Shown here: positions 1 through 64,000 of the stretch, one piece after another
How the letters are laid out: each line of letters begins with the position of its first letter
Position numbering within the stretch: position 1 is the stretch's first letter
Assembly (NCBI GenBank): GCA_964628025.1
Contig: CAZVLL010000005.1
Location: 667 to 64,666 of the forward strand
Reading direction: 5' to 3'
DNA from: an uncultured Syntrophaceae bacterium
Lineage (GTDB): Bacteria > Desulfobacterota > Syntrophia > Syntrophales > UBA2192
Length of the DNA stretch: 64,000 bases
Notes under the pieces: generated by a model
What the model was told of the DNA's origin: nothing
Database searches by the model: none
What the model saw: the letters and a program-made list of their open reading frames with translations, nothing else
Position numbers and translations under genes: made by a program

Positions 1-1436
1 TCCGCAATCGCGGCGTCCATTTCCTTCGCAATGTCCAGCAAGTGCGCGCCCTTCTTGATGCCCAGCTTGCGCCCCACCAGGTCGAGGGCCTGGATCCCGT
101 TGGTTCCTTCGTAGATCTGGGTGATCTTGCAATCCCGCATGTACTGCTCCACGGGGTACTCGGCGCAGTACCCGTATCCCCCGTAGACATCGATGGCCGT
201 TGAGCAGACCTCCAGGGCCCGGTTCGTCACGTAGGCCTTGCAGACGGGGATGAGCAGGTCCGCCCGGTTTGCATAGCGCTGCCGATCCTCTTTTGTCGCG
301 GCGGCCTCCATCATGTCCTGACAGTAACTTGTATAGTAAAGCAGCGCCCGGCAGCCCTCGACGTGGGACTTCATCCAGAGAAGCTGGCGCCGGATGTCGG
401 CGTGGCGGATGATCGGCACCTGCGGGGCTTCTGGGTTCTTGAACTCGAATATTTCGGATCCCTGGAGGCGCTGCTTGGCGTATTCCACAGCGTGCTCGAA
501 TGCCGCCGTGGCCGTCCCCTGCCCCTGGAGCCCCACCTCGATCCGGGCCTCATTCATGAGATGGAACATGACCTTCATGCCGTCGCGCTCCTTGCTGAGC
601 AGCTCGCCGATGCACTTTCCTTCCTCGCCGAAGATGAGCATGGCCGTGGCCGAGCCCTTGATGCCCATCTTGTGCTCGATGCCGCCTGTGGTCACGTCGT
701 TGGACGGCCCGAGGCTCCCGTCGGCCTTCACGCGGAACTTGGGCACGACGAAGATCGAGATGCCCTTCGTCCCGGCCGGATCCCCCTCGATGCGGGCGAG
801 CACCGCGTGGATGTTGTTCGGCGTGAGATCGTGATCTCCGCTGGAGATGAAGATCTTTGTGCCCTGGATGCTGTAGGTTCCGTCGGGCAGACGCTTGGCC
901 GTTGTCTTCAGGGCGCCCACGTCGCTCCCCGCGCCGGGCTCGGTGAGGCACATGGTGCCCCCCCATTCACCGGTGTACATCCTCTCCATGTACTTCTTCT
1001 TCTGCTCCGCCGTTCCGTAGCGATCAATGAGCCCGGCCGCGCCGTTGGTGAGTCCCGGGTACATGATGAGAGGGTAGTTTGCGGCCTGGAAAAACTCGTA
1101 GCAGGCCTGGGCGACGGCATTGGGCATGCCCTGGCCACCCGATTCCACGCTACGCATGCAGCTGAGCCAGCCGGCCTCGCAAAATTTCTTGTAGGCGTCG
1201 TGGAAGCAGGCCGGCACCTTGACCCTGCCCTTCTCGAAGGTGCAGCCTTCCTTGTCGCCCTTCTCGTAGGTGGGCAGAAGAACCTCGACGGCCAGCTTCT
1301 CGGCCTCGTTGATCATCATGTCCACGGTTTCCTTGTTGTACTCGGCATACTTCTCGGTCTCGAAGAGCTTTTCGATCCCGATTTGCTCATAGAGCAAAAA
1401 CTTCTGATCCCGCGTGTTCACCAGCATGTTACCCAT
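1..1436 (-). CDS. acyl-CoA dehydrogenase, long form (C-terminus cut by window edge)
   Basis: Manual minus-strand translation from ATG at 1436, with GGGAGG upstream, gives MGNMLVNTRDQKFLLYEQ... ACAD-type segments are present: GGTMCLTEPGAGSD, KIFISSGDHD, ITQIYEGTNGIQALDLVGRK. The ORF is open to nt 1, so it is missing from the ORF track. Confidence 0.85.
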   Translation of the reverse strand, partial: MGNMLVNTRDQKFLLYEQIGIEKLFETEKYAEYNKETVDMMINEAEKLAVEVLLPTYEKGDKEGCTFEKGRVKVPACFHDAYKKFCEAGWLSCMRSVESGGQGMPNAVAQACYEFFQAANYPLIMYPGLTNGAAGLIDRYGTAEQKKKYMERMYTGEWGGTMCLTEPGAGSDVGALKTTAKRLPDGTYSIQGTKIFISSGDHDLTPNNIHAVLARIEGDPAGTKGISIFVVPKFRVKADGSLGPSNDVTTGGIEHKMGIKGSATAMLIFGEEGKCIGELLSKERDGMKVMFHLMNEARIEVGLQGQGTATAAFEHAVEYAKQRLQGSEIFEFKNPEAPQVPIIRHADIRRQLLWMKSHVEGCRALLYYTSYCQDMMEAAATKEDRQRYANRADLLIPVCKAYVTNRALEVCSTAIDVYGGYGYCAEYPVEQYMRDCKITQIYEGTNGIQALDLVGRKLGIKKGAHLLDIAKEMDAAIA

Positions 1437-1467
1437 AAATATTGCCTCCCTGTTTCTCTTGGAGTCG

Positions 1468-2139
1468 CTATTGATTCTGGTTCGACCTCAGCCCGCTAAT
1501 GAATGTCTCGAGACCGCCCCGGACATTGGAGCGGACCCGTTTTTCCCGTGCCTCTTCCCTGCCGCTGAAGAGATGCAGGGCGATAATGCCGTTGAGAAGG
1601 CCCCACAGGGCGTTACGGCAGATCCTCACGTCGAGTTCCTGCGGAAATTCTCCGCGTTCGATGCCCATCTGGAGCATCTGCTCGATGATGCTGACGGTCT
1701 GATTGGTAGATCGGACGATGTGATCATTAATATTGGGGGTGAAGTGGACCGCGTTGTGCTGGATCATGAAGTTCATGAAGATCCGGAACAGCTCGCGGTC
1801 GCTGATGAAGAATGCTGCGTAAGCTTCGGAAAACTGACGAAGATTCTCCGAGGCGCTTTTCGACGTGTCCAGCAGAGTCTCCACCCGTTCGTGGAGCTTG
1901 TCGATGTCGCGAAGCAGGATCTGCGCGTAGATCTCTTCCTTGCTCTTGAAGTAAAGATAGATCGCCCCCTTGCTCAACTCGGCGCGCCGGGCGATGTTTT
2001 CGACCGTAACGGAACGGAATCCCTTCTCGAAGAATTCCTTCCTCGCGGCACGGAGGATGGCGCTTCTCCGCTGCTCCTTCTCCCGCTCTCTTCTGCGCGT
2101 CGCTCTCAAGGTCCCCTCCCTGTCGTTTGTTCCATCCAA
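1468..2139 (-). CDS. TetR/AcrR family transcriptional regulator
   Basis: 223-aa ORF. The N-terminal HTH segment AILRAARKEFFEKGFRSVTVENIARRAELSKGAIYLYF is the TetR_N signature. It lies directly upstream of the acyl-CoA dehydrogenase and is co-oriented with it. Confidence 0.85.
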   Translation of the reverse strand: MDGTNDREGTLRATRRREREKEQRRSAILRAARKEFFEKGFRSVTVENIARRAELSKGAIYLYFKSKEEIYAQILLRDIDKLHERVETLLDTSKSASENLRQFSEAYAAFFISDRELFRIFMNFMIQHNAVHFTPNINDHIVRSTNQTVSIIEQMLQMGIERGEFPQELDVRICRNALWGLLNGIIALHLFSGREEAREKRVRSNVRGGLETFISGLRSNQNQ

Positions 2140-2462
2140 AGACCGGAACCGCCTTGTGAATGATGGTCACTTACTGACCGATGGTCATCAATACACGCCG
2201 GTTCCTCCCCTGTCAAGAGAAAAAACAGTTTCCCTGTTTTTCCCGGGGTTGGCCTGCTTCCGTGAGGAACATTGGTCACCGTCGCCACGTCAATCTTAGC
2301 TGTTGACGTTGCCGGTCGCCCTGTGTTATCAACCCTAAGATTTAACAGGCTGTTACTCTTTTTTTTGCGGGTATCTTGCCGATTCTTGCTCAGGGCGGGT
2401 ATCGGCCGGTGGATCGTTCGTCCGCGAAGGAGTGACCCGCTTTCGAAAAACAGGAGGACGCC

Positions 2463-2828
2463 GTGACCCTGAAAGACGTGAAGGATATTCTGGAGGCCGA
2501 GGTTCTTGTCGGCAACGACCAACTGGAGAAAGTCGTAAGAACCGCCTTTGCCGCCGATCTCATGAGCGATGTGCTTGCCTTTGCCAAACCGGACAGCCTC
2601 CTGCTCACAGGGCTGACAAACCCCCAGGTCGTGAGGACGGCCGACATCCTGGATATCACTGCGATCATCATGGTCAGGGGGAAAAAGCCCTCGGAAGAAA
2701 CCGTCAAGCTCGCCGAGGAGTTGAAGATCCCCATCCTTTCCACGAGATACATCCTCTTCGAAACATCGGGGCGCCTGCATGCCAAGGGAGTCACGGGATG
2801 CATTGAAAGGGTCGGCGGCGAGACATAG
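2463..2828 (+). CDS. DRTGG-domain protein (small regulatory protein of hydrogenase loci)
   Basis: 121-aa ORF with a GTG start 6 nt after AGGAGG. The segment ADLMSDVLAF...LLLTGLTNPQVVRTADILDITAIIMVRGKKP fits the DRTGG fold family. It is the first gene of the + strand hydrogenase cluster. Confidence 0.6.
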   Translation: MTLKDVKDILEAEVLVGNDQLEKVVRTAFAADLMSDVLAFAKPDSLLLTGLTNPQVVRTADILDITAIIMVRGKKPSEETVKLAEELKIPILSTRYILFETSGRLHAKGVTGCIERVGGET

Positions 2829-2830
2829 AA

Positions 2831-3301
2831 ATGCGGGAGGCGCTGAAATTCGAAAAAACCTTCGATGTGGAGGGCGGGAGCTTTCAGAACGCGGGAAACG
2901 TATCGGGCCAGATTAAGAGCATCCTGAAAGAATTGGGCGTTTCGACCGACATCGTGCGGAGAGTCGCCATCATCTGCTACGAATCGGAGATCAACATCGT
3001 CTCCTATGCCAAAAAGGGCAAGATCTCCCTGGCCGTGACCGATGAGTCGGTGAAAATAACAACAAAGGACGAAGGGCCGGGAATCCCCGACATTGAGCTC
3101 GCCATGAAGGAAGGATACTCCACAGCAACAGCCGTTGTGAGGGAAATGGGGTTCGGTGCAGGCATGGGACTGGCGAACATCAAGAAATACTCCGATCATC
3201 TCATCATCACCTCCGAAGTGGGCATCGGGACGAGTGTGACGATGACGGTAATGAATTTTCAGAAGCTTCTTCATCCCGACCTTCCGCCGGTAACGATGTA
3301 A
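2831..3301 (+). CDS. GHKL/HATPase_c-type ATP-binding protein (anti-sigma-factor Ser/Thr kinase-like)
   Basis: 156-aa ORF beginning 3 nt after the previous stop. It carries DEGPGIPD and GFGAGMGLANIKK segments typical of the Bergerat ATP-binding fold of SpoIIAB/RsbW-like kinases. Confidence 0.6.
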   Translation: MREALKFEKTFDVEGGSFQNAGNVSGQIKSILKELGVSTDIVRRVAIICYESEINIVSYAKKGKISLAVTDESVKITTKDEGPGIPDIELAMKEGYSTATAVVREMGFGAGMGLANIKKYSDHLIITSEVGIGTSVTMTVMNFQKLLHPDLPPVTM

Positions 3302-3374
3302 TCAGGAAGGGACCGGGTCCCGCTGAAGGAACCGGGACAAGCACCCCGGCTGAACGAAACAGGAAGGATTGTAC

Positions 3375-3710
3375 ATGCAGATTGACGCTCTCGTTCGTGA
3401 ATTGAACCTCAAGGTCCGTTGCGCCGAGGGTCACCTCAAAAGGGATATCCGGGGGGGCTATGTGGGAGACCTCCTCAGCGACGTCATGGCCAACAGCAAG
3501 GAGGGCGATATCTGGATTACCCGCCAGGTGCACCAGAACATCGTCGCCGTGGCAAGCCTCAAGGACCTCGCGGGGATCATCCTCATCCAGGGCAGCGAAC
3601 CCGCACACGACACAGCCGCAAAGGCCAATATGGAGGGCATCCCCATCTTGGTCACGGATCTTCCGGCCTTCGAAATTGTGGGCAAAATATATGAATTGAT
3701 CAAGTCATGA
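3375..3710 (+). CDS. DRTGG-domain protein (second copy)
   Basis: ATG at 3375 lies 6 nt after AGGAAGGA; the track's TTG start at 3369 is less likely. GDLLSDVMANSKEGDIWITRQVHQNIVAVASL...IILIQG parallels the first DRTGG protein. Confidence 0.6.
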   Translation: MQIDALVRELNLKVRCAEGHLKRDIRGGYVGDLLSDVMANSKEGDIWITRQVHQNIVAVASLKDLAGIILIQGSEPAHDTAAKANMEGIPILVTDLPAFEIVGKIYELIKS

Positions 3711-3720
3711 AATTGTAGTA

Positions 3721-3756
3721 AAGGAACGGGCCGGAAAGGGACGTTCCTTTTTTTTT
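3721..3756 (+). terminator. intrinsic terminator-like hairpin inside the hydrogenase regulatory cluster
   Basis: The stem AAGGAACG...CGTTCCTT is followed by a run of 8-9 T, located just after the stop at 3710. Confidence 0.6.
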
Positions 3757-3830
3757 GCGGGTTCGAAACCCATCTCCTGACGCGTGCAGAGACCCGGGGA
3801 AAACCGGAACAGCCCTCAAGGGGTTCCGCG

Positions 3831-4568
3831 ATGATCAGGGAGTTCCGTTGTGATTTTCACGTCCACACCTGCCTTTCGCCCTGTGCCGATCTCGACATGT
3901 ACCCTCGTGCGGTCGTCGCGATGTCGCTTGCGCGCCGCCTCGACATCATCGCCATCTGCGATCATAACGCATCCGAAAACGTCCCCTACGTCATCAAAGC
4001 CGCGGAAGGAACAGGGCTTACCGTCCTCCCTGGCATGGAGATCATGAGCAGCGAAGAGGTTCACATTCTCGCGCTCTTTGAAAAAACAGAGTACCTCCTG
4101 ACGCTGCAGGACCTCGTCTACCGGAACCTGCCGGGGATAAATGACGAGGAGATCTTTGGTTGCCAAGCCGTCGTCAATGAGCACGATGAGGTGGAAGGGT
4201 TGAGCGACCGGCTCCTCATCGGCGCGACACAGCTTCCCATTGAGAGGATCGTTACCGAGATTCACCGGTTGGGCGGGCTTGCCATCGCCGCCCACATCGA
4301 CCGGGAGAGTTTCGGCATTCTCGGACAGCTCGGGTTCATCCCCGACGGCCTCGATCTCGATGCCTTGGAGATCTCCCGCCGGACCGGGGTCGCCGCGGCG
4401 AGGCTCCGCTACCCCCAGCTTTCGCGATACGCGCTCCTCGAGAATTCCGATGCCCACGTCATCGCCGACGTGGGAAAAGGCATCTCTCGGGCTTTCCTGC
4501 AAGAGCCGACGCCGGCGGAGCTGAAGATGGCCTTTGAGAAAAAAGGCGGCCGCTACATCGTGGAGTGA
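3831..4568 (+). CDS. PHP-domain (polymerase/histidinol-phosphatase-like) metal-dependent phosphoesterase
   Basis: 245-aa ORF. CDFHVHTCLSPCAD...IIAICDHN...AAHIDRE matches the His/Asp metal-ligand pattern of the PHP fold. Confidence 0.7.
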   Translation: MIREFRCDFHVHTCLSPCADLDMYPRAVVAMSLARRLDIIAICDHNASENVPYVIKAAEGTGLTVLPGMEIMSSEEVHILALFEKTEYLLTLQDLVYRNLPGINDEEIFGCQAVVNEHDEVEGLSDRLLIGATQLPIERIVTEIHRLGGLAIAAHIDRESFGILGQLGFIPDGLDLDALEISRRTGVAAARLRYPQLSRYALLENSDAHVIADVGKGISRAFLQEPTPAELKMAFEKKGGRYIVE

Positions 4569-4572
4569 GCAC

Positions 4573-5121
4573 GTGCTGGAGCTGGCGCTTCACATCCTGG
4601 ACATCGTCGAGAACTCCGTCCGCGCCGGGGCGACCATCGTCCGTGTCCTCATCCGGGAATGCCGGTCGGAGGACCTCTTCCTGATGCGCATTACGGACAA
4701 CGGAAAGGGAATGACCCCCGAGGAACGCAGAAAAGCCCTGGACCCCTTTTACACGACAAAGACGGTCCGGCGGGTCGGCTTGGGTCTCCCCATGCTTGCC
4801 GACGCGGCGGCCAGGACGGGCGGAAAGATGACCCTGCGTTCTGAACCGGGCGCGGGCACGGTGGTCGAAGCCGTTTTCGGCTTGAGCCATATCGACCGGC
4901 AGCCGATGGGCAACATTACATCGACGCTGCTTACGATCCTCGTGGGCAACCCAGGGATCGATTTCACCTACAGTCACGAAGTGGACGGCAGGACGTACTT
5001 GCTGGACACGCGAGATATTAAAAGAGTTTTGGAGGATGTCCCGCTGAGTCACCCCGAAGTCACCGGCTTCATCCGTGAGCACATCACGGAGGGCCTGGGG
5101 GACGTCGGGGCGACGGCGTGA
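4573..5121 (+). CDS. GHKL/HATPase_c-type ATP-binding protein (second copy)
   Basis: In-frame GTG at 4573 lies just after the PHP stop; the track's ATG at 4534 would overlap the PHP gene. HILDIVENSVRAG...ITDNGKGM...GLGLPML are N-, G1- and G2-box-like motifs. Confidence 0.6.
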   Translation: MLELALHILDIVENSVRAGATIVRVLIRECRSEDLFLMRITDNGKGMTPEERRKALDPFYTTKTVRRVGLGLPMLADAAARTGGKMTLRSEPGAGTVVEAVFGLSHIDRQPMGNITSTLLTILVGNPGIDFTYSHEVDGRTYLLDTRDIKRVLEDVPLSHPEVTGFIREHITEGLGDVGATA

Positions 5122-5149
5122 TACCTTCCCGAGAGAGGAGAAAGGTTCC

Positions 5150-5635
5150 ATGAAGAACGGTTCACTCAAAGAGTTCTCCGCCGAACAGGTGGCGAAATTG
5201 GACGAGATCATCGCCCGCTACAAGGGAAAGCCCGGCGGACTCATCCCCGTGCTGGAGGAAGCCCAGGTCATTCTGGAGTATCTGCCCGTCCCGGTTCAGA
5301 GGAGGATCGCCGAGGGGCTGAATCTCCCGCTGGCGCAGGTCTATGGCGTTGTCACATTCTATTCCCTGTTCACCATGAAGCCGCGAGGGCGCCACACGGT
5401 ACGGGTCTGCCTCGGGACGGCCTGCTATGTCCGGGGAGGCAAAGCCATCGCGGAGAATATCGCGAAAGAGTACAACGTCGAGGAGGGCGAGACGACTGTG
5501 GACCGGCGCTTCACCTACGAGACGATCCGCTGTCTCGGCGCCTGCGGTCTTGCGCCGGTCATCGTGGTGGATGAAAGCGTCCACGGCCGGATAAAAACGC
5601 AGAAGCTGAAGTCGATCATGGAAGAGTACAAATAA
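5150..5635 (+). CDS. NuoE/HoxE/HydC-like thioredoxin-fold [2Fe-2S] subunit
   Basis: ATG at 5150 follows GGAGAAAGG. GGLIPVLEEAQ...VCLGTACYVRG...IRCLGACGLAPV is the NuoE 24-kDa-subunit Cys pattern. Confidence 0.85.
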   Translation: MKNGSLKEFSAEQVAKLDEIIARYKGKPGGLIPVLEEAQVILEYLPVPVQRRIAEGLNLPLAQVYGVVTFYSLFTMKPRGRHTVRVCLGTACYVRGGKAIAENIAKEYNVEEGETTVDRRFTYETIRCLGACGLAPVIVVDESVHGRIKTQKLKSIMEEYK

Positions 5636-5688
5636 AGACAGGATGTAGCGTGCCTGAATCCTTCAACCTGAAGCCAGAGGTAAGCAAG

Positions 5689-6072
5689 ATGTCGAAATTG
5701 AAGATCGAAGACCTGAAGAAGATCAAAGAGAAAGTCCATGCCCAGACGGCCCTTCGAGAGGGCGGGCAGCGGGCCAAGGTAACGGTCCACATGGGAACCT
5801 GCGGCATCGCCTCGGGCGCCCGCGAGGTGCTCGGCGCCCTCATGCGCGAGGTCGAAGAGTCGGCCGTGACGGACGTCATGGTCACCACCTCGGGCTGCAT
5901 GGGGCTTTGCAGTCGCGAGCCCCTGGTCACCATCGAGCTTGCGGGCAAAGAGCCCATCAAATACGAGAAGATGGACGAGAAGAAGATGCGCCAGGTATTC
6001 AAGCGCCACGTATTGGAAGGGGAGATCCAGACGCCTTTCGTGCTTGCGAAGGGAGCCGAGATCGTTCGCTAG
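5689..6072 (+). CDS. thioredoxin-like [2Fe-2S] ferredoxin (HndB-like)
   Basis: ATG at 5689 (MSKLKIEDLKKI...). VHMGTCGIASGA...TSGCMGLCSREP is the Cys pattern of (2Fe-2S) ferredoxin-domain proteins found in NADH-linked hydrogenase operons. Confidence 0.7.
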   Translation: MSKLKIEDLKKIKEKVHAQTALREGGQRAKVTVHMGTCGIASGAREVLGALMREVEESAVTDVMVTTSGCMGLCSREPLVTIELAGKEPIKYEKMDEKKMRQVFKRHVLEGEIQTPFVLAKGAEIVR

Positions 6073-6129
6073 GGGAGAGGGAAAACCCATTCCCTGCTGT
6101 TGAATTTTTCCAGGAAAGGATCCAGTTCA

Positions 6130-9100
6130 ATGAAAGTATTTCGATCGCATTTACTGGTCTGCGGAGGGACAGGCTGTCACGCAACCGGAAGCATCGCGGT
6201 CAAGAAAGCCCTTGTTGAAGAACTCAACAAGAAGGGCCTTGCCGAAGAGATCAAGGTTGTCGAGACGGGGTGCAACGGATTCTGCGCCATGGGCCCCATC
6301 ATGGTCGTTTACCCCGAAGGGATCGTCTACATGAACATTCAGACGGTCGATGTCCCCGTGCTCGTGGAAGAGCACTTTATCAAGGGACGCCCCGTCGAGA
6401 GACTGTTCTACAAGGAGCCGGGAAAAGAGGACCGGATCCCCTCGATGCAGGAGATCCCCTTCTTCGCGCTGCAGGACCTCCGCGTGCTCCGCAACCGCGG
6501 TCTCATCGACCCCGAGAACATCGAAGAGTACATCGCCCGGGACGGCTACGCCGGCATGGCCAAGGCGCTCACCGAGATGACGCCCGAGCAGATCGTCCAG
6601 GAAGTCCTCAAGTCAGGCCTGCGCGGCCGCGGGGGCGCCGGCTTCCCAACGGGACTCAAGTGGCAGTTCGCCCAGCGTTCGCCCGGGGACATCAAGTACG
6701 TCCTGTGTAACGCCGACGAAGGCGACCCCGGTGCCTTCATGGACCGCAGCGTCCTCGAAGCCGACCCACACGCGGTCCTCGAGGGGATGGTGATCGCTGC
6801 CAAGGCGATTGGTTCCGGGTTCGGCTACATCTACTGCCGCGCCGAGTACCCCCTTGCCATCCACCGTCTCAACGTGGCCCTCGGGCAGGCCCGCGAAATG
6901 GGTCTTCTCGGAAAGGACATCCTGGGAACGGGCTTCAATTTCGATATCGCGATCTACCAGGGCGCCGGCGCCTTCGTCTGCGGCGAGGAAACGGCGCTCA
7001 TGACCTCCATCGAGGGCAAGCGCGGCATGCCGCGCCCGCGGCCGCCCTTCCCTGCCGTGGCGGGCCTCTGGGCAAAACCCAGCGTGCTCAACAACGTGGA
7101 GACACTGGCCAACATCGGCCAGATCATGCTCCGCGGCGGTGAATGGTATGCCGGCGTCGGCACCGAGAAATCCAAGGGCACGAAAGTCTTCGCGCTCACG
7201 GGCGACGTGAACAATGTCGGTCTCGTGGAAGTGCCGATGGGAACCACGCTGGGAACGATCGTCTACGACATCGGCGGCGGCATTCCCGGCGGCAAGAAGT
7301 TCAAGGCCGCGCAGCTCGGCGGCCCCTCGGGCGGCTGCATCCCCGTCCAGCACCTCAACGCGGCCGTCGACTACGAAAAGGTTGCCGAACTGGGCGCCAT
7401 CATGGGCTCCGGCGGCCTCATCGTCATGAACGAAGACAAGTGCGCCGTCGACATGGCGCGCTTCTTCATGGATTTCTGCCAGGACGAGTCCTGCGGCAAG
7501 TGCATCCCCTGCCGTGAAGGGACGAAGCGCATGCTCGAGATCCTGACCAACATCTGCAAGGGCAAGGGCAAGGAAGGCGACATCGAGCTCCTGGAATCGA
7601 TGGCCATCGTCATCAAGGACGCATCGCTTTGCGGCCTCGGCCAGACGGCCCCGAACCCCGTGCTGTCGACCATCCGGTATTTCCGGGATGAATACGTGGA
7701 GCACATCCGCGACAAGAAGTGCCGCGCCGCCGTCTGCTCGGCCCTTTTCAAGTCACCCTGCCAGCACACCTGCCCCATCGGAATGGACATCCCGGCCTAC
7801 ACGGCGCTGATCCGCGACGACCGCCTGACGGACGCTTACTCCGTGCTTCTCAAGACGAACCCCTTCCCGTCGGCCTGCGGCCGGGTCTGCGACCACCAGT
7901 GCATGTCCAAGTGTCGCCGCGGCCTCTTGGACGAGCCGGTTTCCATCAAGTTCCTGAAACGCTACATCACCGACAACGCGCCGAGACCCGAGATCAAGCC
8001 TGTCCCGATGACCCGCAAGGAAAAAATCGCCGTGATCGGCGCGGGGCCCGCGGGACTCACCTGCGCACGGGATCTGGCGCTTCGCGGCTACGGTGTGAAG
8101 GTCTTCGAAGAGCTTCCCACCCCGGGCGGCATGCTCAGCTGGGGCATCCCCTCCTACCGCCTGCCGCGGGAGATCCTCGGCAAGGAAATCGACGACATCC
8201 GGAAGCTCGGCGTCGAGATCCAGTGCGGTGTCCGGGTGGGGTGTGACCTCCCCTGGGATGCCGTGAACAAGGATTTCGATATCGTCTACCTTGCGCCGGG
8301 CGCCCACAAGAGCCAGCGCATGGGTGTCGAGGGTGAGGACCTCAAGGGTGTCTGGGGCGGAGTCGAGTTCCTCCGCGACTACAACTTGAACGAGGCGGCC
8401 TGGAACGACGGCAAGAAATCGCTGGGCGCCAGGGTTGCCGTCATCGGCGGCGGAAACTCCGCCATCGATGCGGCTCGCACGGCACTCCGGCTCGGAGCCG
8501 AAGTAACCATCCTCTACCGGCGTCTCCGTGAGGATATGCCCGCCGCCGAGGAAGAAATCGTGGCGGCTGAGCATGAGGGGGTGAAGATCGAGTACCTCAT
8601 CGCTCCGCTTCGCATCGTCGGAACGGGCGGGCGCATCACGGGAATCGAGTGCTTGAGGCAAAAACTCGGCGACTTCGATTCGAGCGGGCGCAAACGGCCC
8701 GTGGCCATCAAGGGCTCCGAGTTCACCCTTGCCGTGGATACCATCATTGCCGCCATCGGCCAGACGCCGGATCTGACCTTCGTGCCGAAGGAAAGCGGTG
8801 TCTCCGTCAACAAGTGGTCCTGCTTCGACGTGGCCACCAACGGGTTCCGTTCCGGGACGACGAACCCGAAGTTCTTTGCCGGCGGCGACGCCGTCACGGG
8901 ACCCAGCACGGTCATCAAGGCCATTGCCGCGGGCCACGAGGCGGCCGATGACATCGACGCCGCCATCCGGAAGCGCAACGGCGAGCCGGCCTGGGTGCCC
9001 CCGACCGGGGAGGAGATCCAGATCCCCTTCGTCATCGACGAGGAAACGGAGGAATGCCCCATGGCCCACATGCCCGAACTGGAGGCCTCCTACCGGAAGG

Positions 9101-9189
9101 CAAACTTCCAGGAAGTCGAGCTTGGCTACGCCAGGGATCTCGCCGTGAAGGAGTCGACCCGCTGCCTGCGCTGTGACGTAGAGCTGTAA
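6130..9189 (+). CDS. NuoF/HoxF-like FMN/NADH subunit fused to a GltD/NfnB-like FAD/NADPH oxidoreductase module
   Basis: 1019 aa from ATG 6130. The N-terminal [2Fe-2S] domain has LLVCGGTGCHATG and CNGFCAMGP. The NuoF core has GLRGRGGAGFPTGLKW and ESCGKCIPCREG. From about nt 7730 there is a GltD-like part with CSALFKSPCQHTCP, ACGRVCDHQC, KIAVIGAGPAGLTCA and RVAVIGGGNSAIDAA. Confidence 0.85.
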   Translation: MKVFRSHLLVCGGTGCHATGSIAVKKALVEELNKKGLAEEIKVVETGCNGFCAMGPIMVVYPEGIVYMNIQTVDVPVLVEEHFIKGRPVERLFYKEPGKEDRIPSMQEIPFFALQDLRVLRNRGLIDPENIEEYIARDGYAGMAKALTEMTPEQIVQEVLKSGLRGRGGAGFPTGLKWQFAQRSPGDIKYVLCNADEGDPGAFMDRSVLEADPHAVLEGMVIAAKAIGSGFGYIYCRAEYPLAIHRLNVALGQAREMGLLGKDILGTGFNFDIAIYQGAGAFVCGEETALMTSIEGKRGMPRPRPPFPAVAGLWAKPSVLNNVETLANIGQIMLRGGEWYAGVGTEKSKGTKVFALTGDVNNVGLVEVPMGTTLGTIVYDIGGGIPGGKKFKAAQLGGPSGGCIPVQHLNAAVDYEKVAELGAIMGSGGLIVMNEDKCAVDMARFFMDFCQDESCGKCIPCREGTKRMLEILTNICKGKGKEGDIELLESMAIVIKDASLCGLGQTAPNPVLSTIRYFRDEYVEHIRDKKCRAAVCSALFKSPCQHTCPIGMDIPAYTALIRDDRLTDAYSVLLKTNPFPSACGRVCDHQCMSKCRRGLLDEPVSIKFLKRYITDNAPRPEIKPVPMTRKEKIAVIGAGPAGLTCARDLALRGYGVKVFEELPTPGGMLSWGIPSYRLPREILGKEIDDIRKLGVEIQCGVRVGCDLPWDAVNKDFDIVYLAPGAHKSQRMGVEGEDLKGVWGGVEFLRDYNLNEAAWNDGKKSLGARVAVIGGGNSAIDAARTALRLGAEVTILYRRLREDMPAAEEEIVAAEHEGVKIEYLIAPLRIVGTGGRITGIECLRQKLGDFDSSGRKRPVAIKGSEFTLAVDTIIAAIGQTPDLTFVPKESGVSVNKWSCFDVATNGFRSGTTNPKFFAGGDAVTGPSTVIKAIAAGHEAADDIDAAIRKRNGEPAWVPPTGEEIQIPFVIDEETEECPMAHMPELEASYRKANFQEVELGYARDLAVKESTRCLRCDVEL

Positions 9190-9226
9190 CCGAAACGGCA
9201 ACCCTTGAGAAAAGGAGAAGCGAGAG

Positions 9227-11011
9227 ATGGCAAAAATACGAGTTACCCTGAACGGCCGTGAGGTCCTTGCGCCGCTGGGCGTCACGATTCTCCAGGCCGC
9301 CAATGAGGCGGGCATCGAAATCCCGACGCTCTGTCACCATCGAGCGTTGGTGCCGATCGGCGCCTGCCGGATATGCGTCGTCGAAATCAAAGGACAGCGG
9401 AACCTCCAGGCGGCATGCGCGTTCCCGATTTCGGAAGGAATGGAAATCGAGACGGAGTCGCCGAAGGTGGTGGCCGCCCGGAAACTGATTCTCGACATGC
9501 TCTTTTCCGAGCGAAACCATTACTGTCCGTTCTGCGAGATCAGCGGCGACTGTGAACTGCAGAATCTCGGGTACCGCTACGGAATCGACCACTGGGTGTA
9601 CCCGACCTACACGCAGGCATTCCCGGTGGATGCCACGCGCAAGTACTTCGTCATGGAACAGAACCGCTGCGTGCTCTGCCAGCGATGCGCCCGCGCCTGC
9701 GGCGAGCTGGTGGCCAACCACACGCTGGGGCTGCGGGAGCGGGGCGCCGGATCCATGATCCACGCCGACGCCGCCGTGCCCTTCGGCGAATCGACCTGTA
9801 TCTCCTGCGGCACCTGCATGCAGGTCTGCCCCACAGGCTCTCTTGTCGACCGGCGAAGCTCCTTCATGGGCCGCGGCGACCAGACGCAGCGCGTCAAGAG
9901 CACCTGCAACAAGTGCAGCGTCGGATGCGGCACGGAGATCGTGACGCGGGGCGGAAACGTCCTCCGTATCGAGGGAGACTGGGATGCAGCGGTGAACGGA
10001 GGCCTGCTCTGCAAGCACGGCCGGTTCGACCCGCTCTACGATGATCGAAAGCGCATCACCCAGCCTCTGCTTCGCAGGAAAGGAAAGCTGGAACCGGTAA
10101 GCTGGAACGATGCCATGCGGGCGGTGGTCAAGCAGCTCGGTGACGCCGAGGCCAAGGAGGTCGGGGTGCTCGTTTCGAGCGACGCGACCAACGAAGCGCT
10201 GTACCTGGTGGATCAGCTGTTCCGGAAAGAACTCCGCACGAAAAATATCGGGATGCCGTTCGTGGCCGCTCCCGATCTGCTCGGCAAGAAACAGGGCACC
10301 TTAGACGATCTCGCCGGAAGCGACCTGATTCTTCTGGCCGGGGCCGACCCCGCCAAGGGTCAGCCTGTCGCGGCCTTCCGGGTCAAGCGCCTCGTAGACA
10401 AGGGAGCAAGGCTGGTCGTCGTCGACGACGGAGAAAACGGGCTCGCCCCCTTTGCCGAGACGGCCCTGAAGATGGCGGACATCGACAAGGCCGTTGAGAT
10501 GGCCGACCACACCGAGCATCCCGTCGTGCTTTACGGAACGGGCATTACCGACAAGGCAGCCAAGACCCTCAAGAAACTAGGAAAGAAAGCGCGCTTCGTC
10601 GCGCTCGAGCCGGGCATCAACACCCGGGCGGCCGTGGCATTTGGGTTGAACAACGGACTCAAGGCATCGACCGCCAAGGTCCTCTATGTACTCCTGGGCG
10701 AAAAGGATTTAGACGGCGGTGAGATGCTGACGCAAATCGGTGAGGATGCCTTCGTTATCGTGCAGGCCAGCTACGCGTCGCCGCTTCTGGACAAGGCGGA
10801 CGTGATCCTCCCCGTGGCGATCTGGTCGGAGCGTCCCGGATCGCTCATCAACACCGAGGGAGTTCTCCGGATGGCCAACCAGGCCGTGGATCCCGCGGGA
10901 GAGGCCAAGCCGGACTGGGAAATCCTCTCCCTGCTGGCCGACAAACTGGGCAAACATCTCGGCGCATCCTTCGCTGACATCTCGGCCCGCGCCGCCAAGG
11001 AACTTAAGTGA
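9227..11011 (+). CDS. NuoG/HoxU-like Fe-S subunit with C-terminal degenerate molybdopterin-oxidoreductase-like domain
   Basis: 594 aa. It carries an N-terminal [2Fe-2S] (LCHHRALVPIGACRICVVE), 4Fe-4S motifs (CVLCQRCARAC, CISCGTCMQVCP) and a MopB-type cluster (CNKCSVGCG...LCKHGRF). It lacks the CAR-L-U/C-H active-site motif present in the FdhA of this same window. Confidence 0.8.
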   Translation: MAKIRVTLNGREVLAPLGVTILQAANEAGIEIPTLCHHRALVPIGACRICVVEIKGQRNLQAACAFPISEGMEIETESPKVVAARKLILDMLFSERNHYCPFCEISGDCELQNLGYRYGIDHWVYPTYTQAFPVDATRKYFVMEQNRCVLCQRCARACGELVANHTLGLRERGAGSMIHADAAVPFGESTCISCGTCMQVCPTGSLVDRRSSFMGRGDQTQRVKSTCNKCSVGCGTEIVTRGGNVLRIEGDWDAAVNGGLLCKHGRFDPLYDDRKRITQPLLRRKGKLEPVSWNDAMRAVVKQLGDAEAKEVGVLVSSDATNEALYLVDQLFRKELRTKNIGMPFVAAPDLLGKKQGTLDDLAGSDLILLAGADPAKGQPVAAFRVKRLVDKGARLVVVDDGENGLAPFAETALKMADIDKAVEMADHTEHPVVLYGTGITDKAAKTLKKLGKKARFVALEPGINTRAAVAFGLNNGLKASTAKVLYVLLGEKDLDGGEMLTQIGEDAFVIVQASYASPLLDKADVILPVAIWSERPGSLINTEGVLRMANQAVDPAGEAKPDWEILSLLADKLGKHLGASFADISARAAKELK

Positions 11012-11025
11012 AAGGAGACTCTTCC

Positions 11026-11571
11026 ATGTCAAAGATCAAGATCGCCACTGACTGGCTGGCCGGCTGCGCCGGATGCCACATGTCCCTTCTGGACATTGAC
11101 GACCGCATCCTCCCGCTGCTGGAGTTGGTGGAATTTACATCAAGCCCGGTGACGGACCTGAAGCACCCGCCGAAAGAAGGCGTGACCGTGGGAATCCTAG
11201 AGGGCGCCATCTGCAATTCGCACAACATCGAGGTGGCCAAACAGATGCGCGAACGCTGCCAGATCCTCATCGCCATCGGCGACTGCGCCACCTTTGGCGG
11301 AGTCCCGGCTATGCGCAACCTCTGCGGCACGCAGGAAGCCCTGAAGCGCGCGTACCTGGAAGCGGAAAGCAATGTGGGCGGCCTGATCCCCGACTCCCCG
11401 GAACTCGGGATACCCCTCGACGAGGTCGTCGGCATCGACAAGGTGGTGAAGGTCGATCTGTTCATCCCCGGCTGCCCCCCGAGCGCCGATGCGCTGTTCT
11501 ATGCGCTCTCGGAACTGCTCGCCGGGCGTACGCCCATCGTTCTGCCGCCCCAATATTTCAAGTACGACTAG
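11026..11571 (+). CDS. [NiFe]-hydrogenase small subunit, cytoplasmic group-3 type
   Basis: ATG at 11026 follows AAAGGAGAC. WLAGCAGCHMS...IGDCATFGG...FIPGCPP are the proximal-cluster Cys motifs of short, signal-peptide-less group-3 small subunits. Confidence 0.8.
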   Translation: MSKIKIATDWLAGCAGCHMSLLDIDDRILPLLELVEFTSSPVTDLKHPPKEGVTVGILEGAICNSHNIEVAKQMRERCQILIAIGDCATFGGVPAMRNLCGTQEALKRAYLEAESNVGGLIPDSPELGIPLDEVVGIDKVVKVDLFIPGCPPSADALFYALSELLAGRTPIVLPPQYFKYD

Positions 11572-11583
11572 AGGAGGACAGCC

Positions 11584-13014
11584 ATGAGCGCTCGCAAGAT
11601 AACCATCGAACCCGTGACGAGAATCGAAGGCCACGGGCGGGTCACGATTCATCTGAACGAACAGGGGGATGTCGATCAGACCTTCTTCCATGTGGACGAG
11701 TTCCGCGGTCTGGAGAAATTTTCCGAGGGGCGCCCCTATCTCGAAATGCCCCAGATCACCCAGCGCATCTGCGGCATCTGCCCCGTCAGCCACCACCTGG
11801 CAGCCGCCAAGGCCTGCGACGGCGTGGCACGCGTGGAGCCCACCCGGCCGGCAACGCTTTTGCGCGAGCTGATCCACATGGGCCAGTTCATCCAGTCCCA
11901 CGGGATGCATTTCTTCCACCTGGCCGCGCCGGATCTTCTCCTGGGCTTTGACGCCGACCCGGCGACACGCAACGTCTTCGGAATCATCAAGGCCAACCCG
12001 GAGCTGGCCGTCAAGGCCGTGCACCTTCGCCGTTTCGGACAGCAGATCATTTCGCGGCTCGGGGGCGGCAAACGCGTCCATCCCAATCTCTGCGTCCCCG
12101 GCGGGGTCAACGCCCCTCTCACCTCTGAGGACCGCGACGCCATCGCCGCCGAGCTCGACGGCATGACCGAGATCGGAAAGGTCGCACTCAGCATCGCGCG
12201 GGGCTGGCTGGAGTCCAACCGGGAGCTCGCCGATACCTTTGCCGCGTTCCCGTCCAACTACATGGGGCTCGTCGACGAGGAAGGGGGCCTGCAGCTTTAC
12301 GACGGAGAGATCCGCATCAAAGACGCCGAGGGGAAATACCTCGCCCAGTTCAGGACGGATGCCTACCTGTCCCACATCGCCGAACACGTGGAGCCCTGGT
12401 CATTCCTCAAGCACCCCTACTACCGCAAGCAGGGATTCCCGCAGGGCTTCTACCGCGTCGGCCCGCTGGGGCGGATGAACGTGATCGACAAGATCGGCAC
12501 ACCTCTGGCCAACGAGGAGTTCAAGCAATTCAGGACGCTCAACGGCGGCAGGCCCGTCGAAGGGTCTCTTTACTACCACTACGCCCGGATGATCGAGCTG
12601 CTCTACAGCCTCGAGCGCGTCGGCCAGCTGCTGGACGACCCGGATATCCTCTCCAGGGATGTCCGCAATTATCCGAAGCTGCAGCTTCCCGGACAGGGAG
12701 TCGGCGTGATTGAAGCGCCCCGGGGGACCCTGATCCACGACTACAGCACCGATGAAAACGGCATTCTGACGAGGGTGAACCTCATCGTGGCCACGGGCAA
12801 CAACAACTGGGCCATGCACACGGCGTCGGGCTCCGTGGCAAAGGCCTTCGTAAAGGGCAACTCGCTCACGGAAGGCATGCTCAACCGCGTCGAGGCGGCC
12901 ATCCGCTGCTACGATCCGTGCCTGTCCTGCGCGACCCATGCCATAGGCAAGATGCCGCTGGACGTCACGCTCATCGCTGCCGACGGGACCGTGCTGGACC
13001 GCGTCTCACGCTAG
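11584..13014 (+). CDS. [NiFe]-hydrogenase large subunit, group 3
   Basis: 476 aa. It has the N-terminal RICGICPVSH and C-terminal DPCLSCATH Ni-Fe ligand motifs, followed by a C-terminal extension for endopeptidase processing. Confidence 0.9.
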   Translation: MSARKITIEPVTRIEGHGRVTIHLNEQGDVDQTFFHVDEFRGLEKFSEGRPYLEMPQITQRICGICPVSHHLAAAKACDGVARVEPTRPATLLRELIHMGQFIQSHGMHFFHLAAPDLLLGFDADPATRNVFGIIKANPELAVKAVHLRRFGQQIISRLGGGKRVHPNLCVPGGVNAPLTSEDRDAIAAELDGMTEIGKVALSIARGWLESNRELADTFAAFPSNYMGLVDEEGGLQLYDGEIRIKDAEGKYLAQFRTDAYLSHIAEHVEPWSFLKHPYYRKQGFPQGFYRVGPLGRMNVIDKIGTPLANEEFKQFRTLNGGRPVEGSLYYHYARMIELLYSLERVGQLLDDPDILSRDVRNYPKLQLPGQGVGVIEAPRGTLIHDYSTDENGILTRVNLIVATGNNNWAMHTASGSVAKAFVKGNSLTEGMLNRVEAAIRCYDPCLSCATHAIGKMPLDVTLIAADGTVLDRVSR

Positions 13015-13041
13015 ATATACCAAGACGGAATGGCCAATAGA

Positions 13042-13076
13042 AAGCGGGTGAGCGCAACGCGTTCACCCGCTTCTTA
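13042..13076 (+). terminator. hairpin between large subunit and protease genes (possible attenuator/partial terminator)
   Basis: The stem AAGCGGGTGA...TCACCCGCTT is followed by a short T-containing tail. The T-tract is weak. Confidence 0.3.
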
Positions 13077-13101
13077 ATTCTGATATCCCGGAAACACCCC
13101 G

Positions 13102-13587
13102 ATGAAACGGACACTGGTGATAGGGTTCGGAAACGTGGACCGCGCTGACGACGGCGTCGCCTTCCACATCGTCAATGCCTTCCGGCATCAGCTGGGGCAG
13201 GAACCGCTCAAAGAAGACAAAACGGGCCTCGAGGAACTCGGCGCAGCGGTGGACTCCGTCTTCATCGGCCAGCTCGTGCCGGAGATGATCGATCTGCTTG
13301 ACGACTACGAACGGGTCGTTTTCGTGGATGCCCATGTCGATCCGGCCATGAACGATCTTTACTGCGCATCCGTCTCGCCCGACGAGGCCGGCCTGACCTT
13401 CACCCACCACATGAGCCCGGCCACGCTTCTTGCCTTTTTCAAGGCCCTCCATGGCCGCGACATTGATGGCCACCTCGTGTCCATCCGCGGTCGCGATTTC
13501 GACTTCCACCGCAATCTCTCCGCTGACACGATTGCGCTCATAGAGCCGGCTGTCGAACGGATCCTGGAACTCACCTCTGCCTCATGA
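13102..13587 (+). CDS. hydrogenase maturation endopeptidase (HoxW/HybD family)
   Basis: 161 aa. The N-terminal LVIGFGNVDRADDGVAFHIV matches the GxGNxxxxDDGxG family signature. It sits downstream of the large subunit. Confidence 0.8.
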   Translation: MKRTLVIGFGNVDRADDGVAFHIVNAFRHQLGQEPLKEDKTGLEELGAAVDSVFIGQLVPEMIDLLDDYERVVFVDAHVDPAMNDLYCASVSPDEAGLTFTHHMSPATLLAFFKALHGRDIDGHLVSIRGRDFDFHRNLSADTIALIEPAVERILELTSAS

Positions 13588-13805
13588 CTGCGGCCGCCCT
13601 TTATCTTGTGTGAATTTATTACCCATCCGCCCGAGAATTATCTTCTCTCTGTCCCTGCGTTGCTTCCTTGATCTTGATTTTGAACGTCGAGTCGTAGACC
13701 GTGTACGTGCCTGCAGCTCCGGCCATGACAAGCGTGGCCGTCCGTATAGGAAGACAGATAAAGAGGGCAGAGCCGGCAACGGCTCTGCCCTGACAGGCAC
13801 GGTTC

Positions 13806-13844
13806 GACGGGCACTCTTCTCAAGGACGGGCACTCTTCTCAAGG
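13806..13844. repeat. perfect 19-bp tandem duplication (ACGGGCACTCTTCTCAAGG x2) at the 3' end of the Hcp-like gene
   Basis: Units at 13807-13825 and 13826-13844 are identical. The stop codon of the minus-strand gene (13820-13822) lies inside the first unit. Confidence 0.9.
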
Positions 13845-14383
13845 GCAGTCGGCCCGCCCGTCCATATCCATTCGGCGCCCTCGTAGGTGAACGAGACCTG
13901 TTCGTAGGTCTCCAGTTTCACTTGATCCGGAATTCTCACGTTCGGCATGACGGTTTTGATCGAAACGATTCGTGCGCTTGTGAGCTTTACCGTATAATTT
14001 TGAACTTCTGTGCCTCCGCCACCGGCCGCACCGCCTACATTCGGAGCCCAGAATTTAATGGTCGCGTCCGGGATGAGCTCGTTATTGAGCAACATCGTCC
14101 GGAGCACCGGCGACGATTTGTCGATCTCCTTCGTGATGGTGATCTGACCGGAACGCAGGCGCCCCGTCGTCATGCCCGTTGCTGCATCTGTTGCGATCCT
14201 CGACTCCTGATCGAATGCGATAACCCCGATGGAGCCCTCTCTTCCCTTCTGCGTGACACCGCCATAAACAGGCCCCGTTTTCTGCCCTTTGACGTAAAGG
14301 TTTGCCATGATTGCAGCGCTGGCAAGGGCTGTAAACACGAACGTAAATGTGACGACGAACACGACAATGGCTTTTTTCCGCAT
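13820..14383 (-). CDS. Hcp (TssD)-like protein carrying an N-terminal Sec-type signal peptide
   Basis: 187 aa. It is collinear with enterobacterial Hcp/TssD as recalled from memory: REGSIGVIAF, TGMTTGR...ITITKEIDKSSPVL, KFW, YTVKLTSARIVSIKTVMPN, ETYEQVSFTYEGAEWIW. The N-terminus MRKKAIVVFVVTFTFVFTALASAAIMA looks like a signal peptide. Confidence 0.7.
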   Translation of the reverse strand: MRKKAIVVFVVTFTFVFTALASAAIMANLYVKGQKTGPVYGGVTQKGREGSIGVIAFDQESRIATDAATGMTTGRLRSGQITITKEIDKSSPVLRTMLLNNELIPDATIKFWAPNVGGAAGGGGTEVQNYTVKLTSARIVSIKTVMPNVRIPDQVKLETYEQVSFTYEGAEWIWTGGPTALEKSARP

Positions 14384-14490
14384 GCAGGCCTCCTTTGCCT
14401 ATGAATTTGCATGATGAATGCTGTCTTATCCGTTCCGCTTCTTCAGGGTGCCGGTATATCCCTCTCTCTGCAGAAGTGATTGCTTAGGAA

Positions 14491-15747
14491 TCAGAACAGT
14501 CCCTTGAGTTTGTTCAGTGTCCCCTTGATGGTCTCGGTGGCCCCGCCGCTCTCCTCACTGGCCGGTTGATCGCCCCGCTTCTGCCGGCTTTCTTTTGACC
14601 TGCCGCCTTCCTTCATTTCCTCCATTCCAAGCGGGAGCATTCCGGTAGACTTGTTCCTCAGCTTCATGGCCCAGATATAGTCATGAGGCTTGGTCGAGTC
14701 TTTTGGCTTTGGCGGATAGGCGATGTTCAACTCATCGCCGTAGCCGATGAACTGCAGCACTGCCCCTTTTCCGTCCTTGAATATGCCCCTGGGTACCGAA
14801 CAGCTTGTTACCTCGGGCCCCATAACCACCTTCTCCCTGATGAACCTGCTGACATCTGCCGGGGAGAGATAGTTTATCAGGCCGAAGCCTGGATCCTGAA
14901 CCTCGCTGGACGACCAGATGATGGTCTCGCCGGTCTGCTCGTTATGGCCCATCGCCACGGAAAAATAGCCGATTGCCGTGGGGATCTTCTTCCACTGGAA
15001 TGCGATACTTTCTGTCAACCCTCCCTTGACGGCGGTAAATTCAACAGGCGCCATGAAGTCATGCCTCTCGCCAACGGCGAATTTAATATCCGGGGTGTAA
15101 TTGCCGTGGATGAAGTGGCTTCCCAGTAAGGAACTGCTTTTCGGCACACTCTGCTGATCGCTCTTGTTGGGCCATTCCGAATAGGCCCATCCTGTCCTCG
15201 GGGATGGTGGAACCTGACCCGACCCGGAGCGGCCCGCCATGGCCTTTCCGAATTCGATCATGCTCATCTTCTCGGTGTCAAGGACCCTCGGTTGTCCCGG
15301 TCGCACCGTCTCGCTGCACCCCCAGTAAAAGAGCATGCGCACCTTGGGTTTTTCCACCTCTCGGTCTGACCCTTCTCCACTGCGCACCGGCTTTTCACGC
15401 TCGGGAATCAGAAGAGGCAGGGTCTTGCCCATATCCAGGCCGGGAGGGATGTCGTGGGTTGCTTCCGGGGCTGCCGGGGGAGTGCCCGGTGCACTGAGTT
15501 GCAAAAGGAGGCTTCTCTTCGGCCCCATTCCCCCGGGCATCATTTTTCCCATGAGCATTCCCTGCATTCCCGTCATTTCTCCCTGCGGCATGCCTGGAAT
15601 ACTTGTATTTTGTATTGCAACACTCACCCAGTACTGGGTTACAGGTTTTTTTTGCTCTTTCTCCGCCGCGCTCACAAGCGAAACAGAAAAGAAAAGAATC
15701 ATTGCCAGAATCGTGCAGCACGATTTTGAGAGAAGAGTCATGTCCAC
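14491..15747 (-). CDS. secreted hypothetical protein with Met/Gly/Pro-rich N-terminal region
   Basis: 418 aa. It has a signal peptide (ILAMILFFSVSLVSAAEK), then IPGMPQGEMTGMQGMLMGKMMPGGMGP, and a basic/acidic tail. No family was recognised. Confidence 0.6.
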   Translation of the reverse strand: MDMTLLSKSCCTILAMILFFSVSLVSAAEKEQKKPVTQYWVSVAIQNTSIPGMPQGEMTGMQGMLMGKMMPGGMGPKRSLLLQLSAPGTPPAAPEATHDIPPGLDMGKTLPLLIPEREKPVRSGEGSDREVEKPKVRMLFYWGCSETVRPGQPRVLDTEKMSMIEFGKAMAGRSGSGQVPPSPRTGWAYSEWPNKSDQQSVPKSSSLLGSHFIHGNYTPDIKFAVGERHDFMAPVEFTAVKGGLTESIAFQWKKIPTAIGYFSVAMGHNEQTGETIIWSSSEVQDPGFGLINYLSPADVSRFIREKVVMGPEVTSCSVPRGIFKDGKGAVLQFIGYGDELNIAYPPKPKDSTKPHDYIWAMKLRNKSTGMLPLGMEEMKEGGRSKESRQKRGDQPASEESGGATETIKGTLNKLKGLF

Positions 15748-15880
15748 TTCACCTCCATGAGTAGTCTTTGAATCCCTGACCGGTTATGACGCAAAGGATG
15801 CAACCGTGAACTGCGGCAGAACAGGATTTTCTTGTTTCTCGTTTGCTCGTCTGAGACGATGAACACTCTTTTAATCGACC

Positions 15881-15909
15881 TTGACACGCAATTTTCTTTA
15901 TTCTATCTT
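15881..15909 (+). promoter_or_regulatory. candidate sigma70-type promoter of the + strand secreted-protein operon
   Basis: TTGACA (15881-15886), a 17-nt spacer, then TATCTT (15904-15909), within the AT-rich divergent intergenic region. Confidence 0.3.
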
Positions 15910-15973
15910 TACCTCCAAAACAAGACAATAATAATAAAGCATACACGTCAAGTCTGCTGAAAACAGGATTCGC

Positions 15974-17152
15974 ATGAGGCATCCACATTCTCGTTTGCGT
16001 CGGTTTTCTTGTTCAATTTTCATGTTGCTCCTGAGTGTCGGTCTGCTTTCACATCCTGTGTCGACAACAGATGTCAGGGCACAGTGGCCGCCTCCCCAGG
16101 ACGCTGCTGCACAAAATCCCCAGGATGTTCCCTCTCAACCGTATCCATCCGGTGAGACCGTCCCTCCCTCCATGCAGTCTCCCACGCAGTCTCAGTCGCC
16201 GATCCAATCGCCACTGAAACAGCAAAGCCAGAAAAGAGGGCAGTCACAGCAACAACAACAGGGCATGCCTTCCGCACCGGGATACCCGCAGGCTTCCCCC
16301 GGTTATCCGCAAGCGGCCCCGATGCAGGGCCCTCAGCAACCGCAGACGAGCTACCCTCAGGGAGCACAAGGGGGAAGTCAGTGGGGCCAGCAGCAACAGT
16401 CGCCTTACCCCCAGGGACCGGCCCAGGGCGGTCAACAGCAGCAGATGATTTACCCGCAGGGAGCAACTGTGCCGGGGAATGTTCCCATGCAGACCGACGC
16501 CTGGGGTCAACCCGTTCCGACGCAGGGTGGCCAGCAGCAGACGGGCTACCCGCAAGGAGTGCAAGGAGGTCAGTGGGGCCAGCAGCAGCAACAGCCGCCT
16601 TACCCCCAGGGACCGGCCCAGGGCGGTCAACAGCAGCAGATGATTTACCCGCAGGGAGCAACTGTGCCGGGGAATGTTCCCATGCAGACCGACGCCTGGG
16701 GTCAACCCGTTCCGATGCAGGGTGGCCAGGTTCCACAGCCCGGGGTTTATCCGCAAGCACAGCCTGGACAGCCGGGGATGATGCCACAGCCCGCCATGCC
16801 TGCCGCCGCACCCCAGGGCTGCAATGTCCAACTCAGCCAGGACCGTCAGACCGTGATTTTGAAGGACTCTGCGGGTCAGGACAGAGATCACATATCGCTG
16901 GGTGAGGACCGCGTTCAGAAGATTTTCAAATCAAAAGAAGGCAGCTGGTCTTTCGTCGTTTTCAAGGTCAGGCGCGTGGAGCAATTCGGAGCTTTTGCCA
17001 TCGACCTGTCCAGTTGCCAGGCGCAGGACCTCGTCGAGATATCGGCGGTGCCGACAGATGCGGCCTTCGAGGGAGAGGACATTCTCCTGACTTTTTCGGG
17101 AGGGAAGACAACACGGCTCAAGCTCGTGAACAGAGTCATCGTCGAGAAGTAG
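15974..17152 (+). CDS. secreted Q/P/G/Y-rich (prion-like, low-complexity) repeat protein with a globular C-terminal domain
   Basis: 392 aa. A signal-like N-terminus (FMLLLSVGLLSHPVS) is followed by about 240 aa of YPQG/QGGQQQQ-type repeats. An ordinary-composition C-terminal domain begins at CNVQLSQDRQTVILKD. Confidence 0.7.
   Translation: MRHPHSRLRRFSCSIFMLLLSVGLLSHPVSTTDVRAQWPPPQDAAAQNPQDVPSQPYPSGETVPPSMQSPTQSQSPIQSPLKQQSQKRGQSQQQQQGMPSAPGYPQASPGYPQAAPMQGPQQPQTSYPQGAQGGSQWGQQQQSPYPQGPAQGGQQQQMIYPQGATVPGNVPMQTDAWGQPVPTQGGQQQTGYPQGVQGGQWGQQQQQPPYPQGPAQGGQQQQMIYPQGATVPGNVPMQTDAWGQPVPMQGGQVPQPGVYPQAQPGQPGMMPQPAMPAAAPQGCNVQLSQDRQTVILKDSAGQDRDHISLGEDRVQKIFKSKEGSWSFVVFKVRRVEQFGAFAIDLSSCQAQDLVEISAVPTDAAFEGEDILLTFSGGKTTRLKLVNRVIVEK
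16381..16729 (+). repeat. tandem duplication (period ~192-195 bp) inside the Q-rich gene
   Basis: 16402-16520 is identical to 16597-16715 (119 nt). After a single mismatch, identity resumes through GCAGGGTGGCCAG. The block encodes PYPQGPAQGGQQQQMIYPQGATVPGNVPMQTDAWGQPVP twice. Confidence 0.9.
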
Positions 17153-17213
17153 CCGTGATTCGTGATCGGTGGCAATCAAAACGCACAAGCATCGATGGAG
17201 GAGTAACGATTCA

Positions 17214-17972
17214 ATGAAACGCGACAAATGGATTCTTGTACTGCTGTCGATAATGCTTTCCGTTCTGCTCTGCGCCCACGTCTCGATGGCGGCGGGGCTT
17301 TTCGGCGACGATGAGGACGCCGTCGTCGACGATTCCGGGACGAGCAAGAAGCTGAAAAACCTGAAGCGGCAAGCGGGACCCAAGCCCGTCGTTGCCATTT
17401 ATGATTTCAGGAGCACGGTCCCTGACGTCCCCACGGCATCGGCACTGGACATGTTTGTCACAGCCCTGGTGAAATCGGGGGCATTCACCGTCGCAGAGCG
17501 TCAGAGAATACAGGAGGGCGTCTCCAAGGAACGGCAATTCCAGGCATCCGGTGCTGCAACCGGACGGGCCGCCAACACCAAGTTTGCAGGCGCCCAGTAC
17601 ATTTTTGAAGCTGCGGTGACCGAAGGCAATCCCAACGAAAAGCAATCGGAAGGAAACATCAGCGTCGGGGGAATGGAGATGGGGCGCGCCGGGGTTACCG
17701 ATTCGATTGGTCTTGACGTACGGATCATCAGCGCCGAGACGGGCCTGGTGATCGACTCCGTGAATGTTCGCAAGAAAATCGAGGCGGCCCAGGGAGGCGT
17801 TTCCGGTATCGGAAAACTGGCCCAGAGTGTCGCGGGCCTTTACAAGAAATCCGTGCCGCTCAATCCCGATGCGAATGTGAAAATTGCCAGGAAGGAAAGC
17901 GTCGACAAGGCCCTGAGATCCTGCATCGAAGCGGCTGTTCTGGAACTGGCGAAGAGGCTTTCTGAGGATTGA
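17214..17972 (+). CDS. CsgG/HfaB-family outer-membrane secretion channel-like protein
   Basis: ATG at 17214 follows GGAGG. It is collinear with E. coli CsgG as recalled: VAIYDFRS..., ALDMFVTALVKSGAFTVAERQ, AQYIFEAAVTEGN, IGLDVRIISAETGLVIDSVNV. A signal peptide is present. Confidence 0.7.
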   Translation: MKRDKWILVLLSIMLSVLLCAHVSMAAGLFGDDEDAVVDDSGTSKKLKNLKRQAGPKPVVAIYDFRSTVPDVPTASALDMFVTALVKSGAFTVAERQRIQEGVSKERQFQASGAATGRAANTKFAGAQYIFEAAVTEGNPNEKQSEGNISVGGMEMGRAGVTDSIGLDVRIISAETGLVIDSVNVRKKIEAAQGGVSGIGKLAQSVAGLYKKSVPLNPDANVKIARKESVDKALRSCIEAAVLELAKRLSED

Positions 17973-17974
17973 GC

Positions 17975-18607
17975 ATGAAACACAAAAGGGCGAATCCGTT
18001 CCTCATCCTTTTTTTCATGGTTGCTGCTGGTGTGATGTGTCCGGATGCGGCGCTTTGTCATGAGAAAGACATCATCCCTGCTTATGTGATGTATGCCGAC
18101 GATTATCCGCTTCATGTCAGTTTTTTCTTTGAGGGTGGAAGCCCGATCGAGCGAATGACAGGCAGAAGGGAAAAGTGGTACGCCCTGTATGAATCCTCTC
18201 TACGTCCCGGGTATTATCGGATCATGTTAAAGCACGGCGGCGAGCCGTCCAGTGTGAGGCTGTACGTGCTGGAAAGCGAACCATCGGAGCGGTTCAATGC
18301 CAGGCTGGAGCTTCCCCTGGAACGGGTTACGTTTTATGACAATTCTCGTCGCAACTATCACCTGTATCAGTCGAATATCGGCATTGCAGGTGATTTCAAA
18401 AGGACGAACATCCATTTCATATTGGAGTGGACGCCGCCTCCGGGAAGACATGAACCGATCCAGGCATCGTTTCAGATCATAACTCTATCCCATACGGAGG
18501 ACAACAACCGGCAATCTTCGTCATTTTTTTCCGATAAGTGGACGGTGCGCAGTCCCCTGGAAAGCCAGAACCGCCGGGGACCGATCATATTGCCCAACTC
18601 GAAATAG
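17975..18607 (+). CDS. secreted hypothetical protein
   Basis: ATG at 17975 lies 2 nt after the csgG-like stop. Signal peptide is MKHKRANPFLILFFMVAAGVMCPDAALC. No family was recognised. Confidence 0.55.
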   Translation: MKHKRANPFLILFFMVAAGVMCPDAALCHEKDIIPAYVMYADDYPLHVSFFFEGGSPIERMTGRREKWYALYESSLRPGYYRIMLKHGGEPSSVRLYVLESEPSERFNARLELPLERVTFYDNSRRNYHLYQSNIGIAGDFKRTNIHFILEWTPPPGRHEPIQASFQIITLSHTEDNNRQSSSFFSDKWTVRSPLESQNRRGPIILPNSK

Positions 18608-18684
18608 CCCGGATAGTCAATTCATCTCCATCAGCGGGGCGGGAGATTCTGCCGGATGTTCCTAAGCGATGGTCCGAGTCGACC

Positions 18685-19194
18685 ATGAACACCGATAACG
18701 GGTGTAAGAGAGGTAATCCATGCCACGGGTGCCCTGCGCCGTGTTGCCAGGTTCAGCTCCATCACTACCAGGCCCCTGCCACCTTGAAGGATCTTGACAT
18801 GGCAAGATACCGGCTCCTCTATCCAAAAACGGAATTCGTCTTTTGCGATACGGGGGACTGGTATCTGCTCCACTGGAAAACATGCTCCTTTTTTCTACGA
18901 GAAACATGTGCTTGTTCCGTGCACAGTTCTTCCCAGAAACCACAGATATGTGACTCTTTCAATCAAGACGATTGCTGGTTTAAACAGAATTTTATCGAAG
19001 CCCCCGAAAAGACCGTCATCCGGATTGATCTCCTGCGTTTCGAGCGTTTGCTGCAAGAGGTAAGACAGACGGAATCGGGGGGAAATGTTCTATTGCCGCC
19101 TTTCGAAGAATCACGCCGCATCGTCTCAGGAATTCCAGTTTCACCTGCCTTTTCCCCCGTCTACCCTGAGGCGGAAGCGGCCCTCGATGCATGA
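18685..19194 (+). CDS. cytoplasmic Cys-cluster protein (YkgJ/CxxCxxCC-like zinc- or iron-chelating domain)
   Basis: The internal ATG at 18685 (MNTDNGCKRGNPCHGCPAPCCQ...) is preferred over the track start at 18538. It is Cys-rich (CHGCPAPCC, CSFFLRETCACS, CDSFNQDDC). Confidence 0.45.
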   Translation: MNTDNGCKRGNPCHGCPAPCCQVQLHHYQAPATLKDLDMARYRLLYPKTEFVFCDTGDWYLLHWKTCSFFLRETCACSVHSSSQKPQICDSFNQDDCWFKQNFIEAPEKTVIRIDLLRFERLLQEVRQTESGGNVLLPPFEESRRIVSGIPVSPAFSPVYPEAEAALDA

Positions 19195-19664
19195 ATCAAC
19201 AAAGGAGGAAGATCATGGCTCTCGTTCGAAGAAGTGTTCACTATACCGTATGGATCGCAGGGTTTCTCGTATCCATGGTGTTTAGCTGGTTTGGATGGTC
19301 TGTCCCCCCATTTGCCGAGGCAGCCAGGATAAAAGCCCCGCGCGTATTTACCTCAGACCAGGCCCTGCAACAGAGCATCCCTTTCACGAAGCAGTTGAAT
19401 GAAGAGACGTCGCGGAGGTTGCTGGCGGATGCCGCCACTGCGCCCAAACCGGACACCTATCAAGGGCAGGTTCCCGTATCCCAGCCGAGACAAGCCTTCA
19501 AGCTGGAGGACAAAAAGGAACTGAAACCATCCCGGTTGCCTGATAAGGAAACGTCTCAACCCAAGCAAGCGTTGAAACTGGAATCCGTCGCCCCCTCAAG
19601 CATGCCGTCGAAAAAGGCGCCACAGACCACACAGCCCCTGCAGACCATGACGAAGACGGATTAG
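19191..19664 (+). CDS. membrane-anchored or secreted hypothetical protein with an internal SQP[RK]QA[FL]KLE repeat
   Basis: 157 aa. Its start overlaps the previous stop (ATGA). It has one hydrophobic segment (VWIAGFLVSMVFSWFGW) and a K/P/Q/S-rich tail. Confidence 0.5.
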   Translation: MNQQRRKIMALVRRSVHYTVWIAGFLVSMVFSWFGWSVPPFAEAARIKAPRVFTSDQALQQSIPFTKQLNEETSRRLLADAATAPKPDTYQGQVPVSQPRQAFKLEDKKELKPSRLPDKETSQPKQALKLESVAPSSMPSKKAPQTTQPLQTMTKTD

Positions 19665-19750
19665 GCACGTGCCGGATCCGGAGATCTTCCGCCCATGATG
19701 ACAAGGAAATGCATGGATCTCTCTCGTGAATGGGAATCAGAGGTGTGGGA

Positions 19751-20515
19751 ATGAATCAACCCCAGGATCCACGCATCTATCTTCTCGGTTCCGGTATCTT
19801 CAGTTTCTACGACTTGACCCTGTACACCCAGCATTTGCTTCAAGAGTGCAAATCCGTTTTTTACCTGCACGATCTTCCGTCCCTTGAGCGGCATATCACC
19901 CGACTCAAACCGGATGCGGTCAACCTGATGCCGCTCTACTATATCGACGGCAGGAACAGGACAACGATTTATTCGGATATCACAAAACACATCCTCCAGA
20001 GTGCCCGGGAAAATCCACCGGTGGCCTTTTTGATGCATGGCCATCCACTGGTCTTTTCCTCCATTTCTCAACTGATTATCGAGGAAGGAGAGAAATCGGG
20101 CATACCTGTTGAAGTGGTTCCAGCTGTTTCTTCCCTGGACCGAATGTTTGTGGATCTGAATCTGGATATTGCTGACAGGGGAATTCAGATTTTTCACACA
20201 TCCATGGCCATTGCGAATCATCTGACATTGAATCCCCATGTCGACAGCCTCTTTTTGCAGATCGGGTCCGTCGGCGACAACACGGCAAGGCGCAACGAAA
20301 CAGTCTCTCTTGAAGGTGTCCGCTCCTTCAGTCAGTATCTGCTCGATTTCTATCCGGGCCATCATGATGTCATCGTCATAGAATGTGCGATTGAACTGGG
20401 GTTTGAGAGCAGACTCACAGAGATAACGATCGACCGTCTGCCGGAGGCGGCCCTGGCGTTCAATTACAATGCCAGTGCATACGTACCTGCTCTTTCGAAG
20501 TCATTTTCACCATAA
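19751..20515 (+). CDS. borosin-type (OphMA-like) peptide alpha-N-methyltransferase, TP_methylase superfamily, stand-alone (split) form
   Basis: It is collinear with the fungal OphMA methyltransferase domain as recalled from memory. Matching segments are IYLLGSGI / IVGTGI, SVFY / KVFY, LYYIDGRNRTTIY / YYDNGKSRLNTY, HGHPLVF / YGHPGVF, VPAVSSLDRMFVDLNLD / LPGVSAEDCLFADLCID, LFLQIGSVG / LVLFQVGCVG and AYVPA / FYIPP. Confidence 0.6.
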   Translation: MNQPQDPRIYLLGSGIFSFYDLTLYTQHLLQECKSVFYLHDLPSLERHITRLKPDAVNLMPLYYIDGRNRTTIYSDITKHILQSARENPPVAFLMHGHPLVFSSISQLIIEEGEKSGIPVEVVPAVSSLDRMFVDLNLDIADRGIQIFHTSMAIANHLTLNPHVDSLFLQIGSVGDNTARRNETVSLEGVRSFSQYLLDFYPGHHDVIVIECAIELGFESRLTEITIDRLPEAALAFNYNASAYVPALSKSFSP

Positions 20516-20648
20516 AAGCGACAAGAATGGCCGTACCGAATATAAAATCGTTTTTCAATCACTGCCAACACAAAGACGAACAGCAGACATGGAAAAATTG
20601 GCAGTGATCTACACGATTATTTTTTATCAGAAACAGGGAGGGAATGTG

Positions 20649-22076
20649 ATGGCTCTGAACACGAGACGATTACAGACAGTACTGATGGGAATGGCGATGC
20701 TTCTTTTTATTTGCGTGGGCATGATGCCGTCGCCTGCCGAATCAGCGGAGACCGGAACGTTTCCCGGCGGGCCTGACAATGCTGCAACTCTCCTTGCGCA
20801 ATTGCAGACCTCACCCGTGAGGCCGGTTGTCCCGTCTGTTCCCAAAACGGCCATCCAACAAAAGGCGAATCTGACGTGTCCGTCCGGGGCGCCGATTTCC
20901 TCCTCCACCGCGGGGTGCCTTAAGGTCGTCTGGTCCAAGAAGATCTGCAATGAAGACGGCAGGCAGTCGGTTCAGTTTTCACCGAACAATATGGACGTTG
21001 ACTGGCAGGGAGGGCGGATATTCGCCGGGTCGTACGAAACGAACAGGGATTATGGAACCGCCCTTCAACGATTGCGCGCGTTTCGTTTCTCCGATGGAGC
21101 ACAGATATGGGAAAAACGCAATACAAGCAAAACCATAATTTATTTCGGGGCCCTGGCCTATACCAATGGACGGATCTTCAACAGCTGGACCGGGCTCGAC
21201 GCCTTCAACGCCAATGACGGCTCACTCTTGTGGCAAGCCCCCCCATTCATCGGGGGCGGCGGCTACAGCAATGCCTGGATAATCGCCAAGAATCAGAATC
21301 TTTACGCGAATCCGACCATTTTCGATAAATCTACTGGCCAATCCCTCCAATATCTCCAGGTCCTCGATCAGGCAACCGGTACGGAACGCTTGCGATATAA
21401 AACGGGCTGGTTATATAGCCAGCCACTGATCATCGGCAATGCTGCCTATGCCAACATGGGGATTAGCGGCATGGTCTTCCTGGATCTGGGGAAGCCTGCA
21501 TTGATGTGGAGTATCGCGCCTTCCGGTCTGTCCAAGACCTCTAAAGGTTTCTACAACAATCAGGTTTACCTGGGAGTCGGCAGTGAAATCTTTGCCGTGG
21601 ACAGCGCCACCGGGAAGATTACGCAACGATATGCCCTGCCAAAATGTGTAACATACACGAACAATCCCGGGCAACAATACTGCTTCAACTACGCGAAAGG
21701 TGTCCTCTCGCCATTCACCTTATCCATCGACCGGGCTGTTTTCATTAACAGCAGCGGTGATCTTCAGGCCCTCAATCTCCAGACCGGATCCCTTCTCTGG
21801 AGTACCTTAGCCGGTGGTTCCACGACAATCTATGAGAATATCGCTCCAGCGGTTGTCAACGGGGTCGTCATCACATCTTCCTGGAAAACTACCTACAATG
21901 CGAGTAATCTCAGTGTAAACACCTATGGCGTGAATGTCTATGATGTCACCAGCGGTCAAGAGCTGGCCAGCGTGCCCACCGGCACTTTGATGGTTCTTGA
22001 TATTAAAGTGGCCCCCGACGGTTCCGCCATCGTGGTTCGAACACCGGAAGATCTCATATTCCTGGCAACACGTTAA
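20649..22076 (+). CDS. secreted PQQ-like (BamB-like) beta-propeller repeat protein
   Basis: ATG at 20649 follows GGGAGGG. It has a signal peptide (LMGMAMLLFICVGMMPSPAESA) and repeated ...DG(S/A)xxW... blades (SDGAQIWEK, NDGSLLWQAP, TGSLLWST). Confidence 0.7.
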   Translation: MALNTRRLQTVLMGMAMLLFICVGMMPSPAESAETGTFPGGPDNAATLLAQLQTSPVRPVVPSVPKTAIQQKANLTCPSGAPISSSTAGCLKVVWSKKICNEDGRQSVQFSPNNMDVDWQGGRIFAGSYETNRDYGTALQRLRAFRFSDGAQIWEKRNTSKTIIYFGALAYTNGRIFNSWTGLDAFNANDGSLLWQAPPFIGGGGYSNAWIIAKNQNLYANPTIFDKSTGQSLQYLQVLDQATGTERLRYKTGWLYSQPLIIGNAAYANMGISGMVFLDLGKPALMWSIAPSGLSKTSKGFYNNQVYLGVGSEIFAVDSATGKITQRYALPKCVTYTNNPGQQYCFNYAKGVLSPFTLSIDRAVFINSSGDLQALNLQTGSLLWSTLAGGSTTIYENIAPAVVNGVVITSSWKTTYNASNLSVNTYGVNVYDVTSGQELASVPTGTLMVLDIKVAPDGSAIVVRTPEDLIFLATR

Positions 22077-22107
22077 CCTTTCGCGCGAAAAAGCAATTCC
22101 ATCAATA

Positions 22108-22140
22108 AAGGCAGGGTCGATTCGATCCTGCCTTTTCTTT
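22108..22140. terminator. intrinsic terminator between convergent genes
   Basis: The stem AAGGCAGG...CCTGCCTT is followed by TTTCTTTT. Confidence 0.6.
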
Positions 22141-22141
22141 T

Positions 22142-23017
22142 CTATTCACGTTCCTCTTTCACGGGGATCCGCGACTCGCAGGGAACTCCTGTCTGGCAAA
22201 GTCCGCAGGCATATCCCTGGAATCCATAGTGCTCGACGATATACTGCTTGCAGGTCTCGTGAACGTGCTTCGAGCAGGTGATCTTGTCGTGCCCTTTTTC
22301 CGAAAGCGCTCCCACGGGGCAGCGTTCCGCGCACTTTTTGCAGATTCCCTGGCTGAACCAGAGGCAGTAGTCCTGGTGCCCCTTGTACGGCCTCGGTGTT
22401 GCGGGGACCTCCGTCTCGGCGACAACGGACCCCACCCGCATAGCCTTTCCCCGGGAAGTGATGAGCCCGTCGGAAAGCCCGAAGGTCCCCAGCCCCGAGA
22501 CAAAGGCCGCGTGGCGCTCGGACCACTTGGAGGCGAAGACGAACTTATCCGACGCCATCCGTGACCACTCGGGCAGGAGCACCGGTGCTGTTGCCGGGAT
22601 GCCCGCCTTCCTCAGTTCCTCCAGCATGTACCTTCGGAGCTTCTCGTTCACCGTCTCGCCGAAAAACCGCGCCCTGGCCCAGCTTTCCGGCGGGTACGTC
22701 TTTTCCTTCCGTGTCTCCGCTTTCGTTTTTCTCATCTGGGGAAGAACCCAGCTGATCACGGTGAGTCTCGACGCCGAAACCCGGCTGCCCGGATAGGCCT
22801 TCTCGAAGGCCTCCTCCGGGGTCCAGTGGAAAGGACCCACGTGCTCCCGGAAGGATTCCCAGTAGGCGTCATCGCCCCGGGAAAAACCGACGAGCGGGTC
22901 GTCCCAGGCCCTGTCATTCGCTGCGTTCCCGAGGGTGTTCTCCGGTGAGGTGTTGACCCACTCGCGTATAATACCGGTCACCCATTCTGATGAGTCTTTT
23001 GGGTTCTTGGTTGTCAT
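22142..23017 (-). CDS. 4Fe-4S protein of the epoxyqueuosine reductase/reductive dehalogenase superfamily
   Basis: 291 aa. SERHAAFVSGLGTFGLS...RVGSVV is followed by two ferredoxin-type Cys clusters (CKKCAERCPVGA, CGLCQTGVPC). Confidence 0.55.
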   Translation of the reverse strand: MTTKNPKDSSEWVTGIIREWVNTSPENTLGNAANDRAWDDPLVGFSRGDDAYWESFREHVGPFHWTPEEAFEKAYPGSRVSASRLTVISWVLPQMRKTKAETRKEKTYPPESWARARFFGETVNEKLRRYMLEELRKAGIPATAPVLLPEWSRMASDKFVFASKWSERHAAFVSGLGTFGLSDGLITSRGKAMRVGSVVAETEVPATPRPYKGHQDYCLWFSQGICKKCAERCPVGALSEKGHDKITCSKHVHETCKQYIVEHYGFQGYACGLCQTGVPCESRIPVKEERE

Positions 23018-23122
23018 GGAGGTCTCCTTCAGTATTCGAGGGCCGCGGGTGGCAAGTAGAGAAAAATAAGTCCCTGCCGCCGAGATGACATCCCTTCCCT
23101 GCGACCTCTCACCTGTTGCCTT

Positions 23123-24193
23123 TCATGGTAATGGCGTTTCCGTGTATGCCACGTTGGCTTCTGATGACTTGTAGAGCGGCAGTTTCTTCCCTTGCTTCAC
23201 GTCCTCGACCCAGTTGGGGTTCAACAGCATCGACTTGGCCGAAAGCGCGATGTCGGCATCTTTCAGGGCGTCCTCGCAGGCGGCCCGGTCGTGGATCTGC
23301 CCGCAGACCATCAGCGGCAGCTTCGTCGCTTCCCGCGTAAGACCTGCCATGGTCTTTTCCGTTCCAAACGCCTTATCGGAATAGCGGTAGGTGGAAACGG
23401 AGACGGCATCGACGGGTTCCATAGATAGGAGTCGGATCATCTCCTGCCACTCCTCCCTGCTCTCGAAAAGGGAAACCTCCATGTCGGCGATGCCCCAGTT
23501 GGAGATGCGGAAGGTGATGAGGCGATCTTCCGGAACGACGGGACGAACGGCCCGGATGATATCGCGGGCAAAGCGGAACCGGTTTTCCACGGACCCACCG
23601 TATTCATCGGTCCTGTGGTTGGATGTCGCCGACAGAAATTGGGTGATGAGGTATCCGTGGGCGCCGTGAACTTCAACACCGTCGAAGCCCGCGGCCATGG
23701 CCCCCTTTGCCGTCTCGACGAACCCGTTGATGACGTGCTCGATGTCGAAACGGCTCATCTCGTCGGGAACAGGGTACGGTTTCCCCGTGAGGGGGTTTTT
23801 CTGTTTCGGGGCCAAGGCGCTTGGGGCAAGAATGCGACCGGCCGGATTCACCTCCGGCCAGGCAGCCCTCCCGCAGTGGAACAACTGCGCGATGGCGACG
23901 GCACCGGCATCCTGTATGGCCTTGACGACCGGTTTCCAGGCATCGAGCTGGCGCTGCGTGAGAAGCCTCCCCTGCCGGGGATAGCCCTGGGCGCTCTCAT
24001 AGTCCGTAACGATACCCTCCGTAAAGACGATGGCGGAGCCGTTCGCTGCCCGCCTGACGAGGAACTCCAGCACATCCTTTCGCGGGACACTGTCGCCCGG
24101 AGAGGACATGCGGGTCATGGCGGCCACACCGAGCCGGTTTTTGAGGCACCGGCTCTTCAACTGAAAGGCGGAAAAAACGACGTCGGGGATCAT
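23123..24193 (-). CDS. NADH:flavin oxidoreductase, Old Yellow Enzyme family
   Basis: 356 aa. FDGVEVHGAHGYLITQFLSATSNHRTDEYGGSVENRFRF is the canonical OYE active-site region. Confidence 0.85.
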   Translation of the reverse strand: MIPDVVFSAFQLKSRCLKNRLGVAAMTRMSSPGDSVPRKDVLEFLVRRAANGSAIVFTEGIVTDYESAQGYPRQGRLLTQRQLDAWKPVVKAIQDAGAVAIAQLFHCGRAAWPEVNPAGRILAPSALAPKQKNPLTGKPYPVPDEMSRFDIEHVINGFVETAKGAMAAGFDGVEVHGAHGYLITQFLSATSNHRTDEYGGSVENRFRFARDIIRAVRPVVPEDRLITFRISNWGIADMEVSLFESREEWQEMIRLLSMEPVDAVSVSTYRYSDKAFGTEKTMAGLTREATKLPLMVCGQIHDRAACEDALKDADIALSAKSMLLNPNWVEDVKQGKKLPLYKSSEANVAYTETPLP

Positions 24194-24416
24194 CGTGCAC
24201 CTCCACGCGGTTCTTGAATTGACGATAAATATATCAGGATCGCTCCCTTCGAGTCCACGGTTTTAGGATAACGGGCGATCGAATCCGGGAGAGGTGTGAC
24301 GCGATTGCGATTTAAGATTTGACACCGCTTCCGTTTGCGTGCATGAATTCACCTGACTCTTGCCCCTTCCAAGGGAAGAAATGCTGTGAAATTTTCAATT
24401 CCGGAGGTATGTCTCC

Positions 24417-24995
24417 ATGACAAGATCGATCAAGGGAACCAGGACAGAAAAAAATCTCCTTGCGGCCTTTTCAGGCGAGGCCCAGGCAAGGAACCGCTAT
24501 ACCTATTTCGCCGGTGCCGCGAAGAAGGAAGGCTTCGAGCAGATCGCTGCCATCTTCCTGGAGACGGCCGAAAACGAGAAAGAACATGCAAAAGTGTTTT
24601 TCAAGTACCTGGAGGGTGGCGACGTGGAGATCACGGCAGCCTACCCGGCCGGTGTGATCGGCGACACGAAGGCCAACCTCGAAGCTGCCGCCCGAGGCGA
24701 ATACCACGAATGGTCGACCCTGTATGCCGATTTCGAGAGAGGGGCCCGGGAGGAGGGTTTCCCGGAGATCGCCGGTTCCTTCCGCGAGATCGCCGAAGTG
24801 GAACAGATCCACGAAGCGCGGTATCGGAAACTGCTGGCCAACATCGTGAACGGAGAAGTCTTCCGGAAGAAATCGCCCGTCAAGTGGCACTGCCGAAACT
24901 GCGGCTACGTCCATGAAGGCGCCGAGGCACCCGAAACGTGCCCCGCCTGCAATCACCCGAAGGCCTATTACGAAATCCTTGCGGAGAATTACTAA
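24417..24995 (+). CDS. rbr: rubrerythrin
   Basis: 192 aa. TEKNLLAAFSGEAQARNRY...ENEKEHA...EVEQIHEARY is the diiron four-helix-bundle part. A C-terminal rubredoxin domain carries CRNCGY...CPACNHP. Confidence 0.9.
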   Translation: MTRSIKGTRTEKNLLAAFSGEAQARNRYTYFAGAAKKEGFEQIAAIFLETAENEKEHAKVFFKYLEGGDVEITAAYPAGVIGDTKANLEAAARGEYHEWSTLYADFERGAREEGFPEIAGSFREIAEVEQIHEARYRKLLANIVNGEVFRKKSPVKWHCRNCGYVHEGAEAPETCPACNHPKAYYEILAENY

Positions 24996-25118
24996 GCTCC
25001 GCAGCCCTTTACCTGCATTCTCTGATGTGTTAAAACAACAAGCATCGGACATCAGAATCAACACCGTTGCTAGAACCGTTCAGACAAAACCGCTTCTTGT
25101 GAAAGAAAGGGTGCCGAG

Positions 25119-26438
25119 ATGAACGCCAGGCTGAAGAAGTTCATCCAGGAAGACATCTGGAGGATCCGTGCGAAAGGCCTGCCGCCGCTCAAATCGTTCG
25201 GAATCCGGTATCTGCGAATCCTCCTCGCCGCCGTAAGCTCTTTCCAGGAGCACCGCTGCCAGCTGCGGGCTTCGGCTCTGACCTTCTTTTCGCTGCTTTC
25301 CATCGTCCCTATCGTCGCCATGGCCTTCGGAATTGCCAAGGGCTTCGAGTTCGAGAAAATCCTGCAGCAAAGGATCCTGGAGCGTTTCGAGGGGCAGGAA
25401 GAAGTTCTCCTCGAGATCTTCGAATTCGCCAATTCCCTTCTTGCGAACACCAAGGGTGGCCTCATCGCGGGTGTCGGCGTCATCCTGCTGTTCTGGACGA
25501 TCATCAAGGTCCTCGGCAACATCGAGAGTTCCTTCAACGACATCTGGTCGGTCAAGAAAGAACGCTCTCTCTCGCGCAAGATTACCGACTATCTTTCCGT
25601 CATGCTCGTGGCGCCGGTGCTGCTCGTCATGTCGGGGAGCGTCACCGTTTTCGTCACGACCCAGCTCGCCGCGATCACGAAGCGGTTCCACATGCAGGGA
25701 ATCCTGGGTCCCGTCGTCGTGCTTTTCCTGGAGATCTCCCCCTTCGTGATCATGTGGGTTCTCTTCGCGTTTCTCTACGTCTTCATGCCGAACAGGCAGG
25801 TGAGCCGAAAGTCAGGGTTCGTGGCCGGTATGATCGCCGGTTCCGTGTACGTCATCGTCCAGTTGATCTACGTAAAATTCCAGGTCGGGGTTGCCAAGTA
25901 CAATGCCATCTATGGCAGCTTTGCCGCCCTGCCACTGTTTCTCACGTGGTTGCAGTTGAGCTGGATCATCGTGCTGGCCGGAGCCGAGCTCTCCTGCATC
26001 CACCAGAATGCCGATGCCCTCGAGTACGGCCCCGATGCGAGGCGCGCAAGTCACTACTTCCGGAGATTCATCGCCCTGAGGGTCCTCAACCATATGAGCC
26101 GGAAATTCGCAGAGGGTAAAGTTCCTCTCACCGCGGCGAGCATATCGGAGAACCTCGAGGTCCCCCGGGGACTCACCGAGGGAATTCTGGAGGATCTCAA
26201 GGCAAGCGGGGTCCTTCTCGAGGCGGTCAACCACGACCGTGACGAGGCCGCCTACGTACCTGCCCGCGACACGGATCTCCTGACGGTGGCCTTCGTCATC
26301 GATGCCCTGGACCGCCGGGGCGTGAACCAGATCCCCGTGGCCATGACAGAAGAGATGGAGCGTCTCACGAAGAGCCTGAAGGCCTTCGGCGATGCCATCG
26401 AGAAATCGCCGGAGAACCTCCGCCTGAAGGATATCTAA
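25119..26438 (+). CDS. YihY/BrkB-family integral membrane protein with C-terminal soluble extension
   Basis: 439 aa. ASALTFFSLLSIVPIVAMAFGI plus multiple TM segments are typical of the YihY family. The C-terminal ~140 aa are hydrophilic. Confidence 0.7.
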   Translation: MNARLKKFIQEDIWRIRAKGLPPLKSFGIRYLRILLAAVSSFQEHRCQLRASALTFFSLLSIVPIVAMAFGIAKGFEFEKILQQRILERFEGQEEVLLEIFEFANSLLANTKGGLIAGVGVILLFWTIIKVLGNIESSFNDIWSVKKERSLSRKITDYLSVMLVAPVLLVMSGSVTVFVTTQLAAITKRFHMQGILGPVVVLFLEISPFVIMWVLFAFLYVFMPNRQVSRKSGFVAGMIAGSVYVIVQLIYVKFQVGVAKYNAIYGSFAALPLFLTWLQLSWIIVLAGAELSCIHQNADALEYGPDARRASHYFRRFIALRVLNHMSRKFAEGKVPLTAASISENLEVPRGLTEGILEDLKASGVLLEAVNHDRDEAAYVPARDTDLLTVAFVIDALDRRGVNQIPVAMTEEMERLTKSLKAFGDAIEKSPENLRLKDI

Positions 26439-26544
26439 AGCCAGGATTGAGGTCCAAGGAACGAGGATCGAGGGAACAGAAGAGAAGTCCTCGCGCTCGA
26501 GCCTCGATCTTCGGTCCTGAAGTAACGAGACCGGGTAGACCTGC

Positions 26545-27231
26545 ATGAGAGAGCCCGTCGTACGTGTTGTCGACCTCTGGAAAGAATATCACGATAACGG
26601 ACAGGTCGTGACGCAAGCCCTTCGGGGTGCAACGCTTGAGGTGGCCCCGGGGGAAATCATCGCCCTCTTCGGAAAGAGCGGTTCCGGAAAGACGACCCTT
26701 CTCAACTGCCTGGCCGGGCTGGACCGTCCTACGCGCGGCACCATCGAAATCGAAGGGAAAAACCTGAATCTCCTGGGGGAAAAGGGCCGTACCGAACTGC
26801 GCAGGATGCGCCTGGGTTTTATCTTTCAGTTTTTCAATCTCCTTCCCACATTGACGGCCTTCGAAAATGTTCACCTTGCCCTCGAGCTGTCCCGAACACC
26901 GAATCCGAAGATTGCGCGCGAGGCTCTGGCAAAGGTCGGCCTGGAGGGCAAGGAATCCCGGTATCCCCACGAGTTATCGGGTGGTGAGCAGCAGCGCGTC
27001 GCCGTCGCCCGGGCCATCGTGAAAGAGCCCGCCCTCATCCTTGCCGATGAACCCACGGGTAACCTGGACACAGCAACAGGAACCCGGATCCTGGAACTTA
27101 TCACTCTGCGCAGCCGGGAATCCAATTCATCTCTGATCATGGTCACTCACACACCGATAGCCTGCCGATATGCCGACCGTATCCTGAAAATGGTGGACGG
27201 TGTGATCGCCGAAGGCGAAACCTGCGACTGA
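26545..27231 (+). CDS. ABC transporter ATP-binding protein (MacB/LolD-type)
   Basis: It has Walker A (GKSGSGKTT), the signature motif ([14 protein letters not shown]) and Walker B ([11 protein letters not shown]). Confidence 0.9.
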
Positions 27232-27284
27232 AATAAGGTTAAAGGACCCAGGGTCTTCGTCCCTGGTCTTTCGCGGAGGTCTTC

Positions 27285-29774
27285 TTGCGCACCGTCACCC
27301 GATCCTTCCTTCGCTCTCTGCACCGGCGGCGCAGCCTCAGCCTACTCCAGCTTTTGGGAATCGCCTGCGGGGTGGCCGCCGTCATCGGGATGACCCTGTC
27401 GGCGCAATCGGCCCTCTCCAGCTTTTCCCGGGCCGTAGAGTTTCTCAAGGGAAAATCGTCTCACACGCTTGAGCGGCTTGCAGGGCCCATGGACGAAACG
27501 ATCCTGCGGGATCTTGTCCATGACCCTGCCGTAGCGTCCCTCGCTCCCGTCGTGGAGAGGCGTCTGAAACTGACCGATGGCAATCTCGTCCGGCTTTTAG
27601 GCATCGATCCCTTTCTCGATCGGGCCATCCGTCCCGAGATCTCCCGAGCCCCCCTCAATAAGCGTCCCGGCAGCTCCTTCGAGGATTCTCTCGTTTTCCT
27701 CACCGACGAGCGGGCCGTGCTCCTCGAAGAAAACCTCGCCCGCGATCTTGGACTCACAAGGGGCGGTGAGCTGGCCACCCTGAAGGGAACCCTCCGGGTG
27801 ATCGGGACATTCCCCAACCCTTCCGGTGAGCCCCTGATCCTCATGGACATCGCCCACGCGCAGAAGTTTCTTGCGATCGCCGGAAAGATCGACCACGTCG
27901 ATCTCATTCTTTCCGACGAAAACGGTTTTGCCTCTCGCTGGCAGGAGGGTTACCGGATCCAGTCCAGGCAAGAGCGGCAGGATACTTTCGCCGCCATGAT
28001 CGGGGCCTTCCGGCTCAACCTGGAGGCCCTGTCGCTGATGGCCCTCTTCGTGAGCGTCTTTCTGATCTACAACACGGCCATGTTTACCGTCGTGAGCCGA
28101 CGACGCGACGCAGGAATTCTCCGGAGCCTGGGCGCCGGCCGGAGCGAGATCGCGGGGGCCTTTCTGACCGAGATCGCCCTTTTCGGTATTTTCGGCGGAA
28201 TCCTGGGCAGCGTATTCGGCTTTCTTTTGAGCCGGGCGCTGTCGGACATCATCGGCGGCACGATCAGCAGCCTCTACTTTTTCCTCCGGCCTGCTCCCAT
28301 GCCCTGGTCGTGGTGGATCCCCGCTGCCGGGGTGGCGGTCGGCCTCGGGGCAAGCCTTTTGGGAAGCCTCTATCCCCTGCTGGAGTTGACCCGCGTCGAT
28401 CCCGTGCTTACCCTGCAAGGTCGCTCGGGGAGCAGGGAAACCCGTCACCAAGCCCGGGCCGTGGCGCTGGTGGGTGTATTCTTCCTCATCGCCAGCATTA
28501 TCGTCCTCGCATTCTTCTCGAAGCAGATTTACGTTGCGTTCATCGGCGTCTTCGGCTTCCTTTTCGGGTTGAGCCTGCTGACGGGTGTTTTCATGGTGGT
28601 CGCCAACCCGCTGCTCCGACTCCTGCTGGGCGGAATGGGGAGACTTCCCGGCCGGATCGCCGCAGGAAACATCATCCAGAACCTCGGCCGGACCGGCGTT
28701 GCCGTCGCCGCCTTCATGGTGGCCCTCTCCATGTCCATCGGCCTGGGATCGATGATCGGCAGCTTCCGTGAATCCCTGATCTGGTGGATGGGCACCCAGT
28801 TGCGCGGCGACATGTACATCTCCAACGCCTCGGACATGGAGGTGCCCGAGAACTTCTACGAAGAGCTCAAGCTCATCCCGGGAATCGGCGGCGTTGACAC
28901 CTACCGCAAGGTGCCCGTGCTTTATCTCGGCCGGACGGTGCACGTGGCGGGCATCAAGGCCGACGTGCTCCAGCGGTTCGCCCGTTTCGGCTGGGTCACG
29001 GGCGGAGACGAGCACTGGGAAGCCGTCAAGAAGGGCGACGTTATTGTCTCGGAAAGCTTTGCCCGAACCTTCGACGCGGCCCCGGGAGGCGTGGTCACCC
29101 TCGCAGGGGTTGCAGGCCCCGTCGATCTGCGCATCGAGGCCGTCTTCTATGACTATTCAACGGAGCACGGCCTCATCATGATGGATCGCGAAACCTACAT
29201 CGCCCTCTACGCCGACAGGACGATCAACAGCGTCGCCGTTTTCATCGACCCGGCCGAACCGCGCAGGCTGAAGATTCTCGACGATGTCCGGAGCAGGGCC
29301 TTGTTGCGGGGAATCCCCGCTTCCACCCGCGAGCAGTTTCACGGCAAAATCCTCGAGGTCTTCGACAGCACCTTCGCCGTAACGCGCTCTATGCGGGTCA
29401 TCGCGATCGTCATCGCCTTCTTCGGGATCACGGGGGCCCTGCTGACACTCTTCATCGAGCGGCAGCGCGATTTCGGAATTCTGAGGGCCCTGGGCTTCTC
29501 CACGGGCCAGGTAGCCGGCATGACGCTTCTCGAGGCAATCGGGATGGGGCTCGTGAGCTTCGTTCTCAGCTCCGGCGTGGGGACGCTGCTGGCAATTCTG
29601 CTCATCCGCATCATCAACCTGCGGAGCTTCAACTGGACCGTTTTCTACTACCCCGACTGGCAGCCCTACGCCCTGACGGCGGCAACGGCGCTGGCCGCGA
29701 GCGTCGGGGCGGCACTCTACCCGATCTGGAAAGTGAAGCGCACCTTCCCGCAGATGCAGATCAGGGAAGAATAG
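27285..29774 (+). CDS. ABC transporter permease with two FtsX-like domains
   Basis: 829 aa with a TTG start. It has two blocks of 4 TM helices with large extracytoplasmic loops, directly downstream of the ATPase. Confidence 0.8.
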   Translation: MRTVTRSFLRSLHRRRSLSLLQLLGIACGVAAVIGMTLSAQSALSSFSRAVEFLKGKSSHTLERLAGPMDETILRDLVHDPAVASLAPVVERRLKLTDGNLVRLLGIDPFLDRAIRPEISRAPLNKRPGSSFEDSLVFLTDERAVLLEENLARDLGLTRGGELATLKGTLRVIGTFPNPSGEPLILMDIAHAQKFLAIAGKIDHVDLILSDENGFASRWQEGYRIQSRQERQDTFAAMIGAFRLNLEALSLMALFVSVFLIYNTAMFTVVSRRRDAGILRSLGAGRSEIAGAFLTEIALFGIFGGILGSVFGFLLSRALSDIIGGTISSLYFFLRPAPMPWSWWIPAAGVAVGLGASLLGSLYPLLELTRVDPVLTLQGRSGSRETRHQARAVALVGVFFLIASIIVLAFFSKQIYVAFIGVFGFLFGLSLLTGVFMVVANPLLRLLLGGMGRLPGRIAAGNIIQNLGRTGVAVAAFMVALSMSIGLGSMIGSFRESLIWWMGTQLRGDMYISNASDMEVPENFYEELKLIPGIGGVDTYRKVPVLYLGRTVHVAGIKADVLQRFARFGWVTGGDEHWEAVKKGDVIVSESFARTFDAAPGGVVTLAGVAGPVDLRIEAVFYDYSTEHGLIMMDRETYIALYADRTINSVAVFIDPAEPRRLKILDDVRSRALLRGIPASTREQFHGKILEVFDSTFAVTRSMRVIAIVIAFFGITGALLTLFIERQRDFGILRALGFSTGQVAGMTLLEAIGMGLVSFVLSSGVGTLLAILLIRIINLRSFNWTVFYYPDWQPYALTAATALAASVGAALYPIWKVKRTFPQMQIREE

Positions 29775-29826
29775 AAAAACAGCGTGCAGGGTGTAGCGTG
29801 TGGGGAAAAGAATCGGAAGCGTGCGC

Positions 29827-30936
29827 ATGAAAAGCAAAACAATTTTATTGCTTATCGTCGTTTATTCGGTACTCGCCTGCCCGTCTGCCCTTGCCGCCGA
29901 TGACTGGAAGCAGGCGGTTGGTCCGCGGACCTGGAGCTTTCCCCGGGATCACGGGACACACCCGGAATTCCGCACCGAGTGGTGGTACTTCACGGGGAAC
30001 CTCCGTGACGGGACAGGAAACCGCTACGGGTACCAACTGACGTTTTTCCGCCAGGGAGTGCGTCTCAAGCCCTCGGATCCGGAAAATCCCTGGTCGCTCC
30101 GCGACCTCTATCCGGCCCATTTCACCATCACTGACGTCCGAGGCAACCGATTCTATTTCGCCGAACGGATCACGCGCCCCGGCCCGGGGCTTGCCGGATC
30201 GGGAACAGATGGATTGAACGTCTGGAACCTCGGCTGGTCGGCAAAGATGAACGGGGATTCCATTATTCTTCGGGCCAGCCATGAGGGCATGGAGCTTTCC
30301 CTTACGCTCACGCCGAGAAAACCCCTCATTCTTCAGGGCGAGCGGGGGCTCAGCCGCAAGGGACCGAACCGGGGACAGGCATCCTACTACTATTCTTTCA
30401 CGGATCTCGCCACGCGAGGGACGATCAGGCCCCCCGAAGCGCAGATTCCCGCACCGGTCGAAGGGGTCAGCTGGTTCGACCAGGAATTCGGCTCCAATGT
30501 CCTCTCGAAAGACCAGGTCGGCTGGGACTGGTTTTCGATCCACCTCTCCGACGGACGGGACCTGATGCTTTTCTTCCTCCGGAAAAAAGACGGAACGGTA
30601 GAAAAGGAATCCTCTGGGACCCTCGTCGATCCCGATGGTAAGTCCCGGCACCTGAAACAGGGCGAGATCCGGATGGAAGTCCTCGGGACCTGGAAGAGTC
30701 CCCAGAGCAACGGTGCCTATCCCAACCGCTGGCGGATCCGTATTCCATCGGCAGAAATCGATATCCAGCTCGCACCGCTTGTGGCGGCCCAGGAACTGAT
30801 CACCGCCGGCTCGACGGGCGTCACCTACTGGGAAGGGGCCGTGGACGGCAAAGGAACCGCTGCAGACCGGGCGGTAACCTGCGAGGGATATGTGGAAATG
30901 ACGGGTTATGCGGAAAATATGGAAGGCATCTTTTAG
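29827..30936 (+). CDS. AttH/CrtC-like (lipocalin-type hydratase-like) secreted protein
   Basis: ATG at 29827 with a signal peptide. WSFPRDHGTHPEFRTEWWYFTGNL is the AttH/carotenoid-hydratase-domain signature. It follows the ABC ATPase and permease, as in att-type clusters. Confidence 0.7.
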   Translation: MKSKTILLLIVVYSVLACPSALAADDWKQAVGPRTWSFPRDHGTHPEFRTEWWYFTGNLRDGTGNRYGYQLTFFRQGVRLKPSDPENPWSLRDLYPAHFTITDVRGNRFYFAERITRPGPGLAGSGTDGLNVWNLGWSAKMNGDSIILRASHEGMELSLTLTPRKPLILQGERGLSRKGPNRGQASYYYSFTDLATRGTIRPPEAQIPAPVEGVSWFDQEFGSNVLSKDQVGWDWFSIHLSDGRDLMLFFLRKKDGTVEKESSGTLVDPDGKSRHLKQGEIRMEVLGTWKSPQSNGAYPNRWRIRIPSAEIDIQLAPLVAAQELITAGSTGVTYWEGAVDGKGTAADRAVTCEGYVEMTGYAENMEGIF

Positions 30937-31421
30937 ATGTAAATGCATATTGACAGGGTCGGTCTTTCCATGCAATGAAAGGCATCGCGTTGGCTGGCCA
31001 TAAGCATGAAAACAATCCGAACCACGATCCTGATCCTGTCGATTCCTTTTCTGGTGCTGGCGATCGTCGCTGATACGGTCGATCAGGATGGTCTTGTACC
31101 CAAATTCCCTCAGCTCAGCACATCCCAGGACAATCTCAGTTTCCAGAGTGATAAGCAACAGTCGCCCCCCGGAATCCACGATTGCTCATCGTCCTCAGAA
31201 ACGGCCTCGCCGGTTTCCTCCGCCTTCACGGATTCCGGACAGTCCGTGCCCCGCCTCTCGCTGACCCTGTCTTTTTCTTCCAGGGCGCCGCCTCTGTCCT
31301 AAGCGCAGTGTTGCCTTCTTGCCGGCCTCTGGCCTGCGTGTCAGGCACTTTTCCGGAGCACCACACAAATAACGATCCGCCGGTCTGCCCACAGGTGGCC
31401 GGGTAATCCCAAGTCGGGGAT

Positions 31422-32885
31422 ATGACAATGCAGCAGAGAAAACCCATCCGCAAGATCCTGATCGCAAACCGTGGGGAAATCGTCCTCCGGGTCATCCGAA
31501 CGATCAAGGAACTCGGCCTGATGACCGTCGTGGCCTATGAAAGACTGGACCGCGATGCCTACTTCATTCGTTACGCCGAGGAAGCGATCGAAATCGGCGA
31601 CGGGCCCATCACGGATTATCTCGATATTGAAAAGATGATCTGGGCGGCCAAGGAAACCGGGGCCGATGCGATCCATCCCGGCTACGGATTCCTCTCGGAA
31701 AACCCCGATTTCGCTGAAGCCTGTGAAAAAGCGGGGATCACCTTTATCGGTCCTCCTTCCTGGGTACTGCGTTATCTATCCAACAAGTCAGCCGTGCGCC
31801 ACATGATGCAGCAGTCCGGGGTCCCGACGATTCCCGGAACCGAACTCCTGAGCCCCGGTGAAAGAGGGCTTATGGAGGCGATGCGTTTCGGGAAAAATCA
31901 CGAGTACCCGCTGATGATCAAGGCGACAGGCGGTGGCGGCGGGCGCGGAGTCCGCAGGGTCAAAAACGAGATGGATCTGATGAAACACCTCATCTACATC
32001 CGGTCGCAGTCCCGGCCTCTCTGGGATGCCGGGGTATTTATCGAAAAATGCATGAATTCTGTGAGGCACATCGAGATTCCCATTTTGGCCGATCAGCACG
32101 GCAACATCATCCACCTGGGGTCCCTCGACGGATCCATCCAACGGCGGCACCAGAAGCTCGTGGAAATTGCACCTGCAAACCTTTCCCCGGGGCTTCTCGA
32201 TGCGCTCTACCGGGCCTCGATTCGGGCGGCCCGGGCCGTCGGCTACGTCAATGCGGGCTCCCTGGAATTCCTCGTCGATCCCGAAACGGAGCAGTTCTGG
32301 TTCATGACCTTCAACAGGCGGCTGACCGTAGAACACCCGGCCACGGAGGAATTGACAACCGTCGATATCGTGCGGGAGCAAATCCGCATCGCCGAGGGCC
32401 ACCGGTTGCAGATTCCTCAGGAGCGCATCAAGCTGTCGGGGAAAGCGATCCAGGTCCGTATCAACGCAGAAGACCCTCTGCAGGATTTCCGTCCCGACGG
32501 CGATAAAACCGTGGATCTCTATCTTCCACCGGGAGGGCCCGGAATCCGGATCGACGGTATCGTGTTCCAGGGATACCGGGTCCCCGCCGAGTATGATCCG
32601 CTTCTCCTGAAGCTGACGGTGCGCGGGTATGACTGGGAGCAGACGACGAGCCGGCTCCGTCAGGCCCTGGATTCGTTCGTGATCGTAGGGCCACAGACAA
32701 CGATACCGTTTTACCGGGCCATCTGCAGCGAGCTCGATTTCCGGAACGAGCGTATGGACACGCGCTACATCATGAACCATCCGGAGATTTTCCAGTATCC
32801 CTCGGCAACTGCTGAAGCAGCCAAACTTGAGTCGTTTTTCATGGAGCTGTACACGGCCGAGTTTCTGCCGGCCAACTGGCTATGA
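31422..32885 (+). CDS. biotin carboxylase (ATP-grasp) paralog 1
   Basis: 487 aa. Diagnostic segments are KILIANRGEIVLRVIRT, HPGYGFLSENPDFAEACEKA, IKATGGGGGRGVRRV and EINTRL-type FNRRLTVEHPATE. Confidence 0.8.
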   Translation: MTMQQRKPIRKILIANRGEIVLRVIRTIKELGLMTVVAYERLDRDAYFIRYAEEAIEIGDGPITDYLDIEKMIWAAKETGADAIHPGYGFLSENPDFAEACEKAGITFIGPPSWVLRYLSNKSAVRHMMQQSGVPTIPGTELLSPGERGLMEAMRFGKNHEYPLMIKATGGGGGRGVRRVKNEMDLMKHLIYIRSQSRPLWDAGVFIEKCMNSVRHIEIPILADQHGNIIHLGSLDGSIQRRHQKLVEIAPANLSPGLLDALYRASIRAARAVGYVNAGSLEFLVDPETEQFWFMTFNRRLTVEHPATEELTTVDIVREQIRIAEGHRLQIPQERIKLSGKAIQVRINAEDPLQDFRPDGDKTVDLYLPPGGPGIRIDGIVFQGYRVPAEYDPLLLKLTVRGYDWEQTTSRLRQALDSFVIVGPQTTIPFYRAICSELDFRNERMDTRYIMNHPEIFQYPSATAEAAKLESFFMELYTAEFLPANWL

Positions 32886-34369
32886 GGAGCAATGAACCCA
32901 TCATGTCCGCCAAAAACGCAGAACGCAAAATCCGACGAATCCTGATCGCCAACCGCGGCGAAATCGCCCTGCGGATCCTCCGGACGGCCAAGGAGATGGG
33001 CATCGAATCGGTGGTCGTCTATGAGAAACCCGACAGCGATGCCTACTATACCCGCATGGCCGAAGAGGCGGTCCTCATCGGAAACGGGCCCCGTTGTGAT
33101 TATCTCGATATCGAAAAACTGGTATGGTTCGCAAAAAAAACCGGTGCCGATGCCGTCCACCCGGGCTATGGTTTTCTTTCGGAAAATCCCGACTTCGCAG
33201 AAGCCTGCGAAAAGGCGAACCTCATCTTCATCGGGCCTCCGGCAAGCGTGATCCGGGATCTCGGCAACAAGGTCCTGGCAAGAGAAATCGCCAGTCGCTC
33301 CCGTATCCCGATTCTGCCCGGATCGCCTGATTTGCCGGAAGGAGACCGAGGAGGTGAAGAGGCGGTCGCTTTTGCTCGGGAACATGGATACCCGGTCATG
33401 GTCAAGGCCACCGGCGGAGGGGGAGGACGGGGCATTCGCAGGGCAGACGGCGACAGGGAACTGGTCAGCCAGCTGCGGAGAGCGCGGGCGGAGGCGAAGA
33501 GCGCCTTCAAGAACGACAGCGTGTACGTCGAACGCTGCGTCGATGCGCCGAGACACATCGAAATTCAGATCCTGGCCGATCAACACGGCAAGGTGATCCA
33601 CCTGGGATCACGAGACTGCTCCATCCAGAGACGGCATCAAAAACTGGTCGAAATCGCCCCGGCGAATCTGCCCGACGAGGTCATGCAGGAACTTTACGCA
33701 GCCGCCATCCGGGCGGCCCGGGAAGCCGGATACGTGAATGCCGGAACAGTGGAGTTTCTGGTCGACCCGAAGACCCATCAGTTCTGGTTCCTGGAGATCA
33801 ACACCCGCCTGCAGGTGGAACACACCGTGACGGAAGAACTCGTCAATATCGATCTGGTTCGGGAGCAGATCCGGATTGCCGAGGGGAGACCACTGAGCAT
33901 TCCCCCCGACCGCATCTGCCTGCTGGGAAAGGCCATCCAGGTCAGGATCAACGCAGAAAATCCTTGGAACGATTTTGCGCCGGACGGTGGCAAGACCATC
34001 GAGCTATATCTGCCGACAGGCGGCCCCGGCATCCGCCTGGACGGGATTGTCTTTCAAGGATACAAGATCCCTCTCGAATACGATTCCCTGCTCGTGAAAA
34101 TGACCGCCCGGGGCTACGACTGGGAACAAACGGTACAGCGCCTTCAGCGGGCATTGGACTACTTTCTGATTGCAGGCCCCCGGACAACGATCCCGTTTCA
34201 CAGGGCCATCTGCCGCGACGCCGACTTCCGCGCCGAGAGGTTCGACACGAGTTACATCGAGACCCACCCGCATGTTTTTGAATTCCCGGACCCGCAAAAG
34301 GAAATCGATAATCTGAGAACCTTTATTTCCAGTGTCCATACCACGGTCATCTTCCCTTACGTGTACTGA
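32882..34369 (+). CDS. biotin carboxylase (ATP-grasp) paralog 2
   Basis: 495 aa. Its start overlaps the paralog 1 stop (ATGA); an alternative ATG lies at 32903. Diagnostic segments are RILIANRGEIALRILRT, HPGYGFLSENPDFAEACEKA, VKATGGGGGRGIRRA and EINTRLQVEHTVTE. Confidence 0.8.
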   Translation: MRSNEPIMSAKNAERKIRRILIANRGEIALRILRTAKEMGIESVVVYEKPDSDAYYTRMAEEAVLIGNGPRCDYLDIEKLVWFAKKTGADAVHPGYGFLSENPDFAEACEKANLIFIGPPASVIRDLGNKVLAREIASRSRIPILPGSPDLPEGDRGGEEAVAFAREHGYPVMVKATGGGGGRGIRRADGDRELVSQLRRARAEAKSAFKNDSVYVERCVDAPRHIEIQILADQHGKVIHLGSRDCSIQRRHQKLVEIAPANLPDEVMQELYAAAIRAAREAGYVNAGTVEFLVDPKTHQFWFLEINTRLQVEHTVTEELVNIDLVREQIRIAEGRPLSIPPDRICLLGKAIQVRINAENPWNDFAPDGGKTIELYLPTGGPGIRLDGIVFQGYKIPLEYDSLLVKMTARGYDWEQTVQRLQRALDYFLIAGPRTTIPFHRAICRDADFRAERFDTSYIETHPHVFEFPDPQKEIDNLRTFISSVHTTVIFPYVY

Positions 34370-34433
34370 TCTTTTTTGCCGATGTTGTATCCCCACGGCA
34401 GGGACGCCCTGGCTTGCGCGCCGAGTGATGAGA

Positions 34434-35162
34434 CTACTTTGCTTCTTTGCCATTTTTTAGATCTGCCGGCGGGTGGGCAAGGCGGTAGAAACGGATGTGC
34501 TCGGCGGGCAGCAGCTTGTCGCCGATCGGGACGTCGCCGATGAACTCCAACCCCCCACCCCCCTCCCAGGACGGGTGCGGCCCCTTGGCCTGAATGGACT
34601 TCGGGTAATAGAAATTCACGACCAGGGAAAGATGGTTCTCCTGTTCCCATGGTGTCTGGATGAACGGGTTTCTCTCGCCGGCCAGGGCCTTCCCTGCAGC
34701 CGTCACGGCCAGTTTCCAGAGGGTGTGCTCCTTCGGGCACAGGAAATCCCGCGAGAAGGGGGATCTCGGCGAGACGGCGGGGTTGAACTGGCCCTTCCGG
34801 AACATCACGCCCACGACGCCGCTGCCGTAGGATTTTTTCATGCTCTCGGAGCGCTCAGCCAGCCGCACGCGGTTCATGACCCCCCAGGCAATGGCCTCGT
34901 GAACGAGGGGGTTGTCGCCGATACCGGTGGAAAGAGCTTCGGCATAGACCAGCCGCGCGAGAAGCTCCTTCTGGGAAAGTTTCGCCTTCGCAGCCACGAA
35001 CTCGACCGAATCCGACGGCTCCCTGGAGAGGCACTTCGGCACTCCAGCAGCCAGTCCGCACACGGCCGTTGACAGGCACAGCAGGATGATCAGCAGGATC
35101 TCGGCAGCGATCTTCACAGCCGGTACTCCACAAACTCGGACTCGCAAAGGAATCCACCGCAT
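34434..35162 (-). CDS. cell-wall hydrolase, SleB/CwlJ (Hydrolase_2)-like
   Basis: 242-aa ORF. ELLARLVYAEALSTG...AIAWGVMNRV...QFNP resembles the Hydrolase_2 core. The true start may be an internal GTG before the hydrophobic segment. Confidence 0.5.
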   Translation of the reverse strand: MRWIPLRVRVCGVPAVKIAAEILLIILLCLSTAVCGLAAGVPKCLSREPSDSVEFVAAKAKLSQKELLARLVYAEALSTGIGDNPLVHEAIAWGVMNRVRLAERSESMKKSYGSGVVGVMFRKGQFNPAVSPRSPFSRDFLCPKEHTLWKLAVTAAGKALAGERNPFIQTPWEQENHLSLVVNFYYPKSIQAKGPHPSWEGGGGLEFIGDVPIGDKLLPAEHIRFYRLAHPPADLKNGKEAK

Positions 35163-35211
35163 TCCATGATTTGTAAACGGTTTGCGTCTTTCATTTCACA
35201 CGTACCCAGGC

Positions 35212-35832
35212 TCAGCTGTATTTGAGGACGATTCCCTCGATGACGTTGGAAACATCCTCGCAATTATCAATGGCGGTTTCGATCCTGCCCAGGATATCCT
35301 TCATTTTGATCAATTCGATGGCATCCTTTTCCTTCTCAAAGAGCCTCACCATCGCAGCGCGGTGCACCTGATCCGCCTCGTTTTCCAGTGTATTGATTTC
35401 CACACAGAGCTCAAGAATCAGCGGCGCATCCTGTTTTTTCCGCATGGAAAAAACAATCGTCTTGATTCTGGCGATCGCCTCACAGAGGATCCCTGTGAGT
35501 GTCATGAGTTCCTGCGGCGGCACTTTCATCCTGTAGAGGTACATGCGCACGGCGGCGGACTCGACCTCGTCGAGGATGCTGTCCATCTTGTTCGCCAGGG
35601 CATAAATGTCCTCCCGGTCCAGGGGTGTGAGGAACGTCTGATGCATTCTCTTGTAGACCTGGTGGGTAATGTGATCGGCCTCGTGCTCGATCTCCTTGAG
35701 CTTGACGACCTTGAATTCCGAGTAGTCATAGTTGTTGATGATCTCGGTGAACAGCTTGCACCCCTCTTCCATCTTCTCGGCCAGCTCTTCAAAGAGATCA
35801 TAAAACTTCTCGCGGCTGGATAGAAATTTCAT
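35212..35832 (-). CDS. DUF47/PhoU-like (TIGR00153-type) protein
   Basis: 206 aa, all-helical. EHEADHITHQV...LDREDIYALANKMDSILD...ENEADQV is the DUF47 repeat signature. Confidence 0.7.
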   Translation of the reverse strand: MKFLSSREKFYDLFEELAEKMEEGCKLFTEIINNYDYSEFKVVKLKEIEHEADHITHQVYKRMHQTFLTPLDREDIYALANKMDSILDEVESAAVRMYLYRMKVPPQELMTLTGILCEAIARIKTIVFSMRKKQDAPLILELCVEINTLENEADQVHRAAMVRLFEKEKDAIELIKMKDILGRIETAIDNCEDVSNVIEGIVLKYS

Positions 35833-35937
35833 CGTGCCCCTGCTTTCATCCGGTTGGAATATTTTCTGATCGTCTTTTCATACCACAGGTGGGTCTGGAA
35901 ATCCCTGGAAAATGATGCCTTGCCACAGGCAGAGGCT

Positions 35938-37239
35938 TCAGCTGCCGGGGCCCTTCCCCGCGTCCCTGAAGAGGACATGCTCCAGGAAGAGCACGGTCAG
36001 CACACCCATGACGAAGCTGTTGCCCGCCACGGGGCGGATGAGGGAGGGAAAGGACCGGATCACTTCCGGCGGGAGGAAGGCCGCGATGATCGCCAGAAGA
36101 AGCGGCATCGCGACGACGAGGCCGTCACTGAATCCGAGAGGTTTGCCCTCCTCCTGCAACATCACAAGACCCACCGCCACCTGAGAGCAGAGGATGTAAA
36201 GCATGGCACTCCCGACGACGACGGAAGGCACGGCTTCCATGAACGCAATGGCCGCAGGGGAAAAAGCGACCAGCAGCATCAGGACCGCTGCCGGCACGAG
36301 GGCGAAGCGCGACAGGCACCGGGAAGAAGCCACGACACCGGGGCTCAGAGAGTAGTTCACCTGGCCGATGACGCCCAGAAAGCCCGCCACCATATTCGCA
36401 AGGCCCGTCACGGTGATCCCTCTCCGGATCCTTTCTTCCATGCCGCCTCCCGGCACGATGGCGTTGAGCGACTCGATGGACCCCATGTCGTTGATGGCCA
36501 GCGCGAGAAAGCAGACCAGAAATGCCATGAACAGGCCCGGTTCGAAAGACAGCGTCGTCGTCAGCCCGGTGAAAAACGGCGCCAGGAAAGCTGCTGAACC
36601 GTCGAGCCCGTGGCCTGAGGAACCGGGAAACAGAAGGCGATAAACGATTGTCCCCGCCACCGTTGCACTGAGGATCAGCGTCGAGCGCCAGATGCCCCCC
36701 AGGAAACGGTTGAGAACCAACATCGACAGGCTCAGCAGCAGGCCGAACAGGATGTTCAGCTGCGGGGCAACCCCGCCTTCGGATCCCGTCAAGAGCCGGA
36801 TGATCGTCGGCATCAGGGTGAATGCGATCAGGAGAAGAACGACGGCCGTGACGCGCCGGGTGAACAACCGCTCGATCTTCCCGAGGAGTCCCGTCGCTGC
36901 CAGGACGGCGAGGACCAGACCGCCTGCCAGGATCGACGTGTGCAATGCTTCGGGATCGGCCCCCGGACTGGCAAGGATCCCGATGAGAATGACTGTCGAG
37001 GGACCAAGAATGAGCGGAAGGCGATGGCCGAGGAAGATCTGGACGAGCATGAAAAGGCCGGCAATGAAGAACAGCTTCTGCAGGTAGAGCATGGGGTCGC
37101 ACGTCCCTGCAGGTCCGGCGAAGCAAATGATCTTGCCGAGGATGATGATGGAAGGAACGGCTACCGCAAACCACTGAAGACCGAGGGAAATCCACTCGAT
37201 GGCAGGCGGACGGTCATCAAGGCCGTAACGGAGCTCCAT
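35938..37239 (-). CDS. NCS2-family (xanthine/uracil/vitamin C permease-like) transporter
   Basis: ATG at 37239 (MELRYGLDDRPP...) lies 10 nt downstream of the crp-like stop, with GAGAGG upstream. It is polytopic, and the N-terminus is typical of the purine permease family. Confidence 0.65.
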   Translation of the reverse strand: MELRYGLDDRPPAIEWISLGLQWFAVAVPSIIILGKIICFAGPAGTCDPMLYLQKLFFIAGLFMLVQIFLGHRLPLILGPSTVILIGILASPGADPEALHTSILAGGLVLAVLAATGLLGKIERLFTRRVTAVVLLLIAFTLMPTIIRLLTGSEGGVAPQLNILFGLLLSLSMLVLNRFLGGIWRSTLILSATVAGTIVYRLLFPGSSGHGLDGSAAFLAPFFTGLTTTLSFEPGLFMAFLVCFLALAINDMGSIESLNAIVPGGGMEERIRRGITVTGLANMVAGFLGVIGQVNYSLSPGVVASSRCLSRFALVPAAVLMLLVAFSPAAIAFMEAVPSVVVGSAMLYILCSQVAVGLVMLQEEGKPLGFSDGLVVAMPLLLAIIAAFLPPEVIRSFPSLIRPVAGNSFVMGVLTVLFLEHVLFRDAGKGPGS

Positions 37240-37249
37240 GACGCGCCTC

Positions 37250-37936
37250 TCAGTCCAGGGCCTGTTTCGCCGACGCCACATCAGCGAGAGCCCCGCGGTC
37301 GAGAATCACGATCTTCTTTCCGGCGACACGGATTATCCCAGCCTGCACCATCTTGCCGAGAATGCGCGACAGCGACTCCCCCGTCGTCCCGAGAAGGCTT
37401 GCGATCAACCCTTTCTTGATGTCGAGATCGAACTCATCGGCGCCGCCGGCCAGGTCGCTCAGGTAAAGCAGATAGGCCGAAAGGCGCTCGGGAACCCCGC
37501 GCAGGGAGAGGTTCTCGATCGTGGCGGCAAACTCCCTGAGGCGCCGCGAGAGCACCGCCAGCATTCCGAGGGCCAGGTCGGGGTTCTTCCGGATCGTCCG
37601 GAGGAGTTCCTCCCTCGGGATGAACAGGATCCTCCCCGCCTCGATGGCCTGGGCACTGGCGGGGTAGTTTCCCCCCTGGAAGACGGGAACCTCGGCAAAC
37701 GGCTCGCCGGGCCCCATGATGTGGAGGATCTGCTCCTTGCCGTTGGGAGAGAGCTTGAAGATTTTGACGCGGCCCGCAGAGACGATGTTGAGTCCTGCCG
37801 CAGGGTCGCCATCGCTGAAGATCATCTCGCCGGCCTTCACCGGACGGTCGACGGCAATCCCCGAGAGGGCGCTCAGCTCCCCGTCGGAAAGCCCCTGGAA
37901 CAGGGGAAGGTGGGAGAGGAAAATTTTGCTATTCAC
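37250..37936 (-). CDS. Crp/Fnr-family transcriptional regulator (HcpR-like by context)
   Basis: 228 aa with a cNMP-binding-like beta-roll (FSDGDPAAGLNIVSAGRVKIFK) and a C-terminal HTH (GLIASLLGTTGESLSRILGKM). It is divergent from hcp. Confidence 0.85.
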   Translation of the reverse strand: MNSKIFLSHLPLFQGLSDGELSALSGIAVDRPVKAGEMIFSDGDPAAGLNIVSAGRVKIFKLSPNGKEQILHIMGPGEPFAEVPVFQGGNYPASAQAIEAGRILFIPREELLRTIRKNPDLALGMLAVLSRRLREFAATIENLSLRGVPERLSAYLLYLSDLAGGADEFDLDIKKGLIASLLGTTGESLSRILGKMVQAGIIRVAGKKIVILDRGALADVASAKQALD

Positions 37937-38050
37937 GGTTCTCGTTGATTCCGTCTTATCGTTGATTTCGTTTGTTTCCTGTATCCGGCCAATGATAATA
38001 TCGTCACATATCCATCAACGGGCCGCTTTTTTCAACTTTTTTTCGTTTTT

Positions 38051-38064
38051 TTGATCCGGATCAA
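38051..38064. promoter_or_regulatory. perfect FNR/CRP-type palindrome TTGATCCGGATCAA upstream of hcp
   Basis: It matches TTGAT-N4-ATCAA exactly and lies about 80-90 bp upstream of the hcp ATG, in the crp-like/hcp divergent region. Confidence 0.6.
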
Positions 38065-38140
38065 GGATTTCCGGAGGGAATTGCAGCAGGATAGGCCAAA
38101 ACGAACGAAAAATTTATCGATCCGGGAAAGGAGACTGTAC

Positions 38141-39769
38141 ATGTTTTGTTTTCAATGCGAGCAGACGGCCAAAGGAGAGGCCTGCACGAAGGGCGGTGTC
38201 TGCGGCAAGCCGCATGATGTGGCTTCCCTGCAGGATCTTTTGATCCACGCCCTTATCGGACTTTCCATCGCGGCGTCCGAGGCGAGAAAGAAAGGCATCA
38301 GCGATCACGATGTAGACGTGTTCGCGGTGAAGGCGCTGTTTTCGACCCTGACCAATGTAAACTTCGATCCGGCCCGTTTCATCGCATGGATCCAACAGGC
38401 TGTTGAATACCGGGATGCTCTCATCGGAAAGGTCATGGCCTCCGGCGGGAGCCTGGATCTTCCGAAAGACGCCCTGACCTTCAAGCCTTCGGACACCCTG
38501 GAAGGGCTTGTCGCCCAGGGGGAGGAGTGGGGATTGAAGTCCTTCCCGGCGGCAAACGCCGACATTCTGTCTCTAAAGCACACCCTGCTCTTCGGGATCA
38601 AGGGGCTCGCGGCGTACGCCGACCACGCCCAGATCCTGGGTCAGGAAGACGCGGCAGTGTACGCCTTTGTCCAGGAAGGGATGGCAGCCTTGGCAGACGA
38701 GAAACTCGGTCTCGAGGCAGCCCTGGGGCTTGTGCTCCGCTGCGGCGAGATCAACCTGAGGGCCATGGAACTTCTCGATGCGGCCAACACGGGCGCTTAC
38801 GGTCACCCTGTCCCCACGGCCGTCTCCCTGGGCGCAAAGAAGGGCAAGGCCATCCTGGTGTCCGGTCATGATCTCAAGGACCTGGAGGAGCTGCTCAAGC
38901 AGACCGAGGGCAAGGGGATCAACATTTACACGCACGGCGAGATGCTCCCCAGCCATGGATACCCGGGGCTGAAGAAATACGGTCATCTCATCGGACATTA
39001 CGGCACGGCCTGGCAGAACCAGGCCAAGGAGTTCGCCGAGTTCCCCGGGGCAATCCTGATGACGACCAACTGCATCCAGCGCCCCACGCCTGCCTACAAG
39101 AGCAACATCTTTACAACAGGCCTCGTCGGCTGGCCCGACGTGGCACACATCCCCGGCAGGGACTTTACGCCTGTGATCAAGCGGGCCCTGGAGCTTCCCG
39201 GCTTTGCCGAGGACAAAAACGGCAAGTCGGTGATGGTGGGATTTGCCCGTAACGCCGTTCTGGGTGTGGCCGACAAGGTTATTGAGGCCGTAAAAGGAAA
39301 GAACATCCGGCATTTCTTCCTGGTGGCCGGCTGTGATGGCGCCAAGCCGGGACGTAACTATTACACACAATTCGTCGAGCAGGTACCGGGGGACTGTATC
39401 GTTCTGACCCTTGCCTGCGGGAAATTCCGCTTCTTCGACAAAGATCTGGGGACCATCGGCGGCATCCCGAGGCTTCTCGACGTGGGCCAGTGCAACGACG
39501 CCTACTCGGCCATTCAGATCGCCGTGGCGCTCTCGAAAGCCTTCGGCGTGGGCGTCAACGAGCTGCCGTTGTCGATGATTCTCTCCTGGTACGAACAGAA
39601 GGCGGCGGCCATTCTGCTGACGCTGCTCGCCCTGGGGATCAAGGACATCCGCCTGGGACCCTCGCTTCCGGCTTTCGTGTCACCGGGCGTCCTCGACGTG
39701 CTCGTGAAGAATTTCGGCATCAAACCGATCACGACGCCCGAAGCGGACCTGAAGGCAATCCTGGGATAA
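38141..39769 (+). CDS. hcp: hybrid cluster protein (hydroxylamine reductase)
   Basis: ATG at 38141 follows GAAAGGAGA. It begins MFCFQCEQTAKGEACTKGGVCGK (N-terminal Cys motif) and is 542 aa with conserved HGEMLP and GCDG regions. Confidence 0.9.
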   Translation: MFCFQCEQTAKGEACTKGGVCGKPHDVASLQDLLIHALIGLSIAASEARKKGISDHDVDVFAVKALFSTLTNVNFDPARFIAWIQQAVEYRDALIGKVMASGGSLDLPKDALTFKPSDTLEGLVAQGEEWGLKSFPAANADILSLKHTLLFGIKGLAAYADHAQILGQEDAAVYAFVQEGMAALADEKLGLEAALGLVLRCGEINLRAMELLDAANTGAYGHPVPTAVSLGAKKGKAILVSGHDLKDLEELLKQTEGKGINIYTHGEMLPSHGYPGLKKYGHLIGHYGTAWQNQAKEFAEFPGAILMTTNCIQRPTPAYKSNIFTTGLVGWPDVAHIPGRDFTPVIKRALELPGFAEDKNGKSVMVGFARNAVLGVADKVIEAVKGKNIRHFFLVAGCDGAKPGRNYYTQFVEQVPGDCIVLTLACGKFRFFDKDLGTIGGIPRLLDVGQCNDAYSAIQIAVALSKAFGVGVNELPLSMILSWYEQKAAAILLTLLALGIKDIRLGPSLPAFVSPGVLDVLVKNFGIKPITTPEADLKAILG

Positions 39770-39868
39770 CTTTCTGCGTGCGATTCACCATCTGCCTCTC
39801 TCCTTTCTGGAACCCCTGCCCTTCTGATGAGGGCGGGGTTCCAGAACAAGGCAGACACAGAAGAGGAT

Positions 39869-40609
39869 ATGAAAGCGAAACGGAACATCATCGAAATCAA
39901 CGAAGACCTCTGCAACGGCTGCGGACAATGCGTTCCGTCCTGCGCGGAAGGAGCCATCGGAATCGTCGACGGCAAGGCAAAGCTCGTGAAAGACATGTTC
40001 TGCGACGGTCTGGGTGCCTGCCTGGGCGACTGCCCTACAGGGGCCCTGAAAATCATCGAGCGTGAAGCCGACACGTTCGATGAAAAAGCCGTGCACGAGC
40101 ATCTGATGAAGATAAAAAAAGGGCCAGGTCCCTCCCCGTTTGTCGCGGTCCAGGGCGGCTGTCCCTCGATGACCCTGCACACCTTCGCCCCGGCTGCGAA
40201 GAAGCCTGCAGCAGCGAAGGAACCCGGGGGGGCATCGGAATCTGCGCTCTCCCACTGGCCCATCCAGATCCGGCTGATCCCCCCTACAGCGCCCTTTCTG
40301 AAGGACGGAGACCTGCTGGTGGCCGCCGACTGCGTGCCCGCCGCCTGCCCCGACTTCCATCGCGACTTTCTTGAAGGGCGTGTGCTTCTGCTGGGTTGCC
40401 CCAAGTTTGACGACAAGGCGGAGTACCTCCAGCGATTCACCGACATCTTCCGGGCCAACGACATCCGTAGCGTCAAGGTCCTTCGCATGGAGGTGCCCTG
40501 CTGCTCCTTCCTGCTGCCCATCGTCACCGAGGCGGCATCTCACGCCGGCAAGGATGTCCCCGTGGAGGAGATCGTGATCACAAGAAAAGGAGAAATGAAA
40601 AAAGCTTAA
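39869..40609 (+). CDS. 4Fe-4S ferredoxin-domain protein associated with hcp
   Basis: ATG at 39869. CNGCGQCVPSC and CDGLGACLGDCP are Cys clusters. The C-terminal domain carries additional Cys residues (VPCCSF). Confidence 0.7.
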   Translation: MKAKRNIIEINEDLCNGCGQCVPSCAEGAIGIVDGKAKLVKDMFCDGLGACLGDCPTGALKIIEREADTFDEKAVHEHLMKIKKGPGPSPFVAVQGGCPSMTLHTFAPAAKKPAAAKEPGGASESALSHWPIQIRLIPPTAPFLKDGDLLVAADCVPAACPDFHRDFLEGRVLLLGCPKFDDKAEYLQRFTDIFRANDIRSVKVLRMEVPCCSFLLPIVTEAASHAGKDVPVEEIVITRKGEMKKA

Positions 40610-40641
40610 TCCGGGGCGTCTTTTCTGGTAAAGTTCCACCC

Positions 40642-41997
40642 ATGAAGACGGCAGTCAAAATCATCAACCTCTCCTTCGTCATCGTCGCCCTGGCCGCGGG
40701 GCTTTGCCTTGCCGGGAAGGGAGAGACGACTCTGGCATCGACGTCCGGCATCCAGGCGCGGCCGGAAAAAGCCGACTACTGGATCACTCGCCACCCGGAG
40801 CCGGACCGCATCATCCTGACTCCCGACGGAATCGAAGCAATGAATAGGGCCGCTCTCGGCCGTCCGGAAACGGAGCTTGTTGATCTCTTCTCAATCCTGG
40901 ACCCGGCGGAAGGCAACGCTGTCCGCACGACCATCTCTGACGTCCTTGCCGAATCACGCCAATCCAAAGGCTATGATCACACGAATCGCATCATCGCGCC
41001 TGCCTTCTATGATCGCATCGAGGCAGCCATCGGAGATGTGCCTTCCGTCATACAGCCCGCCTGGGGAATCATCACCGCAAGAACAAGCCTGAGAAGGTTT
41101 CCCACGAACGAGGCCTTCTACGATAAGCCCTTCGGAAATGAGTTTGACCGGTTCCAGTACTCGACACTGGAATGCGGAGACCCCATCGTCGTGCTGCACC
41201 GGACCCTCGACAGCACCTGGTCCTTTATTCAGACAACCTACACGATGGGGTGGGTCCCCTCTGCAAGCGTGGCCATCGGGGACCATAAGACGGTCCTTGC
41301 ATTTTCCCGGTCGAGCCCCCTCGTGGCGACGGGCAGCATGATTCCCGTCTACACCGACCCGGCCTTTGCCGTTCACGCCGTCTCGATTCCCATGGGCACG
41401 AAGCTGCCCTTCGTGGAGCAGAAGGACCGCTACTATTCCGTGACCCTTCCCTGGCGCGCTCCCGACGGCAGTCTCAAGTTCACGACGGGGTACCTCAAAC
41501 CCGATGCCGACGTCCACGTCGGATTCCTTCCCTACACGGCACGAAATTTTTATCAACAGGTCTTCAAGCTCGTGGGGCAGGCCTACGGCTGGGGAGATCT
41601 TTTTGACGGTCGCGACTGCTCCCGCCTCGTCATGGACGTCTTCTCCGCCTTCGGGTTCAATATGCCCCGCAACAGCCGCCGTCAGGCTTCCTTCAATCCC
41701 GCCGGACAGAAGGATACGGAGGGTCTCGCCGAGAAGGACAAACTCGGCATCCTGAAATCTCTTGAAGGATGGCCCGCGCTTCTCTACATGCCGGGTCATA
41801 TCATGATCTACCTCGGCACCATTGACGGCAGGGTCTACGCCATTCACAGCGCCTGGAGCTGGCGGGAGTCCCGGATCATCGGCAAACGCACGGTCATGGC
41901 CGGACGGGTTGTCGTATCGGATATCGCCCGCGGCACCGGGAGCCGCGGTTCTCTTCTGAAACGGGTTACGGCCGTGATACCGCTTGGTGGACGATAA
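40642..41997 (+). CDS. secreted NlpC/P60 (C40) peptidase with SH3-like N-terminal domains
   Basis: 451 aa with a signal peptide. The C-terminal YGWGDLFDGRDCSRLVMDVFSAFGFNMPRNS ... GHIMIYLG supplies the catalytic Cys/His motifs. Confidence 0.75.
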   Translation: MKTAVKIINLSFVIVALAAGLCLAGKGETTLASTSGIQARPEKADYWITRHPEPDRIILTPDGIEAMNRAALGRPETELVDLFSILDPAEGNAVRTTISDVLAESRQSKGYDHTNRIIAPAFYDRIEAAIGDVPSVIQPAWGIITARTSLRRFPTNEAFYDKPFGNEFDRFQYSTLECGDPIVVLHRTLDSTWSFIQTTYTMGWVPSASVAIGDHKTVLAFSRSSPLVATGSMIPVYTDPAFAVHAVSIPMGTKLPFVEQKDRYYSVTLPWRAPDGSLKFTTGYLKPDADVHVGFLPYTARNFYQQVFKLVGQAYGWGDLFDGRDCSRLVMDVFSAFGFNMPRNSRRQASFNPAGQKDTEGLAEKDKLGILKSLEGWPALLYMPGHIMIYLGTIDGRVYAIHSAWSWRESRIIGKRTVMAGRVVVSDIARGTGSRGSLLKRVTAVIPLGGR

Positions 41998-42078
41998 ATA
42001 ACTCTGGCACTTGCCGGAGGCATGGTTTAGATTATCGCCTTTGCAAAGTTGTCACGCGTCACCGGGAGGAAATACTGG

Positions 42079-44772
42079 ATGGACAGCGGGTTCACCATCA
42101 ACATCGACGGTAGGGAATGTCAGGCGGCAGCCGGGCAGACCATTCTGGACGTCGCAAAACAATACGGCATCTACATCCCCACGCTTTGCTATTTCCCCGC
42201 CACGACCCTGGTGGGCGCCTGTCGCGTCTGTGTCGTCGAGCAGGAAGGGGCAAGAAACCTTGTGGCATCCTGCACCATGCCGGCAAGCCCGGGCATGACG
42301 ATCAGGACGGACACACCCAAGGTCATCGAAGCGCGGAAAATGGTCGTCGAGCTTCTCTGGTCCTCCGGCGATCATAACTGCCTGCAGTGTGAGGCCAACG
42401 GGCAGTGCGAGCTGCAGGACCTTGTTTATCGCCTTGGCATCGAGAAACCCCGGTTCGAGATTTCCCCGCCGGACTGTCCCCTCGACACATCCAACAGCAT
42501 GATCCTCCGGGATCTCAACAAGTGCGTGCTCTGCGGACGCTGCATCCGGGGCTGCAACGAGATCCAGGTCAACGAGGTTCTCGACTTCGCCCGGCGCGGC
42601 AACCACATGAAGGTGGGTCCCGCCTTCGATGAGGATTACTTCCAATCTTCCTGCGTGTTCTGCGGAGAGTGCCTGCAGGACTGCCCGACGGGGGCCATCA
42701 TCAACAGGCAGGGCCGCTTCCGCGGGCGTCCCTGGGAGCTCGAGAAGGTACGCACGACCTGCACGTACTGCGGCGTGGGCTGCCAGCTCGACCTCAATGT
42801 CTTCAACGGAAAAGTTGTCAAGACCACCTCCGACCGGAGCCACGGCGCCCCCAACCGGGGGAGCCTCTGCGTCAAGGGCCGCTTCGCCAACGAGTTCATC
42901 CACAGCCCTGACCGATTGACGTCCCCGCTTATCCGCAGGAACGGCAAGCTCGAGAAGGCGAGCTGGGACGAGGCGCTCGACTATATCGCCGAGAAACTGA
43001 ACGGCATCAAAGAGAAGCACGGCCCCGACAGCATCGGCGGCCTCTCGTCGGCACGCATCACCAACGAGGAAAATTACCTCTTTCAGAAATTCATGAGGGC
43101 GGCCATCGGCACCAACAATGTCGATCATTGCGCACGGCTCTGACACAGCTCCACGGTGGCCGGTCTGGCCGCCGCCTTCGGAAGCGGAGCGATGACGAAT
43201 GCCATCGACGAGATCGAGCTCGCCGACGTGATCCTCGTGACGGGCTCCAACACAACGGAAAACCATCCCATCGTGGGCATGTACGTAAAGCGGGCCGTCC
43301 GCAGGCATGACGCAAAGCTCATCGTCATCGAGCCCCGGGAGATTCCACTCGTCCGCTACAGCACCCTGTTTTTGCGCCAGAAGCCCGGCACGGACGTGGC
43401 CTGGATCAACGGCATGATGAACGTCATCATCGCCGAGGATCTCTGTGCAAAGGAGTACGTCGAGAAACGCACGGAAGGCTTCGAAGAGGTCCGGAAGGTC
43501 GTCGAGAAGTACACACCCGAGTACGTGGAATCCATCACGGGCATCCCGGCGGAGCAACTCCGGGCTGCCGCGCGGCTCTACGCCACGGCCCCGAAGGCAA
43601 CGATCCTGTACGCCATGGGGATCACCCAGCACAAGACGGGTACCGACAACGTGAAGTCGCTTGCAAACCTGGCCATGCTCTGCGGCAAGGTGGGGTATGA
43701 ATCATGCGGCATCAACCCCCTGCGCGGCCAGAACAACGTCCAGGGCGCCTGCGACATGGGCTGTCTTCCCAATGTGTACCCCGCGTATCAGAATGTCGCC
43801 CTGGATGCGCCGAGGGCCAATTTCGAGAAGGCCTGGGGAGTTCCGCTTCCCGCCAAGCCGGGCTTAACTGTCGTCGAGATGTCCAGGGCTGCCGGGGAAG
43901 GAAAGCTCAAGGCCCTGTATGTCATGGGCGAAAACATGATGCTCTCCGATCCGGACCTGCACCACCTCGAAACATCGCTCCGGAAGCTCGATCTTTTCGT
44001 CGTCCAGGACATCTTCCTCACCGAGACGGCCGAGCTCGCCCACGTGGTTTTGCCCTCGGCCTGCTTTGCCGAGAAAGACGGCACCTTCACCAACACGGAG
44101 CGGCGCGTCCAGCGTGTCCGCAAGGCCGTCGAGCCGCCTGGCGAGGCCCGTCCCGACTGGGAAATCGTCGCCGATCTCTCGACCCGGATGGGCTTGCCCA
44201 TGAAGTACACCGGGCCGCAGGAGATCATGGACGAAATTCGCAGGGTGACGCCAAGCTACGCCGGCATCACCTACGAGCGCATCGATCGGGAAGGTCTCCA
44301 GTGGCCCTGCCCGAACACAGACCACCCGGGCACAAAATATCTTCACAGGGACCGCTTCACACGGGGCCTCGGGCTCTTCTCGCCCATCGAGTTCATCCCG
44401 CCCGACGAACTGCCCGACGGAGAGTACCCCCTCTATCTCACGACAGGACGTGTCCTGTATCACTACCATACGGGAACGATGACCCGGAGGTCCAAAGGCA
44501 CAACAGAGCGCTTTCCCGAGAGTCTTGTCGAGATCAACCCCAGGGATGCCGCGAAATACGGCATCACGAACGGCAGGAATGTCCGCGTCGCGTCGCGCCG
44601 CGGCACCGTCGAGGCGAAGGCCTCTGTCACGGCTCGCTCTCCCGAAGGGACCGTCTTCATGAACTTCCATTTCAGCGAGGCGCCGGTCAACCGGTTGACG
44701 AATCCGGTCCTCGACCCGGTCTGCAAGATCCCGGAACTCAAAGTCTGCGCCGTCAAAATCGAAGCAGCATAG
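42079..44772 (+). CDS. fdhA: formate dehydrogenase alpha subunit, selenocysteine-containing, with N-terminal NuoG-like Fe-S domains
   Basis: Track ORFs 42049-43143 and 43156-44772 are in the same frame and joined by TGA at 43141-43143. Read-through gives [29 protein letters not shown], the canonical FDH Sec active site. ATG at 42079 follows GGGAGG. Confidence 0.9.
43144..43180 (+). promoter_or_regulatory. bacterial SECIS hairpin downstream of the UGA
   Basis: Arm CGGTGGCC (43154-43161), loop GGTCT, arm GGCCGCCG (43167-43174). This is 8 bp including one G-U, beginning 11 nt after the UGA. The GGUCU apical loop is the same as in E. coli fdhF SECIS. Confidence 0.65.
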
Positions 44773-44795
44773 AAGAATTGTCCCTGACAAAAAAA

Positions 44796-44824
44796 AGAGG
44801 CGGCCCGAAAGCCGCCTCTTTTTG
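44796..44824. terminator. bidirectional intrinsic terminator between fdhA and the MFS gene
   Basis: The hairpin AGAGGCGGC-CCGAAA-GCCGCCTCT is flanked by an A-run upstream and a T-run downstream. Confidence 0.7.
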
Positions 44825-44848
44825 TATCCGGTATTCTGAACCCTGTCT

Positions 44849-46084
44849 TTACACGGCGCCCTTGGGGGCCGGCCGCTTGAAGCTCATGGAAACAGCGAAG
44901 CCCGCAAGCAAGAGACCCGCCGCCACGTAGAGGGCGATGCCGGGGATCTTGGAGAAGACCAGGGGACCCACGACGCCGGCGCAGGCCCAGGCCGTAAGCA
45001 TCATGCCGTAGACCTTTCCGATGTAGCCGGGACCGAAGGAGTCGGCCGTGAAGGGGGGCATTGTGGCAAACCCGCCGCCGTAGCAGGCCAGCAGGTAGCA
45101 TGCAACGATGCTGAACAGGATCACATTGCCGATCTGGGGCAGCAGGACATACAGGGCGGCCTGTGAAATGAACATGACCATGAAGACCATCCTTCGGCCG
45201 ATCTTGTCGGAAAGCGACGCCCAGAAAAGGCGCCCCAAGCCGTTAAAGATCGAGGCGATGGCGAGAATGGTTCCGCCCTGGATGGCAAGTTCCGCCGCGT
45301 CGATACCGGGCGATGTCTTCCGAATCACGTCCTGTGCCATCGGTGAAAGCTGGGAGATGAGCCCGAGGCCGGCGGACACGTTCAGAAACAGCATGCCCCA
45401 CAGCATCCACCACTGCGGTCTCCGGACGGCTTCCCCGAAGTTGAAGGAGTCGGAAGCCGATATGGCCGTTGAAGGAGGCGTCCACCCCGCGGGGGTCCAT
45501 CCCTTCGGGGGATTCTTGTAGAACTGGGCCGCACCCGTGACAACGACCAGGAAGATGACCCCCCAGATGTAGAAGGTCTTGGCCATCCCCATATCGTTGA
45601 CCATACCGGGGGCGATCTTGCCCATGAAGAAGGCGCCGGCGCCGAATCCCATGACGGCGAGCCCCGTGATCAGTCCGCGCTTGTCGGGGAACCAGCGGAT
45701 CAGCGTGGCAATGGGCGTCACGTAGCCGAAGCCGTTGCCGAGACCGCCGATGATGCCGAAGCCGAGGTAGAGCAGGTACAGGTTGCCCACCTGATCGGCG
45801 TACCCGGCGATCAGGGTTCCGCAACCGAAAAGGATGCCGCCGATGGTGGCCACAAATCGGGGGCCCTTCTTGTCGACGAGGGTTCCGCCGAAGGCAGCCG
45901 AGATGCCGATAACGGCCATGAGGATCATCATGGTGGCCTGAACTTCGAAGTCACTCCATCCATGAACGGTCATCAGGGGCTTCTTGAAGACAGACCATGC
46001 ATAGACGGTCCCCAGGCAGAGCTGCATGATGATGGCAGCCCCGGCGATCAACCAGCGTTTGCTTTCCAGATTTTCCTGACTCAT
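44849..46084 (-). CDS. MFS transporter, oxalate/formate antiporter (OFA)-like family
   Basis: 411 aa with 12 predicted TM segments. The N-terminus is RWLIAGAAIIMQLCLGTVYAWSVF, and FPDKRGLITGLAVMGFGAGA is typical of OFA-family members. Confidence 0.75.
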   Translation of the reverse strand: MSQENLESKRWLIAGAAIIMQLCLGTVYAWSVFKKPLMTVHGWSDFEVQATMMILMAVIGISAAFGGTLVDKKGPRFVATIGGILFGCGTLIAGYADQVGNLYLLYLGFGIIGGLGNGFGYVTPIATLIRWFPDKRGLITGLAVMGFGAGAFFMGKIAPGMVNDMGMAKTFYIWGVIFLVVVTGAAQFYKNPPKGWTPAGWTPPSTAISASDSFNFGEAVRRPQWWMLWGMLFLNVSAGLGLISQLSPMAQDVIRKTSPGIDAAELAIQGGTILAIASIFNGLGRLFWASLSDKIGRRMVFMVMFISQAALYVLLPQIGNVILFSIVACYLLACYGGGFATMPPFTADSFGPGYIGKVYGMMLTAWACAGVVGPLVFSKIPGIALYVAAGLLLAGFAVSMSFKRPAPKGAV

Positions 46085-46301
46085 AGAACGATTCCTTTTT
46101 CGCTCCCCGGCTCTCCCGATACAGAACGAAGGGAACGGATCGACGATTCTTTGTTGCAGGCTTGGGTGGCGAAAGAACGTACTTGCGGCATCGGCCTCAG
46201 CGCCACTGCCCTGTTATCATTATATTTTTGCTGATATTCCGTAAACCAATTAAGGAACATACCAGAGGGGGCAAAGAAAATCAAATCCTATATTGAAAAC
46301 A

Positions 46302-48341
46302 TCAAATATCCTCTTCCTGAGGAATGATCAATTTCCGATTTACATACAACGGTTCGTCACGCTTGATCTGGTTTGCCTTCATCAGGGCCTTGCTGGTCGT
46401 GTTATGCTTTACGGCAATTTTCTCGATGGTGTCGCCCCTTTTCACAACGTAAGTCACCGTCTTTTTCTTCGGCTTGGCCGCTGCTTTCTTCTCCGTTGAC
46501 GGGTCCCTCCCCTTCTCCTTTGCTGCTATGGGTACCTTGATCTTCCGGTCGACGTAGAGAGAGTCCTTGCGCTTCATGTTGTTCAGTTTGAGAAGTTCCT
46601 CGACCGTCGTATTGTGGCGGGCCGCGATCTTTTCCAGCGTGTCGCCCTTCTTCACCTTGTAGGATACAAGTTTCTGCGCGGGCTCCACCGGCAGCTCTTC
46701 GTCGGGCTTCTCGACGGGCACCTTGAGCACACGACCGGCTACCACCGGACCCTGGGTCTTCAGGTTGTTCAGCGTCCGGATGGAGCGAACCGTTGTGTGA
46801 TGCTTCAGGGCGATCGTTTCCAGGGTATCCCCCTTTTTCACCTTGTACATCGTGAGCTCGGGGGCCGTCTTCTCCTCCGCTTTCACGGGCGGCGCCGGAA
46901 CCTTCAATTTCCTGTCGACGTAGAGAGGGTCCTTCAGCTTCATGCCGTTGAGCTTGAGGATCTCCGCCACGGTCGTGCCGTTGCGATCGGCGATTTTTTC
47001 GAGGGTGTCCCCTTTTTTCACCCGGTAATCAACGGTGCCGTTTTTCGCTGTCGCCTTCTTCTTCGAAGCCGGCAAAGACTCTTCCTCTTTTGCCTTCTCG
47101 CCGGCCCGGCCTCCATCCCGCTGACGGGGTTTTTCCGCTCTTCCTTCCGGCTTTGCGACCGCCGGGTCCGATTTTTCATCCACCCGGGCGACATGAACCG
47201 GCGCGGACGGCTGGCCCGAAGGAATAAACTTCATGACCGCTGCCGCGATCGCCCCGGCCATTTCTTCCTGGAAGGCCGGTGTCCGAAGCAGCGCCTCCTC
47301 CGTCGGGTTGGAAATGTAGGCCGTCTCGATGAGCACCGAAGGAATCTCGGGAAGTTTGAGGACACGGAACGGCGCCCCCTGAACCTGGTTGAACTTCAGG
47401 GTGTTGATTTCGGAGATGTTCCGCAGCGAAAATTGCGCGAGTTCGCGGGAACGGTTGACGGTGTTGGTCATCACCATGTCGAGGGTGATGATGTCGGATT
47501 CGTCGACGCTGTCGTCGTTGGCCCAGCCGCCGATGACATCGGAGAGATTCTCCTTGCGGGCAAGCAGCCGTGCCGCCTCGTTCGTGGCGCCCCCCGTGGA
47601 AAGCACATAGGCCGACCCGCCCCGGATCGCGCGATTGCGCACGGCATCGGCGTGGACACTGACGAAGACGTCGGCGCCGTAATCCCTGGCAATTTTGAGA
47701 CGCTTCTTGAAGGGAACGTAGTAATCCCCCGTGCGAGTCAGAAATGCCCGATACCCTTCGCGCTTGTTGATCTGGTCATGGAGTTTTTTTGCGATCTTGA
47801 GGACAACGTCCTTCTCGCGAGTGCCCATCTTTCCGATGGCGCCGGGGTCTTCCCCGCCGTGTCCCGCGTCGACGATGACGATCCGCGCCTTCTGGAGTTT
47901 TTTCACCTGCTGCCGGCTGAGGCTTTCCTTCTCCTCGACTTCGGGAAATTGCAGGTCCACGACGATCCGATTCGGTTTGTCCTGGAACTTCTTGAGCTTG
48001 AATACCCGCGCCTCCAGGTCCATCGACAGGGTTAACTCGATACGGACGCTTTCGTCGGGCAGAGTGACAACATCGATCTTTTCGATCCCGGGCTTGTTCA
48101 GGAAGCTCTGGAGCGGTACGTCTTCAAGCACATCGGCGTTCTTCACCGTCAGGGTGATCCGGCGGCCGTCTTTTGACACGGTGTACGTCGCCTCGGCACT
48201 TGTGTCGATGACGACCCGCGTATAGTCCGGCGCGGCCCAGTAACGGATGTTGGAGACATAGAGGAGCCCGAAGGCAGGGGACGCCAGAAACCCCGTCAGG
48301 AGGAGGATTGCGGGCAGGATCATTCCGAAACGTTTGGTCAT
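46302..48341 (-). CDS. N-acetylmuramoyl-L-alanine amidase (AMIN + Amidase_3) with four C-terminal LysM repeats
   Basis: ATG at 48341. IVIVDAGHGGEDPGAIG...VSVHADA is the Amidase_3 core. There are four copies of Y(R/K)VKKGDTLE(K/T)IA...H(N/H)TTV...L..LN LysM units. Confidence 0.85.
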   Translation of the reverse strand: MTKRFGMILPAILLLTGFLASPAFGLLYVSNIRYWAAPDYTRVVIDTSAEATYTVSKDGRRITLTVKNADVLEDVPLQSFLNKPGIEKIDVVTLPDESVRIELTLSMDLEARVFKLKKFQDKPNRIVVDLQFPEVEEKESLSRQQVKKLQKARIVIVDAGHGGEDPGAIGKMGTREKDVVLKIAKKLHDQINKREGYRAFLTRTGDYYVPFKKRLKIARDYGADVFVSVHADAVRNRAIRGGSAYVLSTGGATNEAARLLARKENLSDVIGGWANDDSVDESDIITLDMVMTNTVNRSRELAQFSLRNISEINTLKFNQVQGAPFRVLKLPEIPSVLIETAYISNPTEEALLRTPAFQEEMAGAIAAAVMKFIPSGQPSAPVHVARVDEKSDPAVAKPEGRAEKPRQRDGGRAGEKAKEEESLPASKKKATAKNGTVDYRVKKGDTLEKIADRNGTTVAEILKLNGMKLKDPLYVDRKLKVPAPPVKAEEKTAPELTMYKVKKGDTLETIALKHHTTVRSIRTLNNLKTQGPVVAGRVLKVPVEKPDEELPVEPAQKLVSYKVKKGDTLEKIAARHNTTVEELLKLNNMKRKDSLYVDRKIKVPIAAKEKGRDPSTEKKAAAKPKKKTVTYVVKRGDTIEKIAVKHNTTSKALMKANQIKRDEPLYVNRKLIIPQEEDI

Positions 48342-48476
48342 TTTGAAATCAGCGCGCCTCAAGAGTGCCGAATCTATCAGATTTCCGCCGATTCCACAAC
48401 GACGGTGTTCAGAAAATCTGTTGACAGAATTCCCTCAAAGTGCCATTTACACATGCACTTTTCACAGGAGCCGACG

Positions 48477-49340
48477 ATGCTGATCCGGGATTTATTCGAT
48501 CAAAAAAAGAGGACGCTTTCCTTCGAGGTATTCCCGCCCGTGCGGGAAGGAAACCTGGAGAGCCTCTTCCAGACCATCTCCGAGCTGAAGGAGCTCAAGC
48601 CGGACTTCATCTCCGTCACCTACGGCGCCGGCGGGGGGACGCGGGACAAGACCATCGAGATCGCCTCGCGCGTGAAAACCGAGATCGGAAGTGAAGCCCT
48701 TGCCCACCTCACCTGTGTGGCCGCGACCAGAGAAGACATCGCCCGGATCGTCGGGGACATGAAGGAACAGCACATCGAGAACATCCTGGCCCTGCGGGGC
48801 GATCCCCCCAAAGGGGAGTCAACCTTCGTGAAGCCCGCAGGGGGCTTCGGATTCGCCAGCGAGCTCGTCGCGTTCATCAAGGAACACAACGGCTTCTCCA
48901 TCGGCGTGGCGGGCTACCCCGAGGGGCACCCCGAGGCGTCGAGCTTCGACGACGACATGAAGAACCTGAAGCGCAAGGTGGATGCCGGGGCCGATTTCAT
49001 CGTCACGCAGCTCTTTTTCAACAATGACGATTTCTACCGGTTCCGGGACCGGGCGCTGGCACTGAAAATCGGGGTGCCCATCATCCCCGGAATCTTTCCG
49101 ATTCTCAACTACAAGCAGATCCTGCGCGTCACCGAGCTGTGCGGGGCGAAGATCCCCTCGGCGCTGGGAGAGAAACTGTGCCGTCTCAAGGACAAGCCCG
49201 AGGCCATAGAGAAGTACGGCATCGAGTACGCCCAGAAGCAGGCCGATGACCTCCTCCGCAACGAGGTCCACGGCCTCCACATCTGCACGATGAACCAGAG
49301 TCGCGCAGCCCGGCGTATCGTCCGGGAACTGGGGCTGTAA
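48477..49340 (+). CDS. metF: methylenetetrahydrofolate reductase
   Basis: ATG at 48477 follows AGGAG. SFEVFPP...FISVTYGAGGGTR...HLTC...ALRGDPP...DFIVTQLFF are MetF family motifs. Confidence 0.85.
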   Translation: MLIRDLFDQKKRTLSFEVFPPVREGNLESLFQTISELKELKPDFISVTYGAGGGTRDKTIEIASRVKTEIGSEALAHLTCVAATREDIARIVGDMKEQHIENILALRGDPPKGESTFVKPAGGFGFASELVAFIKEHNGFSIGVAGYPEGHPEASSFDDDMKNLKRKVDAGADFIVTQLFFNNDDFYRFRDRALALKIGVPIIPGIFPILNYKQILRVTELCGAKIPSALGEKLCRLKDKPEAIEKYGIEYAQKQADDLLRNEVHGLHICTMNQSRAARRIVRELGL

Positions 49341-49490
49341 AAAACATTGGATTTTTTCGATCCCGACGTTATAATGAATCTCAACCTGCCCGGGGATCGA
49401 AGCCCCGGGCATTGCCAATCTTATCGTCACAGAAGAAGAAAAGGGAACGGTCATGCCGGACCTGATCCGGCAACCAGTCCACAAAAAATG

Positions 49491-49531
49491 CGGGCGGTTA
49501 GCTCAGTAGGATAGAGCGTTGGTCTCCGGAA
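49491..49531 (+). repeat. attL: orphan copy of the 5' half of tRNA-Arg(CCG) (41-bp direct repeat)
   Basis: CGGGCGGTTAGCTCAGTAGGATAGAGCGTTGGTCTCCGGAA is identical to 59405-59445. Identity ends inside the anticodon loop, and no tRNA 3' half follows. Confidence 0.9.
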
Positions 49532-49662
49532 ACGATAAGGGCCAGCGCTCTATTTTTATATAATCATAGACATATTGCCGATTTTCCTATCTTTTTATCA
49601 TTTCCAGATTGTCACTCCATAACACTCCATTCATCAGGAAAACACCCTTTTCGCCTCTCAAA

Positions 49663-49681
49663 TCACACGAGTTTTCACACG
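49663..49681 (+). repeat. 19-bp repeat TCACACGAGTTTTCACACG (left copy), candidate integrase arm-type site
   Basis: It is identical to 59334-59352, in the same orientation, near both ends of the island. Confidence 0.6.
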
Positions 49682-49745
49682 CCACCCTCCTACGATTGGT
49701 ATTTGAATATATCTACGTTGGTGTTTATTTTTTTTCATTTAGGTA

Positions 49746-49773
49746 TTGACAAGAAAAAAATAAGGACTATACT
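49746..49773 (+). promoter_or_regulatory. sigma70-type promoter of the island's leftmost operon
   Basis: TTGACA (49746-49751), a 16-nt spacer, then TATACT (49768-49773), about 25 nt upstream of AGGAGG-ATG at 49798. Confidence 0.5.
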
Positions 49774-49797
49774 AGATATAGATTCAGGAGGTGAGAC

Positions 49798-50193
49798 ATG
49801 AAACGAGATAGTCAAATTCAGATCAAGATCAGCACGAAGGAAAAAGACCTCCTGGAACGTTTAGCAAAAGATAGGGGTTTGTCCTTGTCGGAGTTAATGC
49901 GGCGCGGTGGGTGGCTTCTGGGGATGCTCGACGAGAAGGTTTTTCACTACATGGAAGATATGAGTAAACGCCTGAATGTGCCCGAGGACGCCGTCATTTC
50001 GAATACGATCATTCGCCGCCTTGCCGAGGATGCTGCGACTGCGGAAGTCTATCCTTGTGACAATCTCTTAATTGAATTCCCAATGACTCAGCAGGGCGTG
50101 ATGATCGGGGCGCGGCTGTTTGAAATGATCAGGGATAATAAATTGAGGCAACTAAAAAATGCGGAAGGTACAGCGAAAAGTCGCGCACGGTAG
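49798..50193 (+). CDS. ribbon-helix-helix domain protein (putative island regulator)
   Basis: 131 aa. QIKISTKEKDLLERLAKDRGLSLSELMRR fits the RHH beta-strand/helix/helix pattern. Confidence 0.5.
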   Translation: MKRDSQIQIKISTKEKDLLERLAKDRGLSLSELMRRGGWLLGMLDEKVFHYMEDMSKRLNVPEDAVISNTIIRRLAEDAATAEVYPCDNLLIEFPMTQQGVMIGARLFEMIRDNKLRQLKNAEGTAKSRAR

Positions 50194-50206
50194 CAAAGGG
50201 GGGGAT

Positions 50207-50464
50207 ATGAACAAGAAGTCGGATCAAAGGAACAAAATCCAATCTCTAAAGAAAATGCAGAAAGATATGAATGAGATCATCGAGAACAAGATTAATGAGC
50301 ACAGGGCTAATTTATTTGAACAGGAACAATCAACAGCAGGAACGGAAGCTAAAATCACAAACAAGAAGTACAATAAAACGGATTCATTGGCAATTGATAA
50401 AGCCATGACTGCATTTGAAGAATCCGGCGGCATTACATCAAAGCGGGGGAAAAATGGAAAATAA
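50207..50464 (+). CDS. hypothetical protein (K/E/N-rich)
   Basis: ATG at 50207 follows AAGGGGGGG. 85 aa. No family was recognised. Confidence 0.4.
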   Translation: MNKKSDQRNKIQSLKKMQKDMNEIIENKINEHRANLFEQEQSTAGTEAKITNKKYNKTDSLAIDKAMTAFEESGGITSKRGKNGK

Positions 50465-50639
50465 ATTCTTCAAAAGACAAACGCTACCGGTGATTGAAAT
50501 GGATACCAGCGAAGGAAAAATCTTAACTCCCTGCGGACAAATGCGATTGATTTTGAAGGACGAGGCCAGCGGAAAAATCTATGTCGTGGGCCGCACTCCT
50601 CGCGGGGGCCTTCAGATGATCGGGGCCGAGTCAACGTAA
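50454..50639 (+). CDS. hypothetical small protein
   Basis: ATG at 50454 (MENKFFKRQTLPV...) overlaps the end of the previous ORF. 61 aa. Confidence 0.35.
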   Translation: MENKFFKRQTLPVIEMDTSEGKILTPCGQMRLILKDEASGKIYVVGRTPRGGLQMIGAEST

Positions 50640-50690
50640 TTTCCCCCAAGGGGGAAAAGATAACCGAATAGCGATCACAGGCAAAGCCGA

Positions 50691-50732
50691 AAGCCAGCCG
50701 ATGCACCTGAGTGGTGCGGGCTGGCTTTTTTT
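50691..50732 (+). terminator. intrinsic terminator inside the island
   Basis: The outer stem AAGCCAGCC...GGCTGGCTT encloses an inner GCACC...GGTGC stem and is followed by TTTTTT. Confidence 0.6.
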
Positions 50733-50746
50733 ATTGAGGTGAAAAG

Positions 50747-50944
50747 ATGGTGCTCTGGAACATCAGGAAGGTTTCCGAACGATTGCAACGGACTGAGGGG
50801 GCCGTCAGGAACATGGTCTTGCGTCGGCAGATCCCGTTCCGCAAGGTATCGGGCCGCTTGATGTTCATCGAACACGAAATCGAAACATGGATCAACAACT
50901 CGCCGGGAGTCACGTTGGATCAACTTAGGAAGGAACGAAGCTAG
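50747..50944 (+). CDS. excisionase/AlpA-like helix-turn-helix DNA-binding protein
   Basis: 65 aa. IRKVSERLQRTEGAVRNMVLRRQIPFRKVSGRLMFIEHEIETWI is the HTH_17/excisionase-family pattern. Confidence 0.6.
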   Translation: MVLWNIRKVSERLQRTEGAVRNMVLRRQIPFRKVSGRLMFIEHEIETWINNSPGVTLDQLRKERS

Positions 50945-50956
50945 GAGCCACAGACC

Positions 50957-52594
50957 ATGCTGAAAGCCGCGCAGGAGTATGTAGAGCAAAAGATCAATAT
51001 CGTCCCTTTCACCTTCATCCCCACAGAGGACGGCAAGGGCCGAAAGGTCCCGACAATATCCTGGACGCCCTATCAAACGCAGTGGGCCACAAACGAAGAG
51101 ATCGTGAAGTGGTTCTCCGGAAAGAAGCCCGCCACGATGCTGGGAGCCGTCACGGGCCAAATGTCAGACCTCGTCACCGTAGACGTGGACACTGACGAAG
51201 GCCGACAGGCGATTGAAGAGTACATCCCCGACAACCTAGAGATCCCGACCTTCACGACGCCATCTGGCGGGTATCAGATGTGCTTCCGGGCGCCGACAGA
51301 GAAGATCCCCGGCAGTGTCAGGTTCTTGCCGGGTGTCGATTATCGAGGAGAGAAGAGCCTCGCCATCCTGCCGCCATCCAGCAACATCAAGGGCAAATAT
51401 GTCTGGATCGAGGGTTGCCCGCCGCTCACTGAGCGCCCGGAACTGCCGCACGCCATACTTTCCCTCTTATTAAAGAATGTTAATTTTTACTCTTATAAGG
51501 CTTGTCACGGTTTTGTCACGCCCGATGCCGAAACGGGAAAAATGTTCGAGCTCGGAAGGCGGGATAATGACCTCTTCCACGTTGCAAACTACCTCGCAAA
51601 AAGCAGGATGCCGGAAACCGAGATTGTGCAAGTGCTTGAAATGCTTGTGCAAGGCTGGGGAGAAAAACCGGACCCGAAGTGGATTTCCACCAAAGTGGAA
51701 AGCGCCCTCAAGCGTGCGGAGACACGAGACCGAAACCTGACACAAGACGTGCGGGAATGGGTGAGCGTGACAAACGGTGACTTTTCCGTGACAGACTGCG
51801 TCCTTTCGTTACGAGGCGGGGCAACCGTGACAAACCGTGACACCATACGGCAGATCCTGCACAGGCTATGGAAGGACGGTGTCACAGAGAAGGCAGGCAC
51901 GAAGGACGGTGTCTACCGTCGCGTCGAAACCGACATCGAGATCATGGACATCTTCAACGCGCCCACCGATGAGTTTGAACTGTTCTTGCCCTTGGGCGTT
52001 CATCAGCTCTGCAAGATTTATCCGGGGAACATCATCGTCGTCGCCGGGAGCAAGAGCGCAGGGAAAACGGCCTACCTGTTGAACCTCGTGAAAGAGAACA
52101 TGAAAGAGTATCCCATCGACTACATCAACTCGGAGATGGGCGAAACAGAATTCAGAAATCGACTTGAACTTTTCCAGGACATCAAGAACGTGCATGACTG
52201 GAAGCTTCGGCCGATTCGTAGAACGCATGACTGGTGGGATCTGATCACAAAGGAAAAAAAGATTTTTGTCATCGACTACATCGAGCCACCCGAGGACAGG
52301 ATCTACATGATCGGCTCCTACCTGCGGAAGATCCACGAGAAGCTCGGCGAAGGCATCGCCGTTGTCGGCCTGCAAAAGCGCCAGGGGCGTGACACGGGCC
52401 ACGGCGACAGCTTCAGCATGGAGAAGGCCCGCCTTTACCTTGCCCTCGACTACGATCCCGCAAACCGTATCAACCGGATCAAGATTGTGGACGCGAAGTC
52501 TTGGCGCACGGCTGAGAATCCACGAGGAAAGGTCCGTGAATATAAGTTGATCAATGGTTCAACGTACGCACCACAAAACGCATGGCACTACTAG
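50957..52594 (+). CDS. bifunctional primase-polymerase (Prim-Pol) fused to a P-loop/RecA-like helicase domain
   Basis: 545 aa. The Prim-Pol N-domain motifs are LVTVDVDTDEG, TPSGGYQMCF and GVDYRGEKSLAILPPS. The C-terminal domain has Walker A (AGSKSAGKTAYLLN) and a Walker B-like segment (KIFVIDYIE). Confidence 0.75.
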   Translation: MLKAAQEYVEQKINIVPFTFIPTEDGKGRKVPTISWTPYQTQWATNEEIVKWFSGKKPATMLGAVTGQMSDLVTVDVDTDEGRQAIEEYIPDNLEIPTFTTPSGGYQMCFRAPTEKIPGSVRFLPGVDYRGEKSLAILPPSSNIKGKYVWIEGCPPLTERPELPHAILSLLLKNVNFYSYKACHGFVTPDAETGKMFELGRRDNDLFHVANYLAKSRMPETEIVQVLEMLVQGWGEKPDPKWISTKVESALKRAETRDRNLTQDVREWVSVTNGDFSVTDCVLSLRGGATVTNRDTIRQILHRLWKDGVTEKAGTKDGVYRRVETDIEIMDIFNAPTDEFELFLPLGVHQLCKIYPGNIIVVAGSKSAGKTAYLLNLVKENMKEYPIDYINSEMGETEFRNRLELFQDIKNVHDWKLRPIRRTHDWWDLITKEKKIFVIDYIEPPEDRIYMIGSYLRKIHEKLGEGIAVVGLQKRQGRDTGHGDSFSMEKARLYLALDYDPANRINRIKIVDAKSWRTAENPRGKVREYKLINGSTYAPQNAWHY

Positions 52595-52607
52595 CTAGGA
52601 GGGACAC

Positions 52608-52877
52608 ATGAAGACCATGGACTTTCTGAACTGCTTTGAAGCATCGACACAGATTGGGCGAGTACGATTCAATGATGAAGCATCCAGCATCTTCATTCAG
52701 GTGAATCCGCACTACGAGTATGACATCGACCTTGAGCGATGCAGGACAGCGGCACAGGCGCTTGATTGGATTCATCAGGTCTGCGTTGACAAGAACTGGG
52801 GCAAGGAAGTGAGCAACGACCTGTTGCAGATGATGTTCATTGTAATACCCAGCACCTTATGGAGTGGAAAAGCATGA
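52608..52877 (+). CDS. hypothetical protein
   Basis: 89-aa ORF beginning 13 nt after the primase stop, with GGAGGGA upstream. No family was recognised. Confidence 0.45.
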   Translation: MKTMDFLNCFEASTQIGRVRFNDEASSIFIQVNPHYEYDIDLERCRTAAQALDWIHQVCVDKNWGKEVSNDLLQMMFIVIPSTLWSGKA

Positions 52878-53083
52878 AAGACATCACAGGAGCACTTCTG
52901 ATCGAGGCGGGAAACAAGATCGAAGAACTGGCAAAGATCATCGGCACCATCAGAGGCCATGGAGACTACGAGTCCGTGGCGCTGCTGTCGTATCAACTAG
53001 GGCAACTATCGCTTAAAGCGATGGAGGGAATACAGCTGATGTACGCGAAGGAGCTCGACCTCAAGGACATCATCAAGCAGTGA
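52874..53083 (+). CDS. hypothetical helical protein
   Basis: ATG at 52874 overlaps the previous stop (ATGA). 69 aa. Confidence 0.4.
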   Translation: MKDITGALLIEAGNKIEELAKIIGTIRGHGDYESVALLSYQLGQLSLKAMEGIQLMYAKELDLKDIIKQ

Positions 53084-53229
53084 CCCGGAACAATTACTTA
53101 ATAAGTGCTAATAATATCAATGTGTTAGTGGGGGCGGGATAGTTTCTTTCCGACTCTTGAAGGAAAACCGCAGCTTCGGCTCGTGTACATCGCCGCGAAA
53201 AAATTTGCTTTTAAAAAAACCGAGGACAG

Positions 53230-53541
53230 ATGAAAGCACCGACAAAAGCACCGATAGACCTGACAGTGGCAGCGAGACGCATTTTCAGGGAGATGGTGGA
53301 CGAGTACGCGATCAGAGATACTGGCGGGCTCAAGATCCTACACGCGGGCTTGACGGCCTGGGACCGGGCCGAGGCCGCCAGGGACCAGATTAAAAAAGAC
53401 GGGATGCTCGTCCCAGATCGTTTCGGAATTCAAAAACCCCACGGATTGCTCTCCGCAGAGCGAGACGCAAGGGCTCAGTGGCTTCAGGCGTTGAAACTGC
53501 TGAACCTTAACATAGGAGGCCACGATGAAGCGGAACGCTAA
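53230..53541 (+). CDS. phage terminase small subunit, P27-family-like
   Basis: 103 aa. The pattern AARRIFREMVDEY...LHAGLTAWDRAEAARDQIKKDGMLVPDRFGIQKPHGLL resembles Terminase_4 (P27) proteins. It is preceded by an AT-rich 146-bp intergenic region. Confidence 0.5.
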   Translation: MKAPTKAPIDLTVAARRIFREMVDEYAIRDTGGLKILHAGLTAWDRAEAARDQIKKDGMLVPDRFGIQKPHGLLSAERDARAQWLQALKLLNLNIGGHDEAER

Positions 53542-53794
53542 GAGCACGACCAGAACGGCCGGATTCGAAAAGCTCGATGCGGGCATCCAGTGTTGGCTCA
53601 GGGACAAGCACGAGGACTTGCGCCACGGTGACGCGACCATCTTTATGATGGACGGATTTGAGGATGACTTCCGCAAGTGGTTTGCTCTTCATCGAAGAGG
53701 CGAAGAATTCCTGCACCCGTATCAATGGTGGCTTGCGCGGGAGAAGGGGGCGCAAAAAGAGCTTGACGAGGATAGTGATAATGGTAAGCAGTAG
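53525..53794 (+). CDS. hypothetical protein
   Basis: 89-aa ORF overlapping the terS-like 3' end. No family was recognised. Confidence 0.4.
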   Translation: MKRNAKSTTRTAGFEKLDAGIQCWLRDKHEDLRHGDATIFMMDGFEDDFRKWFALHRRGEEFLHPYQWWLAREKGAQKELDEDSDNGKQ

Positions 53795-53996
53795 AATATA
53801 CGACGTTGCGTTGCTCGCGTTTCGCCCTTGTTGGCCGAGTTTCGGCAGGGATACGAAAAGGCGGGCGTGGTTTTGCATCGGGCCGAGCTTCCGAGGCGTG
53901 CCACAGCGGAATGGTGAACCCATACCCTGAGGCGCGCCTTTTTTATTGTGCGGTATCAGGGAAAACAAACGCGAAGGCAAAGGACCGAAAAAGAAA

Positions 53997-55346
53997 ATGG
54001 ACAAGAAAGACCTTGCATTCAAGAGACTGTTCCCGTCGATTTCGCTCGACGGAAAACCATTTGTGAACATGGAGTGGTCGGAGCTGCAGGCCAAAAAGAA
54101 GGAACTCACAGCCGCCGGGAAGCGATACCTGGACAAACTGGAGAAGCGCGGTGACGAGCACGAAGCGAATGATGCCGAGGGCGATGCTCTTCGGCTACTT
54201 GAGGACATGCTCGGTGCGGCGGATCGTGAAATCGATGTTCGACTTGAGTCCGGGAGCAAAGGTCCGCGCACTGTCAAGATCGGCCCTTCTCCGAAGAAAG
54301 CTGAAACGGGCGGGCTTCGCTCGGGTGAAGTGGGGCTCCATTACGAGGACCTTTTCGGCAAGGGTGACGGCCTGGGCGGCTTTGAGTCCCGCGATCACTT
54401 TTTCCAGTGCGTTATGGCAAACGCCATACCGGAGAGCCGCACCATGCTGGCCGGTGTGGGCGCACAGGGCGGATTCACAATCCCCACTGAAGTGGCGCGA
54501 GAGATGTGGTCAAGCGTGATTGAGGAGTCCGCTTGTCTCCCATACGTCAAGACCTTTCGCATGGGTACAGGGACACTGAACATCCCTTGCTGGGATTCGG
54601 AAACGAAGTCTGAAGGTGGCATCGGCGGCTTTGAAGGCGACTGGCTCGCCGAGGACGGAACGGCAACCCCGAAGAGCCCGAAGCTTCGGCTTGTGGGGCT
54701 GACGGCCAAGAAGCTTGCGGTATATGTCGACATCTCAAGGGAATGCATCTCTGACAGCCTCACTCTCGGGCAACAGCTCGGCCCGACGATGGTTCGCAAC
54801 CTTGCATACAGCCTGGACGCGGCCCTGATCGACGGCAACGGAGTCGGGCGTCCGCTTGGCATTTTGAACAGCGGGAGCCGCATTCAGGTTGCGCGTGCAG
54901 CGGCGAACCAGATCAGCTTTGCCGATGTTGCTTCGATGTATGTTCGCCTGTATCCGGGCTTTGTGAAAGGCGCCATGTGGCTTGCCTCTCCCGGTGCGAT
55001 TGAGCAACTCTTGAAGCTTCAGGACCCCGGCAACCACTATCTGTGGATTCCGGCCGGTGACGGCTTCAAGACGGGGGTGCCGGGCAACCTTCTCGGTCTT
55101 CCGGTGCAGATCAGCGAGAAGTGCAAGGCGCTCGGGACGGAAGGCGACCTGATTTTGTGCAACCTTGGTCAGATGGCATTTGGGCTTCGCGAGGACTTCA
55201 TCCTGGAGAAGACGAATGCGGCACAGTGGGCTAGGGATCTCGTGAGTCTGAGAGCACTTGTCCGCTGTGATTCGCAGCCCCTTATGGATACTGCAATCAC
55301 TCCCGTGTCCGGCTCGACCCTGAGCTGGGCCGTGACGCTGGTTTAG
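53997..55346 (+). CDS. HK97-fold major capsid protein with N-terminal coiled-coil (delta/scaffold-like) domain
   Basis: ATG at 53997. The helical, charged N-terminal ~110 aa is followed by GGFTIPTEVAREMW..., LTAKKLAVYVDISRE, NGVGRPLGIL and LLGLPVQISEKC, typical of HK97-family capsids. Confidence 0.75.
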   Translation: MDKKDLAFKRLFPSISLDGKPFVNMEWSELQAKKKELTAAGKRYLDKLEKRGDEHEANDAEGDALRLLEDMLGAADREIDVRLESGSKGPRTVKIGPSPKKAETGGLRSGEVGLHYEDLFGKGDGLGGFESRDHFFQCVMANAIPESRTMLAGVGAQGGFTIPTEVAREMWSSVIEESACLPYVKTFRMGTGTLNIPCWDSETKSEGGIGGFEGDWLAEDGTATPKSPKLRLVGLTAKKLAVYVDISRECISDSLTLGQQLGPTMVRNLAYSLDAALIDGNGVGRPLGILNSGSRIQVARAAANQISFADVASMYVRLYPGFVKGAMWLASPGAIEQLLKLQDPGNHYLWIPAGDGFKTGVPGNLLGLPVQISEKCKALGTEGDLILCNLGQMAFGLREDFILEKTNAAQWARDLVSLRALVRCDSQPLMDTAITPVSGSTLSWAVTLV

Positions 55347-55358
55347 GGGGGTGACGCT

Positions 55359-56150
55359 ATGAGCGGAAAAATCAGCGAATTTTTTAAAGTTGACAGCCAG
55401 GTGCTTTCGGTCACTTCCGCTGTGGGAGCTACTTCGATCCCCTTCGATATGCAGAACTTCGATTCGGCGCTTTTGCTCGTGAGCTTTGCGGGTGATGGCG
55501 CGGCGGTTATCGACCTTATGCAGAGCACGGCGGCAACGGCGGCCGGTTCCTCTGCGGCAGGCGGCAAGGTGGGCATCTCTATCGGCTCGTCTGTCTCTAC
55601 TGCGTTCGGGGCGACCGTCGGCGTCAAGGCCATGACCCTGACGTTCACTTCGGCCTCCACGACCGACCAGTATGTCACCCTGTCGGCCGGGACCGTGTCA
55701 AGGAAACTCACCTATACGACCTCAACGGCAAACCTCAACTCGTCTGCGTGGAACTCCACGGGGACGCTGTATTTCGGCAGCACCCTCGGGTCTACCGTCA
55801 ACACGGGCATTTCGCTTACCCTGGAATCCCTCAAGACGGCCCTTGACCATGTGAAGGGCTTCGGCGGCGTGTTCGCGTATTCGACCCCGTCGACCGACAG
55901 CATCAAGATCACGGCCCTCGATTCCGCACCGGGCGGGCTCGGCCTGACGGCGACGGCCATTTTCACCAACGTCATCAATCAGAGCATGGGCGCGTTTGAC
56001 ATCAACGCCGACCAGCTTACAAGCGGAAATCGTTACCTGGCGATCAAGGTTTCAACGGCGACCACGGGCGTTTCCGTCACCATTACGGCGATTAGCGGCG
56101 GCGGGCGGTATCTGCCTCCAGCTGGCGCGAAATTTAAACTTTCGAGCTAA
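55359..56150 (+). CDS. S/T/A/G-rich hypothetical structural protein
   Basis: 263-aa ORF directly after the capsid gene. It has low-complexity beta-rich composition (…TFTSASTTDQYVTLSAGTVSRKLTYTTSTANLNSS…). No family was recognised. Confidence 0.5.
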   Translation: MSGKISEFFKVDSQVLSVTSAVGATSIPFDMQNFDSALLLVSFAGDGAAVIDLMQSTAATAAGSSAAGGKVGISIGSSVSTAFGATVGVKAMTLTFTSASTTDQYVTLSAGTVSRKLTYTTSTANLNSSAWNSTGTLYFGSTLGSTVNTGISLTLESLKTALDHVKGFGGVFAYSTPSTDSIKITALDSAPGGLGLTATAIFTNVINQSMGAFDINADQLTSGNRYLAIKVSTATTGVSVTITAISGGGRYLPPAGAKFKLSS

Positions 56151-56413
56151 ATCCTGGCCAGCGTTTCACGGCCTTGACGGATGCCGAGAGGTGCTTGCGT
56201 GGCCAGGTGGGTTGAACGGCCTTCCACCCTTTCAGACGCAAGCATCGCCGTCTCCTCCTGTCGGCCTGGCCTATCCATCCGGGCCGACTTCAGCGAGCCC
56301 TCTCCGGTGATCATCAGCACCGGAGGGGGCACAAAACGAGGGAAGGCGACCCGAAGCTCCTGCCGGACTATGAGCCCTCACGGCCCGGCGGGAGCGGAGG
56401 TTATAGGTGCAAA

Positions 56414-57145
56414 ATGGGTTATCAAGTAGCAATCGCCACCGTTGTGTGGGTGGGTTCTCGGATCATCACCCGCGCTGCGCTCCGGGCGGGCACGGCAGCG
56501 GCGGCTCGGGCACTTTCAATCCAGACGATGCATCACGTCGAAAGATTCGTTGCCAATCACGCGACGCAGCTCGTCGCAAGGCTGGGGGTTGCTCACGCCC
56601 TGCACTCCGCCATTCGTTCGGGCGCCCGGTATAGGCACGCGGCCGGGGAATTCGAGATTTCTCAGGAAATCCCGTTCGGATTCGAGGTCAACGGCCCGGA
56701 GGTGAAGGCAGACCTCGCGCAGGCGAAGGAGTTTATACAGGGCGAAGGACAAGGCGATGCCCTCCGGGATTCGGCCTCATATCTTGCCGGTCGGATTCGC
56801 CCATTAGTACCCGCTCGAACCGGGCGTGTCCGGGGCTCTGTTGGCTATAGGATCACCGCGCAGGACGATTCAAGCATCGAGGCTGAAGTGGGCCTGAATG
56901 TCCTCTACAGGACGAAGGCAGCGAAATATATAGAACTCGGGACAAGGGCGCACGTCATAGCGCCAGGCCAGAAGCGGGCACTTGCGTGGACACGGGACGG
57001 GGGGATCGTGATGCGGGCACACGTGCACCATCCGGGCACAAAAGGCCTGCACATTGTCGGGAAAACAAAGAACGAGGAAATGCACGCGACGGGCGAGATC
57101 TACATCCAGCGACTTAATCAGAAACTTGCGGCAAGGTACAGGTGA
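56414..57145 (+). CDS. HK97 gp10-like head-tail/neck protein (C-terminal half)
   Basis: 243 aa. The C-terminal AAKYIELGTRAHVIAPGQKRALAW...HHPGTKG resembles the gp10-family YVEFGT...P motif. The N-terminal half is unassigned. Confidence 0.4.
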   Translation: MGYQVAIATVVWVGSRIITRAALRAGTAAAARALSIQTMHHVERFVANHATQLVARLGVAHALHSAIRSGARYRHAAGEFEISQEIPFGFEVNGPEVKADLAQAKEFIQGEGQGDALRDSASYLAGRIRPLVPARTGRVRGSVGYRITAQDDSSIEAEVGLNVLYRTKAAKYIELGTRAHVIAPGQKRALAWTRDGGIVMRAHVHHPGTKGLHIVGKTKNEEMHATGEIYIQRLNQKLAARYR

Positions 57146-57148
57146 CCC

Positions 57149-57319
57149 ATGGATGACACAGGACCCCCTAGGATTGACCAGGAGCCACGAAGTCCCTGCC
57201 GACAGGGCGAAGGTAGGCCATTTACGTTCTCAGCGGGAGATTTCGCCGGTTTCGTCGCCATGACAGCGGCGGCAGTCGTTCTCACTTGTACGATCCTGTT
57301 GGTGCTTCGACTGCTGTGA
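57149..57319 (+). CDS. small protein with C-terminal transmembrane helix (not in ORF track, 56 aa)
   Basis: Manual translation gives MDDTGPPRIDQEPRSPCRQGEGRPFTFSAGDFAGFVAMTAAAVVLTCTILLVLRLL. It starts 4 nt after the gp10-like stop. Confidence 0.3.
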   Translation: MDDTGPPRIDQEPRSPCRQGEGRPFTFSAGDFAGFVAMTAAAVVLTCTILLVLRLL

Positions 57320-57334
57320 TGCCGGACGTGGAGG

Positions 57335-57511
57335 CTAGGCGCCAGGCTTACGGGGTTTCTTCGGGACCTTCTCGGACTTCAGGCCCGATTCGATAAGGCG
57401 GCGGATTGCCTCTGAGCGGTTTGCGATGCGATTCTCGAAACGATAGTCGTCTATCCGTTGCAAGAGGTCCTCTTCCAGGACAAATATGATGCGGGGCTTT
57501 TCGGTTGGCAT
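57335..57511 (-). CDS. ribbon-helix-helix (CopG/Arc-like) protein, 58 aa (not in ORF track)
   Basis: Manual minus-strand translation gives MPTEKPRIIFVLEEDLLQRIDDYRFENRIANRSEAIRRLIESGLKSEKVPKKPRKPGA, the classic RHH pattern. It is the only minus-strand gene in the island and faces an inverted-repeat-rich region. Confidence 0.6.
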   Translation of the reverse strand: MPTEKPRIIFVLEEDLLQRIDDYRFENRIANRSEAIRRLIESGLKSEKVPKKPRKPGA

Positions 57512-57568
57512 GATTCTCTATAACTTAGGCAAGGTTAGCATGCAATAAAAAACATATTGAAGTCATTA

Positions 57569-57597
57569 GGCATATTTGATATGAGTTATGCCATATC
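57569..57597. promoter_or_regulatory. overlapping inverted repeats (GGCATA..TATGCC and GATATG..CATATC), candidate operator
   Basis: These lie in the AT-rich region upstream of the minus-strand RHH gene. RHH repressors typically bind such repeats. Confidence 0.35.
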
Positions 57598-57638
57598 ATA
57601 TCTCCGAAAGATAGGGCGATGAAAATCAGGAACAAAAT

Positions 57639-57707
57639 AAACCCGAAGATCCCTGCATCGGCGACGGTGCGGGCGGCGTCCTACCGCCGGGAGAGGTCTT
57701 CGGGTTT
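57639..57707. terminator. long hairpin with T-rich flanks (terminator or structured RNA)
   Basis: AAACCCGAAGA (57639-57649) pairs with TCTTCGGGTTT (57697-57707). The GC-rich interior has its own GGCGG...CCGCC stem. TATTATTT follows, just before the RBS of the 57732 ORF. Confidence 0.4.
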
Positions 57708-57731
57708 TATTATTTCAGAAAGGAGAAGGCC

Positions 57732-57941
57732 ATGGAAAAGAACGAAGAAGGAAAACTAGTTTTGCACAGTCTGACTTTTGTGAGGGATACGCTGGACATC
57801 ATTCACAACGTACACGAGCATGGGGAACTATGCACGTATGACAAGCTGTACGCGGCGTCGTATCTCACCCAGCAAGCACTGGCTTACGCGGTTGAGAGCC
57901 TTGAAAAACAGATGGTCGAACTTGAACGACTTTTTTCGTAA
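57732..57941 (+). CDS. hypothetical helical protein
   Basis: 69-aa ORF after GAAAGGAGAAGG. No family was recognised. Confidence 0.45.
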   Translation: MEKNEEGKLVLHSLTFVRDTLDIIHNVHEHGELCTYDKLYAASYLTQQALAYAVESLEKQMVELERLFS

Positions 57942-57953
57942 AGGAGGAAGGAC

Positions 57954-58190
57954 ATGGAAGAGCAAGCTGTGCAGGAGACCTTGAGGGAGAAAATTGCGAA
58001 GATACAAGAGGGCCTTTATCAGATTCACTCCTTCGGCCGTATTGCTGAAGAAATGCGGCACGACCCAAACCTCGAGGAAAGAATTAGCGACGGCTTTAGC
58101 GATCCGCAAATGTGCTTGGGCAACGTAATCAGCGAAAAAGCCAAGGCGTTGATCGCCATTACAGATCAAATCGAACTGCGTATCGAGTAA
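57954..58190 (+). CDS. hypothetical helical protein
   Basis: 78-aa ORF after AAGGAGGAAGG. No family was recognised. Confidence 0.45.
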   Translation: MEEQAVQETLREKIAKIQEGLYQIHSFGRIAEEMRHDPNLEERISDGFSDPQMCLGNVISEKAKALIAITDQIELRIE

Positions 58191-58332
58191 CCGTAAAAGG
58201 GAGCTGACAAGGCAAGGCCCCTGGTAAGGAGGGGCAACCAGGGGCCTCATAAAGAGAGATAGTGGGGTAGATGATAAATCCTATTATCATCAGATGATCA
58301 GACAATCAAGGAAAAAGAATAGGGGGTAAACC

Positions 58333-59403
58333 ATGGGCGTCTATAAGGTCGGCAATAACTGGTATATCGACTTTTACATGGAGGGCAAGCGCTACAAAGA
58401 AAGCGTGGGGCCGGTGAACCGGACGATTGCCAAGGAAAAGCTCGTGATCCGAAAGCGGGAAGTTATACAGGGCCAGTATAAGCCGAAAGCCGCCCAAGTC
58501 CCCTTTGAGAAGATGAAGGAACAATATCTTGAGTATTCCGAGGCGAACAAAAAACCATCTTCCTGCGCGCGGGATGATAGCTCGATGAAGCACCTGGAAC
58601 GATATTTCTCCGGAAAGCGTCTCTCCGATATTGCTCCTTTCCTCATTGAAAAGTACAAGGTGCAGCGGCAGGGAGAGAAGGCAGCGCCCGCCACAATCAA
58701 CCGTGAGTTGGGCTGTCTCCGGCACATGTTTAATATGGCGATCAAGTGGGGCAAGTCTCAGAAAAACCCCGTCAGAGAAGTCCGGTTTTTGAAAGAGCCG
58801 AAAGAAAAAGACAGGATACTGAGCCCGGAAGAGGAAAAGAAGCTCCTAGCGGCCGTCAGGGCGGGCCACAAGGCGGGCCATCTTGAGCCGATCATCATTA
58901 CGGCCCTGAATACCGGAATGAGGAAGGGCGAGATCCTGCGCCTGAAGTGGGCAAACGTCGATTTCGGCAACGCCTACATCATCGTTGACGGAACGAAGAC
59001 AGGAGAGATCCGCAAGGTGCCGATGAATCGGGCCTTGACGGAAACGCTCAAAAGGGTTAAAAAGACATCTTCCTGCGAATATGTGTTCTCTGATGGGGAA
59101 AACCCCTACGGGGATGTTAAAACGGGCTGGTGGACGGCCCTGACGAACGCAGGGATAGAAGGTTTCCGATTCCATGACTTGAGGCATACATTCGGCAGTC
59201 GCCTCGGCATGGCGGGCGTGGACATCAAGACGATCCAGGAGTTGATGGGCCACAAAGACATCAAGATGACCATGCGCTACTCACACCCGACGCCGGAGCA
59301 TAAACGGCGGGCGGTTGAGATTTTGGATCGGAGTCACACGAGTTTTCACACGACCCCGGAAAGAGCGAAAAGGAAAAACGTCGTAAGTATCCGTAATAAT
59401 TAA
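58333..59403 (+). CDS. tyrosine recombinase/phage integrase
   Basis: 356 aa. The N-terminal core-binding domain has GVYKVGNNWYIDFY. The catalytic region is TGMRKGEILRLKW...HDLRHTFGSRL...GHKDIKMTMRYSH (R-H-R-Y). Its stop codon lies 2 nt before tRNA position +1. Confidence 0.9.
   Translation: MGVYKVGNNWYIDFYMEGKRYKESVGPVNRTIAKEKLVIRKREVIQGQYKPKAAQVPFEKMKEQYLEYSEANKKPSSCARDDSSMKHLERYFSGKRLSDIAPFLIEKYKVQRQGEKAAPATINRELGCLRHMFNMAIKWGKSQKNPVREVRFLKEPKEKDRILSPEEEKKLLAAVRAGHKAGHLEPIIITALNTGMRKGEILRLKWANVDFGNAYIIVDGTKTGEIRKVPMNRALTETLKRVKKTSSCEYVFSDGENPYGDVKTGWWTALTNAGIEGFRFHDLRHTFGSRLGMAGVDIKTIQELMGHKDIKMTMRYSHPTPEHKRRAVEILDRSHTSFHTTPERAKRKNVVSIRNN
59334..59352 (+). repeat. 19-bp repeat TCACACGAGTTTTCACACG (right copy, inside the int 3' end)
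   Basis: It is identical to 49663-49681. Confidence 0.6.
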
Positions 59404-59404
59404 A

Positions 59405-59445
59405 CGGGCGGTTAGCTCAGTAGGATAGAGCGTTGGTCTCCGGAA
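59405..59445 (+). repeat. attR: 41-bp direct repeat (5' half of the intact tRNA-Arg)
   Basis: It is identical to 49491-49531. Confidence 0.9.
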
Positions 59446-59482
59446 CCAAAGGTCCTGGGTTCGAGCCCCAGATCGCCCGCCA
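59406..59482 (+). tRNA. tRNA-Arg (anticodon CCG)
   Basis: Manual cloverleaf: acceptor GGGCGGT/ATCGCCC, D-arm GCTC-AGTAGGATA-GAGC, anticodon stem TTGGT/ACCAA with loop CTCCGGA, T-arm CTGGG-TTCGAGC-CCCAG, and an encoded CCA. Confidence 0.9.
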
Positions 59483-59491
59483 AGAAAAGCA

Positions 59492-59523
59492 AGGGTCTCA
59501 GAGAAATCTGGGGCCCTTTTTTT
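59492..59523 (+). terminator. intrinsic terminator after the tRNA
   Basis: AGGGTCTCAGA...TCTGGGGCCCT (with G-U pairs) is followed by TTTTTTT. Confidence 0.65.
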
Positions 59524-59644
59524 GACCTATCGAATTATGTTACGTATAGCTTCCTGAAAGTGAGAATTTTGCCTATCTAGTATGTTTTGAACCTTTCAAT
59601 CGGAAATCCTTTAGCGTTTCTTTTTGCTTCTGAAGTCCCTTCGT

Positions 59645-60973
59645 TCATTCTCTATAGTGAAGTGTCTCCATGCCTGCGGAAAAATATTTCGCCACCACCA
59701 TGGTCAGTTCGTCCTTAAGGTCCACGCCCCCGTGACCGGCATAGCGGTCGAACAGCGCCCGGGCAATCTTGCCGAAGGCATCGAGAACCGCCGGGTCGAA
59801 GTGCTTGCCGCGGTCCTGCTCGAGGATATCCATGGTCTCTTTGAAGGTGAGTGACTTCTTGTAGGGCCTGTGGGAGGTCAGGGCGTCAAAGACATCCGAG
59901 ACTGCGAAGATGCGCGCCGTGATCGGGATGTCATCTCCCTTCAGTCCATGGGGATACCCGCCACCAGCGAACTTCTCGTGATGGCAGCCGACGATCGCGG
60001 TCCCCTCGCAGAGCCATGATGACCGCTGTACGATTTCCACTCCCTTGTCCACGTGGGTTTGCATGATCGAGAACTCCTGCGGGTCGAGACGTGCGGGCTT
60101 GAGCAGGATGTTGTCCGGGATGCCGATCTTCCCCACGTCGTGCAGGAAGGAGCCCTTGATCAGGACGCGCATCTCTGCGGCGGTGAGGCCGAGGGCCTCG
60201 CCGATGCGCGTGGAGTAGAGCGTCACTCGGTAATTGTGGGCGTCCGTGTCGCTGTCGCGCTTGGCGATGGCGCTGCCAAGGACCGACAGGGTCTCGAGGT
60301 TCGCCTCGAGCAGATGGGTGGAATAGTCAGACAGCTGCCGTGTGAGCAGGAGGATAATGGGATAGAGCAGCGCCGACACGGCGACGACGATGGCGATTGC
60401 GATCAATGTGTTTCGGACCATCGCTCTCCGCATCACCGCCAGCTCCTGCGGCGAAACCGCGAACATGCCCCGGGTGAAGGCGGCCGTATTCCCGTCCTGA
60501 TCGGCCATGGCGGCCGAAACGAAGACAAACGACGCGTCGCCGATGCTCGTCATCAGGACCTCTTCCTCTCCCGGCCCGGGGAAGAAAAAAGGACGGCTCG
60601 CCATGAAGGCCCTCACCTCGCCGATACCCGGCTGGTCGGAGACCGCCCGCTCGGCTAGGACCACAGACCCGCGGTCATAGACCTGGACATAAACGAACCG
60701 CCCCGCGCGGTAGACCACGGGAGGATCACCACGCCCGAGAACATCACGTAGAGCGGTAACAGCGTCCGTTTGCTGCCGTTCCATCACGAACCGCACCTTT
60801 TCCAGGATGGTGAGCACTCCCCGCCGTCCGAGGTCAGCGACCTCGCGTTGGAACTGCAAATGCTGGGTGTGATAGGTGATCAGTCCCACGACAACAGCGA
60901 TCACGGCCGCGGCAAGACCAAGCCGGACCAAGAGGACCCGGTGGACGAACTTCCGAAGCGGATAGGTCTTCAT
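59645..60973 (-). CDS. HD-GYP-domain cyclic-di-GMP phosphodiesterase with membrane-flanked periplasmic sensor domain
   Basis: 442 aa with two TM segments around a ~170-aa extracytoplasmic region. The C-terminal HD-GYP motifs are SFLHDVGKI and HHEKFAGGGYPHGLKGDDIP. Confidence 0.85.
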   Translation of the reverse strand: MKTYPLRKFVHRVLLVRLGLAAAVIAVVVGLITYHTQHLQFQREVADLGRRGVLTILEKVRFVMERQQTDAVTALRDVLGRGDPPVVYRAGRFVYVQVYDRGSVVLAERAVSDQPGIGEVRAFMASRPFFFPGPGEEEVLMTSIGDASFVFVSAAMADQDGNTAAFTRGMFAVSPQELAVMRRAMVRNTLIAIAIVVAVSALLYPIILLLTRQLSDYSTHLLEANLETLSVLGSAIAKRDSDTDAHNYRVTLYSTRIGEALGLTAAEMRVLIKGSFLHDVGKIGIPDNILLKPARLDPQEFSIMQTHVDKGVEIVQRSSWLCEGTAIVGCHHEKFAGGGYPHGLKGDDIPITARIFAVSDVFDALTSHRPYKKSLTFKETMDILEQDRGKHFDPAVLDAFGKIARALFDRYAGHGGVDLKDELTMVVAKYFSAGMETLHYRE

Positions 60974-61346
60974 GCAATATCCTCTCTACCGTCAGGATTC
61001 ACCTTAACCTGCGTTCTGACCGACAACATTGCAGATCATGCCGGCGTACTCGCCAATATTTTATGTGCTTCGACCGTCACCTTATCAATGAACAGCCGTT
61101 TGATGCAAGCTGTGGAGTATTAGCCCGGTAATAATAAGTATGTCTCTTACGTTGATCTTCCAGGATCCTTTCAGAGCAAGGTTGCAGCCTTTGGGTGAAG
61201 ACGATAGAGCGCCGAGAACGAAGTGTAACCTGACGATGGGTATCAAGCCGAGTAACTTCCTTCCTGTACTCTCTCATTCTCAGTTTTTCTAATCTATGCT
61301 ACATTTCAATTGCAAATCTAGAAAGCAGGCGAAGAACGGGGGAGGT

Positions 61347-62069
61347 ATGAGAAGGCGGATTCGCGAAAGCGGTTTAGTGTTTTGTTTAGTACTCGCGGTT
61401 GTAGTTTTATGCAATGTACAACCGGTAAAGGCTCAGAGTAATCTCACAGTTGAAGGCGTTTGGGAAGTGATGTCAGCAACCCCGCTGACAACAGTAAGTC
61501 AAGGCGACCTAGGGCAAAAGCTATCTATCGTGCAAAAGGGGGATACGTACGAGCTAAAATGGCTGAGTGGCAGTCGCGCCGGCAACCCGAGCGCCTCCTA
61601 CTCCGGAAGCATGATGCAGATTGCGAAAATATATAATGATCCTATCTGGTCAGGTGGGTGGACAGCTGGTGAAGCCCGTGGAGAGGAGCGTGAGCCGGCT
61701 AATCTGGGACAACAAGTTGCTGGGATAATCTACCCCAATACGGTCTCGTATACATTATCGAGTGATGGTCTTTCCCTTCAACGATGTGAGGATGCCGTCA
61801 GAGTTCATTGGAGAGGTGGTCGCTATACGCATTATGAAACATTACCATGCTATTTCAAAGAGACGTTCAGGCGTGTTTCGGGGCCAACGAAAGTAGAAAA
61901 CCGCGGAGACCGGGCATATCAAGCTGATTGCGGCCCAGTTGACCCGAACAGGACAACCCCGATTACGACAGATTTATGCCCAGGAAACCTTGTGGCTATG
62001 ACATATTTCTGCGGGGGGGGGAACTGGATGCCCTTATGTCTGCTGTCCGAAAGGACTCCCTTATCTTAA
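61347..62069 (+). CDS. secreted hypothetical protein
   Basis: ATG at 61347 follows GGGGGAGG. Signal peptide is LVFCLVLAVVVLCNVQPVKAQ. No family was recognised. Confidence 0.5.
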   Translation: MRRRIRESGLVFCLVLAVVVLCNVQPVKAQSNLTVEGVWEVMSATPLTTVSQGDLGQKLSIVQKGDTYELKWLSGSRAGNPSASYSGSMMQIAKIYNDPIWSGGWTAGEARGEEREPANLGQQVAGIIYPNTVSYTLSSDGLSLQRCEDAVRVHWRGGRYTHYETLPCYFKETFRRVSGPTKVENRGDRAYQADCGPVDPNRTTPITTDLCPGNLVAMTYFCGGGNWMPLCLLSERTPLS

Positions 62070-62129
62070 TCACTGCGACTGCAAGTGCTACGCTACTTCG
62101 GATTTTGACTGTCATTCGTATTCTCGTTG

Positions 62130-62246
62130 TCAGGAGCAGCCAAAGCAGTAAAAGAGGAAATTGTGTTTCAGTGTGCCGCCGATGAACAATGCTGCATCAA
62201 ACTTCAGCTTGGCGATGTCGATGCCGAGAACAACAGGATCTGACAT
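62130..62246 (-). pseudogene. IS110-family transposase N-terminal remnant
   Basis: MSDPVVLGIDIAKLKFDAAL matches the characteristic N-terminus of IS110/DEDD transposases (xxGIDxxKxxxDxAx). The frame terminates after ~38 aa. Confidence 0.45.
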
Positions 62247-63015
62247 AAGGACTCCCCTTCCATAAGATGGCCACAGGTAAAAGCTCTGTTCGAATCGACC
62301 TTGCAAATACAAACTCATCCTGATCTCAGGAGGGTTAAGATACCGTACGAGTTGTAGAACAAAGCGTCGAGAAGGGAATCTGTTCTACAAACCATGCTCT
62401 TGCGCATAAGGTGCAATCCAGATTCACCCCTCTCGCTTTACCCTGGCGTCCCAAGGTATCCTATATCCGATTTTGATTGAACCGACGGTAGGCAATATAC
62501 AAGGTGCAATGGCCAATCAGTGATAACACAATGATATCATGAGAAAATATATTTTGAACAGTCGGATTCCCGTTTAGCGCTGCTCTGACTCCCATTCCTT
62601 GAAAAGCCTCCGCCACATTACCTCTTGAAAGTTTTACGTGGTTATTCCCTGGTCGACAGGTCGGGCAGTAGAATCGGCGGTGGCAGTGGTCAATTGTGGG
62701 AAGAAAGGTGGCATCTCGGGATTCAAAAATCCAGGTCCTTAACAGCCTGTCAGAACGATACAACCAAGCCATACTGAATCTTGTTGACTGAAATGCGCAG
62801 GACAATGGTCGGTCACTGAACAGCAGACTTCAAACGGAAATCAATGACGTTCACTTTCTTCAGGACCCTGGATACTTCTAAGATAAATACATCTGAGTAT
62901 AACGCTTTTTGCTTTTGACATACCAGATTCCCTTGTTCTATGCTTCGAACGGCGGTAAGGAAATTCTCATCGATTGAATTCAATTGTTCCAGTTTACTCG
63001 CAGTCCGAGGTTTAC

Positions 63016-63378
63016 ATGTGGAGGCTTGGAATAAGTATCCTCTTTTGGGGCGGACTAGTGTTGACCGTAACGGCTTGGTCATACGAGCAGAATCCCTGTG
63101 TAAGCAATGTTAACGGGAAAATAGTATGTCCTCCGCCAGGCGGTACGTGTCTAATTAACGCGGCCGGCAATATAGCCTGTTCACCGCCGTATGGCGGTAT
63201 CGTGATGATTTTCGACGGCCAGATGCTTTGCGGTCCGGGAAAGTGCATGATCAGTGCGTTCGGACAGGCATTCTGTTCCTCTGAGAAAGATGGGTCGGCG
63301 ACCATTAGCAGCTTCGGCGTACCCGTCTGCACCGGTGGTTGCGTGCCGGCATCTGCGTCAGCCTGTAGCTGGCCATAG
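63016..63378 (+). CDS. small secreted Cys-rich protein with periodic G-x-(I/V/A/L)-x-C units
   Basis: The internal ATG at 63016 gives the signal peptide MWRLGISILFWGGLVLTVTAWS. The mature part has 10 Cys in repeated units NGKIVC, AGNIAC, DGQMLC, FGQAFC and FGVPVC. Confidence 0.5.
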   Translation: MWRLGISILFWGGLVLTVTAWSYEQNPCVSNVNGKIVCPPPGGTCLINAAGNIACSPPYGGIVMIFDGQMLCGPGKCMISAFGQAFCSSEKDGSATISSFGVPVCTGGCVPASASACSWP

Positions 63379-63504
63379 AGTTCTCGGTCCCAGCAGGGTT
63401 GCCGTTTGCTTGCAATCCGGCGCTAAAACGGGATGTACCATCGACAGTCGTCAAATCCTGACGTTCGGATTATTTCGAGGCCGGGCAGACGAAAACAGAC
63501 AGCC

Positions 63505-64000
63505 ATGATGAGCGACACGCTGAAACGGCGATTCTATTGTGACCGGTGGGCAGACTACGGCCTGCTGATGCTGGCATTATTCTGTGTCAATTGCTCAAGC
63601 GCATCGAGCGATGCAATTATTTTTCCCGTTCAGAACGTTCACTATGTGGATTCCGTGGGAACGAACTTCCTTTTCAGGGGCGAGCGCCCCCTAACCGGCG
63701 ATGGCATCAGTTATGCGACGTTCAATGTTGACGGTCTGAAAAAAGCGATTGCGGAACAGGCCGATCTGGCCGGGGTCATACTCCCGCCATCCTATACCCT
63801 TCTGGACATCAGCCTTCTCTGGATGGAAGACATCGATGAGCCGGTACAGGCTGCCAAGGAAAGAGTGTTCTTGGTAGCTGAAATTTCCTTTTTTCAGTCA
63901 AATCCCCAATTGGGGCAGGTGCACTCGTGGACGAGCAAAGGCACCGCCCTGAATCCTCGGGACGCGCCTCTCTCATCTGCCGATCGTGACTATCTGGCCA
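63505..64000 (+). CDS. hypothetical (lipo)protein, N-terminal part (runs off window)
   Basis: Manual translation from ATG 63505 gives MMSDTLKRRFYCDRWADYGLLMLALFCVNCSSASSD...FLFRGERPLTGDG... The frame stays open to nt 64000, so it is absent from the ORF track. Confidence 0.45.
   Translation, partial: MMSDTLKRRFYCDRWADYGLLMLALFCVNCSSASSDAIIFPVQNVHYVDSVGTNFLFRGERPLTGDGISYATFNVDGLKKAIAEQADLAGVILPPSYTLLDISLLWMEDIDEPVQAAKERVFLVAEISFFQSNPQLGQVHSWTSKGTALNPRDAPLSSADRDYLA

Follow-up and report, generated by a model that had tools for sequence, protein, structure and literature searches.

Organisation of the hydrogenase locus

The window, i.e. the whole 64-kb stretch of DNA from a Syntrophales bacterium that was analysed, includes a [NiFe]-hydrogenase operon preceded by a cassette of putative regulatory genes, and a formate dehydrogenase gene further downstream. 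The following genes were assigned:

2831 to 3301, + strand: kinase-like HATPase_c_2 protein that opens the upstream cassette and probably has a regulatory role (Pfam HATPase_c/HATPase_c_2)
3369 to 3710, + strand: DRTGG-domain protein of the upstream cassette (Pfam DRTGG; syntenic in loci L004 and L005)
3831 to 4568, + strand: PHP-domain protein of the upstream cassette (Pfam PHP; 245-aa orthologue in the corresponding position in L001, L004 and L005)
4573 to 5121, + strand: histidine-kinase-like ATPase just 5' of hydC (Pfam HATPase_c, E 2e-15; orthologues in L001, L004 and L005)
5150 to 5635, + strand: HydC/BfuC, NuoE-like, with the C1 [2Fe-2S] motif CLGTAC...CLGAC (Pfam 2Fe-2S_thioredx, E 1e-48; NCBIfam HoxE/NuoE)
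5689 to 6072, + strand: BfuD/HndB-like small thioredoxin-like protein, 127 aa (weak Pfam 2Fe-2S_thioredx match; orthologues in L001, L004 and L005)
6130 to 9189, + strand: dual-flavin BfuB/HydB::GltD subunit, 1019 aa (Pfam, PDB-chain alignments, AF2/Foldseek)
9227 to 11011, + strand: HydA/BfuA, NuoG-like Fe-S subunit, 594 aa (Pfam; best PDB match 7t2r_A, 308 bits)
11026 to 11571, + strand: HydS, [NiFe] small subunit, 181 aa (Pfam Oxidored_q6; NCBIfam VhuG/FrhG-like)
11584 to 13014, + strand: HydL, group-3 [NiFe] large subunit (PDB matches; L1 RICGICPVSHH, L2 DPCLSCATH)
13102 to 13587, + strand: hydrogenase maturation endopeptidase (NCBIfam TIGR00072 at 51.1 bits; cutoff 47.45)
42049 to 44772, + strand: selenocysteine FdhA with a NuoG-like N-terminus (Pfam; in-frame TGA at 43141 in HCARL-U-HS)

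L004 and L005 likewise have the cassette headed by the HATPase_c_2 gene in front of the operon. The start of the ATPase gene at 4573 was chosen from the 182-aa length of its homologues. The Pfam 2Fe-2S_thioredx domain spans the full length of HydC. The small protein encoded next was named BfuD in an mSystems 2024 paper (PMC11406978); its orthologues in L001, L004 and L005 are likewise 127 aa long, and the presence of a cluster in it is uncertain because it has three Cys residues. HydA contains motifs for a [2Fe-2S], a His-ligated [4Fe-4S] and two more [4Fe-4S] clusters and for Molybdop_Fe4S4, and has no H-cluster. The few Cys residues of HydS suggest that it holds the proximal cluster only, and HydL carries a cleavable C-terminal extension. 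The Pfam and NCBIfam assignments bear out the NuoE-like, NuoG-like and group-3 small and large subunits listed as neighbours in the initial annotation.

Among solved structures, all five hydrogenase subunits are closest to those of Acetomicrobium mobile NiFe-HydABCSL and not to Hox. HydL scores 565 bits to 7t2r_D of A. mobile, as compared with 414 bits to 5xf9_D of Hox and 406 bits to MvhA; hence the nearest relative is the bifurcating NiFe-HydABCSL.

No second NuoE or NuoF was found in the 64-kb window. FdhA of the window is 68% identical to the FdhA encoded directly 3' of a fused BfuB in L004, and it could, speculatively, serve as an alternative partner of the fused subunit.

Domain anatomy and integrity of the fused subunit

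The gene at 6130–9189 lies in a single unbroken frame (6100–9189 in the ORF listing). The ATG at 6130, with AGGAAAGGA 8 nt upstream, gives a 1019-aa protein that begins MKVFRSHLL and has the start and length of its homologues. The protein is organised as follows:

6130 to 6360, + strand: N-terminal thioredoxin-like [2Fe-2S] domain, B5 site (Cys C11, C16, C48 and C52)
6607 to 7704, + strand: NuoF core with the FMN/NADH site, SLBB and the B1 [4Fe-4S] cluster (Pfam; 7t2r_B match)
7441 to 7737, + strand: B2 site ligands C438, C476, H525, C531 and C536 (alignment to 7t2r_B 401–542)
7681 to 7775, + strand: fusion junction F518...H525...C531...C536, then C544-x3-C548-P (DNA pattern, one match in the window)
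7720 to 7980, + strand: Fer4_20 (DPD domain II) segment (Pfam; 9bov_A alignment; Cys C544, C548, C583, C587, C591 and C595)
8023 to 8934, + strand: FAD fold (GAGPAG), NADPH fold (GGGNSA = GxGxxA, then YRR) and R677 (Pyr_redox_2; Stn, NfnL and NfnB alignments)
9070 to 9189, + strand: C-terminal tail with C1012-x2-C1015 (HMMER second domains against 4ylf_B 8–43 and 5jca_L 11–48)

The Pfam domains are 2Fe-2S_thioredx (residues 5–77), Complex1_51K (160–329, E 3e-45), SLBB (353–402), NADH_4Fe-4S (441–525, E 2e-36), Fer4_20 (531–617, E 7e-24) and Pyr_redox_2 (632–935, E 6e-28). The initial annotation had described an uninterrupted 1019-codon ORF with three modules in order, the third beginning at about nt 7730. 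The ORF listing and Pfam agree: the modules are a thioredoxin-like [2Fe-2S] domain, a NuoF/HydB core and a complete GltD-like module, and the junction lies at that place. All of the motifs quoted previously (GLRGRGGAGFPTGLKW, ESCGKCIPCREG, CSALFKSPCQHTCP, ACGRVCDHQC, KIAVIGAGPAGLTCA and RVAVIGGGNSAIDAA) are present in the translation. In the NuoF core, the FMN/NADH site is represented by RGRGGAGFPTG, NADEGDPGA and CGEETAL, and the B1 ligands are C455, C458, C461 and C501.

C1012 and C1015 of the tail are invariant and should give the Fer4_20 clusters their last two ligands. The AF2 model of the fused subunit has a pLDDT of 83.6, with values below 50 at residues 967–1019 (the tail) and 592–603; hence packing of the tail and closure of the clusters by these two residues are only predicted. 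In Foldseek searches with this model, the N-terminal half matched BfuB chains (TMt 0.83–0.97) and the C-terminal half matched the A-subunit module of Stn/NfnABC as well as NfnL/NfnB, and no chain spanning both halves was found.

There is practically no chance that nuoF and gltD were wrongly joined by assembly or annotation, a concern raised initially and dismissed by the full-length homologues (1017–1025 aa, 77–95% identity), which form more than 120 clusters at the 90% identity level and come from independent assemblies. One identical fused protein was seen on 23 contigs, with index entries in 46 blocks of the collection searched, and the reading frame is contiguous across the junction in at least ~115 species genomes among the matches listed. 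Furthermore, just 8 residues separate C536, the last B2 ligand, from C544, the first Fer4_20 Cys. No support for mis-assembly or sequencing error was found. The dN/dS ratio is 0.06–0.18 (about 0.1) in each module, a sign of functional constraint.

Replacement of the ferredoxin-like domain

The fused protein aligns with 7t2r_B with 819 bits over residues 1–542, where the homology stops; thus, the GltD module takes the place of the C-terminal B3/B4 domain. The CxxCxxCxxxCP motif is absent from the fused protein, which has eight Fer4_20-type Cys there instead. The ligands of B5, B1 and B2 are all present, and those of B2, as listed by Schut 2022, align one-to-one with A. mobile C438/C476/H525/C531/C536. 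Judging from its motifs, the Stn-type GltD module would provide two [4Fe-4S] clusters, FAD and an NADPH site in place of the 2x[4Fe-4S] of B3/B4. The modules that led the initial annotation to propose a merger of the Hox/HydABCSL and Stn architectures were correctly recognised, but GltD is a replacement for B3/B4 and not a simple addition.

In Bfu enzymes, ferredoxin docks between BfuC's C-terminal domain and the ferredoxin-like domain (B3/B4) of BfuB, and the low-potential path runs C1 -> B3/B4 -> Fd. Since this docking domain is replaced, coupling to ferredoxin is less likely, including the ferredoxin bifurcation or confurcation that had been offered as an extra option. Ferredoxin might still dock at the fused module, given that the corresponding two clusters of NfnB lead to it.

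The best match of the GltD module is of the Stn type (381 bits to 9bov_A), as compared with 333 and 328 bits to NfnB and NfnL, respectively (Foldseek TMt 0.77–0.79). The tail of the fused protein corresponds by homology to the NfnB/NfnL N-terminus, so that the module shows the same circular permutation as Stn. K610 aligns with StnC K170, a proximal-cluster ligand of the non-bifurcating FAD module of Stn, whereas NfnB has Glu; among 90 fusions, this position is K in 77, H in 13 and E in none. R677 is equivalent to NfnB R201 and is invariant. With GxGxxA used as the NADP(H) signature, the GxGxxA and YRR of the second Rossmann fold fit NADP(H). The FAD GxGxxG, the NADPH GxGxxA, the RR and all cluster Cys residues are retained in about 90 fusions with any partner, and by sequence the module is complete and cofactor-competent. 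In these features, it resembles a simple NADP(H) port.

An alternative, put forward in the initial annotation and in PMC11406978, whose authors favoured a possible second bifurcating FAD centre, is a four-substrate enzyme (H2, NAD, NADP and Fd) with two bifurcation centres. Here the FAD of GltD would bifurcate as in NfnB and ferredoxin would dock near Fer4_20, combining hydrogenase with Nfn transhydrogenase activity. Homology of the module to NfnB/NfnL, in which the low-potential electron reaches ferredoxin by way of two [4Fe-4S] clusters, the invariant R677, and retention in the BfuBC core of B2, B5 and C1, which are typical of bifurcating enzymes, are consistent with this. It is nevertheless unlikely: the module resembles Stn more closely than NfnB, its Lys/His proximal-cluster ligand is that of non-bifurcating StnC and never the Glu of NfnB, the known docking domain is absent, and no NfnA/NfnS-like partner to take the high-potential electron from FAD was found by Pfam/NCBIfam to be encoded in the window operon.

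Proposed function

The likeliest reading, with about an even chance, is that 6130–9189 encodes the B subunit of a cytoplasmic H2:NAD(H)/NADP(H) enzyme of the Bfu-family NiFe-HydABCSL type, in which NADP(H) takes the role of ferredoxin. Homology to characterised enzymes suggests the substrates, coupling and direction of the complex. Electrons would pass reversibly between the NiFe site and FMN in the order HydL -> HydS -> HydA clusters -> B1 -> FMN, and NAD(H) would react at FMN. In canonical enzymes, a second branch leads from the mobile HydC cluster C1 via B3/B4 to ferredoxin; in the window complex it would lead from C1 through the two Fer4_20 clusters and FAD to NADP(H). The overall reaction would be 2 H2 + NAD+ + NADP+ <-> NADH + NADPH + 2 H+. 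In a syntroph at 1–100 Pa H2, H2 formation from NADH would be pulled along if NADH oxidation were coupled to that of the NADPH pool, which is the more reducing of the two, and no reduced ferredoxin would be required. Syntrophic fatty- and aromatic-acid pathways generate no reduced ferredoxin, which is a physiological fit to NADP(H) replacing ferredoxin. If this is true, the enzyme is a hydrogenase linking H2 to both NADH and NADPH.

NAD+/NADH and NADP+/NADPH have equal standard potentials; therefore, a thermodynamic need for a bifurcating-type core would arise only with strongly different pool ratios in vivo. This equality, the intact state of both nucleotide sites, and the non-bifurcating NADH-dependent hydrogenases known to be used by S. 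aciditrophicus and S. wolfei fit an uncoupled enzyme of dual specificity, with FMN/NADH and FAD/NADPH as independent ports on one Fe-S wire. Each nucleotide would then by itself yield H2 or be reduced by it, and the enzyme would neither require coupling nor take part in energy coupling. However, characterised non-bifurcating homologues have lost B2–B5, whereas the window protein retains B2 and B5, with C1 retained in HydC, and the module sits exactly on the gated C1 branch and not on the A-subunit wire as in Stn. Uncoupled ports are therefore rather improbable.

Distribution and partners of the fused subunit

The fused subunit is neither unique nor new; it is widespread, and in 2024 PMC11406978 described it in silico as 'sub-type I BfuB' of [FeFe] hydrogenases and named a Syntrophus gentianae homologue. 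The initial view that the enzyme type is uncharacterised is supported: full-text literature searches found no biochemical study of it or of the sub-type I enzymes.

The junction DNA pattern has one match in the window, as compared with none in shuffles. In GTDB genomes, at least ~115 of 120 species-level loci among the matches listed are fusions, from many phyla, and the partners there are FeFe, Fdh, NiFe or GltB-like modules. Within the Syntrophales, again among the matches listed, the fused core occurs with NiFe (the window, L003 and L005), FeFe plus NiFe (L001), Fdh (L004, L032 and L052) or FeFe (L013 and L076). Hox-like operons with a fused HoxF::GltD are found among these matches in Bryobacterales (L074, L088 and L122) and Alphaproteobacteria (L091). 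The BfuC/BfuD/BfuB::GltD core thus seems portable as a module, being joined in sister lineages to [FeFe] HydA or formate dehydrogenase.

In at least 12 of the 120 loci, a GltB-like Glu_synthase protein accompanies the fused subunit, once beside glutamine synthetase, and the GltD module may have its classical glutamate-synthase role in them; context hence changes the function of the fused subunit. These loci, and the diverse partners of GltD-family proteins, could point to a GltD module that does not turn over NADP(H), being a structural or vestigial remnant of an ancestral NuoEF-linked glutamate synthase or serving another acceptor such as polysulfide, as in SudA, but this is very improbable given a dN/dS of 0.10–0.13 in the FAD/NADPH part, the retained nucleotide and cluster motifs, and the finding of no GltB-like gene within the 64-kb window.

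Comparison with known systems

NiFe-HydABCSL of A. mobile (PDB 7T2R/7T30; Feng et al. 2022) has five homologous subunits and the same A-S-L order after B and C. The FMN site, B1, the B5 domain and C1 are common to both, as are the B2 ligands, at identical positions. HydB of A. mobile has B3/B4 (residues ~543–597), whereas the window protein has a GltD module of ~480 residues that includes the FAD and NADPH sites; the window operon further includes the small BfuD protein and the upstream regulatory cassette.

The same BfuB variant occurs in the [FeFe]-hydrogenases called sub-type I BfuABC, from Hydrogenedentota and relatives (PMC11406978; in silico only), in which DPD_II/Fer4_20 and a C-terminal FAD/NAD(P) domain replace B3/B4 as in the window. 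The S. gentianae homologue is 87% identical to the window protein. The sub-type I partner is [FeFe] HydA, and PMC11406978 does not describe [NiFe], Fdh or GltB-like contexts.

Stn (StnABC/NfnABC; PDB 8OH5, 9BOV and 9N5U) likewise combines a BfuBC-type core with a GltD-like NADPH/FAD module, and shares with the window protein the CxxC after the module (circular permutation) and Lys as proximal-cluster ligand. Stn has the module inserted in its A subunit, i.e. at the mid-potential input end, while its BfuB retains B3/B4 for ferredoxin. In the window, the module belongs to the B subunit and so lies at the opposite end of the path taken by electrons, with the A subunit leading to the [NiFe] site. 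The NfnB/NfnL fold of NfnAB/NfnSL (PDB 4YLF and 5JCA) is homologous to the module and likewise has FAD, an NADPH site and two [4Fe-4S] clusters, but its proximal-cluster ligand is Glu and not Lys, and the CxxC segment that lies at its N-terminus is at the C-terminus in the window protein.

Hox (group 3d; PDB 5XF9) resembles the window enzyme in its NuoE/F/G-like diaphorase and group-3 [NiFe] small and large subunits. However, HoxF is without B2–B5 and HoxU is about 240 aa, as compared with the 594-aa HydA and the bifurcating-type B/C core encoded in the window.

The fused gene and its operon

The fused gene lies among genes that are all on one strand, with short or overlapping gaps between them.

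Genes of the hydrogenase operon and the cassette upstream (coordinates in the window, strand, product)
2831-5121, +, HATPase_c_2/DRTGG/PHP/HATPase_c cassette, upstream of hydC
5150-5635, +, HydC, NuoE-like
5689-6072, +, BfuD, small thioredoxin-like protein
6130-9189, +, fused subunit (BfuB/HydB::GltD)
9227-11011, +, HydA, NuoG-like, 594 aa
11026-11571, +, [NiFe] small subunit
11584-13014, +, [NiFe] large subunit (HydL)
13102-13587, +, maturation protease (TIGR00072)

The ORF listing of the window includes a single reading frame without interruption at 6100-9189. The gene starts at ATG 6130, just after AGGAAAGGA, and its product of 1019 aa begins with MKVFRSHLL, the same start as in homologues. 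A gap of 37 nt separates its stop (9189) from the start of the NuoG-like hydA (9227). The uninterrupted 1019-codon ORF and all motifs quoted for it in the initial annotation were confirmed in the translation and by a Pfam scan, and the Pfam domains and neighbouring genes bear out a NuoF::GltD architecture within a [NiFe]-hydrogenase operon. No Fe_hyd_lg_C gene was detected by Pfam among the operon genes.

Consensus scans of the window gave no enrichment over shuffles, and the sole notable site was a strong hairpin (13042-13072, +; weak T tract, 14-bp stem, nine G-C pairs) that lies after the hydL stop codon and before the protease gene and may act in attenuation or in stabilising the mRNA. An ORF at 13610-14404 (+, 264 aa) is probably non-coding, as neither Pfam nor NCBIfam gives a match and its composition is unusual, being Arg/Cys-rich and low-complexity-like. 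Beyond the protease gene no synteny was found with L003, a related locus that is 93% identical, and the ORFs that follow in the two loci, though of equal length (418 aa), are unrelated. Elsewhere in the window, Prim-Pol, phage capsid and phage integrase genes occupy a lower-GC stretch (0.50-0.59) at 50957-59403 that looks like an integrated phage-like element. Two tandem biotin-carboxylase paralogues (31422-34369), a hybrid-cluster (prismane) protein (38051-39769), MTHFR (48405-49340) and an Old-Yellow-Enzyme-type Oxidored_FMN gene (23123-24193) are context of general anaerobe metabolism.

Conservation of the fusion

A search of 5.8 billion proteins recovered more than 120 protein clusters of 1017-1025 aa with 77-95% identity, all including both halves; the named clusters belong to Syntrophales (Syntrophus gentianae, 87%; Smithellaceae, 78%). 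One identical fused protein sequence is present on 23 contigs. Independent assemblies thus support a genuine fusion and not one made by assembly, a possibility left open in the initial annotation. About 12 further clusters of full-length fusions, with 36-54% identity, were found in a 50%-identity representative protein set. In comparison with four relatives, dN/dS was 0.06-0.18 alike in the [2Fe-2S] domain, NuoF core, Fer4_20, FAD/NADPH part and tail.

Assignment of the hydrogenase complex

The hydrogenase was typed by PDB and NCBIfam comparisons. HydL scores 565 bits against the electron-bifurcating NiFe-HydABCSL of Acetomicrobium mobile (7T2R), as compared with 414 against Hox, 406 against MvhA and ~109 against sulfhydrogenase. 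Residues 1-542 of the fused protein match residues 1-542 (of 597) of 7T2R chain B with 819 bits, and HydA matches 7T2R with 308 bits, 7t2r_A being its best PDB match. By sequence, 7T2R is the nearest solved relative of every subunit. The group-3 large subunit has the L1 (RxCGxCxxxH; RICGICPVSHH) and L2 (DPCxxCxxH; DPCLSCATH) motifs and a C-terminal extension, and is accompanied by a small subunit and a maturation protease, as in NiFe-HydABCSL. The 7T2R scores and the L1 and L2 motifs therefore assign the complex to the NiFe-HydABCSL (Bfu) type and not to Hox. A Hox-type (group 3d) hydrogenase was ruled out, as HydL, HydA and the fused subunit all match 7T2R best; of the two hydrogenase types to which the locus had been likened, NiFe-HydABCSL is retained. 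The same operon further includes a NuoE-like BfuC, to which the C1 [2Fe-2S] cluster belongs, and a BfuA that has [2Fe-2S] and 4Fe-4S domains. No Fe_hyd_lg_C (H-cluster) domain was found in HydA by Pfam.

Loss of the ferredoxin-type domain from the BfuB core

Pfam domains of the fused subunit (residues, domain)
5-77, 2Fe-2S_thioredx
160-329, Complex1_51K
353-402, SLBB
441-525, NADH_4Fe-4S
531-617, Fer4_20
632-935, Pyr_redox_2

The fused subunit has the Nuo51 FMN-binding domain with its FMN motifs, SLBB, the Nuo51 [4Fe-4S] (B1) domain, the B2 site with its conserved His and Cys, and the N-terminal [2Fe-2S] B5 domain expected of a BfuB. The cysteine map gives C11, C16, C48 and C52 as ligands of B5 and C455, C458, C461 and C501 as those of B1, and the B2 ligands C438, C476, H525, C531 and C536 align one-to-one with those of A. 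mobile HydB. Schut et al. (2022) define BfuB by, among other features, a C-terminal 4Fe-4S ferredoxin-type domain (IPR017896) with clusters B3 and B4, and the reaction of the family as electron bifurcation among NAD(H), ferredoxin and a third substrate. This domain is absent, there being no Fer4-type Pfam match and no CxxCxxCxxxCP in the fused subunit. Homology to HydB (7t2r_B) stops at residue 542, and the GltD module, taken in the initial annotation as an addition to a bifurcating architecture, replaces the ferredoxin domain instead. In place of B3/B4 stands Fer4_20, which is predicted to supply two [4Fe-4S] clusters of another fold. Given the family definition, such fused proteins probably escape Bfu surveys that are based on InterPro and demand the ferredoxin-type domain; at present they are annotated as 'NuoF', 'HndC' or 'FAD-dependent oxidoreductase'.

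The GltD module

The Fer4_20 cysteines are C544, C548, C583, C587, C591 and C595, the first lying eight residues past C536. The best match of residues 541-1016 is to the GltD-like module in the A subunit of Stn/NfnABC (9bov_A, 101-567; 381 bits); NfnB and NfnL come next, with 333 and 328 bits. At the C-terminus, ~40 residues (MPELEASYRKANFQEVELGYARDLAVKESTRCLRCD) correspond in alignment to the N-terminus of NfnB and NfnL; thus the module is circularly permuted, as in Stn. C1012 and C1015 in this region are invariant in diverse fusions.

The module contains a GxGxxG motif for FAD and an NADPH-type GxGxxA (GGGNSA) followed by YRR, and R677 is the counterpart of R239 in StnC and R201 in NfnB. Across 90 near-full-length fusions there are hardly any losses in the FMN motif, B1, the Fer4_20 cysteines, the RR pair or the motifs for FAD and NADPH. 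The FAD/NADPH-binding residues, whose loss would have spoken against the assignment made in the initial annotation, are hence kept. One rival explanation would give the GltD module a role other than one with NADPH.

K610 is the counterpart of K170 in StnC, the Lys ligand of the proximal [4Fe-4S] cluster in the non-bifurcating FAD module of Stn, where NfnB has Glu. Among the 90 proteins this position is K in 77, H in 13 and E in none. A further rival explanation is a second bifurcation centre at the FAD, operating with ferredoxin.

An AF2 model of the whole subunit (12-sequence alignment) gave a mean pLDDT of 83.6 and a pTM of 0.61, with pLDDT below 50 in residues 592-603 and in the C-terminal tail, whose C1012 and C1015 may close the Fer4_20 clusters. 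In a Foldseek search with this model, the N-terminal half retrieved BfuB chains and the C-terminal half Stn/Nfn modules, and no solved chain covered both.

Partners of the core in Syntrophales

In Syntrophales, the upstream cassette and BfuC-BfuD-BfuB::GltD precede differing partners.

Partners following the core in Syntrophales loci
NiFe HydA-S-L-protease: window, L003 (93%), L005 (81%)
[FeFe] HydA, then NiFe HydA-S-L: S. gentianae (L001)
[FeFe] HydA: L013, L076
Sec-split FdhA: L004 (Smithellaceae), L032, L052
No A-type partner: L086, L103

BfuC-BfuD-BfuB::GltD thus appears to be a portable core. The co-occurrence of NuoF::GltD fusions with NiFe subunits in related genomes, proposed for survey in the initial annotation, was found in L003, L005, L001 and others.

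The S. gentianae operon is a hybrid FeFe/NiFe one, in which a complete [FeFe] HydA (608 aa) and NiFe HydA-S-L, then hydF, follow a single fused BfuB (13156-19166 of the locus); upstream of these lie a SpoIIE phosphatase and a gene that contains PAS and resembles a sensory [FeFe] hydrogenase. In L086 (2052-6023) and L103 (2359-6363) the core has no adjacent A-type catalytic partner, and the genes after it are DUF554/FMN_red at one locus and an ABC transporter at the other. Such an arrangement fits a core serving partners encoded elsewhere.

The window also encodes a selenocysteine FdhA with a NuoG-like N-terminus (42049-44772, +; 907 codons), unlinked to the hydrogenase operon, with an in-frame TGA at 43141 within HCARL-U-HS. 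It is 68% identical to the FdhA directly after the fused BfuB in Smithellaceae L004. As no second NuoE or NuoF was found in the 64-kb window, this FdhA may share the BfuC/D/B::GltD core. An MFS transporter gene (44849-46084, minus strand) adjoins it.

Distribution beyond Syntrophales

A degenerate DNA pattern across the junction, which had one match in the window and none in shuffles, was used to scan one genome per GTDB species and gave at least 120 loci. By local tblastn, 115 of the 120 loci listed are contiguous HydB::GltD fusions, the remainder being three with a gap between the halves and two non-fusions. The genomes belong to Chloroflexota, Bacteroidota, Planctomycetota, Verrucomicrobiota, Spirochaetota, Bacillota, Acidobacteriota, Desulfobacterota, Armatimonadota, Omnitrophota, Atribacterota, Actinomycetota and Alphaproteobacteria, with a Loki archaeon and others besides.

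Partners among the matches listed, typed within fixed 8-kb blocks that in 46 loci were too short to reach the partner
[FeFe] HydA: at least 28 loci
Fdh: at least 12 loci
GltB-like 'Glu_synthase' protein after a short BfuA: at least 12 loci
[NiFe]: at least 9-10 loci

Many more than 100 species conserve the domain swap under purifying selection, and its catalytic partners are of four kinds. The [NiFe] loci fall in two groups, long-HydA operons as in the window (Anaerolineae L066 and Acidobacteria L098) versus Hox-like operons with a HoxF-like::GltD fusion and a short HoxU (Bryobacterales L074, L088 and L122; Alphaproteobacteria L091 and L041; Anaerolineaceae L011). Its HydA match alone suggests that Caldilineaceae L104 is of the long-HydA type. 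The Hox-like operons include short HoxU-like and HoxY-like genes, and a HoxH-like gene where the block extends far enough; in several of their fusions just two of the four N-terminal B5 cysteines align.

In the GltB-type loci (L021, L022, L028, L036, L039, L045, L093, L096, L100, L111, L116 and L119; 12 of the 120 listed), what comes after the fused BfuB::GltD is a short BfuA-like protein of ~250 aa (Fer2_4 and Fer4_7) and then a GltB-like 'Glu_synthase' protein of ~527 aa with an FMN domain (e.g. L036, 3354-5717). This order suggests that the enzyme is glutamate-synthase-like and linked to NuoEF, and that the fusion may have originated in such loci. In a further locus, L117, glutamine synthetase lies beside BfuC/BfuB::GltD, and the short BfuA-like gene extends past the block end. 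Among distant fusions (proteins P0124, P0127, P0135, P0141, P0150, P0165 and P0185, and locus L067), some lineages have degenerate FMN/NADH motifs and B1 ligands with an intact GltD module, and some have an extra Cys-rich C-terminal extension. In those with degenerate FMN/NADH motifs, FAD/NADPH may be the only nucleotide site.

Proposed function

E'(H+/H2) is -414 mV at 1 bar and ~-300 mV at 10 Pa. Physiological potentials given in the cited papers are ~-280 mV for NADH and ~-380 mV for NADPH. On these potentials, co-oxidation of NADPH could pull H2 formation from NADH in a syntroph that obtains little reduced ferredoxin from its catabolism.

In the structural model of Bfu enzymes, bifurcation occurs at the B1-FMN-C1 'flavobicluster', and the low-potential electron passes via the mobile C-terminal domain of BfuC (C1) to B3/B4 and then to ferredoxin, which docks between this domain and the ferredoxin-like domain of BfuB. 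The domain replaced in the fused subunit is exactly that ferredoxin-like domain. In Stn, the GltD module in the A subunit feeds in mid-potential electrons. Because the module here, unlike that of Stn, occupies the place of the ferredoxin-like domain, the best-supported reading, an inference, is that the ferredoxin branch now leads to FAD/NADP(H) and that the complex would act as an H2:NAD(H)/NADP(H) enzyme.

A third rival explanation is uncoupled dual specificity. A bolder version of the rewiring, which we consider possible but rather doubtful, would make BfuC/BfuD/BfuB::GltD a confurcating/bifurcating module that obligately couples NADH and NADPH and needs no ferredoxin, whose place as the low-potential partner in the B1-FMN-C1 flavobicluster scheme would be taken by NADP(H). 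In syntrophs, [NiFe] hydrogenase, [FeFe] hydrogenase and formate dehydrogenase with selenocysteine (which could include the unlinked FdhA at 42-45 kb) would be interchangeable partners of this core, and the H2/formate threshold would be set by the combined NADH and NADPH pools. If so, the Bfu family would gain a new class of reaction, and the swap would be a natural experiment on the role of the B3/B4-ferredoxin branch.

Bfu-type enzymes (HydABC, NiFe-HydABCSL, Stn and bifurcating Fdh) have a central place in the energy metabolism of anaerobes, and how they bifurcate electrons is a matter of continuing debate. In the fused subunit it is exactly the B3/B4 domain that is swapped for an NADPH/FAD module, with the remaining core kept. 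If NADP(H) replaces ferredoxin, the enzyme would carry out a new coupling reaction of H2 or formate with NAD and NADP, could explain NADH-dependent H2/formate production in syntrophs that make little reduced ferredoxin, and would offer a tractable variant for structural tests of the gating model. The fused subunit is no surprise as a sequence object, but it offers a clear way to test a mechanistic question that is still open.

Comparison with known systems

The fused subunit occurs widely and has been noted in print before. In their survey of the Bfu family, Schut et al. (2022) make no mention of a GltD-fused BfuB variant. A 2024 mSystems paper on Hydrogenedentota (PMC11406978) describes a 'sub-type I BfuB' in which B3/B4 is replaced by DPD_II and an FAD/NAD(P) domain; that study is purely in silico, covers [FeFe] hydrogenases only, and names the S. 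gentianae homologue, with which the window protein shares 87% identity. In papers on deep-sea Chloroflexi, Dehalobacteriia and Hakuba Actinobacteria, NuoF and GltD appear only as separate proteins. The full-text literature, which leaves most subscription-journal papers beyond reach, yielded no biochemical or structural study of the fused enzyme, an absence that is not proof, and no description of [NiFe]-, Fdh- or GltB-linked fused forms; nothing specific was found there on a Syntrophus/Smithella NiFe-NuoF-GltD enzyme. Within that literature, the earlier view of an uncharacterised enzyme type holds.

In Stn/NfnABC it is the A (NuoG-like) subunit into which the GltD-like NADPH/FAD module is inserted, whereas the window has this module in the B subunit, and no Pyr_redox or Fer4_20 domain was found in the window HydA by Pfam. 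Shared with Stn are the Lys at the proximal-cluster position (K610), GxGxxA, and a CxxC after the module (C1012/C1015). NfnB/NfnL differ in having a Glu ligand at the proximal cluster where the fused subunit has K610, and no PyrK/NfnA-like domain corresponding to the NfnA/NfnS partner ([2Fe-2S] and FAD) was found among the operon genes scanned.

The window protein resembles the sub-type I BfuB, in which, as in the window protein itself, B3/B4 gives way to DPD_II (two [4Fe-4S]) and then an FAD/NAD(P)-binding C-terminal domain. The partner of the sub-type I BfuB is a group A3 [FeFe] HydA, whereas in the window the NuoG-like hydA is directly downstream and the operon has no Fe_hyd_lg_C gene. S. 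gentianae carries both [FeFe] and [NiFe] partner types, whereas the window operon has the [NiFe] type only, and its enzyme would, from its sequence, be a [NiFe] version of the dual-flavin BfuB enzymes.

Follow-up and report, generated by a model that had tools for sequence, protein, structure and literature searches.

The type IV split borosin of Shewanella oneidensis (PDB 7LTC and others) pairs SonM, a stand-alone N-methyltransferase (NMT), with the precursor SonA encoded by a separate, adjacent gene. SonA is a cytoplasmic peptide of 70 residues with a five-helix borosin-binding domain (BBD) and one core that receives two methylations. In SonM, three residues, Y58, R67, and Y71, dominate catalysis, and kcat is 0.52 per min (PMC8429565). 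The type V borosins comprise nine members, reported from Rhodospirillales only; the precursor RceA of Rhodospirillum centenum has ten near-identical repeats with one methylation each (10.1101/2021.12.24.474128). Split borosins of Legionellales work without a recognizable BBD. No description of a methyltransferase of the borosin class paired with a secreted repeat protein was found in the literature.

A candidate for such a pair, g7-g8, lies in an 8.3-kb region of the window, i.e., the whole 64,000-nucleotide stretch of DNA that was analysed. All nine open reading frames (ORFs) that a preliminary description had placed in this region exist as described. Comparison with other genomes divides them into four modules, A (g2-g1), B (g3-g4-g5), C (g6-g7-g8), and D (g9), laid out as follows.

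13764-13791, minus strand: strong intrinsic terminator closing the g2-g1 pair (12-bp stem with 9 GC pairs, then a T-rich tail)
13820-14383, minus strand: g1, protein of the Hcp/TssD family, Sec signal peptide at the N-terminus (module A)
14491-15747, minus strand: g2, Met-rich secreted protein, family unknown (module A)
15748-15973: divergent intergenic region of 226 nt with promoter-like hexamers on both strands
15974-17152, plus strand: g3, Q/P-rich secreted protein whose C-terminal domain of ~105 aa is conserved (module B)
17214-17972 (start 17169 or 17214), plus strand: g4, CsgG/HfaB-family protein, non-lipidated (module B)
17975-18607, plus strand: g5, secreted protein of ~200 aa, conserved partner of the CsgG-like gene (module B)
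18685-19194, plus strand: g6, cytoplasmic Cys-cluster protein, CxxCPxPCC, YkgJ/UPF0153-like (module C)
19215-19664 (ORF from 19191), plus strand: g7, predicted borosin-type precursor (module C)
19730-20515, plus strand: g8, predicted stand-alone SonM-like borosin alpha-N-methyltransferase (module C)
20649-22076, plus strand: g9, secreted PQQ_2/BamB-like beta-propeller (module D)
22107-22135, plus strand: intrinsic terminator ending the array (13-bp stem, then a T-run)

The architecture given in the preliminary description was recovered throughout. The divergent region separates the minus-strand pair from the plus-strand array and has sigma-70-like hexamers on both strands (plus, 15881-15909, TTGACA-17-TATCTT, 10 of 12 positions; minus, 15928-15900), which are consensus matches only. 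The 2-nt gap between g4 and g5, the ATGA overlap of g6 and g7 at 19191, and the stem and T-run at the end of the array (22107-22135; dG -20.4 kcal/mol, z = -6.5) are all present. Judging from sequence, seven of the nine products have N-terminal signal-like segments (g1, g2, g3, g4, g5, g7, and g9), while g6 and g8 have none, and Pfam and NCBIfam profiles agree with every domain call made earlier (g1 Hcp, g4 CsgG, g6 Cys-cluster, g8 methylase, g9 propeller). The most likely starts of g6 and g9 are 18685 and 20649, the latter with the ribosome-binding site AGGGAGGG and a concurring public gene call, and for g7 comparison with homologues points to the second Met, at 19215. GC content is 0.50-0.60 inside the locus versus 0.61-0.63 in the flanks.

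The g8 product is a stand-alone alpha-N-methyltransferase of the SonM/OphMA type, for which the borosin chemistry is predicted from sequence and structural model. It matches Pfam TP_methylase (1e-17) and, over its full length, SonM (phmmer, 5e-19). The family profile retrieves SonM (4e-34), dbOphM (6e-31), MroMA (7e-30), and OphMA (2e-28), with the best non-borosin methylase at 4e-5, and the top 50 Foldseek matches of the AF2 model (pLDDT 87) are all borosin NMTs (SonM, TM 0.86). The assignment as an OphMA/SonM-type enzyme, already made in the preliminary description, is supported. Both g8 and SonM are stand-alone enzymes that share one fold and a length of about 260 aa, and the catalytic residues Y58, R67, and Y71 of SonM align with Y70, R77, and Y81 of g8, which are invariant or nearly so in 27 family sequences. 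The enzymes differ in that the Tyr of the diagnostic YGHP motif (SonM Y93) is an invariant His in the g8 family (H103 in g8), and identity is only about 23%.

Public annotation would make g8 an ordinary tetrapyrrole or YabN-type methylase and the locus one with no special biology: JGI labels homologues "YabN with tetrapyrrole methylase and pyrophosphatase domain", and the NCBIfam YabN model matches at 4e-14. That match amounts to 52 bits where the cut-off is 525, a MazG domain is missing, none of the models for cobalamin and siroheme methylases exceeds 25 bits, all being far below their cut-offs, and tetrapyrrole pathway genes are absent nearby. As about 75-95 bits also separate the solved borosin NMTs from the best tetrapyrrole methylase, we give this reading next to no weight. 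More distant g8 relatives adjoin an NHLP/LigA-like leader peptide, PhyH dioxygenase, and TfuA, which indicates that the wider clade is RiPP-associated.

The partner of the enzyme is g7. A g7 homologue lies directly upstream of the methyltransferase gene in all 14 independent relative loci that have upstream DNA, and the pair spans Desulfobacterota, Acidobacteriota, and Gammaproteobacteria, with the two genes 4-17 nt apart or overlapping in most loci. In this family the N-terminus, a Sec-type signal peptide (peak 15-residue Kyte-Doolittle mean 1.9-2.5), and a short leader helix are conserved, and the C-terminus is hypervariable and repetitive, usually with 2-11 tandem Q-P-x-Q-A-M-K-L-K units. 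A conserved N-terminus and leader followed by a variable repetitive region correspond to the usual logic of RiPP precursors. From 55 units picked by the QP.Q pattern, the core consensus is Q-P-[QKR]-Q-A-[MRNL]-[KRA]-[LAIM]-[KLE], which core unit 1 of the translated g7 matches.

19215-19322, plus strand: g7 signal peptide, MALVRR...WSVPPFAEA (family pattern M-A-x-x-[KR]-[KR], hydrophobic stretch, P-P-x-W-A)
19482-19508, plus strand: core unit 1, QPRQAFKLE
19557-19583, plus strand: core unit 2, QPKQALKLE
19632-19661, plus strand: core unit 3, QPLQTMTKTD, degenerate and C-terminal

The g7 homologue of Geobacter sp. OR-1 ends in QPKQAMTKTD. Two homologues (L106 and L107) are without clean repeats, and in the variant cores of these and of L029 the Q-P-x-Q motif is not always kept. 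The g7 product itself matches neither SonA nor any PDB entry at E<=10. The cores of the family are polar and Q/K-rich compared with the aliphatic or acidic cores of characterized borosins, which speaks against reading g7-g8 as a split-borosin pair, as do the undetectable BBD, the invariant His in YGHP, the two homologues without clean repeats, and the window's g7 with its only three, rather degenerate cores.

The preliminary description had proposed, as one of two options, a peptide derived from a neighbour as substrate; this fits g7, which is found upstream of the methyltransferase in every relative, although there g7 was listed merely as an anchor protein. We consider g7 probably the substrate of g8, and we lean, by a modest degree, towards the pair being a BBD-less, multi-core variant of the split borosins in which cytoplasmic methylation of the precursor precedes its export by Sec. 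In such a pathway g7 would be made with its signal peptide, short conserved leader helix, and C-terminal cores (three in the window), and the cytoplasmic, SAM-dependent g8, itself without a BBD, would dock on the leader and/or signal region at the conserved N-terminus and methylate backbone amide nitrogens in each core. Sec would then export the modified protein, signal peptidase I would cut after the P-P-x-W-A motif, and the site of action, be it of the N-methylated repeat protein or of peptides released by cleavage at its many Lys residues, would be periplasmic or extracellular. Neither a dedicated protease nor a dedicated transporter is conserved with g7-g8.

Compared with the described systems, g7 differs from SonA in its Sec signal peptide, in having no detectable BBD, and in the many tandem cores usual in its family. 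The RceM/RceA system, with a separate NMT and a multi-core precursor, is nearest in precursor logic, but its BBD is fused to RceM, whereas g8 has no extra domain, and RceA has a short leader, no reported signal peptide, and the core DVIELSSGGEL versus QPxQAMKLK of the g7 family. The BBD-less split borosins of Legionellales have conserved precursor motifs of their own and are set apart from g7 by description only; in the published descriptions available to us, neither QPxQA repeats nor a signal peptide is mentioned. In fungal KEX2-processed repeat proteins and ustiloxin-type precursors, a signal peptide precedes numerous tandem copies of the core. Their likeness to the g7 family in these two traits is an analogy only, as they are eukaryotic and modified in the secretory pathway by other enzymes.

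The topology of the proposed pathway is awkward, as g7 bears an export signal, g8 is cytoplasmic, and borosin NMTs are slow. This mismatch, the fact that neither protein has a recognizable BBD, and the 733 putative borosin NMTs in the literature for which no precursor has been identified would suit a coupling of g7 and g8 other than that of substrate and enzyme, with g7 as a co-regulated secreted or periplasmic protein or an immunity or regulatory factor and g8 acting on another protein or a small molecule. We hold this to be unlikely, given the strict and often translationally coupled adjacency in such diverse bacteria and the RiPP-like combination of conserved leader and variable repeats. 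Moreover, all-against-all clustering of the ORFs in 13 distinct family loci recovered the methyltransferase in 13/13, the precursor in 12/12, and the Cys protein in three, with nothing else in common, i.e., no other conserved gene able to supply a substrate.

It is less probable still that g8 modifies a side chain of g7 and not the backbone, the candidates being the near-invariant Gln of the Q-P-x-Q cores (to N5-methyl-Gln) or Lys. Two Gln occur in all 55 core units, which were chosen by a pattern containing them, the next residue is Ala in 87%, and in most units Lys follows. Gln would also offer the amide N-H that borosin chemistry deprotonates and methylates, and the change from Tyr to His in YGHP makes the surroundings of the active site unlike those of characterized borosin NMTs. 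Against this, all characterized members of the clade target backbone amides, g8 keeps the Tyr/Arg/Tyr set that positions the backbone, and not all variant cores have Q-P-x-Q. Backbone methylation of a secreted multi-core precursor is the preferred reading of g7-g8.

The third gene of module C, g6, scores 22.5 bits with PF03692 (CxxCxxCC), just below the 23-bit cut-off, and its CxxCPxPCC motif is kept in homologues. Immediately ahead of the precursor gene, these homologues (55-56% identity) occur in Geobacter sp. OR-1 (L001) and in L021, but in no other family locus; in L021 a HicAB-like pair, and not CsgG, flanks the triad. By this distribution, g6 appears to be a lineage-specific accessory of module C in its closest relatives only.

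The preliminary description had joined all nine genes into one secretion or fibre-assembly system, in which the Q-rich g3 or a peptide from a neighbour is N-methylated in the cytoplasm and leaves through the CsgG-like channel, with the Hcp ring and the propeller as accessory factors. The shared strand, the short or overlapping junctions, and the single strong terminator of g3-g9 are compatible with this, as are the seven envelope-directed products, the modelled CsgG-like barrel of g4, and a genuine linkage of g3 and g4 across genomes. The gene set is unlinked in relatives, however: when the nine products are compared by tblastn with 100 loci that surround relatives of the methyltransferase, only g6, g7, and g8 recur outside the window's own organism, and g1, g2, g3, g4, g5, and g9 are absent there. 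The CsgG cassette is found without the methyltransferase, signal-peptide Hcp genes are orphans elsewhere, and it is g7, not g3, that is conserved as the partner of the enzyme; nothing ties methylation to g3, the Hcp protein, or the propeller. These synteny data largely refute the one-system model, which we regard as very improbable. The 8.3 kb form a low-GC mosaic whose envelope-directed modules are independent of one another and do not make up one machine. Given their shared strand, short gaps, and single terminator, g3-g9 may still be co-transcribed in the window's organism, with some functional cross-talk.

The order g3-g4-g5 is kept in three other bacteria (L101, L102, and L103) without g1, g2, and g6-g9. 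There, residues 283-388 of g3 have 40-47% identity to the product encoded immediately upstream of the CsgG-like gene, and g5 has 29-35% identity to the product of the gene that comes directly after, and overlaps, the CsgG-like gene; neither g3 nor g5 matches a Pfam family. With more than 160 homologues, g4 matches Pfam CsgG (1e-18) and, only at E 0.005, NCBIfam HfaB. Its AF2 model (pLDDT 76) has three strands of ~20 residues and resembles membrane-bound CsgG most closely (4UV3/6L7C, TM 0.61), in line with the earlier call. A Q-rich client of the CsgG-like channel, as proposed before, is reasonable for module B alone because g4 and the Q-rich g3 are linked in evolution, but nothing connects it with methylation of g3 or CsgG export of a methylated product. 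We suggest that the Q/P-rich product of g3 is probably handled by g4, a non-lipidated beta-barrel protein like CsgG. The CsgG domain, modelled fold, and long hairpins recall the curli channel CsgG with CsgA/E/F, and the Caulobacter holdfast anchor operon HfaA-HfaB-HfaD serves as a comparison for the cassette. A Q-rich secreted protein beside g4 and g5 is reminiscent of an amyloid subunit with a CsgG-like secretin and a partner. Unlike in these systems, g4 lacks a lipobox with its conserved Cys, neither g3 nor g5 has a match among the CsgA/B/E/F and Hfa families, and identity of g4 to E. coli CsgG is only about 20%.

The genes g2 and g9 encode unlinked secreted proteins. The former has no Pfam or NCBIfam match and no counterpart in the 100 related loci; the latter matches PF13360 (PQQ_2, 2e-11), follows a 133-nt gap with its own ribosome-binding site, and occurs in no related locus, being at such a position in the window's genome only. 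The g1 product, with Pfam T6SS_HCP at 1e-21 and TIGR03344 at 95 bits (cut-off 58.9), has an Hcp domain well over curated cut-offs, as does the T6SS tube protein Hcp/TssD. It differs from the latter in the cleavable-looking Sec signal MRKKAIVVFVVTFTFVFTALASA ahead of the canonical Hcp start MANLYVKG and in having no adjoining T6SS genes. Both traits are common to the whole subfamily, whose homologues of 176-191 aa have the same kind of signal peptide and are orphans outside T6SS clusters, and g1 belongs to this recurrent orphan subfamily as a putatively Sec-exported Hcp-fold protein.

The nine open reading frames at 13820-22140 (g1-g9), their junctions and the closing terminator are all present as the preliminary description had placed them, including the 2 nt that separate g4 from g5 and the ATGA at which g6 and g7 overlap. 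Homologues together with a ribosome-binding site suggest refined starts for g6 (18685), g7 (19215) and g9 (20649). Profile searches of Pfam and NCBIfam gave no family match for g2, g3, g5 and g7.

Features of the nine-gene locus and its flanks in the window, with profile matches
9227-13587, plus strand: upstream flank, NAD-reducing (Hox-type) [NiFe] hydrogenase operon with maturation protease
13791-13764, minus strand: terminator 3' of g1, 12-bp stem
13820-14383, minus strand: g1, Hcp/TssD (TIGR03344, 95.2 bits against a cut-off of 58.9; PF05638, 1e-21)
14491-15747, minus strand: g2, no family
15748-15973, 226 nt: divergent intergenic region, promoter-like hexamers on both strands
15974 to 22076, plus strand: array g3-g9
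g4, in the array: CsgG (PF03783, 67.7 bits against a cut-off of 20.8, 1e-18)
g6, in the array: CxxCxxCC (22 bits, slightly below the cut-off)
g8, in the array: TP_methylase (1e-17)
g9, in the array: PQQ_2 propeller (2e-11)
22107-22135: terminator closing the plus-strand array (dG -20.4 kcal/mol, z = -6.5)
22142-24995: other flank, QueG-like 4Fe-4S protein, OYE-family flavin oxidoreductase and rubrerythrin

The genes had been proposed to form a single integrated secretion or fibre-assembly system, and comparison with other genomes led us to reject one conserved nine-gene system. A total of 100 loci around relatives of the methyltransferase g8 were gathered by looking up public contigs and by scanning 185,579 species genomes as well as metagenomes, and were searched by tblastn with the nine window proteins. 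Outside the window's own organism (L002), only g6, g7 and g8 were recovered, while g1, g2, g3, g4, g5 and g9 were found in none of these loci except L002. ORF clustering of 13 distinct close-family loci contradicted the single system as well, revealing three shared families only, i.e., the methyltransferase (13/13), the gene directly upstream of it (12/12 loci with upstream DNA) and the Cys-cluster protein (three loci); the remaining shared clusters were shadow ORFs within those three genes. In one relative (L021), a HicAB-like pair precedes the g6-g7-g8 triad, and the gene of an unrelated secreted protein follows it. Since the gene sets are unlinked in relatives, the region is best described as four modules: A (g2-g1), B (g3-g4-g5), C (g6-g7-g8) and D (g9). 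The nine genes have a GC content of 0.50-0.60 (the lowest value, 0.495, is that of g8), against 0.61-0.63 in the flanks at 11584-13014 and 22142-24193; one or more insertions acquired by horizontal transfer would fit this pattern. The flanking genes are ordinary housekeeping functions of an anaerobe and bear no relation to the locus. The example calls for caution with guilt-by-association, as a neat same-strand "operon" of secreted proteins may be an accretion of unrelated modules.

The proposed identity of g8 as a borosin-type methyltransferase held up, since profile, fold and catalytic residues agree. As a single sequence, g8 matched SonM, the enzyme of the Type IV split borosin SonM/SonA of Shewanella, over its full length (5e-19), and the fungal MroMA, dbOphMA and OphMA more weakly. 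When a profile built from 27 members of the family was used, SonM was retrieved at 4e-34, dbOphM at 6e-31, MroMA at 7e-30 and OphMA at 2e-28, while the best non-borosin methylase in the PDB reached 4e-5. The top 50 Foldseek matches of the g8 AlphaFold2 model (pLDDT 87) were all borosin N-methyltransferases (TM 0.81-0.89), SonM scoring 0.86 under both normalisations. In SonM, kcat is governed mainly by Tyr58, Arg67 and Tyr71, which stabilise the amide in its deprotonated form (PMC8429565). These residues align with Y70, R77 and Y81 of g8; the Arg and the second Tyr are invariant in the 27 family sequences, and the first Tyr is kept in at least 90% of them. In place of YGHP, one of the two motifs in the BorosinMT detection rule, the family has an invariant H-G-H-P, whose first His (His103 in g8, invariant in the family) stands at the position of SonM Tyr93. 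The SonM mutation Y93F about halves kcat and mainly raises the Km for SAM (PMC8429565), and because it retains about half of the activity, the His-for-Tyr change need not abolish function. Residue comparison in the region of the DCLFAD motif gave S-L-D-R-M-F-V-D-L for the g8 family and E-A-C-L-W-A-D for SonM itself.

Enzymes of the g8 family are 254-261 aa long and the catalytic domain of SonM aligns with g8 from end to end, a length that leaves no room for a fused borosin-binding domain (BBD). Assignment to YabN was rejected (52 bits against a curated cut-off of 525, and no MazG domain), as was a tetrapyrrole methylase, given scores of at most 25 bits for CobA, CysG, CbiL and others against cut-offs of 93-400 and the score gap in the PDB search. 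The close family is small, with about 45 clusters at 90% identity collapsing to a handful at 50%, and only 10 representatives scoring 1e-30 or better. Two minor observations concern its genes. At L010 6135-6723 (Arenicellales MAG), a frameshift or assembly error divides the methyltransferase into two ORFs that overlap, with the precursor upstream intact. An antisense ORF of 234 aa inside g8 (window 19661-20365, minus strand), which recurs on the strand opposite the methyltransferase gene at eight loci, is no gene but a shadow of the conserved coding sequence.

As the substrate of this enzyme, the preliminary description had favoured a Q-rich protein or, as a fallback, a peptide derived from a neighbour. 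The Q-rich g3 was rejected, as it does not co-occur with the enzyme family at any relative's locus among those searched and g7 always does. The fallback idea fared better and shifts attention to g7, a homologue of which lies directly upstream of the methyltransferase in 14 of 14 independent loci (relatives of 45-77% identity with upstream DNA) spanning Geobacter sp. OR-1, an Arenicellales MAG, further NCBI assemblies, and soil and sediment metagenomes. Two loci truncated by contig ends (L009 from a Terriglobia MAG, and L027) retain the tail of a g7-homologous gene upstream, and a further one (L028) has no clear precursor within its 430 nt of upstream DNA. The spacing between the two genes is typically 4-17 nt, or they overlap.

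The upstream partners begin with M-A-x-x-[KR]-[KR], about 18-20 hydrophobic residues and P-P-x-W-A, after which comes a small or charged residue, a sequence that fits a predicted Sec-type signal and the -3/-1 rule for signal peptidase I. In g7, a protein of 149 aa when counted from 19215, the predicted signal peptide covers residues 1-36. A Tat signal was rejected, because the twin Arg is not conserved and KK, KS, RK and KN all occur. A modestly conserved helix is also present, in many members roughly (F/I)-x-A-L-N-x-K-(V/I)-D-x-L ... F-S-x-x-E-I, and the leader alignment across precursors is weakly conserved. Neither g7 (phmmer) nor a profile of 13 leaders (hmmsearch) matched any PDB chain, SonA included, at E<=10; a BBD in g7 was therefore rejected, none being detectable at the sequence level. 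The C-termini are hypervariable and usually repetitive, the unit being present 2-11 times with a period of 8-27 residues. The 55 core units from 12 precursors, which were selected by the pattern QP.Q, follow the consensus Q-P-[QKR]-Q-A(87%)-[MRNL]-[KRA]-[LAIM]-[KLE], and g7 of the window has three, QPRQAFKLE, QPKQALKLE and QPLQTMTKTD. Other members carry a variant core, D-x-RMGKFLGD-x-PAG, twice (L029 1890-2234), or Q-rich tails without clean repeats (L106 7586-7957 and L107 7569-7928). These three precursors keep the signal peptide and leader helix and differ in their C-terminal cores, from which we conclude that the core region is hypervariable. A tailoring enzyme next to a gene that encodes a conserved leader and variable, tandemly arranged cores is standard RiPP precursor logic. 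Because the Gln of the cores is nearly invariant in units chosen by QP.Q, methylation by g8 of the Gln side-chain amide instead of the backbone is a live alternative.

The third gene of module C, g6, encodes a Cys-cluster protein of YkgJ-like type, and its conservation is limited to the three closest loci. The public gene call (131 aa; L002 2114-2509) starts downstream of a C-x-x-C-P-x-P-C-C motif within the ORF at window 18538-19194 (plus strand). The start at 18685 is preferred, because the homologues of Geobacter sp. OR-1 and L021 include this motif. FliB shares the CxxCxxCC domain, and a FliB-type lysine methylase is at most a tentative lead for g6; no NCBIfam match at E<=0.1 and no PDB relative was found, and no paper in the literature searched joins the terms CxxCxxCC and FliB.

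We hypothesize that backbone N-methylation by g8 precedes export of g7. In the cytoplasm, g8 would dock on the conserved N-terminal region of g7 and methylate backbone amides of each core in a SAM-dependent reaction. Sec would then export the modified protein, signal peptidase I would cleave off the signal C-terminally of the W-A motif, and the product would act outside the cytoplasm, either whole or cut at its many Lys residues. The firm part of the scheme lies in the family to which the enzyme belongs, in the fold and catalytic residues of the enzyme, in its obligatory pairing with a repeat protein that bears a signal, and in the lack of any other conserved gene. Its main weakness lies in kinetics and topology: protein export is normally fast and borosin enzymes are slow, so the enzyme would have to hold its precursor back; alternatively, the enzyme-substrate pairing or the backbone chemistry could be the wrong assumption. 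The turnover of SonM is slow, 0.52 per min (PMC8429565). We tentatively propose, as a possibility to be taken seriously although not the expected outcome, an undescribed borosin architecture in which a BBD-less SonM-like enzyme reads the signal/leader region in place of a BBD and N-methylates, within the cytoplasm, a multi-core precursor with a Sec signal, which Sec then exports without a dedicated protease or transporter. If this is true, Geobacter, Acidobacteriota and Gammaproteobacteria of soils and sediments would have backbone-N-methylated repeat proteins or peptides in the periplasm or extracellularly.

Borosins are typed from 0 to XI by the arrangement of enzyme, BBD and core, and the described architectures all rely on a BBD or, in Legionellales, on lineage-specific motifs. 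The closest parallel to the multi-core precursors of the g7 family is the Type V split borosin RceM/RceA, in which RceA has 10 copies of DVIELSSGGEL with one methylation each (10.1101/2021.12.24.474128). Unlike g8, which has no extra domain, RceM carries a fused BBD, and the leader of RceA is short whereas that of g7 is long and bears a signal peptide. The Legionellales borosins are BBD-less, as g7-g8 is at the sequence level. We therefore file g7-g8 as a putative BBD-less, signal-peptide-led, multi-core split borosin with predicted chemistry, a class assignment made with neither the YGHP motif nor a BBD. No export signal on a borosin precursor was described in the borosin texts searched. The strings QPQQAMK, QPKQAMK, QPQQANAM, QPQQARRA, HGHPLVF and NYNASAY were absent from the supplements of Lee et al. 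2024, the largest study of borosin mining, in a non-exhaustive search. The first four, the core strings, were also absent from the 8 million non-subscription full texts searched, and neither "Geobacter" nor "signal peptide" occurs in the borosin mining papers searched.

To our knowledge, borosins are the only ribosomal route to backbone N-methylated peptides, and no bacterial RiPP-like pathway has been described in which a Sec signal peptide of the classical kind is combined with cytoplasmic tailoring in this manner. Backbone N-methylation is prized for protease resistance and membrane permeability. A two-gene cassette with a signal-peptide leader and tandem polar cores would broaden both the recognition rules and the substrate scope of borosins, would pose the concrete question of the timing of cytoplasmic tailoring relative to Sec export, and points to an extracytoplasmic role of N-methylated peptides in environmental bacteria. 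It should be of relevance to RiPP specialists, borosins being already known as an architecturally diverse class. The idea is directly testable, because the cassette is carried by Geobacter sp. OR-1, which we take to be a cultured strain.

Distant relatives of g8 (25-35% identity) were found in Actinomycetes, Verrucomicrobia (Verrucomicrobiae MAG) and a Vicinamibacterales MAG. The gene order around them (L011-L020) is a leader peptide of about 90 aa that is NHLP/LigA-like and ends ...RRVALEEWGVDVRRFRAFLMDNG..., the enzyme, a PhyH dioxygenase and TfuA.

Example of the gene order around distant relatives
L011: 9617-9898, 9986-10717, 10698-11435, 11451-12098

This gene set looks like a separate RiPP-like cluster type, and its composition of leader peptide, PhyH and TfuA beside the enzyme places the whole clade in RiPP-type contexts. 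A SonA-like leader in the distant Actinomycete subfamily was rejected, as only weak LigA and NHLP matches were obtained.

In module B, g4 is a non-lipidated CsgG/HfaB-family protein and a member of a large family, having more than 160 relatives at about 47% identity or above. The same three-gene order is kept around its closest homologues whose contigs are long, namely L101 (a Syntrophorhabdaceae MAG), L102 and L103, and none of g1, g2 and g6-g9 is present at these three loci.

Three-gene cassettes of module B
Window 15974-18607, plus strand: g3-g4-g5
L101 6253-8349: same gene order
L102 5872-8355: same gene order
L103 5621-8301: same gene order

The first gene at L101-L103 encodes a secreted Q/P-rich, low-complexity protein whose last roughly 105 residues, a conserved C-terminal domain, are 40-47% identical to g3, and the third, which overlaps the CsgG-like gene, encodes a secreted protein of about 200 aa that is 29-35% identical to g5. 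The AlphaFold2 model of g4 (pLDDT 76, moderate) is nearest to membrane-bound CsgG (4UV3 and 6L7C, TM 0.61) and has three strands of about 20 residues (129-151, 154-173 and 179-197). Thus, g4 resembles the CsgG curli channel in its domain and, as modelled, in its fold and transmembrane hairpins. Unlike CsgG, which its lipobox Cys marks as a lipoprotein, g4 and 10 homologues have no conserved Cys after the signal peptide, and for most of them the predicted cleavage site lies immediately ahead of an acidic segment, e.g., A|DEED; lipoprotein status for g4 or g5 was rejected, as the lipobox is not conserved. The conserved neighbours are g3- and g5-like and not csgA/B/E/F, with no Pfam or NCBIfam family and no match to a curli or holdfast family, and g4 scores 23 bits against a cut-off of 505 for the equivalog model PRK15184. 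Of the suggestion that a CsgG-like channel exports an N-methylated Q-rich client, export stands as a reading of g3-g4 and methylation was dropped. A channel of CsgG type that would serve the Q/P-rich g3 is a reasonable reading; module B may be a curli- or holdfast-like export module without described partners, and the g3-g4-g5 cassette may merit its own study.

In module A, g1 has a Sec-type signal peptide of 25 residues in front of the canonical Hcp start. A signal peptide of this kind occurs in at least 14 homologues of 176-191 aa, and signal-less relatives of 160-168 aa begin at the canonical M-A-L.

Hcp-like proteins and genes with the signal peptide
Window 13820-14383, minus strand: g1
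Homologous proteins: P0179-P0184, P0199-P0205, P0249, P0264, P0266, P0276
L104 5001-5564: Hcp-like gene
L105 5001-5549: Hcp-like gene

Like Hcp/TssD of the T6SS, g1 carries an Hcp domain scoring above the curated cut-off; unlike it, g1 has a Sec-type signal and no adjacent T6SS genes, and there are none around the homologues at L104 and L105 either, which are orphans in unrelated neighbourhoods. At L105, a small Peptidase_S26 gene lies directly 3' of the Hcp-like gene. A Sec-exported Hcp-fold protein has no obvious role as a T6SS tube, and the family may merit its own study. The second gene of the module, g2, had no homologue in any locus collected. Its product has a Met-rich stretch (MPQGEMTGMQGMLMGKMMPGGMGP) after the signal peptide, which is reminiscent of periplasmic Cu(I)-binding Met motifs.

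Follow-up and report, generated by a model that had tools for sequence, protein, structure and literature searches.

Most of what is understood about the CsgG family comes from curli, and a smaller part from the anchor of the Caulobacter holdfast. CsgG itself is an outer-membrane lipoprotein with two amphipathic transmembrane β-hairpins, TM1 and TM2, and its nonameric pore conducts unfolded polypeptide. In the curli system the subunit CsgA has an N-terminal targeting peptide, the curlin repeats are free of proline, and CsgE is of a size similar to ~110 aa. Other proteins of related fold have different roles, e.g. PelC and LpoB are periplasmic adaptors beneath the outer membrane; PelC, LpoB and GNA1162 are all lipoproteins. 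Among low-charge repeat proteins, glutenin and silk are characterized by the motifs PGQGQQ and GPGQQ/GPGGY.

The constriction eyelet of CsgG is formed by Tyr51, Asn55 and Phe56 (PMC6957492), and CsgE is described as capping CsgG (PMC6050966). In Caulobacter, HfaA and HfaD depend on the CsgG-like protein HfaB to localise to the cell surface (PMC6707917). Disordered proteins fused to CsgF by engineering are displayed via the curli pore and bring about cell condensates (PMC12595443).

The 64,000-nucleotide stretch of DNA analysed here (the window), from an uncultured Syntrophaceae bacterium, contains three consecutive genes, A, B and C (Table 1). A preliminary description proposed that A encodes a secreted, prion-like Q/P/G/Y-rich repeat protein, and that this is a candidate functional amyloid or hydrogel-forming substrate of the CsgG-like channel encoded next to it. 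The evidence now available is best explained if A is a dedicated partner of an adjacent, divergent CsgG-fold ring protein, B, with C being part of the module in most lineages. No description of the A-B-C module was found in the literature.

Table 1. Features of the A-B-C locus, in coordinates of the window
Feature	Position	Strand	Remarks
Sigma-70-like promoter match TTGACA-17-TATCTT	15881..15909	+	~65 nt 5' of the gene A start codon; consensus match only
Gene A	15974..17152	+	secreted protein: signal peptide, disordered Q/P/G/Y tail and C-terminal β domain
Signal-peptide-like N-terminus of A, residues 1-36	15974..16081	+	RLRR, hydrophobic FSCSIFMLLLSVGLL, then VRA↓Q; read by eye
Low-complexity tail of A, residues 37-282	16082..16819	+	predicted disordered
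Tandem duplication, 195-nt/65-aa unit, 2 copies, 92% identical	16342..16729	+	core of the tail repeats
Conserved C-terminal domain of A, residues 283-392	16820..17149	+	all-β, 10 strands, propeller-fragment-like; AF2 and fold search
Gene B, 252-aa CsgG-fold protein	17214..17972	+	type-I signal peptide; without lipobox, without constriction loop
Gene C, signal-peptide protein of about 205-210 aa, unannotated family	17975..18607	+	overlaps the B stop

Organization of the locus

Gene A starts with ATG, encodes 392 aa at the coordinates given in the preliminary description, and has an AGGA 8-11 nt 5' of its start codon; a promoter-consensus search of the region found 4 sites compared with 1.8 expected. 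The possibility that A is a chance ORF in a DNA repeat was ruled out by its in-frame conserved C-terminal domain, its signal peptide, its ribosome-binding site and an in-frame 195-nt strain indel. The A repeat has two shadow ORFs on the minus strand (16074-16811 and 16244-16891). Gene B begins 61 nt 3' of gene A and is preceded by a GGAGGAG ribosome-binding site. Gene C, which is kept with A and B at most related loci but not at those of the TIR and B→A types described below, has no match in Pfam, NCBIfam, PHROGs, PADLOC or the sequences of the PDB.

Two genes further downstream, one encoding a CxxCxxCC protein (18538-19194) and the other a 157-aa protein (19191-19664), were considered as module members and set aside, both being missing from all related loci. 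The neighbours of the window locus are of housekeeping type, e.g. hydrogenase and methylase genes, with no defence island; no holdfast polysaccharide genes were seen near the locus.

Protein A and its C-terminal domain

The N-terminus of A reads as a type-I signal peptide, an assignment supported by the hydrophobic N-terminal segments present across the family and by a conserved Cys pair. Protein A is very probably located outside the cytoplasm, as had been proposed. The preliminary description was also correct as to the C-terminal end of the ORF, in that the last 110 residues form an ordinary folded domain, all-β and modelled by AF2 with a pLDDT of 93.9.

The only full-length relative of A is P0001, a strain variant that is 99% identical except that one 65-aa unit is absent; this was the sole result of a search with full-length A. 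Further relatives emerged with the C-terminal domain as the only query, the real relatives having been missed by the full-length search because the low-complexity region suppressed them. The domain defines a new, unannotated family, with 79 representatives at E ≤ 1e-3, in all of which it is C-terminal. The family signature is a C-terminal all-β domain of ~105 aa, with the motif LG.DRVQK..SPDG.W..V.K.RG, encoded beside a CsgG clade of the B type. The domain of A has no match in Pfam, NCBIfam, PHROGs, PADLOC or PDB sequences, and none of 44 domain members is covered by a family in Pfam. A profile search with the 44-member alignment in a word-indexed database returned 17 proteins, a number that is no gauge of family size.

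Fold searching with the domain found β-propeller fragments only, with query-normalised TM-scores of 0.5-0.65. A PDB match to GhpA was discarded, as it has no qualifying stretch, and homology to CsgE, CsgC or HfaA has no sequence support; the fold is propeller-like and all-β. The Cys pair comprises Cys283, at the junction of tail and domain, and Cys348; it is present in 66/71 non-anchored members, as against 1/9 of those with a membrane anchor, and a disulfide between the two residues is probable.

The tail of A is variable in sequence and length

The preliminary description had ~240 residues built from YPQG-type units. A low-complexity region of this size does exist (246 aa), but the units are confined to about residues 100-262, within which lies the peptide quoted in that description (residues 126-163); residues 37-100 are P/S/Q-rich and have no such units. 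The tail as a whole contains 28% Q, 20% P, 14% G, 4% Y and 1% N, and only 3.3% D/E/K/R; YPQ occurs nine times, YPQG six, GQQQ five and WGQ four.

The tandem duplication is far above the chance level, and its copy number varies, one unit being missing in the 98%-identical strain. Strain-level indels of repeat units are typical of exposed repeat proteins. Across the C-terminal-domain family no conservation of tail sequence, length or composition was found: tails are between 0 and ~370 aa long, and may be Q-rich, G/A/S/Y-rich or A-rich. The secreted members P0179 and P0184 are almost without a tail, implying that it is dispensable for core function. The conserved part of A is the folded C-terminal domain with its Cys pair and not the repeats.

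What is kept in the secreted relatives is a style, i.e. the tails are uncharged, Pro-rich or Q/G/S/P-rich, and have spaced Tyr residues (pooled: P 18, Q 15, G 12, aromatic 6 and charged 6%). Independent Q-rich arrays have arisen, e.g. (QQGMPP)8 in L003 and (QQYQQP)n in L024, and the tails of P0140 and L024 are very Q/Y-rich.

B is a divergent CsgG-fold protein

Gene B matches Pfam CsgG (PF03783) with 67.7 bits, the cutoff being 20.8, and its product aligns with Escherichia coli CsgG over 212 columns (hhalign probability 97.5%). The AF2 model of B (pLDDT 84.9) has the fold of a CsgG protomer. Foldseek gave as its top matches the membrane form of CsgG (6l7c and 4uv3; E 6e-15, TM-score 0.60-0.65); the pre-pore form (4uv2) fits less well, with a TM-score of 0.46.

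In other respects the proposal of a CsgG-like channel next to A is weakened, as features associated with the canonical pore are missing. A lipobox is absent in 110/120 members of the B clade; B itself has VLLC, which is no lipobox, and SMA↓AG, the conserved cleavage context of the clade being AFA↓EE..VDNS. All B partners examined have a 15-residue deletion equivalent to mature residues 42-56 of E. coli CsgG, which include Y51, N55 and F56. The TM1-like hairpin of B (E129-151 and E154-173) is mostly polar and Gly-rich, with about four alternating hydrophobic residues at its tip, and the TM2 region is predicted to form an amphipathic helix (residues 199-209) instead of a clear hairpin. With no lipobox, no constriction loop and no convincing TM2 hairpin, a pore function for B can only be inferred, and it could be that B is a periplasmic ring, like PelC, instead of a transmembrane pore. 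The B clade is distinct and spans genomes of the Desulfobacterota and Burkholderiales types.

Linkage of A-type domains to B

Related loci were identified using an 8-sequence alignment and the pattern LG[QER]DRVQK[IV], and so sample the closer subclade only. Every informative locus with the C-terminal domain of A also has a B-type CsgG gene, in one of four arrangements: A→B→C (the window, L001-L010, L019-L022 and L025-L027); B→C→X→A (L012, L015 and L028); B→A (L017); and a TIR-TM-linker-domain fusion followed by B (L016, L031 and L032). Conserved linkage to CsgG-like genes, whose absence would have refuted the preliminary description, was found throughout, and its survival of rearrangement speaks for a functional partnership of A and B.

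In the last arrangement the A-type domain is fused to a cytoplasmic TIR domain (TIR_2, 58-86 bits), a membrane helix and a charged linker, and always adjoins B. The anchored linkers are 58-156 aa long and, when pooled, contain P 20, Q 5, aromatic 1 and charged 23%. They are long enough to span the periplasm, which would place B near the outer membrane. That a domain tethered to the inner membrane behind TIR is still paired with B indicates that it works at the ring without export of what lies N-terminal to it.

Comparison with known systems

Similarity to curli includes the Pfam CsgG domain of B, its alignment with E. coli CsgG and its superposition on the membrane form, together with a gene order in which a low-charge, Q-rich signal-peptide protein adjoins B and is followed by a small accessory-like gene. 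By contrast with curli, B lacks the lipobox and loop 42-56 and has a TM2 region predicted to be helical; the conserved element of A is a folded C-terminal β domain, where CsgA has an N-terminal targeting peptide, and the repeats of A are Pro-rich and unconserved. Neither curlin repeats (Curlin_rpt) nor CsgE or CsgF were found with Pfam and NCBIfam in A or eight neighbouring proteins (13820-22076). A has no Pfam or NCBIfam match, the curlin repeat included; its Pro-rich, unconserved repeats with 1% Asn differ from those of CsgA/FapC-type amyloids, which are conserved, imperfect and Pro-poor, with Q/N ladders, and can stack as cross-β.

The arrangement resembles that of Caulobacter HfaA-HfaB-HfaD, with three genes and a CsgG-like protein between two secreted ones, and the role proposed below for A-B-C, i.e. 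surface anchoring or cohesion and not free fibres, would be similar. However, B scores 16.1 bits against the HfaB equivalog NF037935, for which the cutoff is 300, and homology of A and C to HfaA or HfaD was not detected with NCBIfam or Pfam. B shares its α/β core fold with PelC, LpoB and GNA1162, which are second-tier Foldseek matches (E 1e-4 to 5e-6), but is far nearer to CsgG (E 6e-15) and keeps a long TM1-like hairpin, and most members of its clade are without the lipobox of these lipoproteins.

The tail of A is like the Sup35 N domain in being low in charge and Q/G-rich, with spaced Tyr and oligopeptide repeats, a likeness that is compositional only. It differs in Pro (20% versus 4%), Asn (1% versus 18%) and Tyr (4% versus 18%), and Sup35N is cytosolic while A is apparently extracytoplasmic. 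The prion-like style that the preliminary description had noted recurs in secreted relatives. An equally compositional likeness is to HMW glutenin and MaSp2 silk, which also have low-charge Q/G/P/Y oligopeptide repeats. With respect to function, a parallel may be drawn with the engineered display of the disordered protein iDP2, in which a phase-separation-prone chain is presented on the surface via a CsgG-type pore and held by an anchor, giving cell-cell condensates. A like arrangement may apply if A is exported; the iDP2 system is synthetic, employs canonical CsgG with CsgF, and has a different anchor.

Discussion

The explanation preferred here, albeit tentatively, is that the end domain of A docks on a ring of B and that its tail, disordered and not amyloid, is sent outward to form a cohesive coat on the cell surface. 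The signal peptide would export A to the periplasm, where the 110-aa β domain would fold, probably with a disulfide involving the Cys at the tail/domain junction, and dock on an outer-membrane-proximal ring of B. The 246-aa tail would be disordered, fast-evolving and non-amyloid, such that its composition (uncharged, Pro-rich, with spaced Tyr/Trp/Met) and not its sequence matters. Its free N-terminal end would most likely be fed outward through or past the ring, with the Cys-stapled domain left behind as a stopper and anchor. The result would be a tethered, hydrated, cohesive coat, acting in matrix or cell-cell cohesion, with no curli-like fibre. Counting against this model are the loss from B of the lipobox, constriction loop and TM2 hairpin, the TIR/TM-anchored domain-ring pairs that function without N-terminal export, and the dispensability of the tail in P0179 and P0184.

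A possible, if somewhat doubtful, alternative is that A stays in the periplasm, with its domain binding a non-pore, PelC- or LpoB-like CsgG-fold ring that is periplasmic or outer membrane-associated; the tail would then be a spacer, an entropic bristle or a peptidoglycan-contacting element. The features missing from B fit with such an adaptor, as do its Pfam LpoB match and the identity of its next structural matches, the non-pore proteins PelC, GNA1162, HpaA and FlgT. In the anchored relatives this domain sits at the tip of a linker that spans the periplasm, some members do without a tail, and the L012 operon holds an OmpA-family gene. Yet a spacer whose N-terminus is free cannot act as a tether, and the secreted tails are unlike the true tethers in both charged (6% versus 23%) and aromatic (6% versus 1%) content; the AF2 model of B is, moreover, nearer to membrane-inserted than to pre-pore CsgG.

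It is improbable that A is the new subunit of a curli analogue, with Q/P/G/Y repeats that pass through a CsgG-like pore and assemble outside the cell into a functional amyloid. The conserved linkage to a CsgG-family gene, the Q-rich, low-charge, Tyr-containing tail, the very Q/Y-rich relatives and the precedent of HfaA/HfaB all favour such a reading. However, amyloid formation is unsupported given the 20% proline of the tail, whose Pro residues are spaced by a median of 4, the longest stretch free of Pro being 18 aa; Asn is scarce. Prion-tool scoring, which had been suggested as a check, gave an unfavourable result: the PAPA-like maximum of the tail is -0.06, below the threshold of 0.05 and compared with +0.10 for Sup35N, values that are approximate. 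Neither curlin repeats nor CsgE or CsgF were found in A or its eight neighbours, the repeats are not conserved, the tails of some relatives being G/A/S- or A-rich, and the conserved part, a folded domain with a Cys pair, would not fit through a curli-type eyelet. The amyloid half of the original proposal is thus unlikely, while its other half, a hydrogel or cohesive coat, is plausible.

That every B partner examined is missing precisely the Y51/N55/F56 loop also raises the possibility, which we consider very unlikely, that B is a wide pore whose lumen is filled by cohesive A tails, as with FG-nucleoporins, or is capped by the C-terminal domain as CsgE caps CsgG. The uncharged tail with its spaced aromatic or Met 'stickers' would suit the former and the CsgE-like size of the domain (~110 aa) the latter. 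Against both, B as a pore is itself only a prediction, tailless members exist, and the linkers of the anchored relatives are charged and non-cohesive.

There is little likelihood, too, that the domain and CsgG-like ring serve to sense an envelope event, e.g. phage attack, and that the N-terminal part is a swappable effector, a TIR NADase in some proteins and a gel-forming tail in others. The invariable adjacency of TIR_2 fusions to B would accord with this, as would the SLATT_1/DUF4231 gene upstream in L032 and L033 and the weak ThsB-like PADLOC matches. Genes A, B and C of the window, however, have no PADLOC match and lie amid housekeeping-type genes, and an extracytoplasmic disordered tail is no obvious effector. 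A combination of the last two ideas, in which a wide outer-membrane pore of B, its constriction loop lost, is filled by docked A tails as a phase-separated, FG-nucleoporin-like barrier, while sister lineages wire the domain/ring pair to a cytoplasmic TIR effector as a trans-envelope alarm, has only a slim chance of being correct.

With regard to the CsgG family, lipid anchor and constriction eyelet have both gone from the B clade, which has gained a dedicated partner domain that is annotated in no database. What is joined to this domain is a prion-like disordered tail in some proteins and a membrane-anchored TIR domain in others. The results caution that a Q-rich protein encoded next to CsgG need not mean an amyloid. 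Surface display of the tails, which the cohesive coat would require, would be nature's equivalent of the engineered display of disordered proteins and would also offer a way to matrix cohesion without amyloid; a ring that is no pore would mean that the CsgG fold has a new use in the periplasm. In both cases the locus provides a defined two-to-three-gene module that is directly testable.

Conserved pairing of the A-domain with a CsgG clade

The assignment of the gene A product as the cognate partner of a divergent CsgG-fold ring (gene B) is robust, with its conserved C-terminal domain (the A-domain) as docking module and its Q/P/G/Y region as a fast-evolving disordered tail. Numerous relatives of B, 50-65% identical, were found in MAGs of Syntrophorhabdaceae, 'Deltaproteobacteria', Deferrimicrobiaceae and Burkholderiaceae; those nearest belong to Syntrophorhabdaceae and 'delta proteobacterium' MAGs. 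Across the recovered loci, the A-domain and B's clade travel together in four arrangements: A-B-C (the window, L002-L010, L019-L022 and L025-L027; L001 stops inside B), B-C-X-A, where X is an extra gene (L012, L015, L028), B-A (L017), and a membrane-anchored A-domain fusion followed by B (L016, L031, L032). Gene C, which represents another unannotated family (~205 aa, signal peptide), is found in most loci and is absent from the TIR-type and B-A loci. In L018, L023 and L024 the A-domain gene is at the contig start, the upstream side being beyond the contig; L029 and L030 are incomplete loci. No B was detected downstream in L011, which has a partial A-domain match only (residues 3-85), and no CsgG neighbour was detectable for the most divergent member, P0190 (L013, L014), the gene for which adjoins a weak phage-tail-sheath C-terminal match and three integrase genes. 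In the high-GC locus L012, X encodes a protein that has a signal peptide and duplicated TGGDDLRGGNDN motifs and that matches nothing in Pfam, and an OmpA-family gene is located 5' of B. The linkage to a CsgG-like gene claimed in the preliminary description is thus strong and conserved over the four arrangements, and its absence from relatives, named there as the contrary case, is not what was found.

Features of the window and of related loci
Feature	Location	Strand	Remarks
[NiFe]-hydrogenase ORF	11584-13014	+	476 aa; NiFeSe_Hases gene called on near-identical contig L001
Hydrogenase ORF and following 161-aa ORF	11584-13587	+	just upstream of locus
Hcp/TssD-family protein	13820-14383	-	PF05638 77.9 bits; TIGR03344 95 bits
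Signal-peptide protein	14491-15747	-	418 aa; divergent from gene A
Sigma-70-like match	15881-15909		sequence match, upstream of gene A
Gene A	15974-17152	+	392 aa
Overlapping ORF (rejected)	16074-16811	-	245 aa
Overlapping ORF (rejected)	16244-16891	-	215 aa
Tandem duplication, tail core	16342-16729		195-nt (65-aa) unit; copies 92% identical
Gene B	17214-17972	+	252 aa; Pfam CsgG 67.7 bits (cutoff 20.8)
Gene C	17975-18607	+	
CxxCxxCC protein and 157-aa protein	18538-19664	+	downstream of gene C
TIR-TM-linker-A-domain fusion	L016 5001-7169		
TIR-TM-linker-A-domain fusion	L031 297-2348		
TIR-TM-linker-A-domain fusion	L032 3209-5958		
P0190 gene	L013 / L014 3863-6346		
Gene X	L012 2919-4559		546 aa

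Gene A and its C-terminal domain

The ORF, tail, signal-like N terminus and CsgG-like neighbour given in the preliminary description were all confirmed. An AGGA motif is located 8-11 nt 5' of the gene A ATG, and the 61-nt gap to gene B includes a GGAGGAG ribosome-binding site. By sequence, residues 1-36 resemble a type-I signal peptide (RLRR followed by FSCSIFMLLLSVGLL and VRA/Q). Residues 37-282 are of low complexity (Q 28%, P 20%, G 14%, Y 4%, charged only 3.3%), with nine YPQ, six YPQG, five GQQQ and four WGQ motifs; the YPQG-type units, however, extend over ~160 residues, not the ~240 proposed. Residues 283-392 have an ordinary composition. Gene A has no match in Pfam or NCBIfam and hence no curlin repeat. 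Two minus-strand ORFs overlapping the repeat were rejected as genes, being shadows of the low-complexity reading frame on the opposite strand.

A search with full-length gene A against 5.8 billion clusters yielded a single protein, P0001, which is 99% identical, minus exactly one 65-aa unit, and which is encoded on a contig with 98% DNA identity to the window over 5.4 kb and the same neighbours. Copy number thus differs between near-identical strains, or the repeat may have collapsed on assembly. The C-terminal 112 aa alone gave 79 matches among 1.84 billion representatives (E<=1e-3); the A-domain is always C-terminal, behind N-terminal regions of 0 to ~400 aa, and is covered by Pfam in none of the 44 members examined. 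Its AlphaFold2 model, with the family alignment as input, is all-beta with ten strands (pLDDT 93.9), and in structural comparison retrieves only ~100-residue segments of propellers of the WD40, YncE and TolB types (query-normalised TM-score 0.5-0.65 at E ~4e-3), so that the modelled domain is roughly a 2.5-blade propeller fragment, which the SPDGxW motif fits. Of 71 non-anchored members, 66 have a Cys pair, with one residue where tail and domain meet and the other near position 75, as against only one of nine membrane-anchored members; this would suit a staple against tail-side pull, or extra stability outside the cell.

The CsgG-like protein

Gene B can be aligned with Escherichia coli CsgG across 212 columns at an hhalign probability of 97.5%, and its model (pLDDT 84.9) superposes best on the membrane form (6l7c, 4uv3; E 6e-15, TM-score 0.60-0.65) and more poorly on the pre-pore form (TM-score 0.46). 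The lipobox is absent in 110 of 120 clade members, in favour of a type-I cleavage context (AFA/EE..VDNS). The 15 constriction-loop residues equivalent to E. coli mature 42-56, which include the eyelet-forming Tyr51, Asn55 and Phe56 (PMC6957492), are absent in every B partner examined; the TM1-like hairpin is for the most part polar or rich in Gly, and the TM2 region is predicted to form an amphipathic helix. With its lipobox, constriction loop and membrane hairpins missing or doubtful, B is a protein of CsgG fold from a divergent clade, for which a pore in the outer membrane is an inference. The missing pore features, together with the PelC- and LpoB-type relatives of B, would suit a purely periplasmic adaptor role for A, which we consider somewhat less likely than the display model below.

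The low-complexity tail and a model for its display

The N-terminal regions of secreted A-domain members are unalignable and differ in dominant residues, ranging from 46% Q (P0140), (QQGMPP)8 (L003) and (QQLQQ)n plus (QQYQQP)n arrays (L024, 2-700) to G/S/Y-, P/S- or A-rich tails in the remainder; a few members, P0179 and P0184, are almost tailless. The L024 contig breaks inside its Q-rich array, so such arrays are probably under-assembled in metagenomes. Despite this divergence, the secreted tails share a compositional style (pooled, P 18%, Q 15%, G 12%, aromatic 6%, charged 6%), compared with P 20%, Q 5%, aromatic 1% and charged 23% in TIR/TM-anchored linkers.

The 'prion-like' label for the composition stands, in that the gene A tail is Q-rich and low in charge, a style recurring in secreted relatives. 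By contrast with Sup35N, it has 20% rather than 4% Pro and far lower Asn and Tyr; its prolines are a median of 4 residues apart, and no stretch longer than 18 aa is free of them. Approximate prion-domain scoring by a PAPA-like scan gave -0.06 at best versus +0.10 for Sup35N. These properties fit a polymer that is disordered, rich in polyproline-II or turns and possibly cohesive, rather than a cross-beta core; the closest compositional analogues are presumably HMW glutenin and MaSp2 silk. The earlier proposal of an amyloid substrate of a CsgG pore is thus supported in part, a true amyloid tail being improbable.

We tentatively favour threaded display, in which the free N-terminal tail of A would pass outward at the B ring while the Cys-stapled A-domain remained as a periplasmic stopper, giving a tethered cohesive coat. 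The CsgG fold of B, the free N terminus of the tail, the difference in composition from true tethers, the repeat-number polymorphism and the junction Cys all point this way, as do HfaB, a precedent for a CsgG-like protein with secreted partners (PMC6707917), and an engineered system that presents disordered proteins via the curli pore (PMC12595443). A wide B pore gated by the A tail or domain, and an envelope sensor with interchangeable effectors, both appear remote.

Neighbouring genes

The Hcp/TssD-family protein has a signal-peptide-like hydrophobic N terminus (MRKKAIVVFVVTFTFVFTALASAA), unusual for a T6SS tube protein; none of the neighbours checked was another T6SS gene, and the arrangement recurs in L001. 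The 14491-15747 product contains a Met/Gly/Pro-rich stretch (IPGMPQGEMTGMQGMLMGKMMPGGMGP), has no Pfam or PADLOC match, and has a conserved counterpart only in L001, the near-identical strain. The CxxCxxCC gene (PF03692, below cutoff) overlaps the called 3' end of gene C and is followed by that for a membrane or signal protein of 157 aa whose tail is rich in P, Q and K; neither is conserved with A-B-C in other loci, and both were rejected as module parts. The adjacent [NiFe]-hydrogenase gene suggests an anaerobic host.

Anchored relatives and relation to known systems

In nine members the A-domain is preceded by a membrane anchor and a Pro-rich, charged linker of 58-156 aa. Seven have an N-terminal TIR domain, then a membrane helix (TIR_2 58 and 86 bits in the two anchored members scanned against Pfam); P0166 and P0185 lack the TIR domain and have hydrophobic segments at the N terminus. 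A CsgG-clade gene is directly 3' in all three TIR-type members looked up. Since a TIR-type N terminus cannot be exported, the A-domain of these proteins must meet the ring from the periplasmic side, and the linker length suggests a ring near the outer membrane.

In its working, a CsgG-family protein plus dedicated secreted partners, the A-B-C module most resembles curli and Hfa, but by their defining features it belongs to neither: unlike curli it has no lipobox, eyelet, curlin, CsgE or CsgF, and the HfaB model scores 16 bits on gene B against a cutoff of 300. The literature searched gave no description of the A-domain or C families, nor of a CsgG-TIR association. Both families are unannotated, and the TIR fusions with their CsgG-clade gene, joined in L032 and L033 by an upstream SLATT_1/DUF4231 gene, may represent a trans-envelope defence or signalling device.
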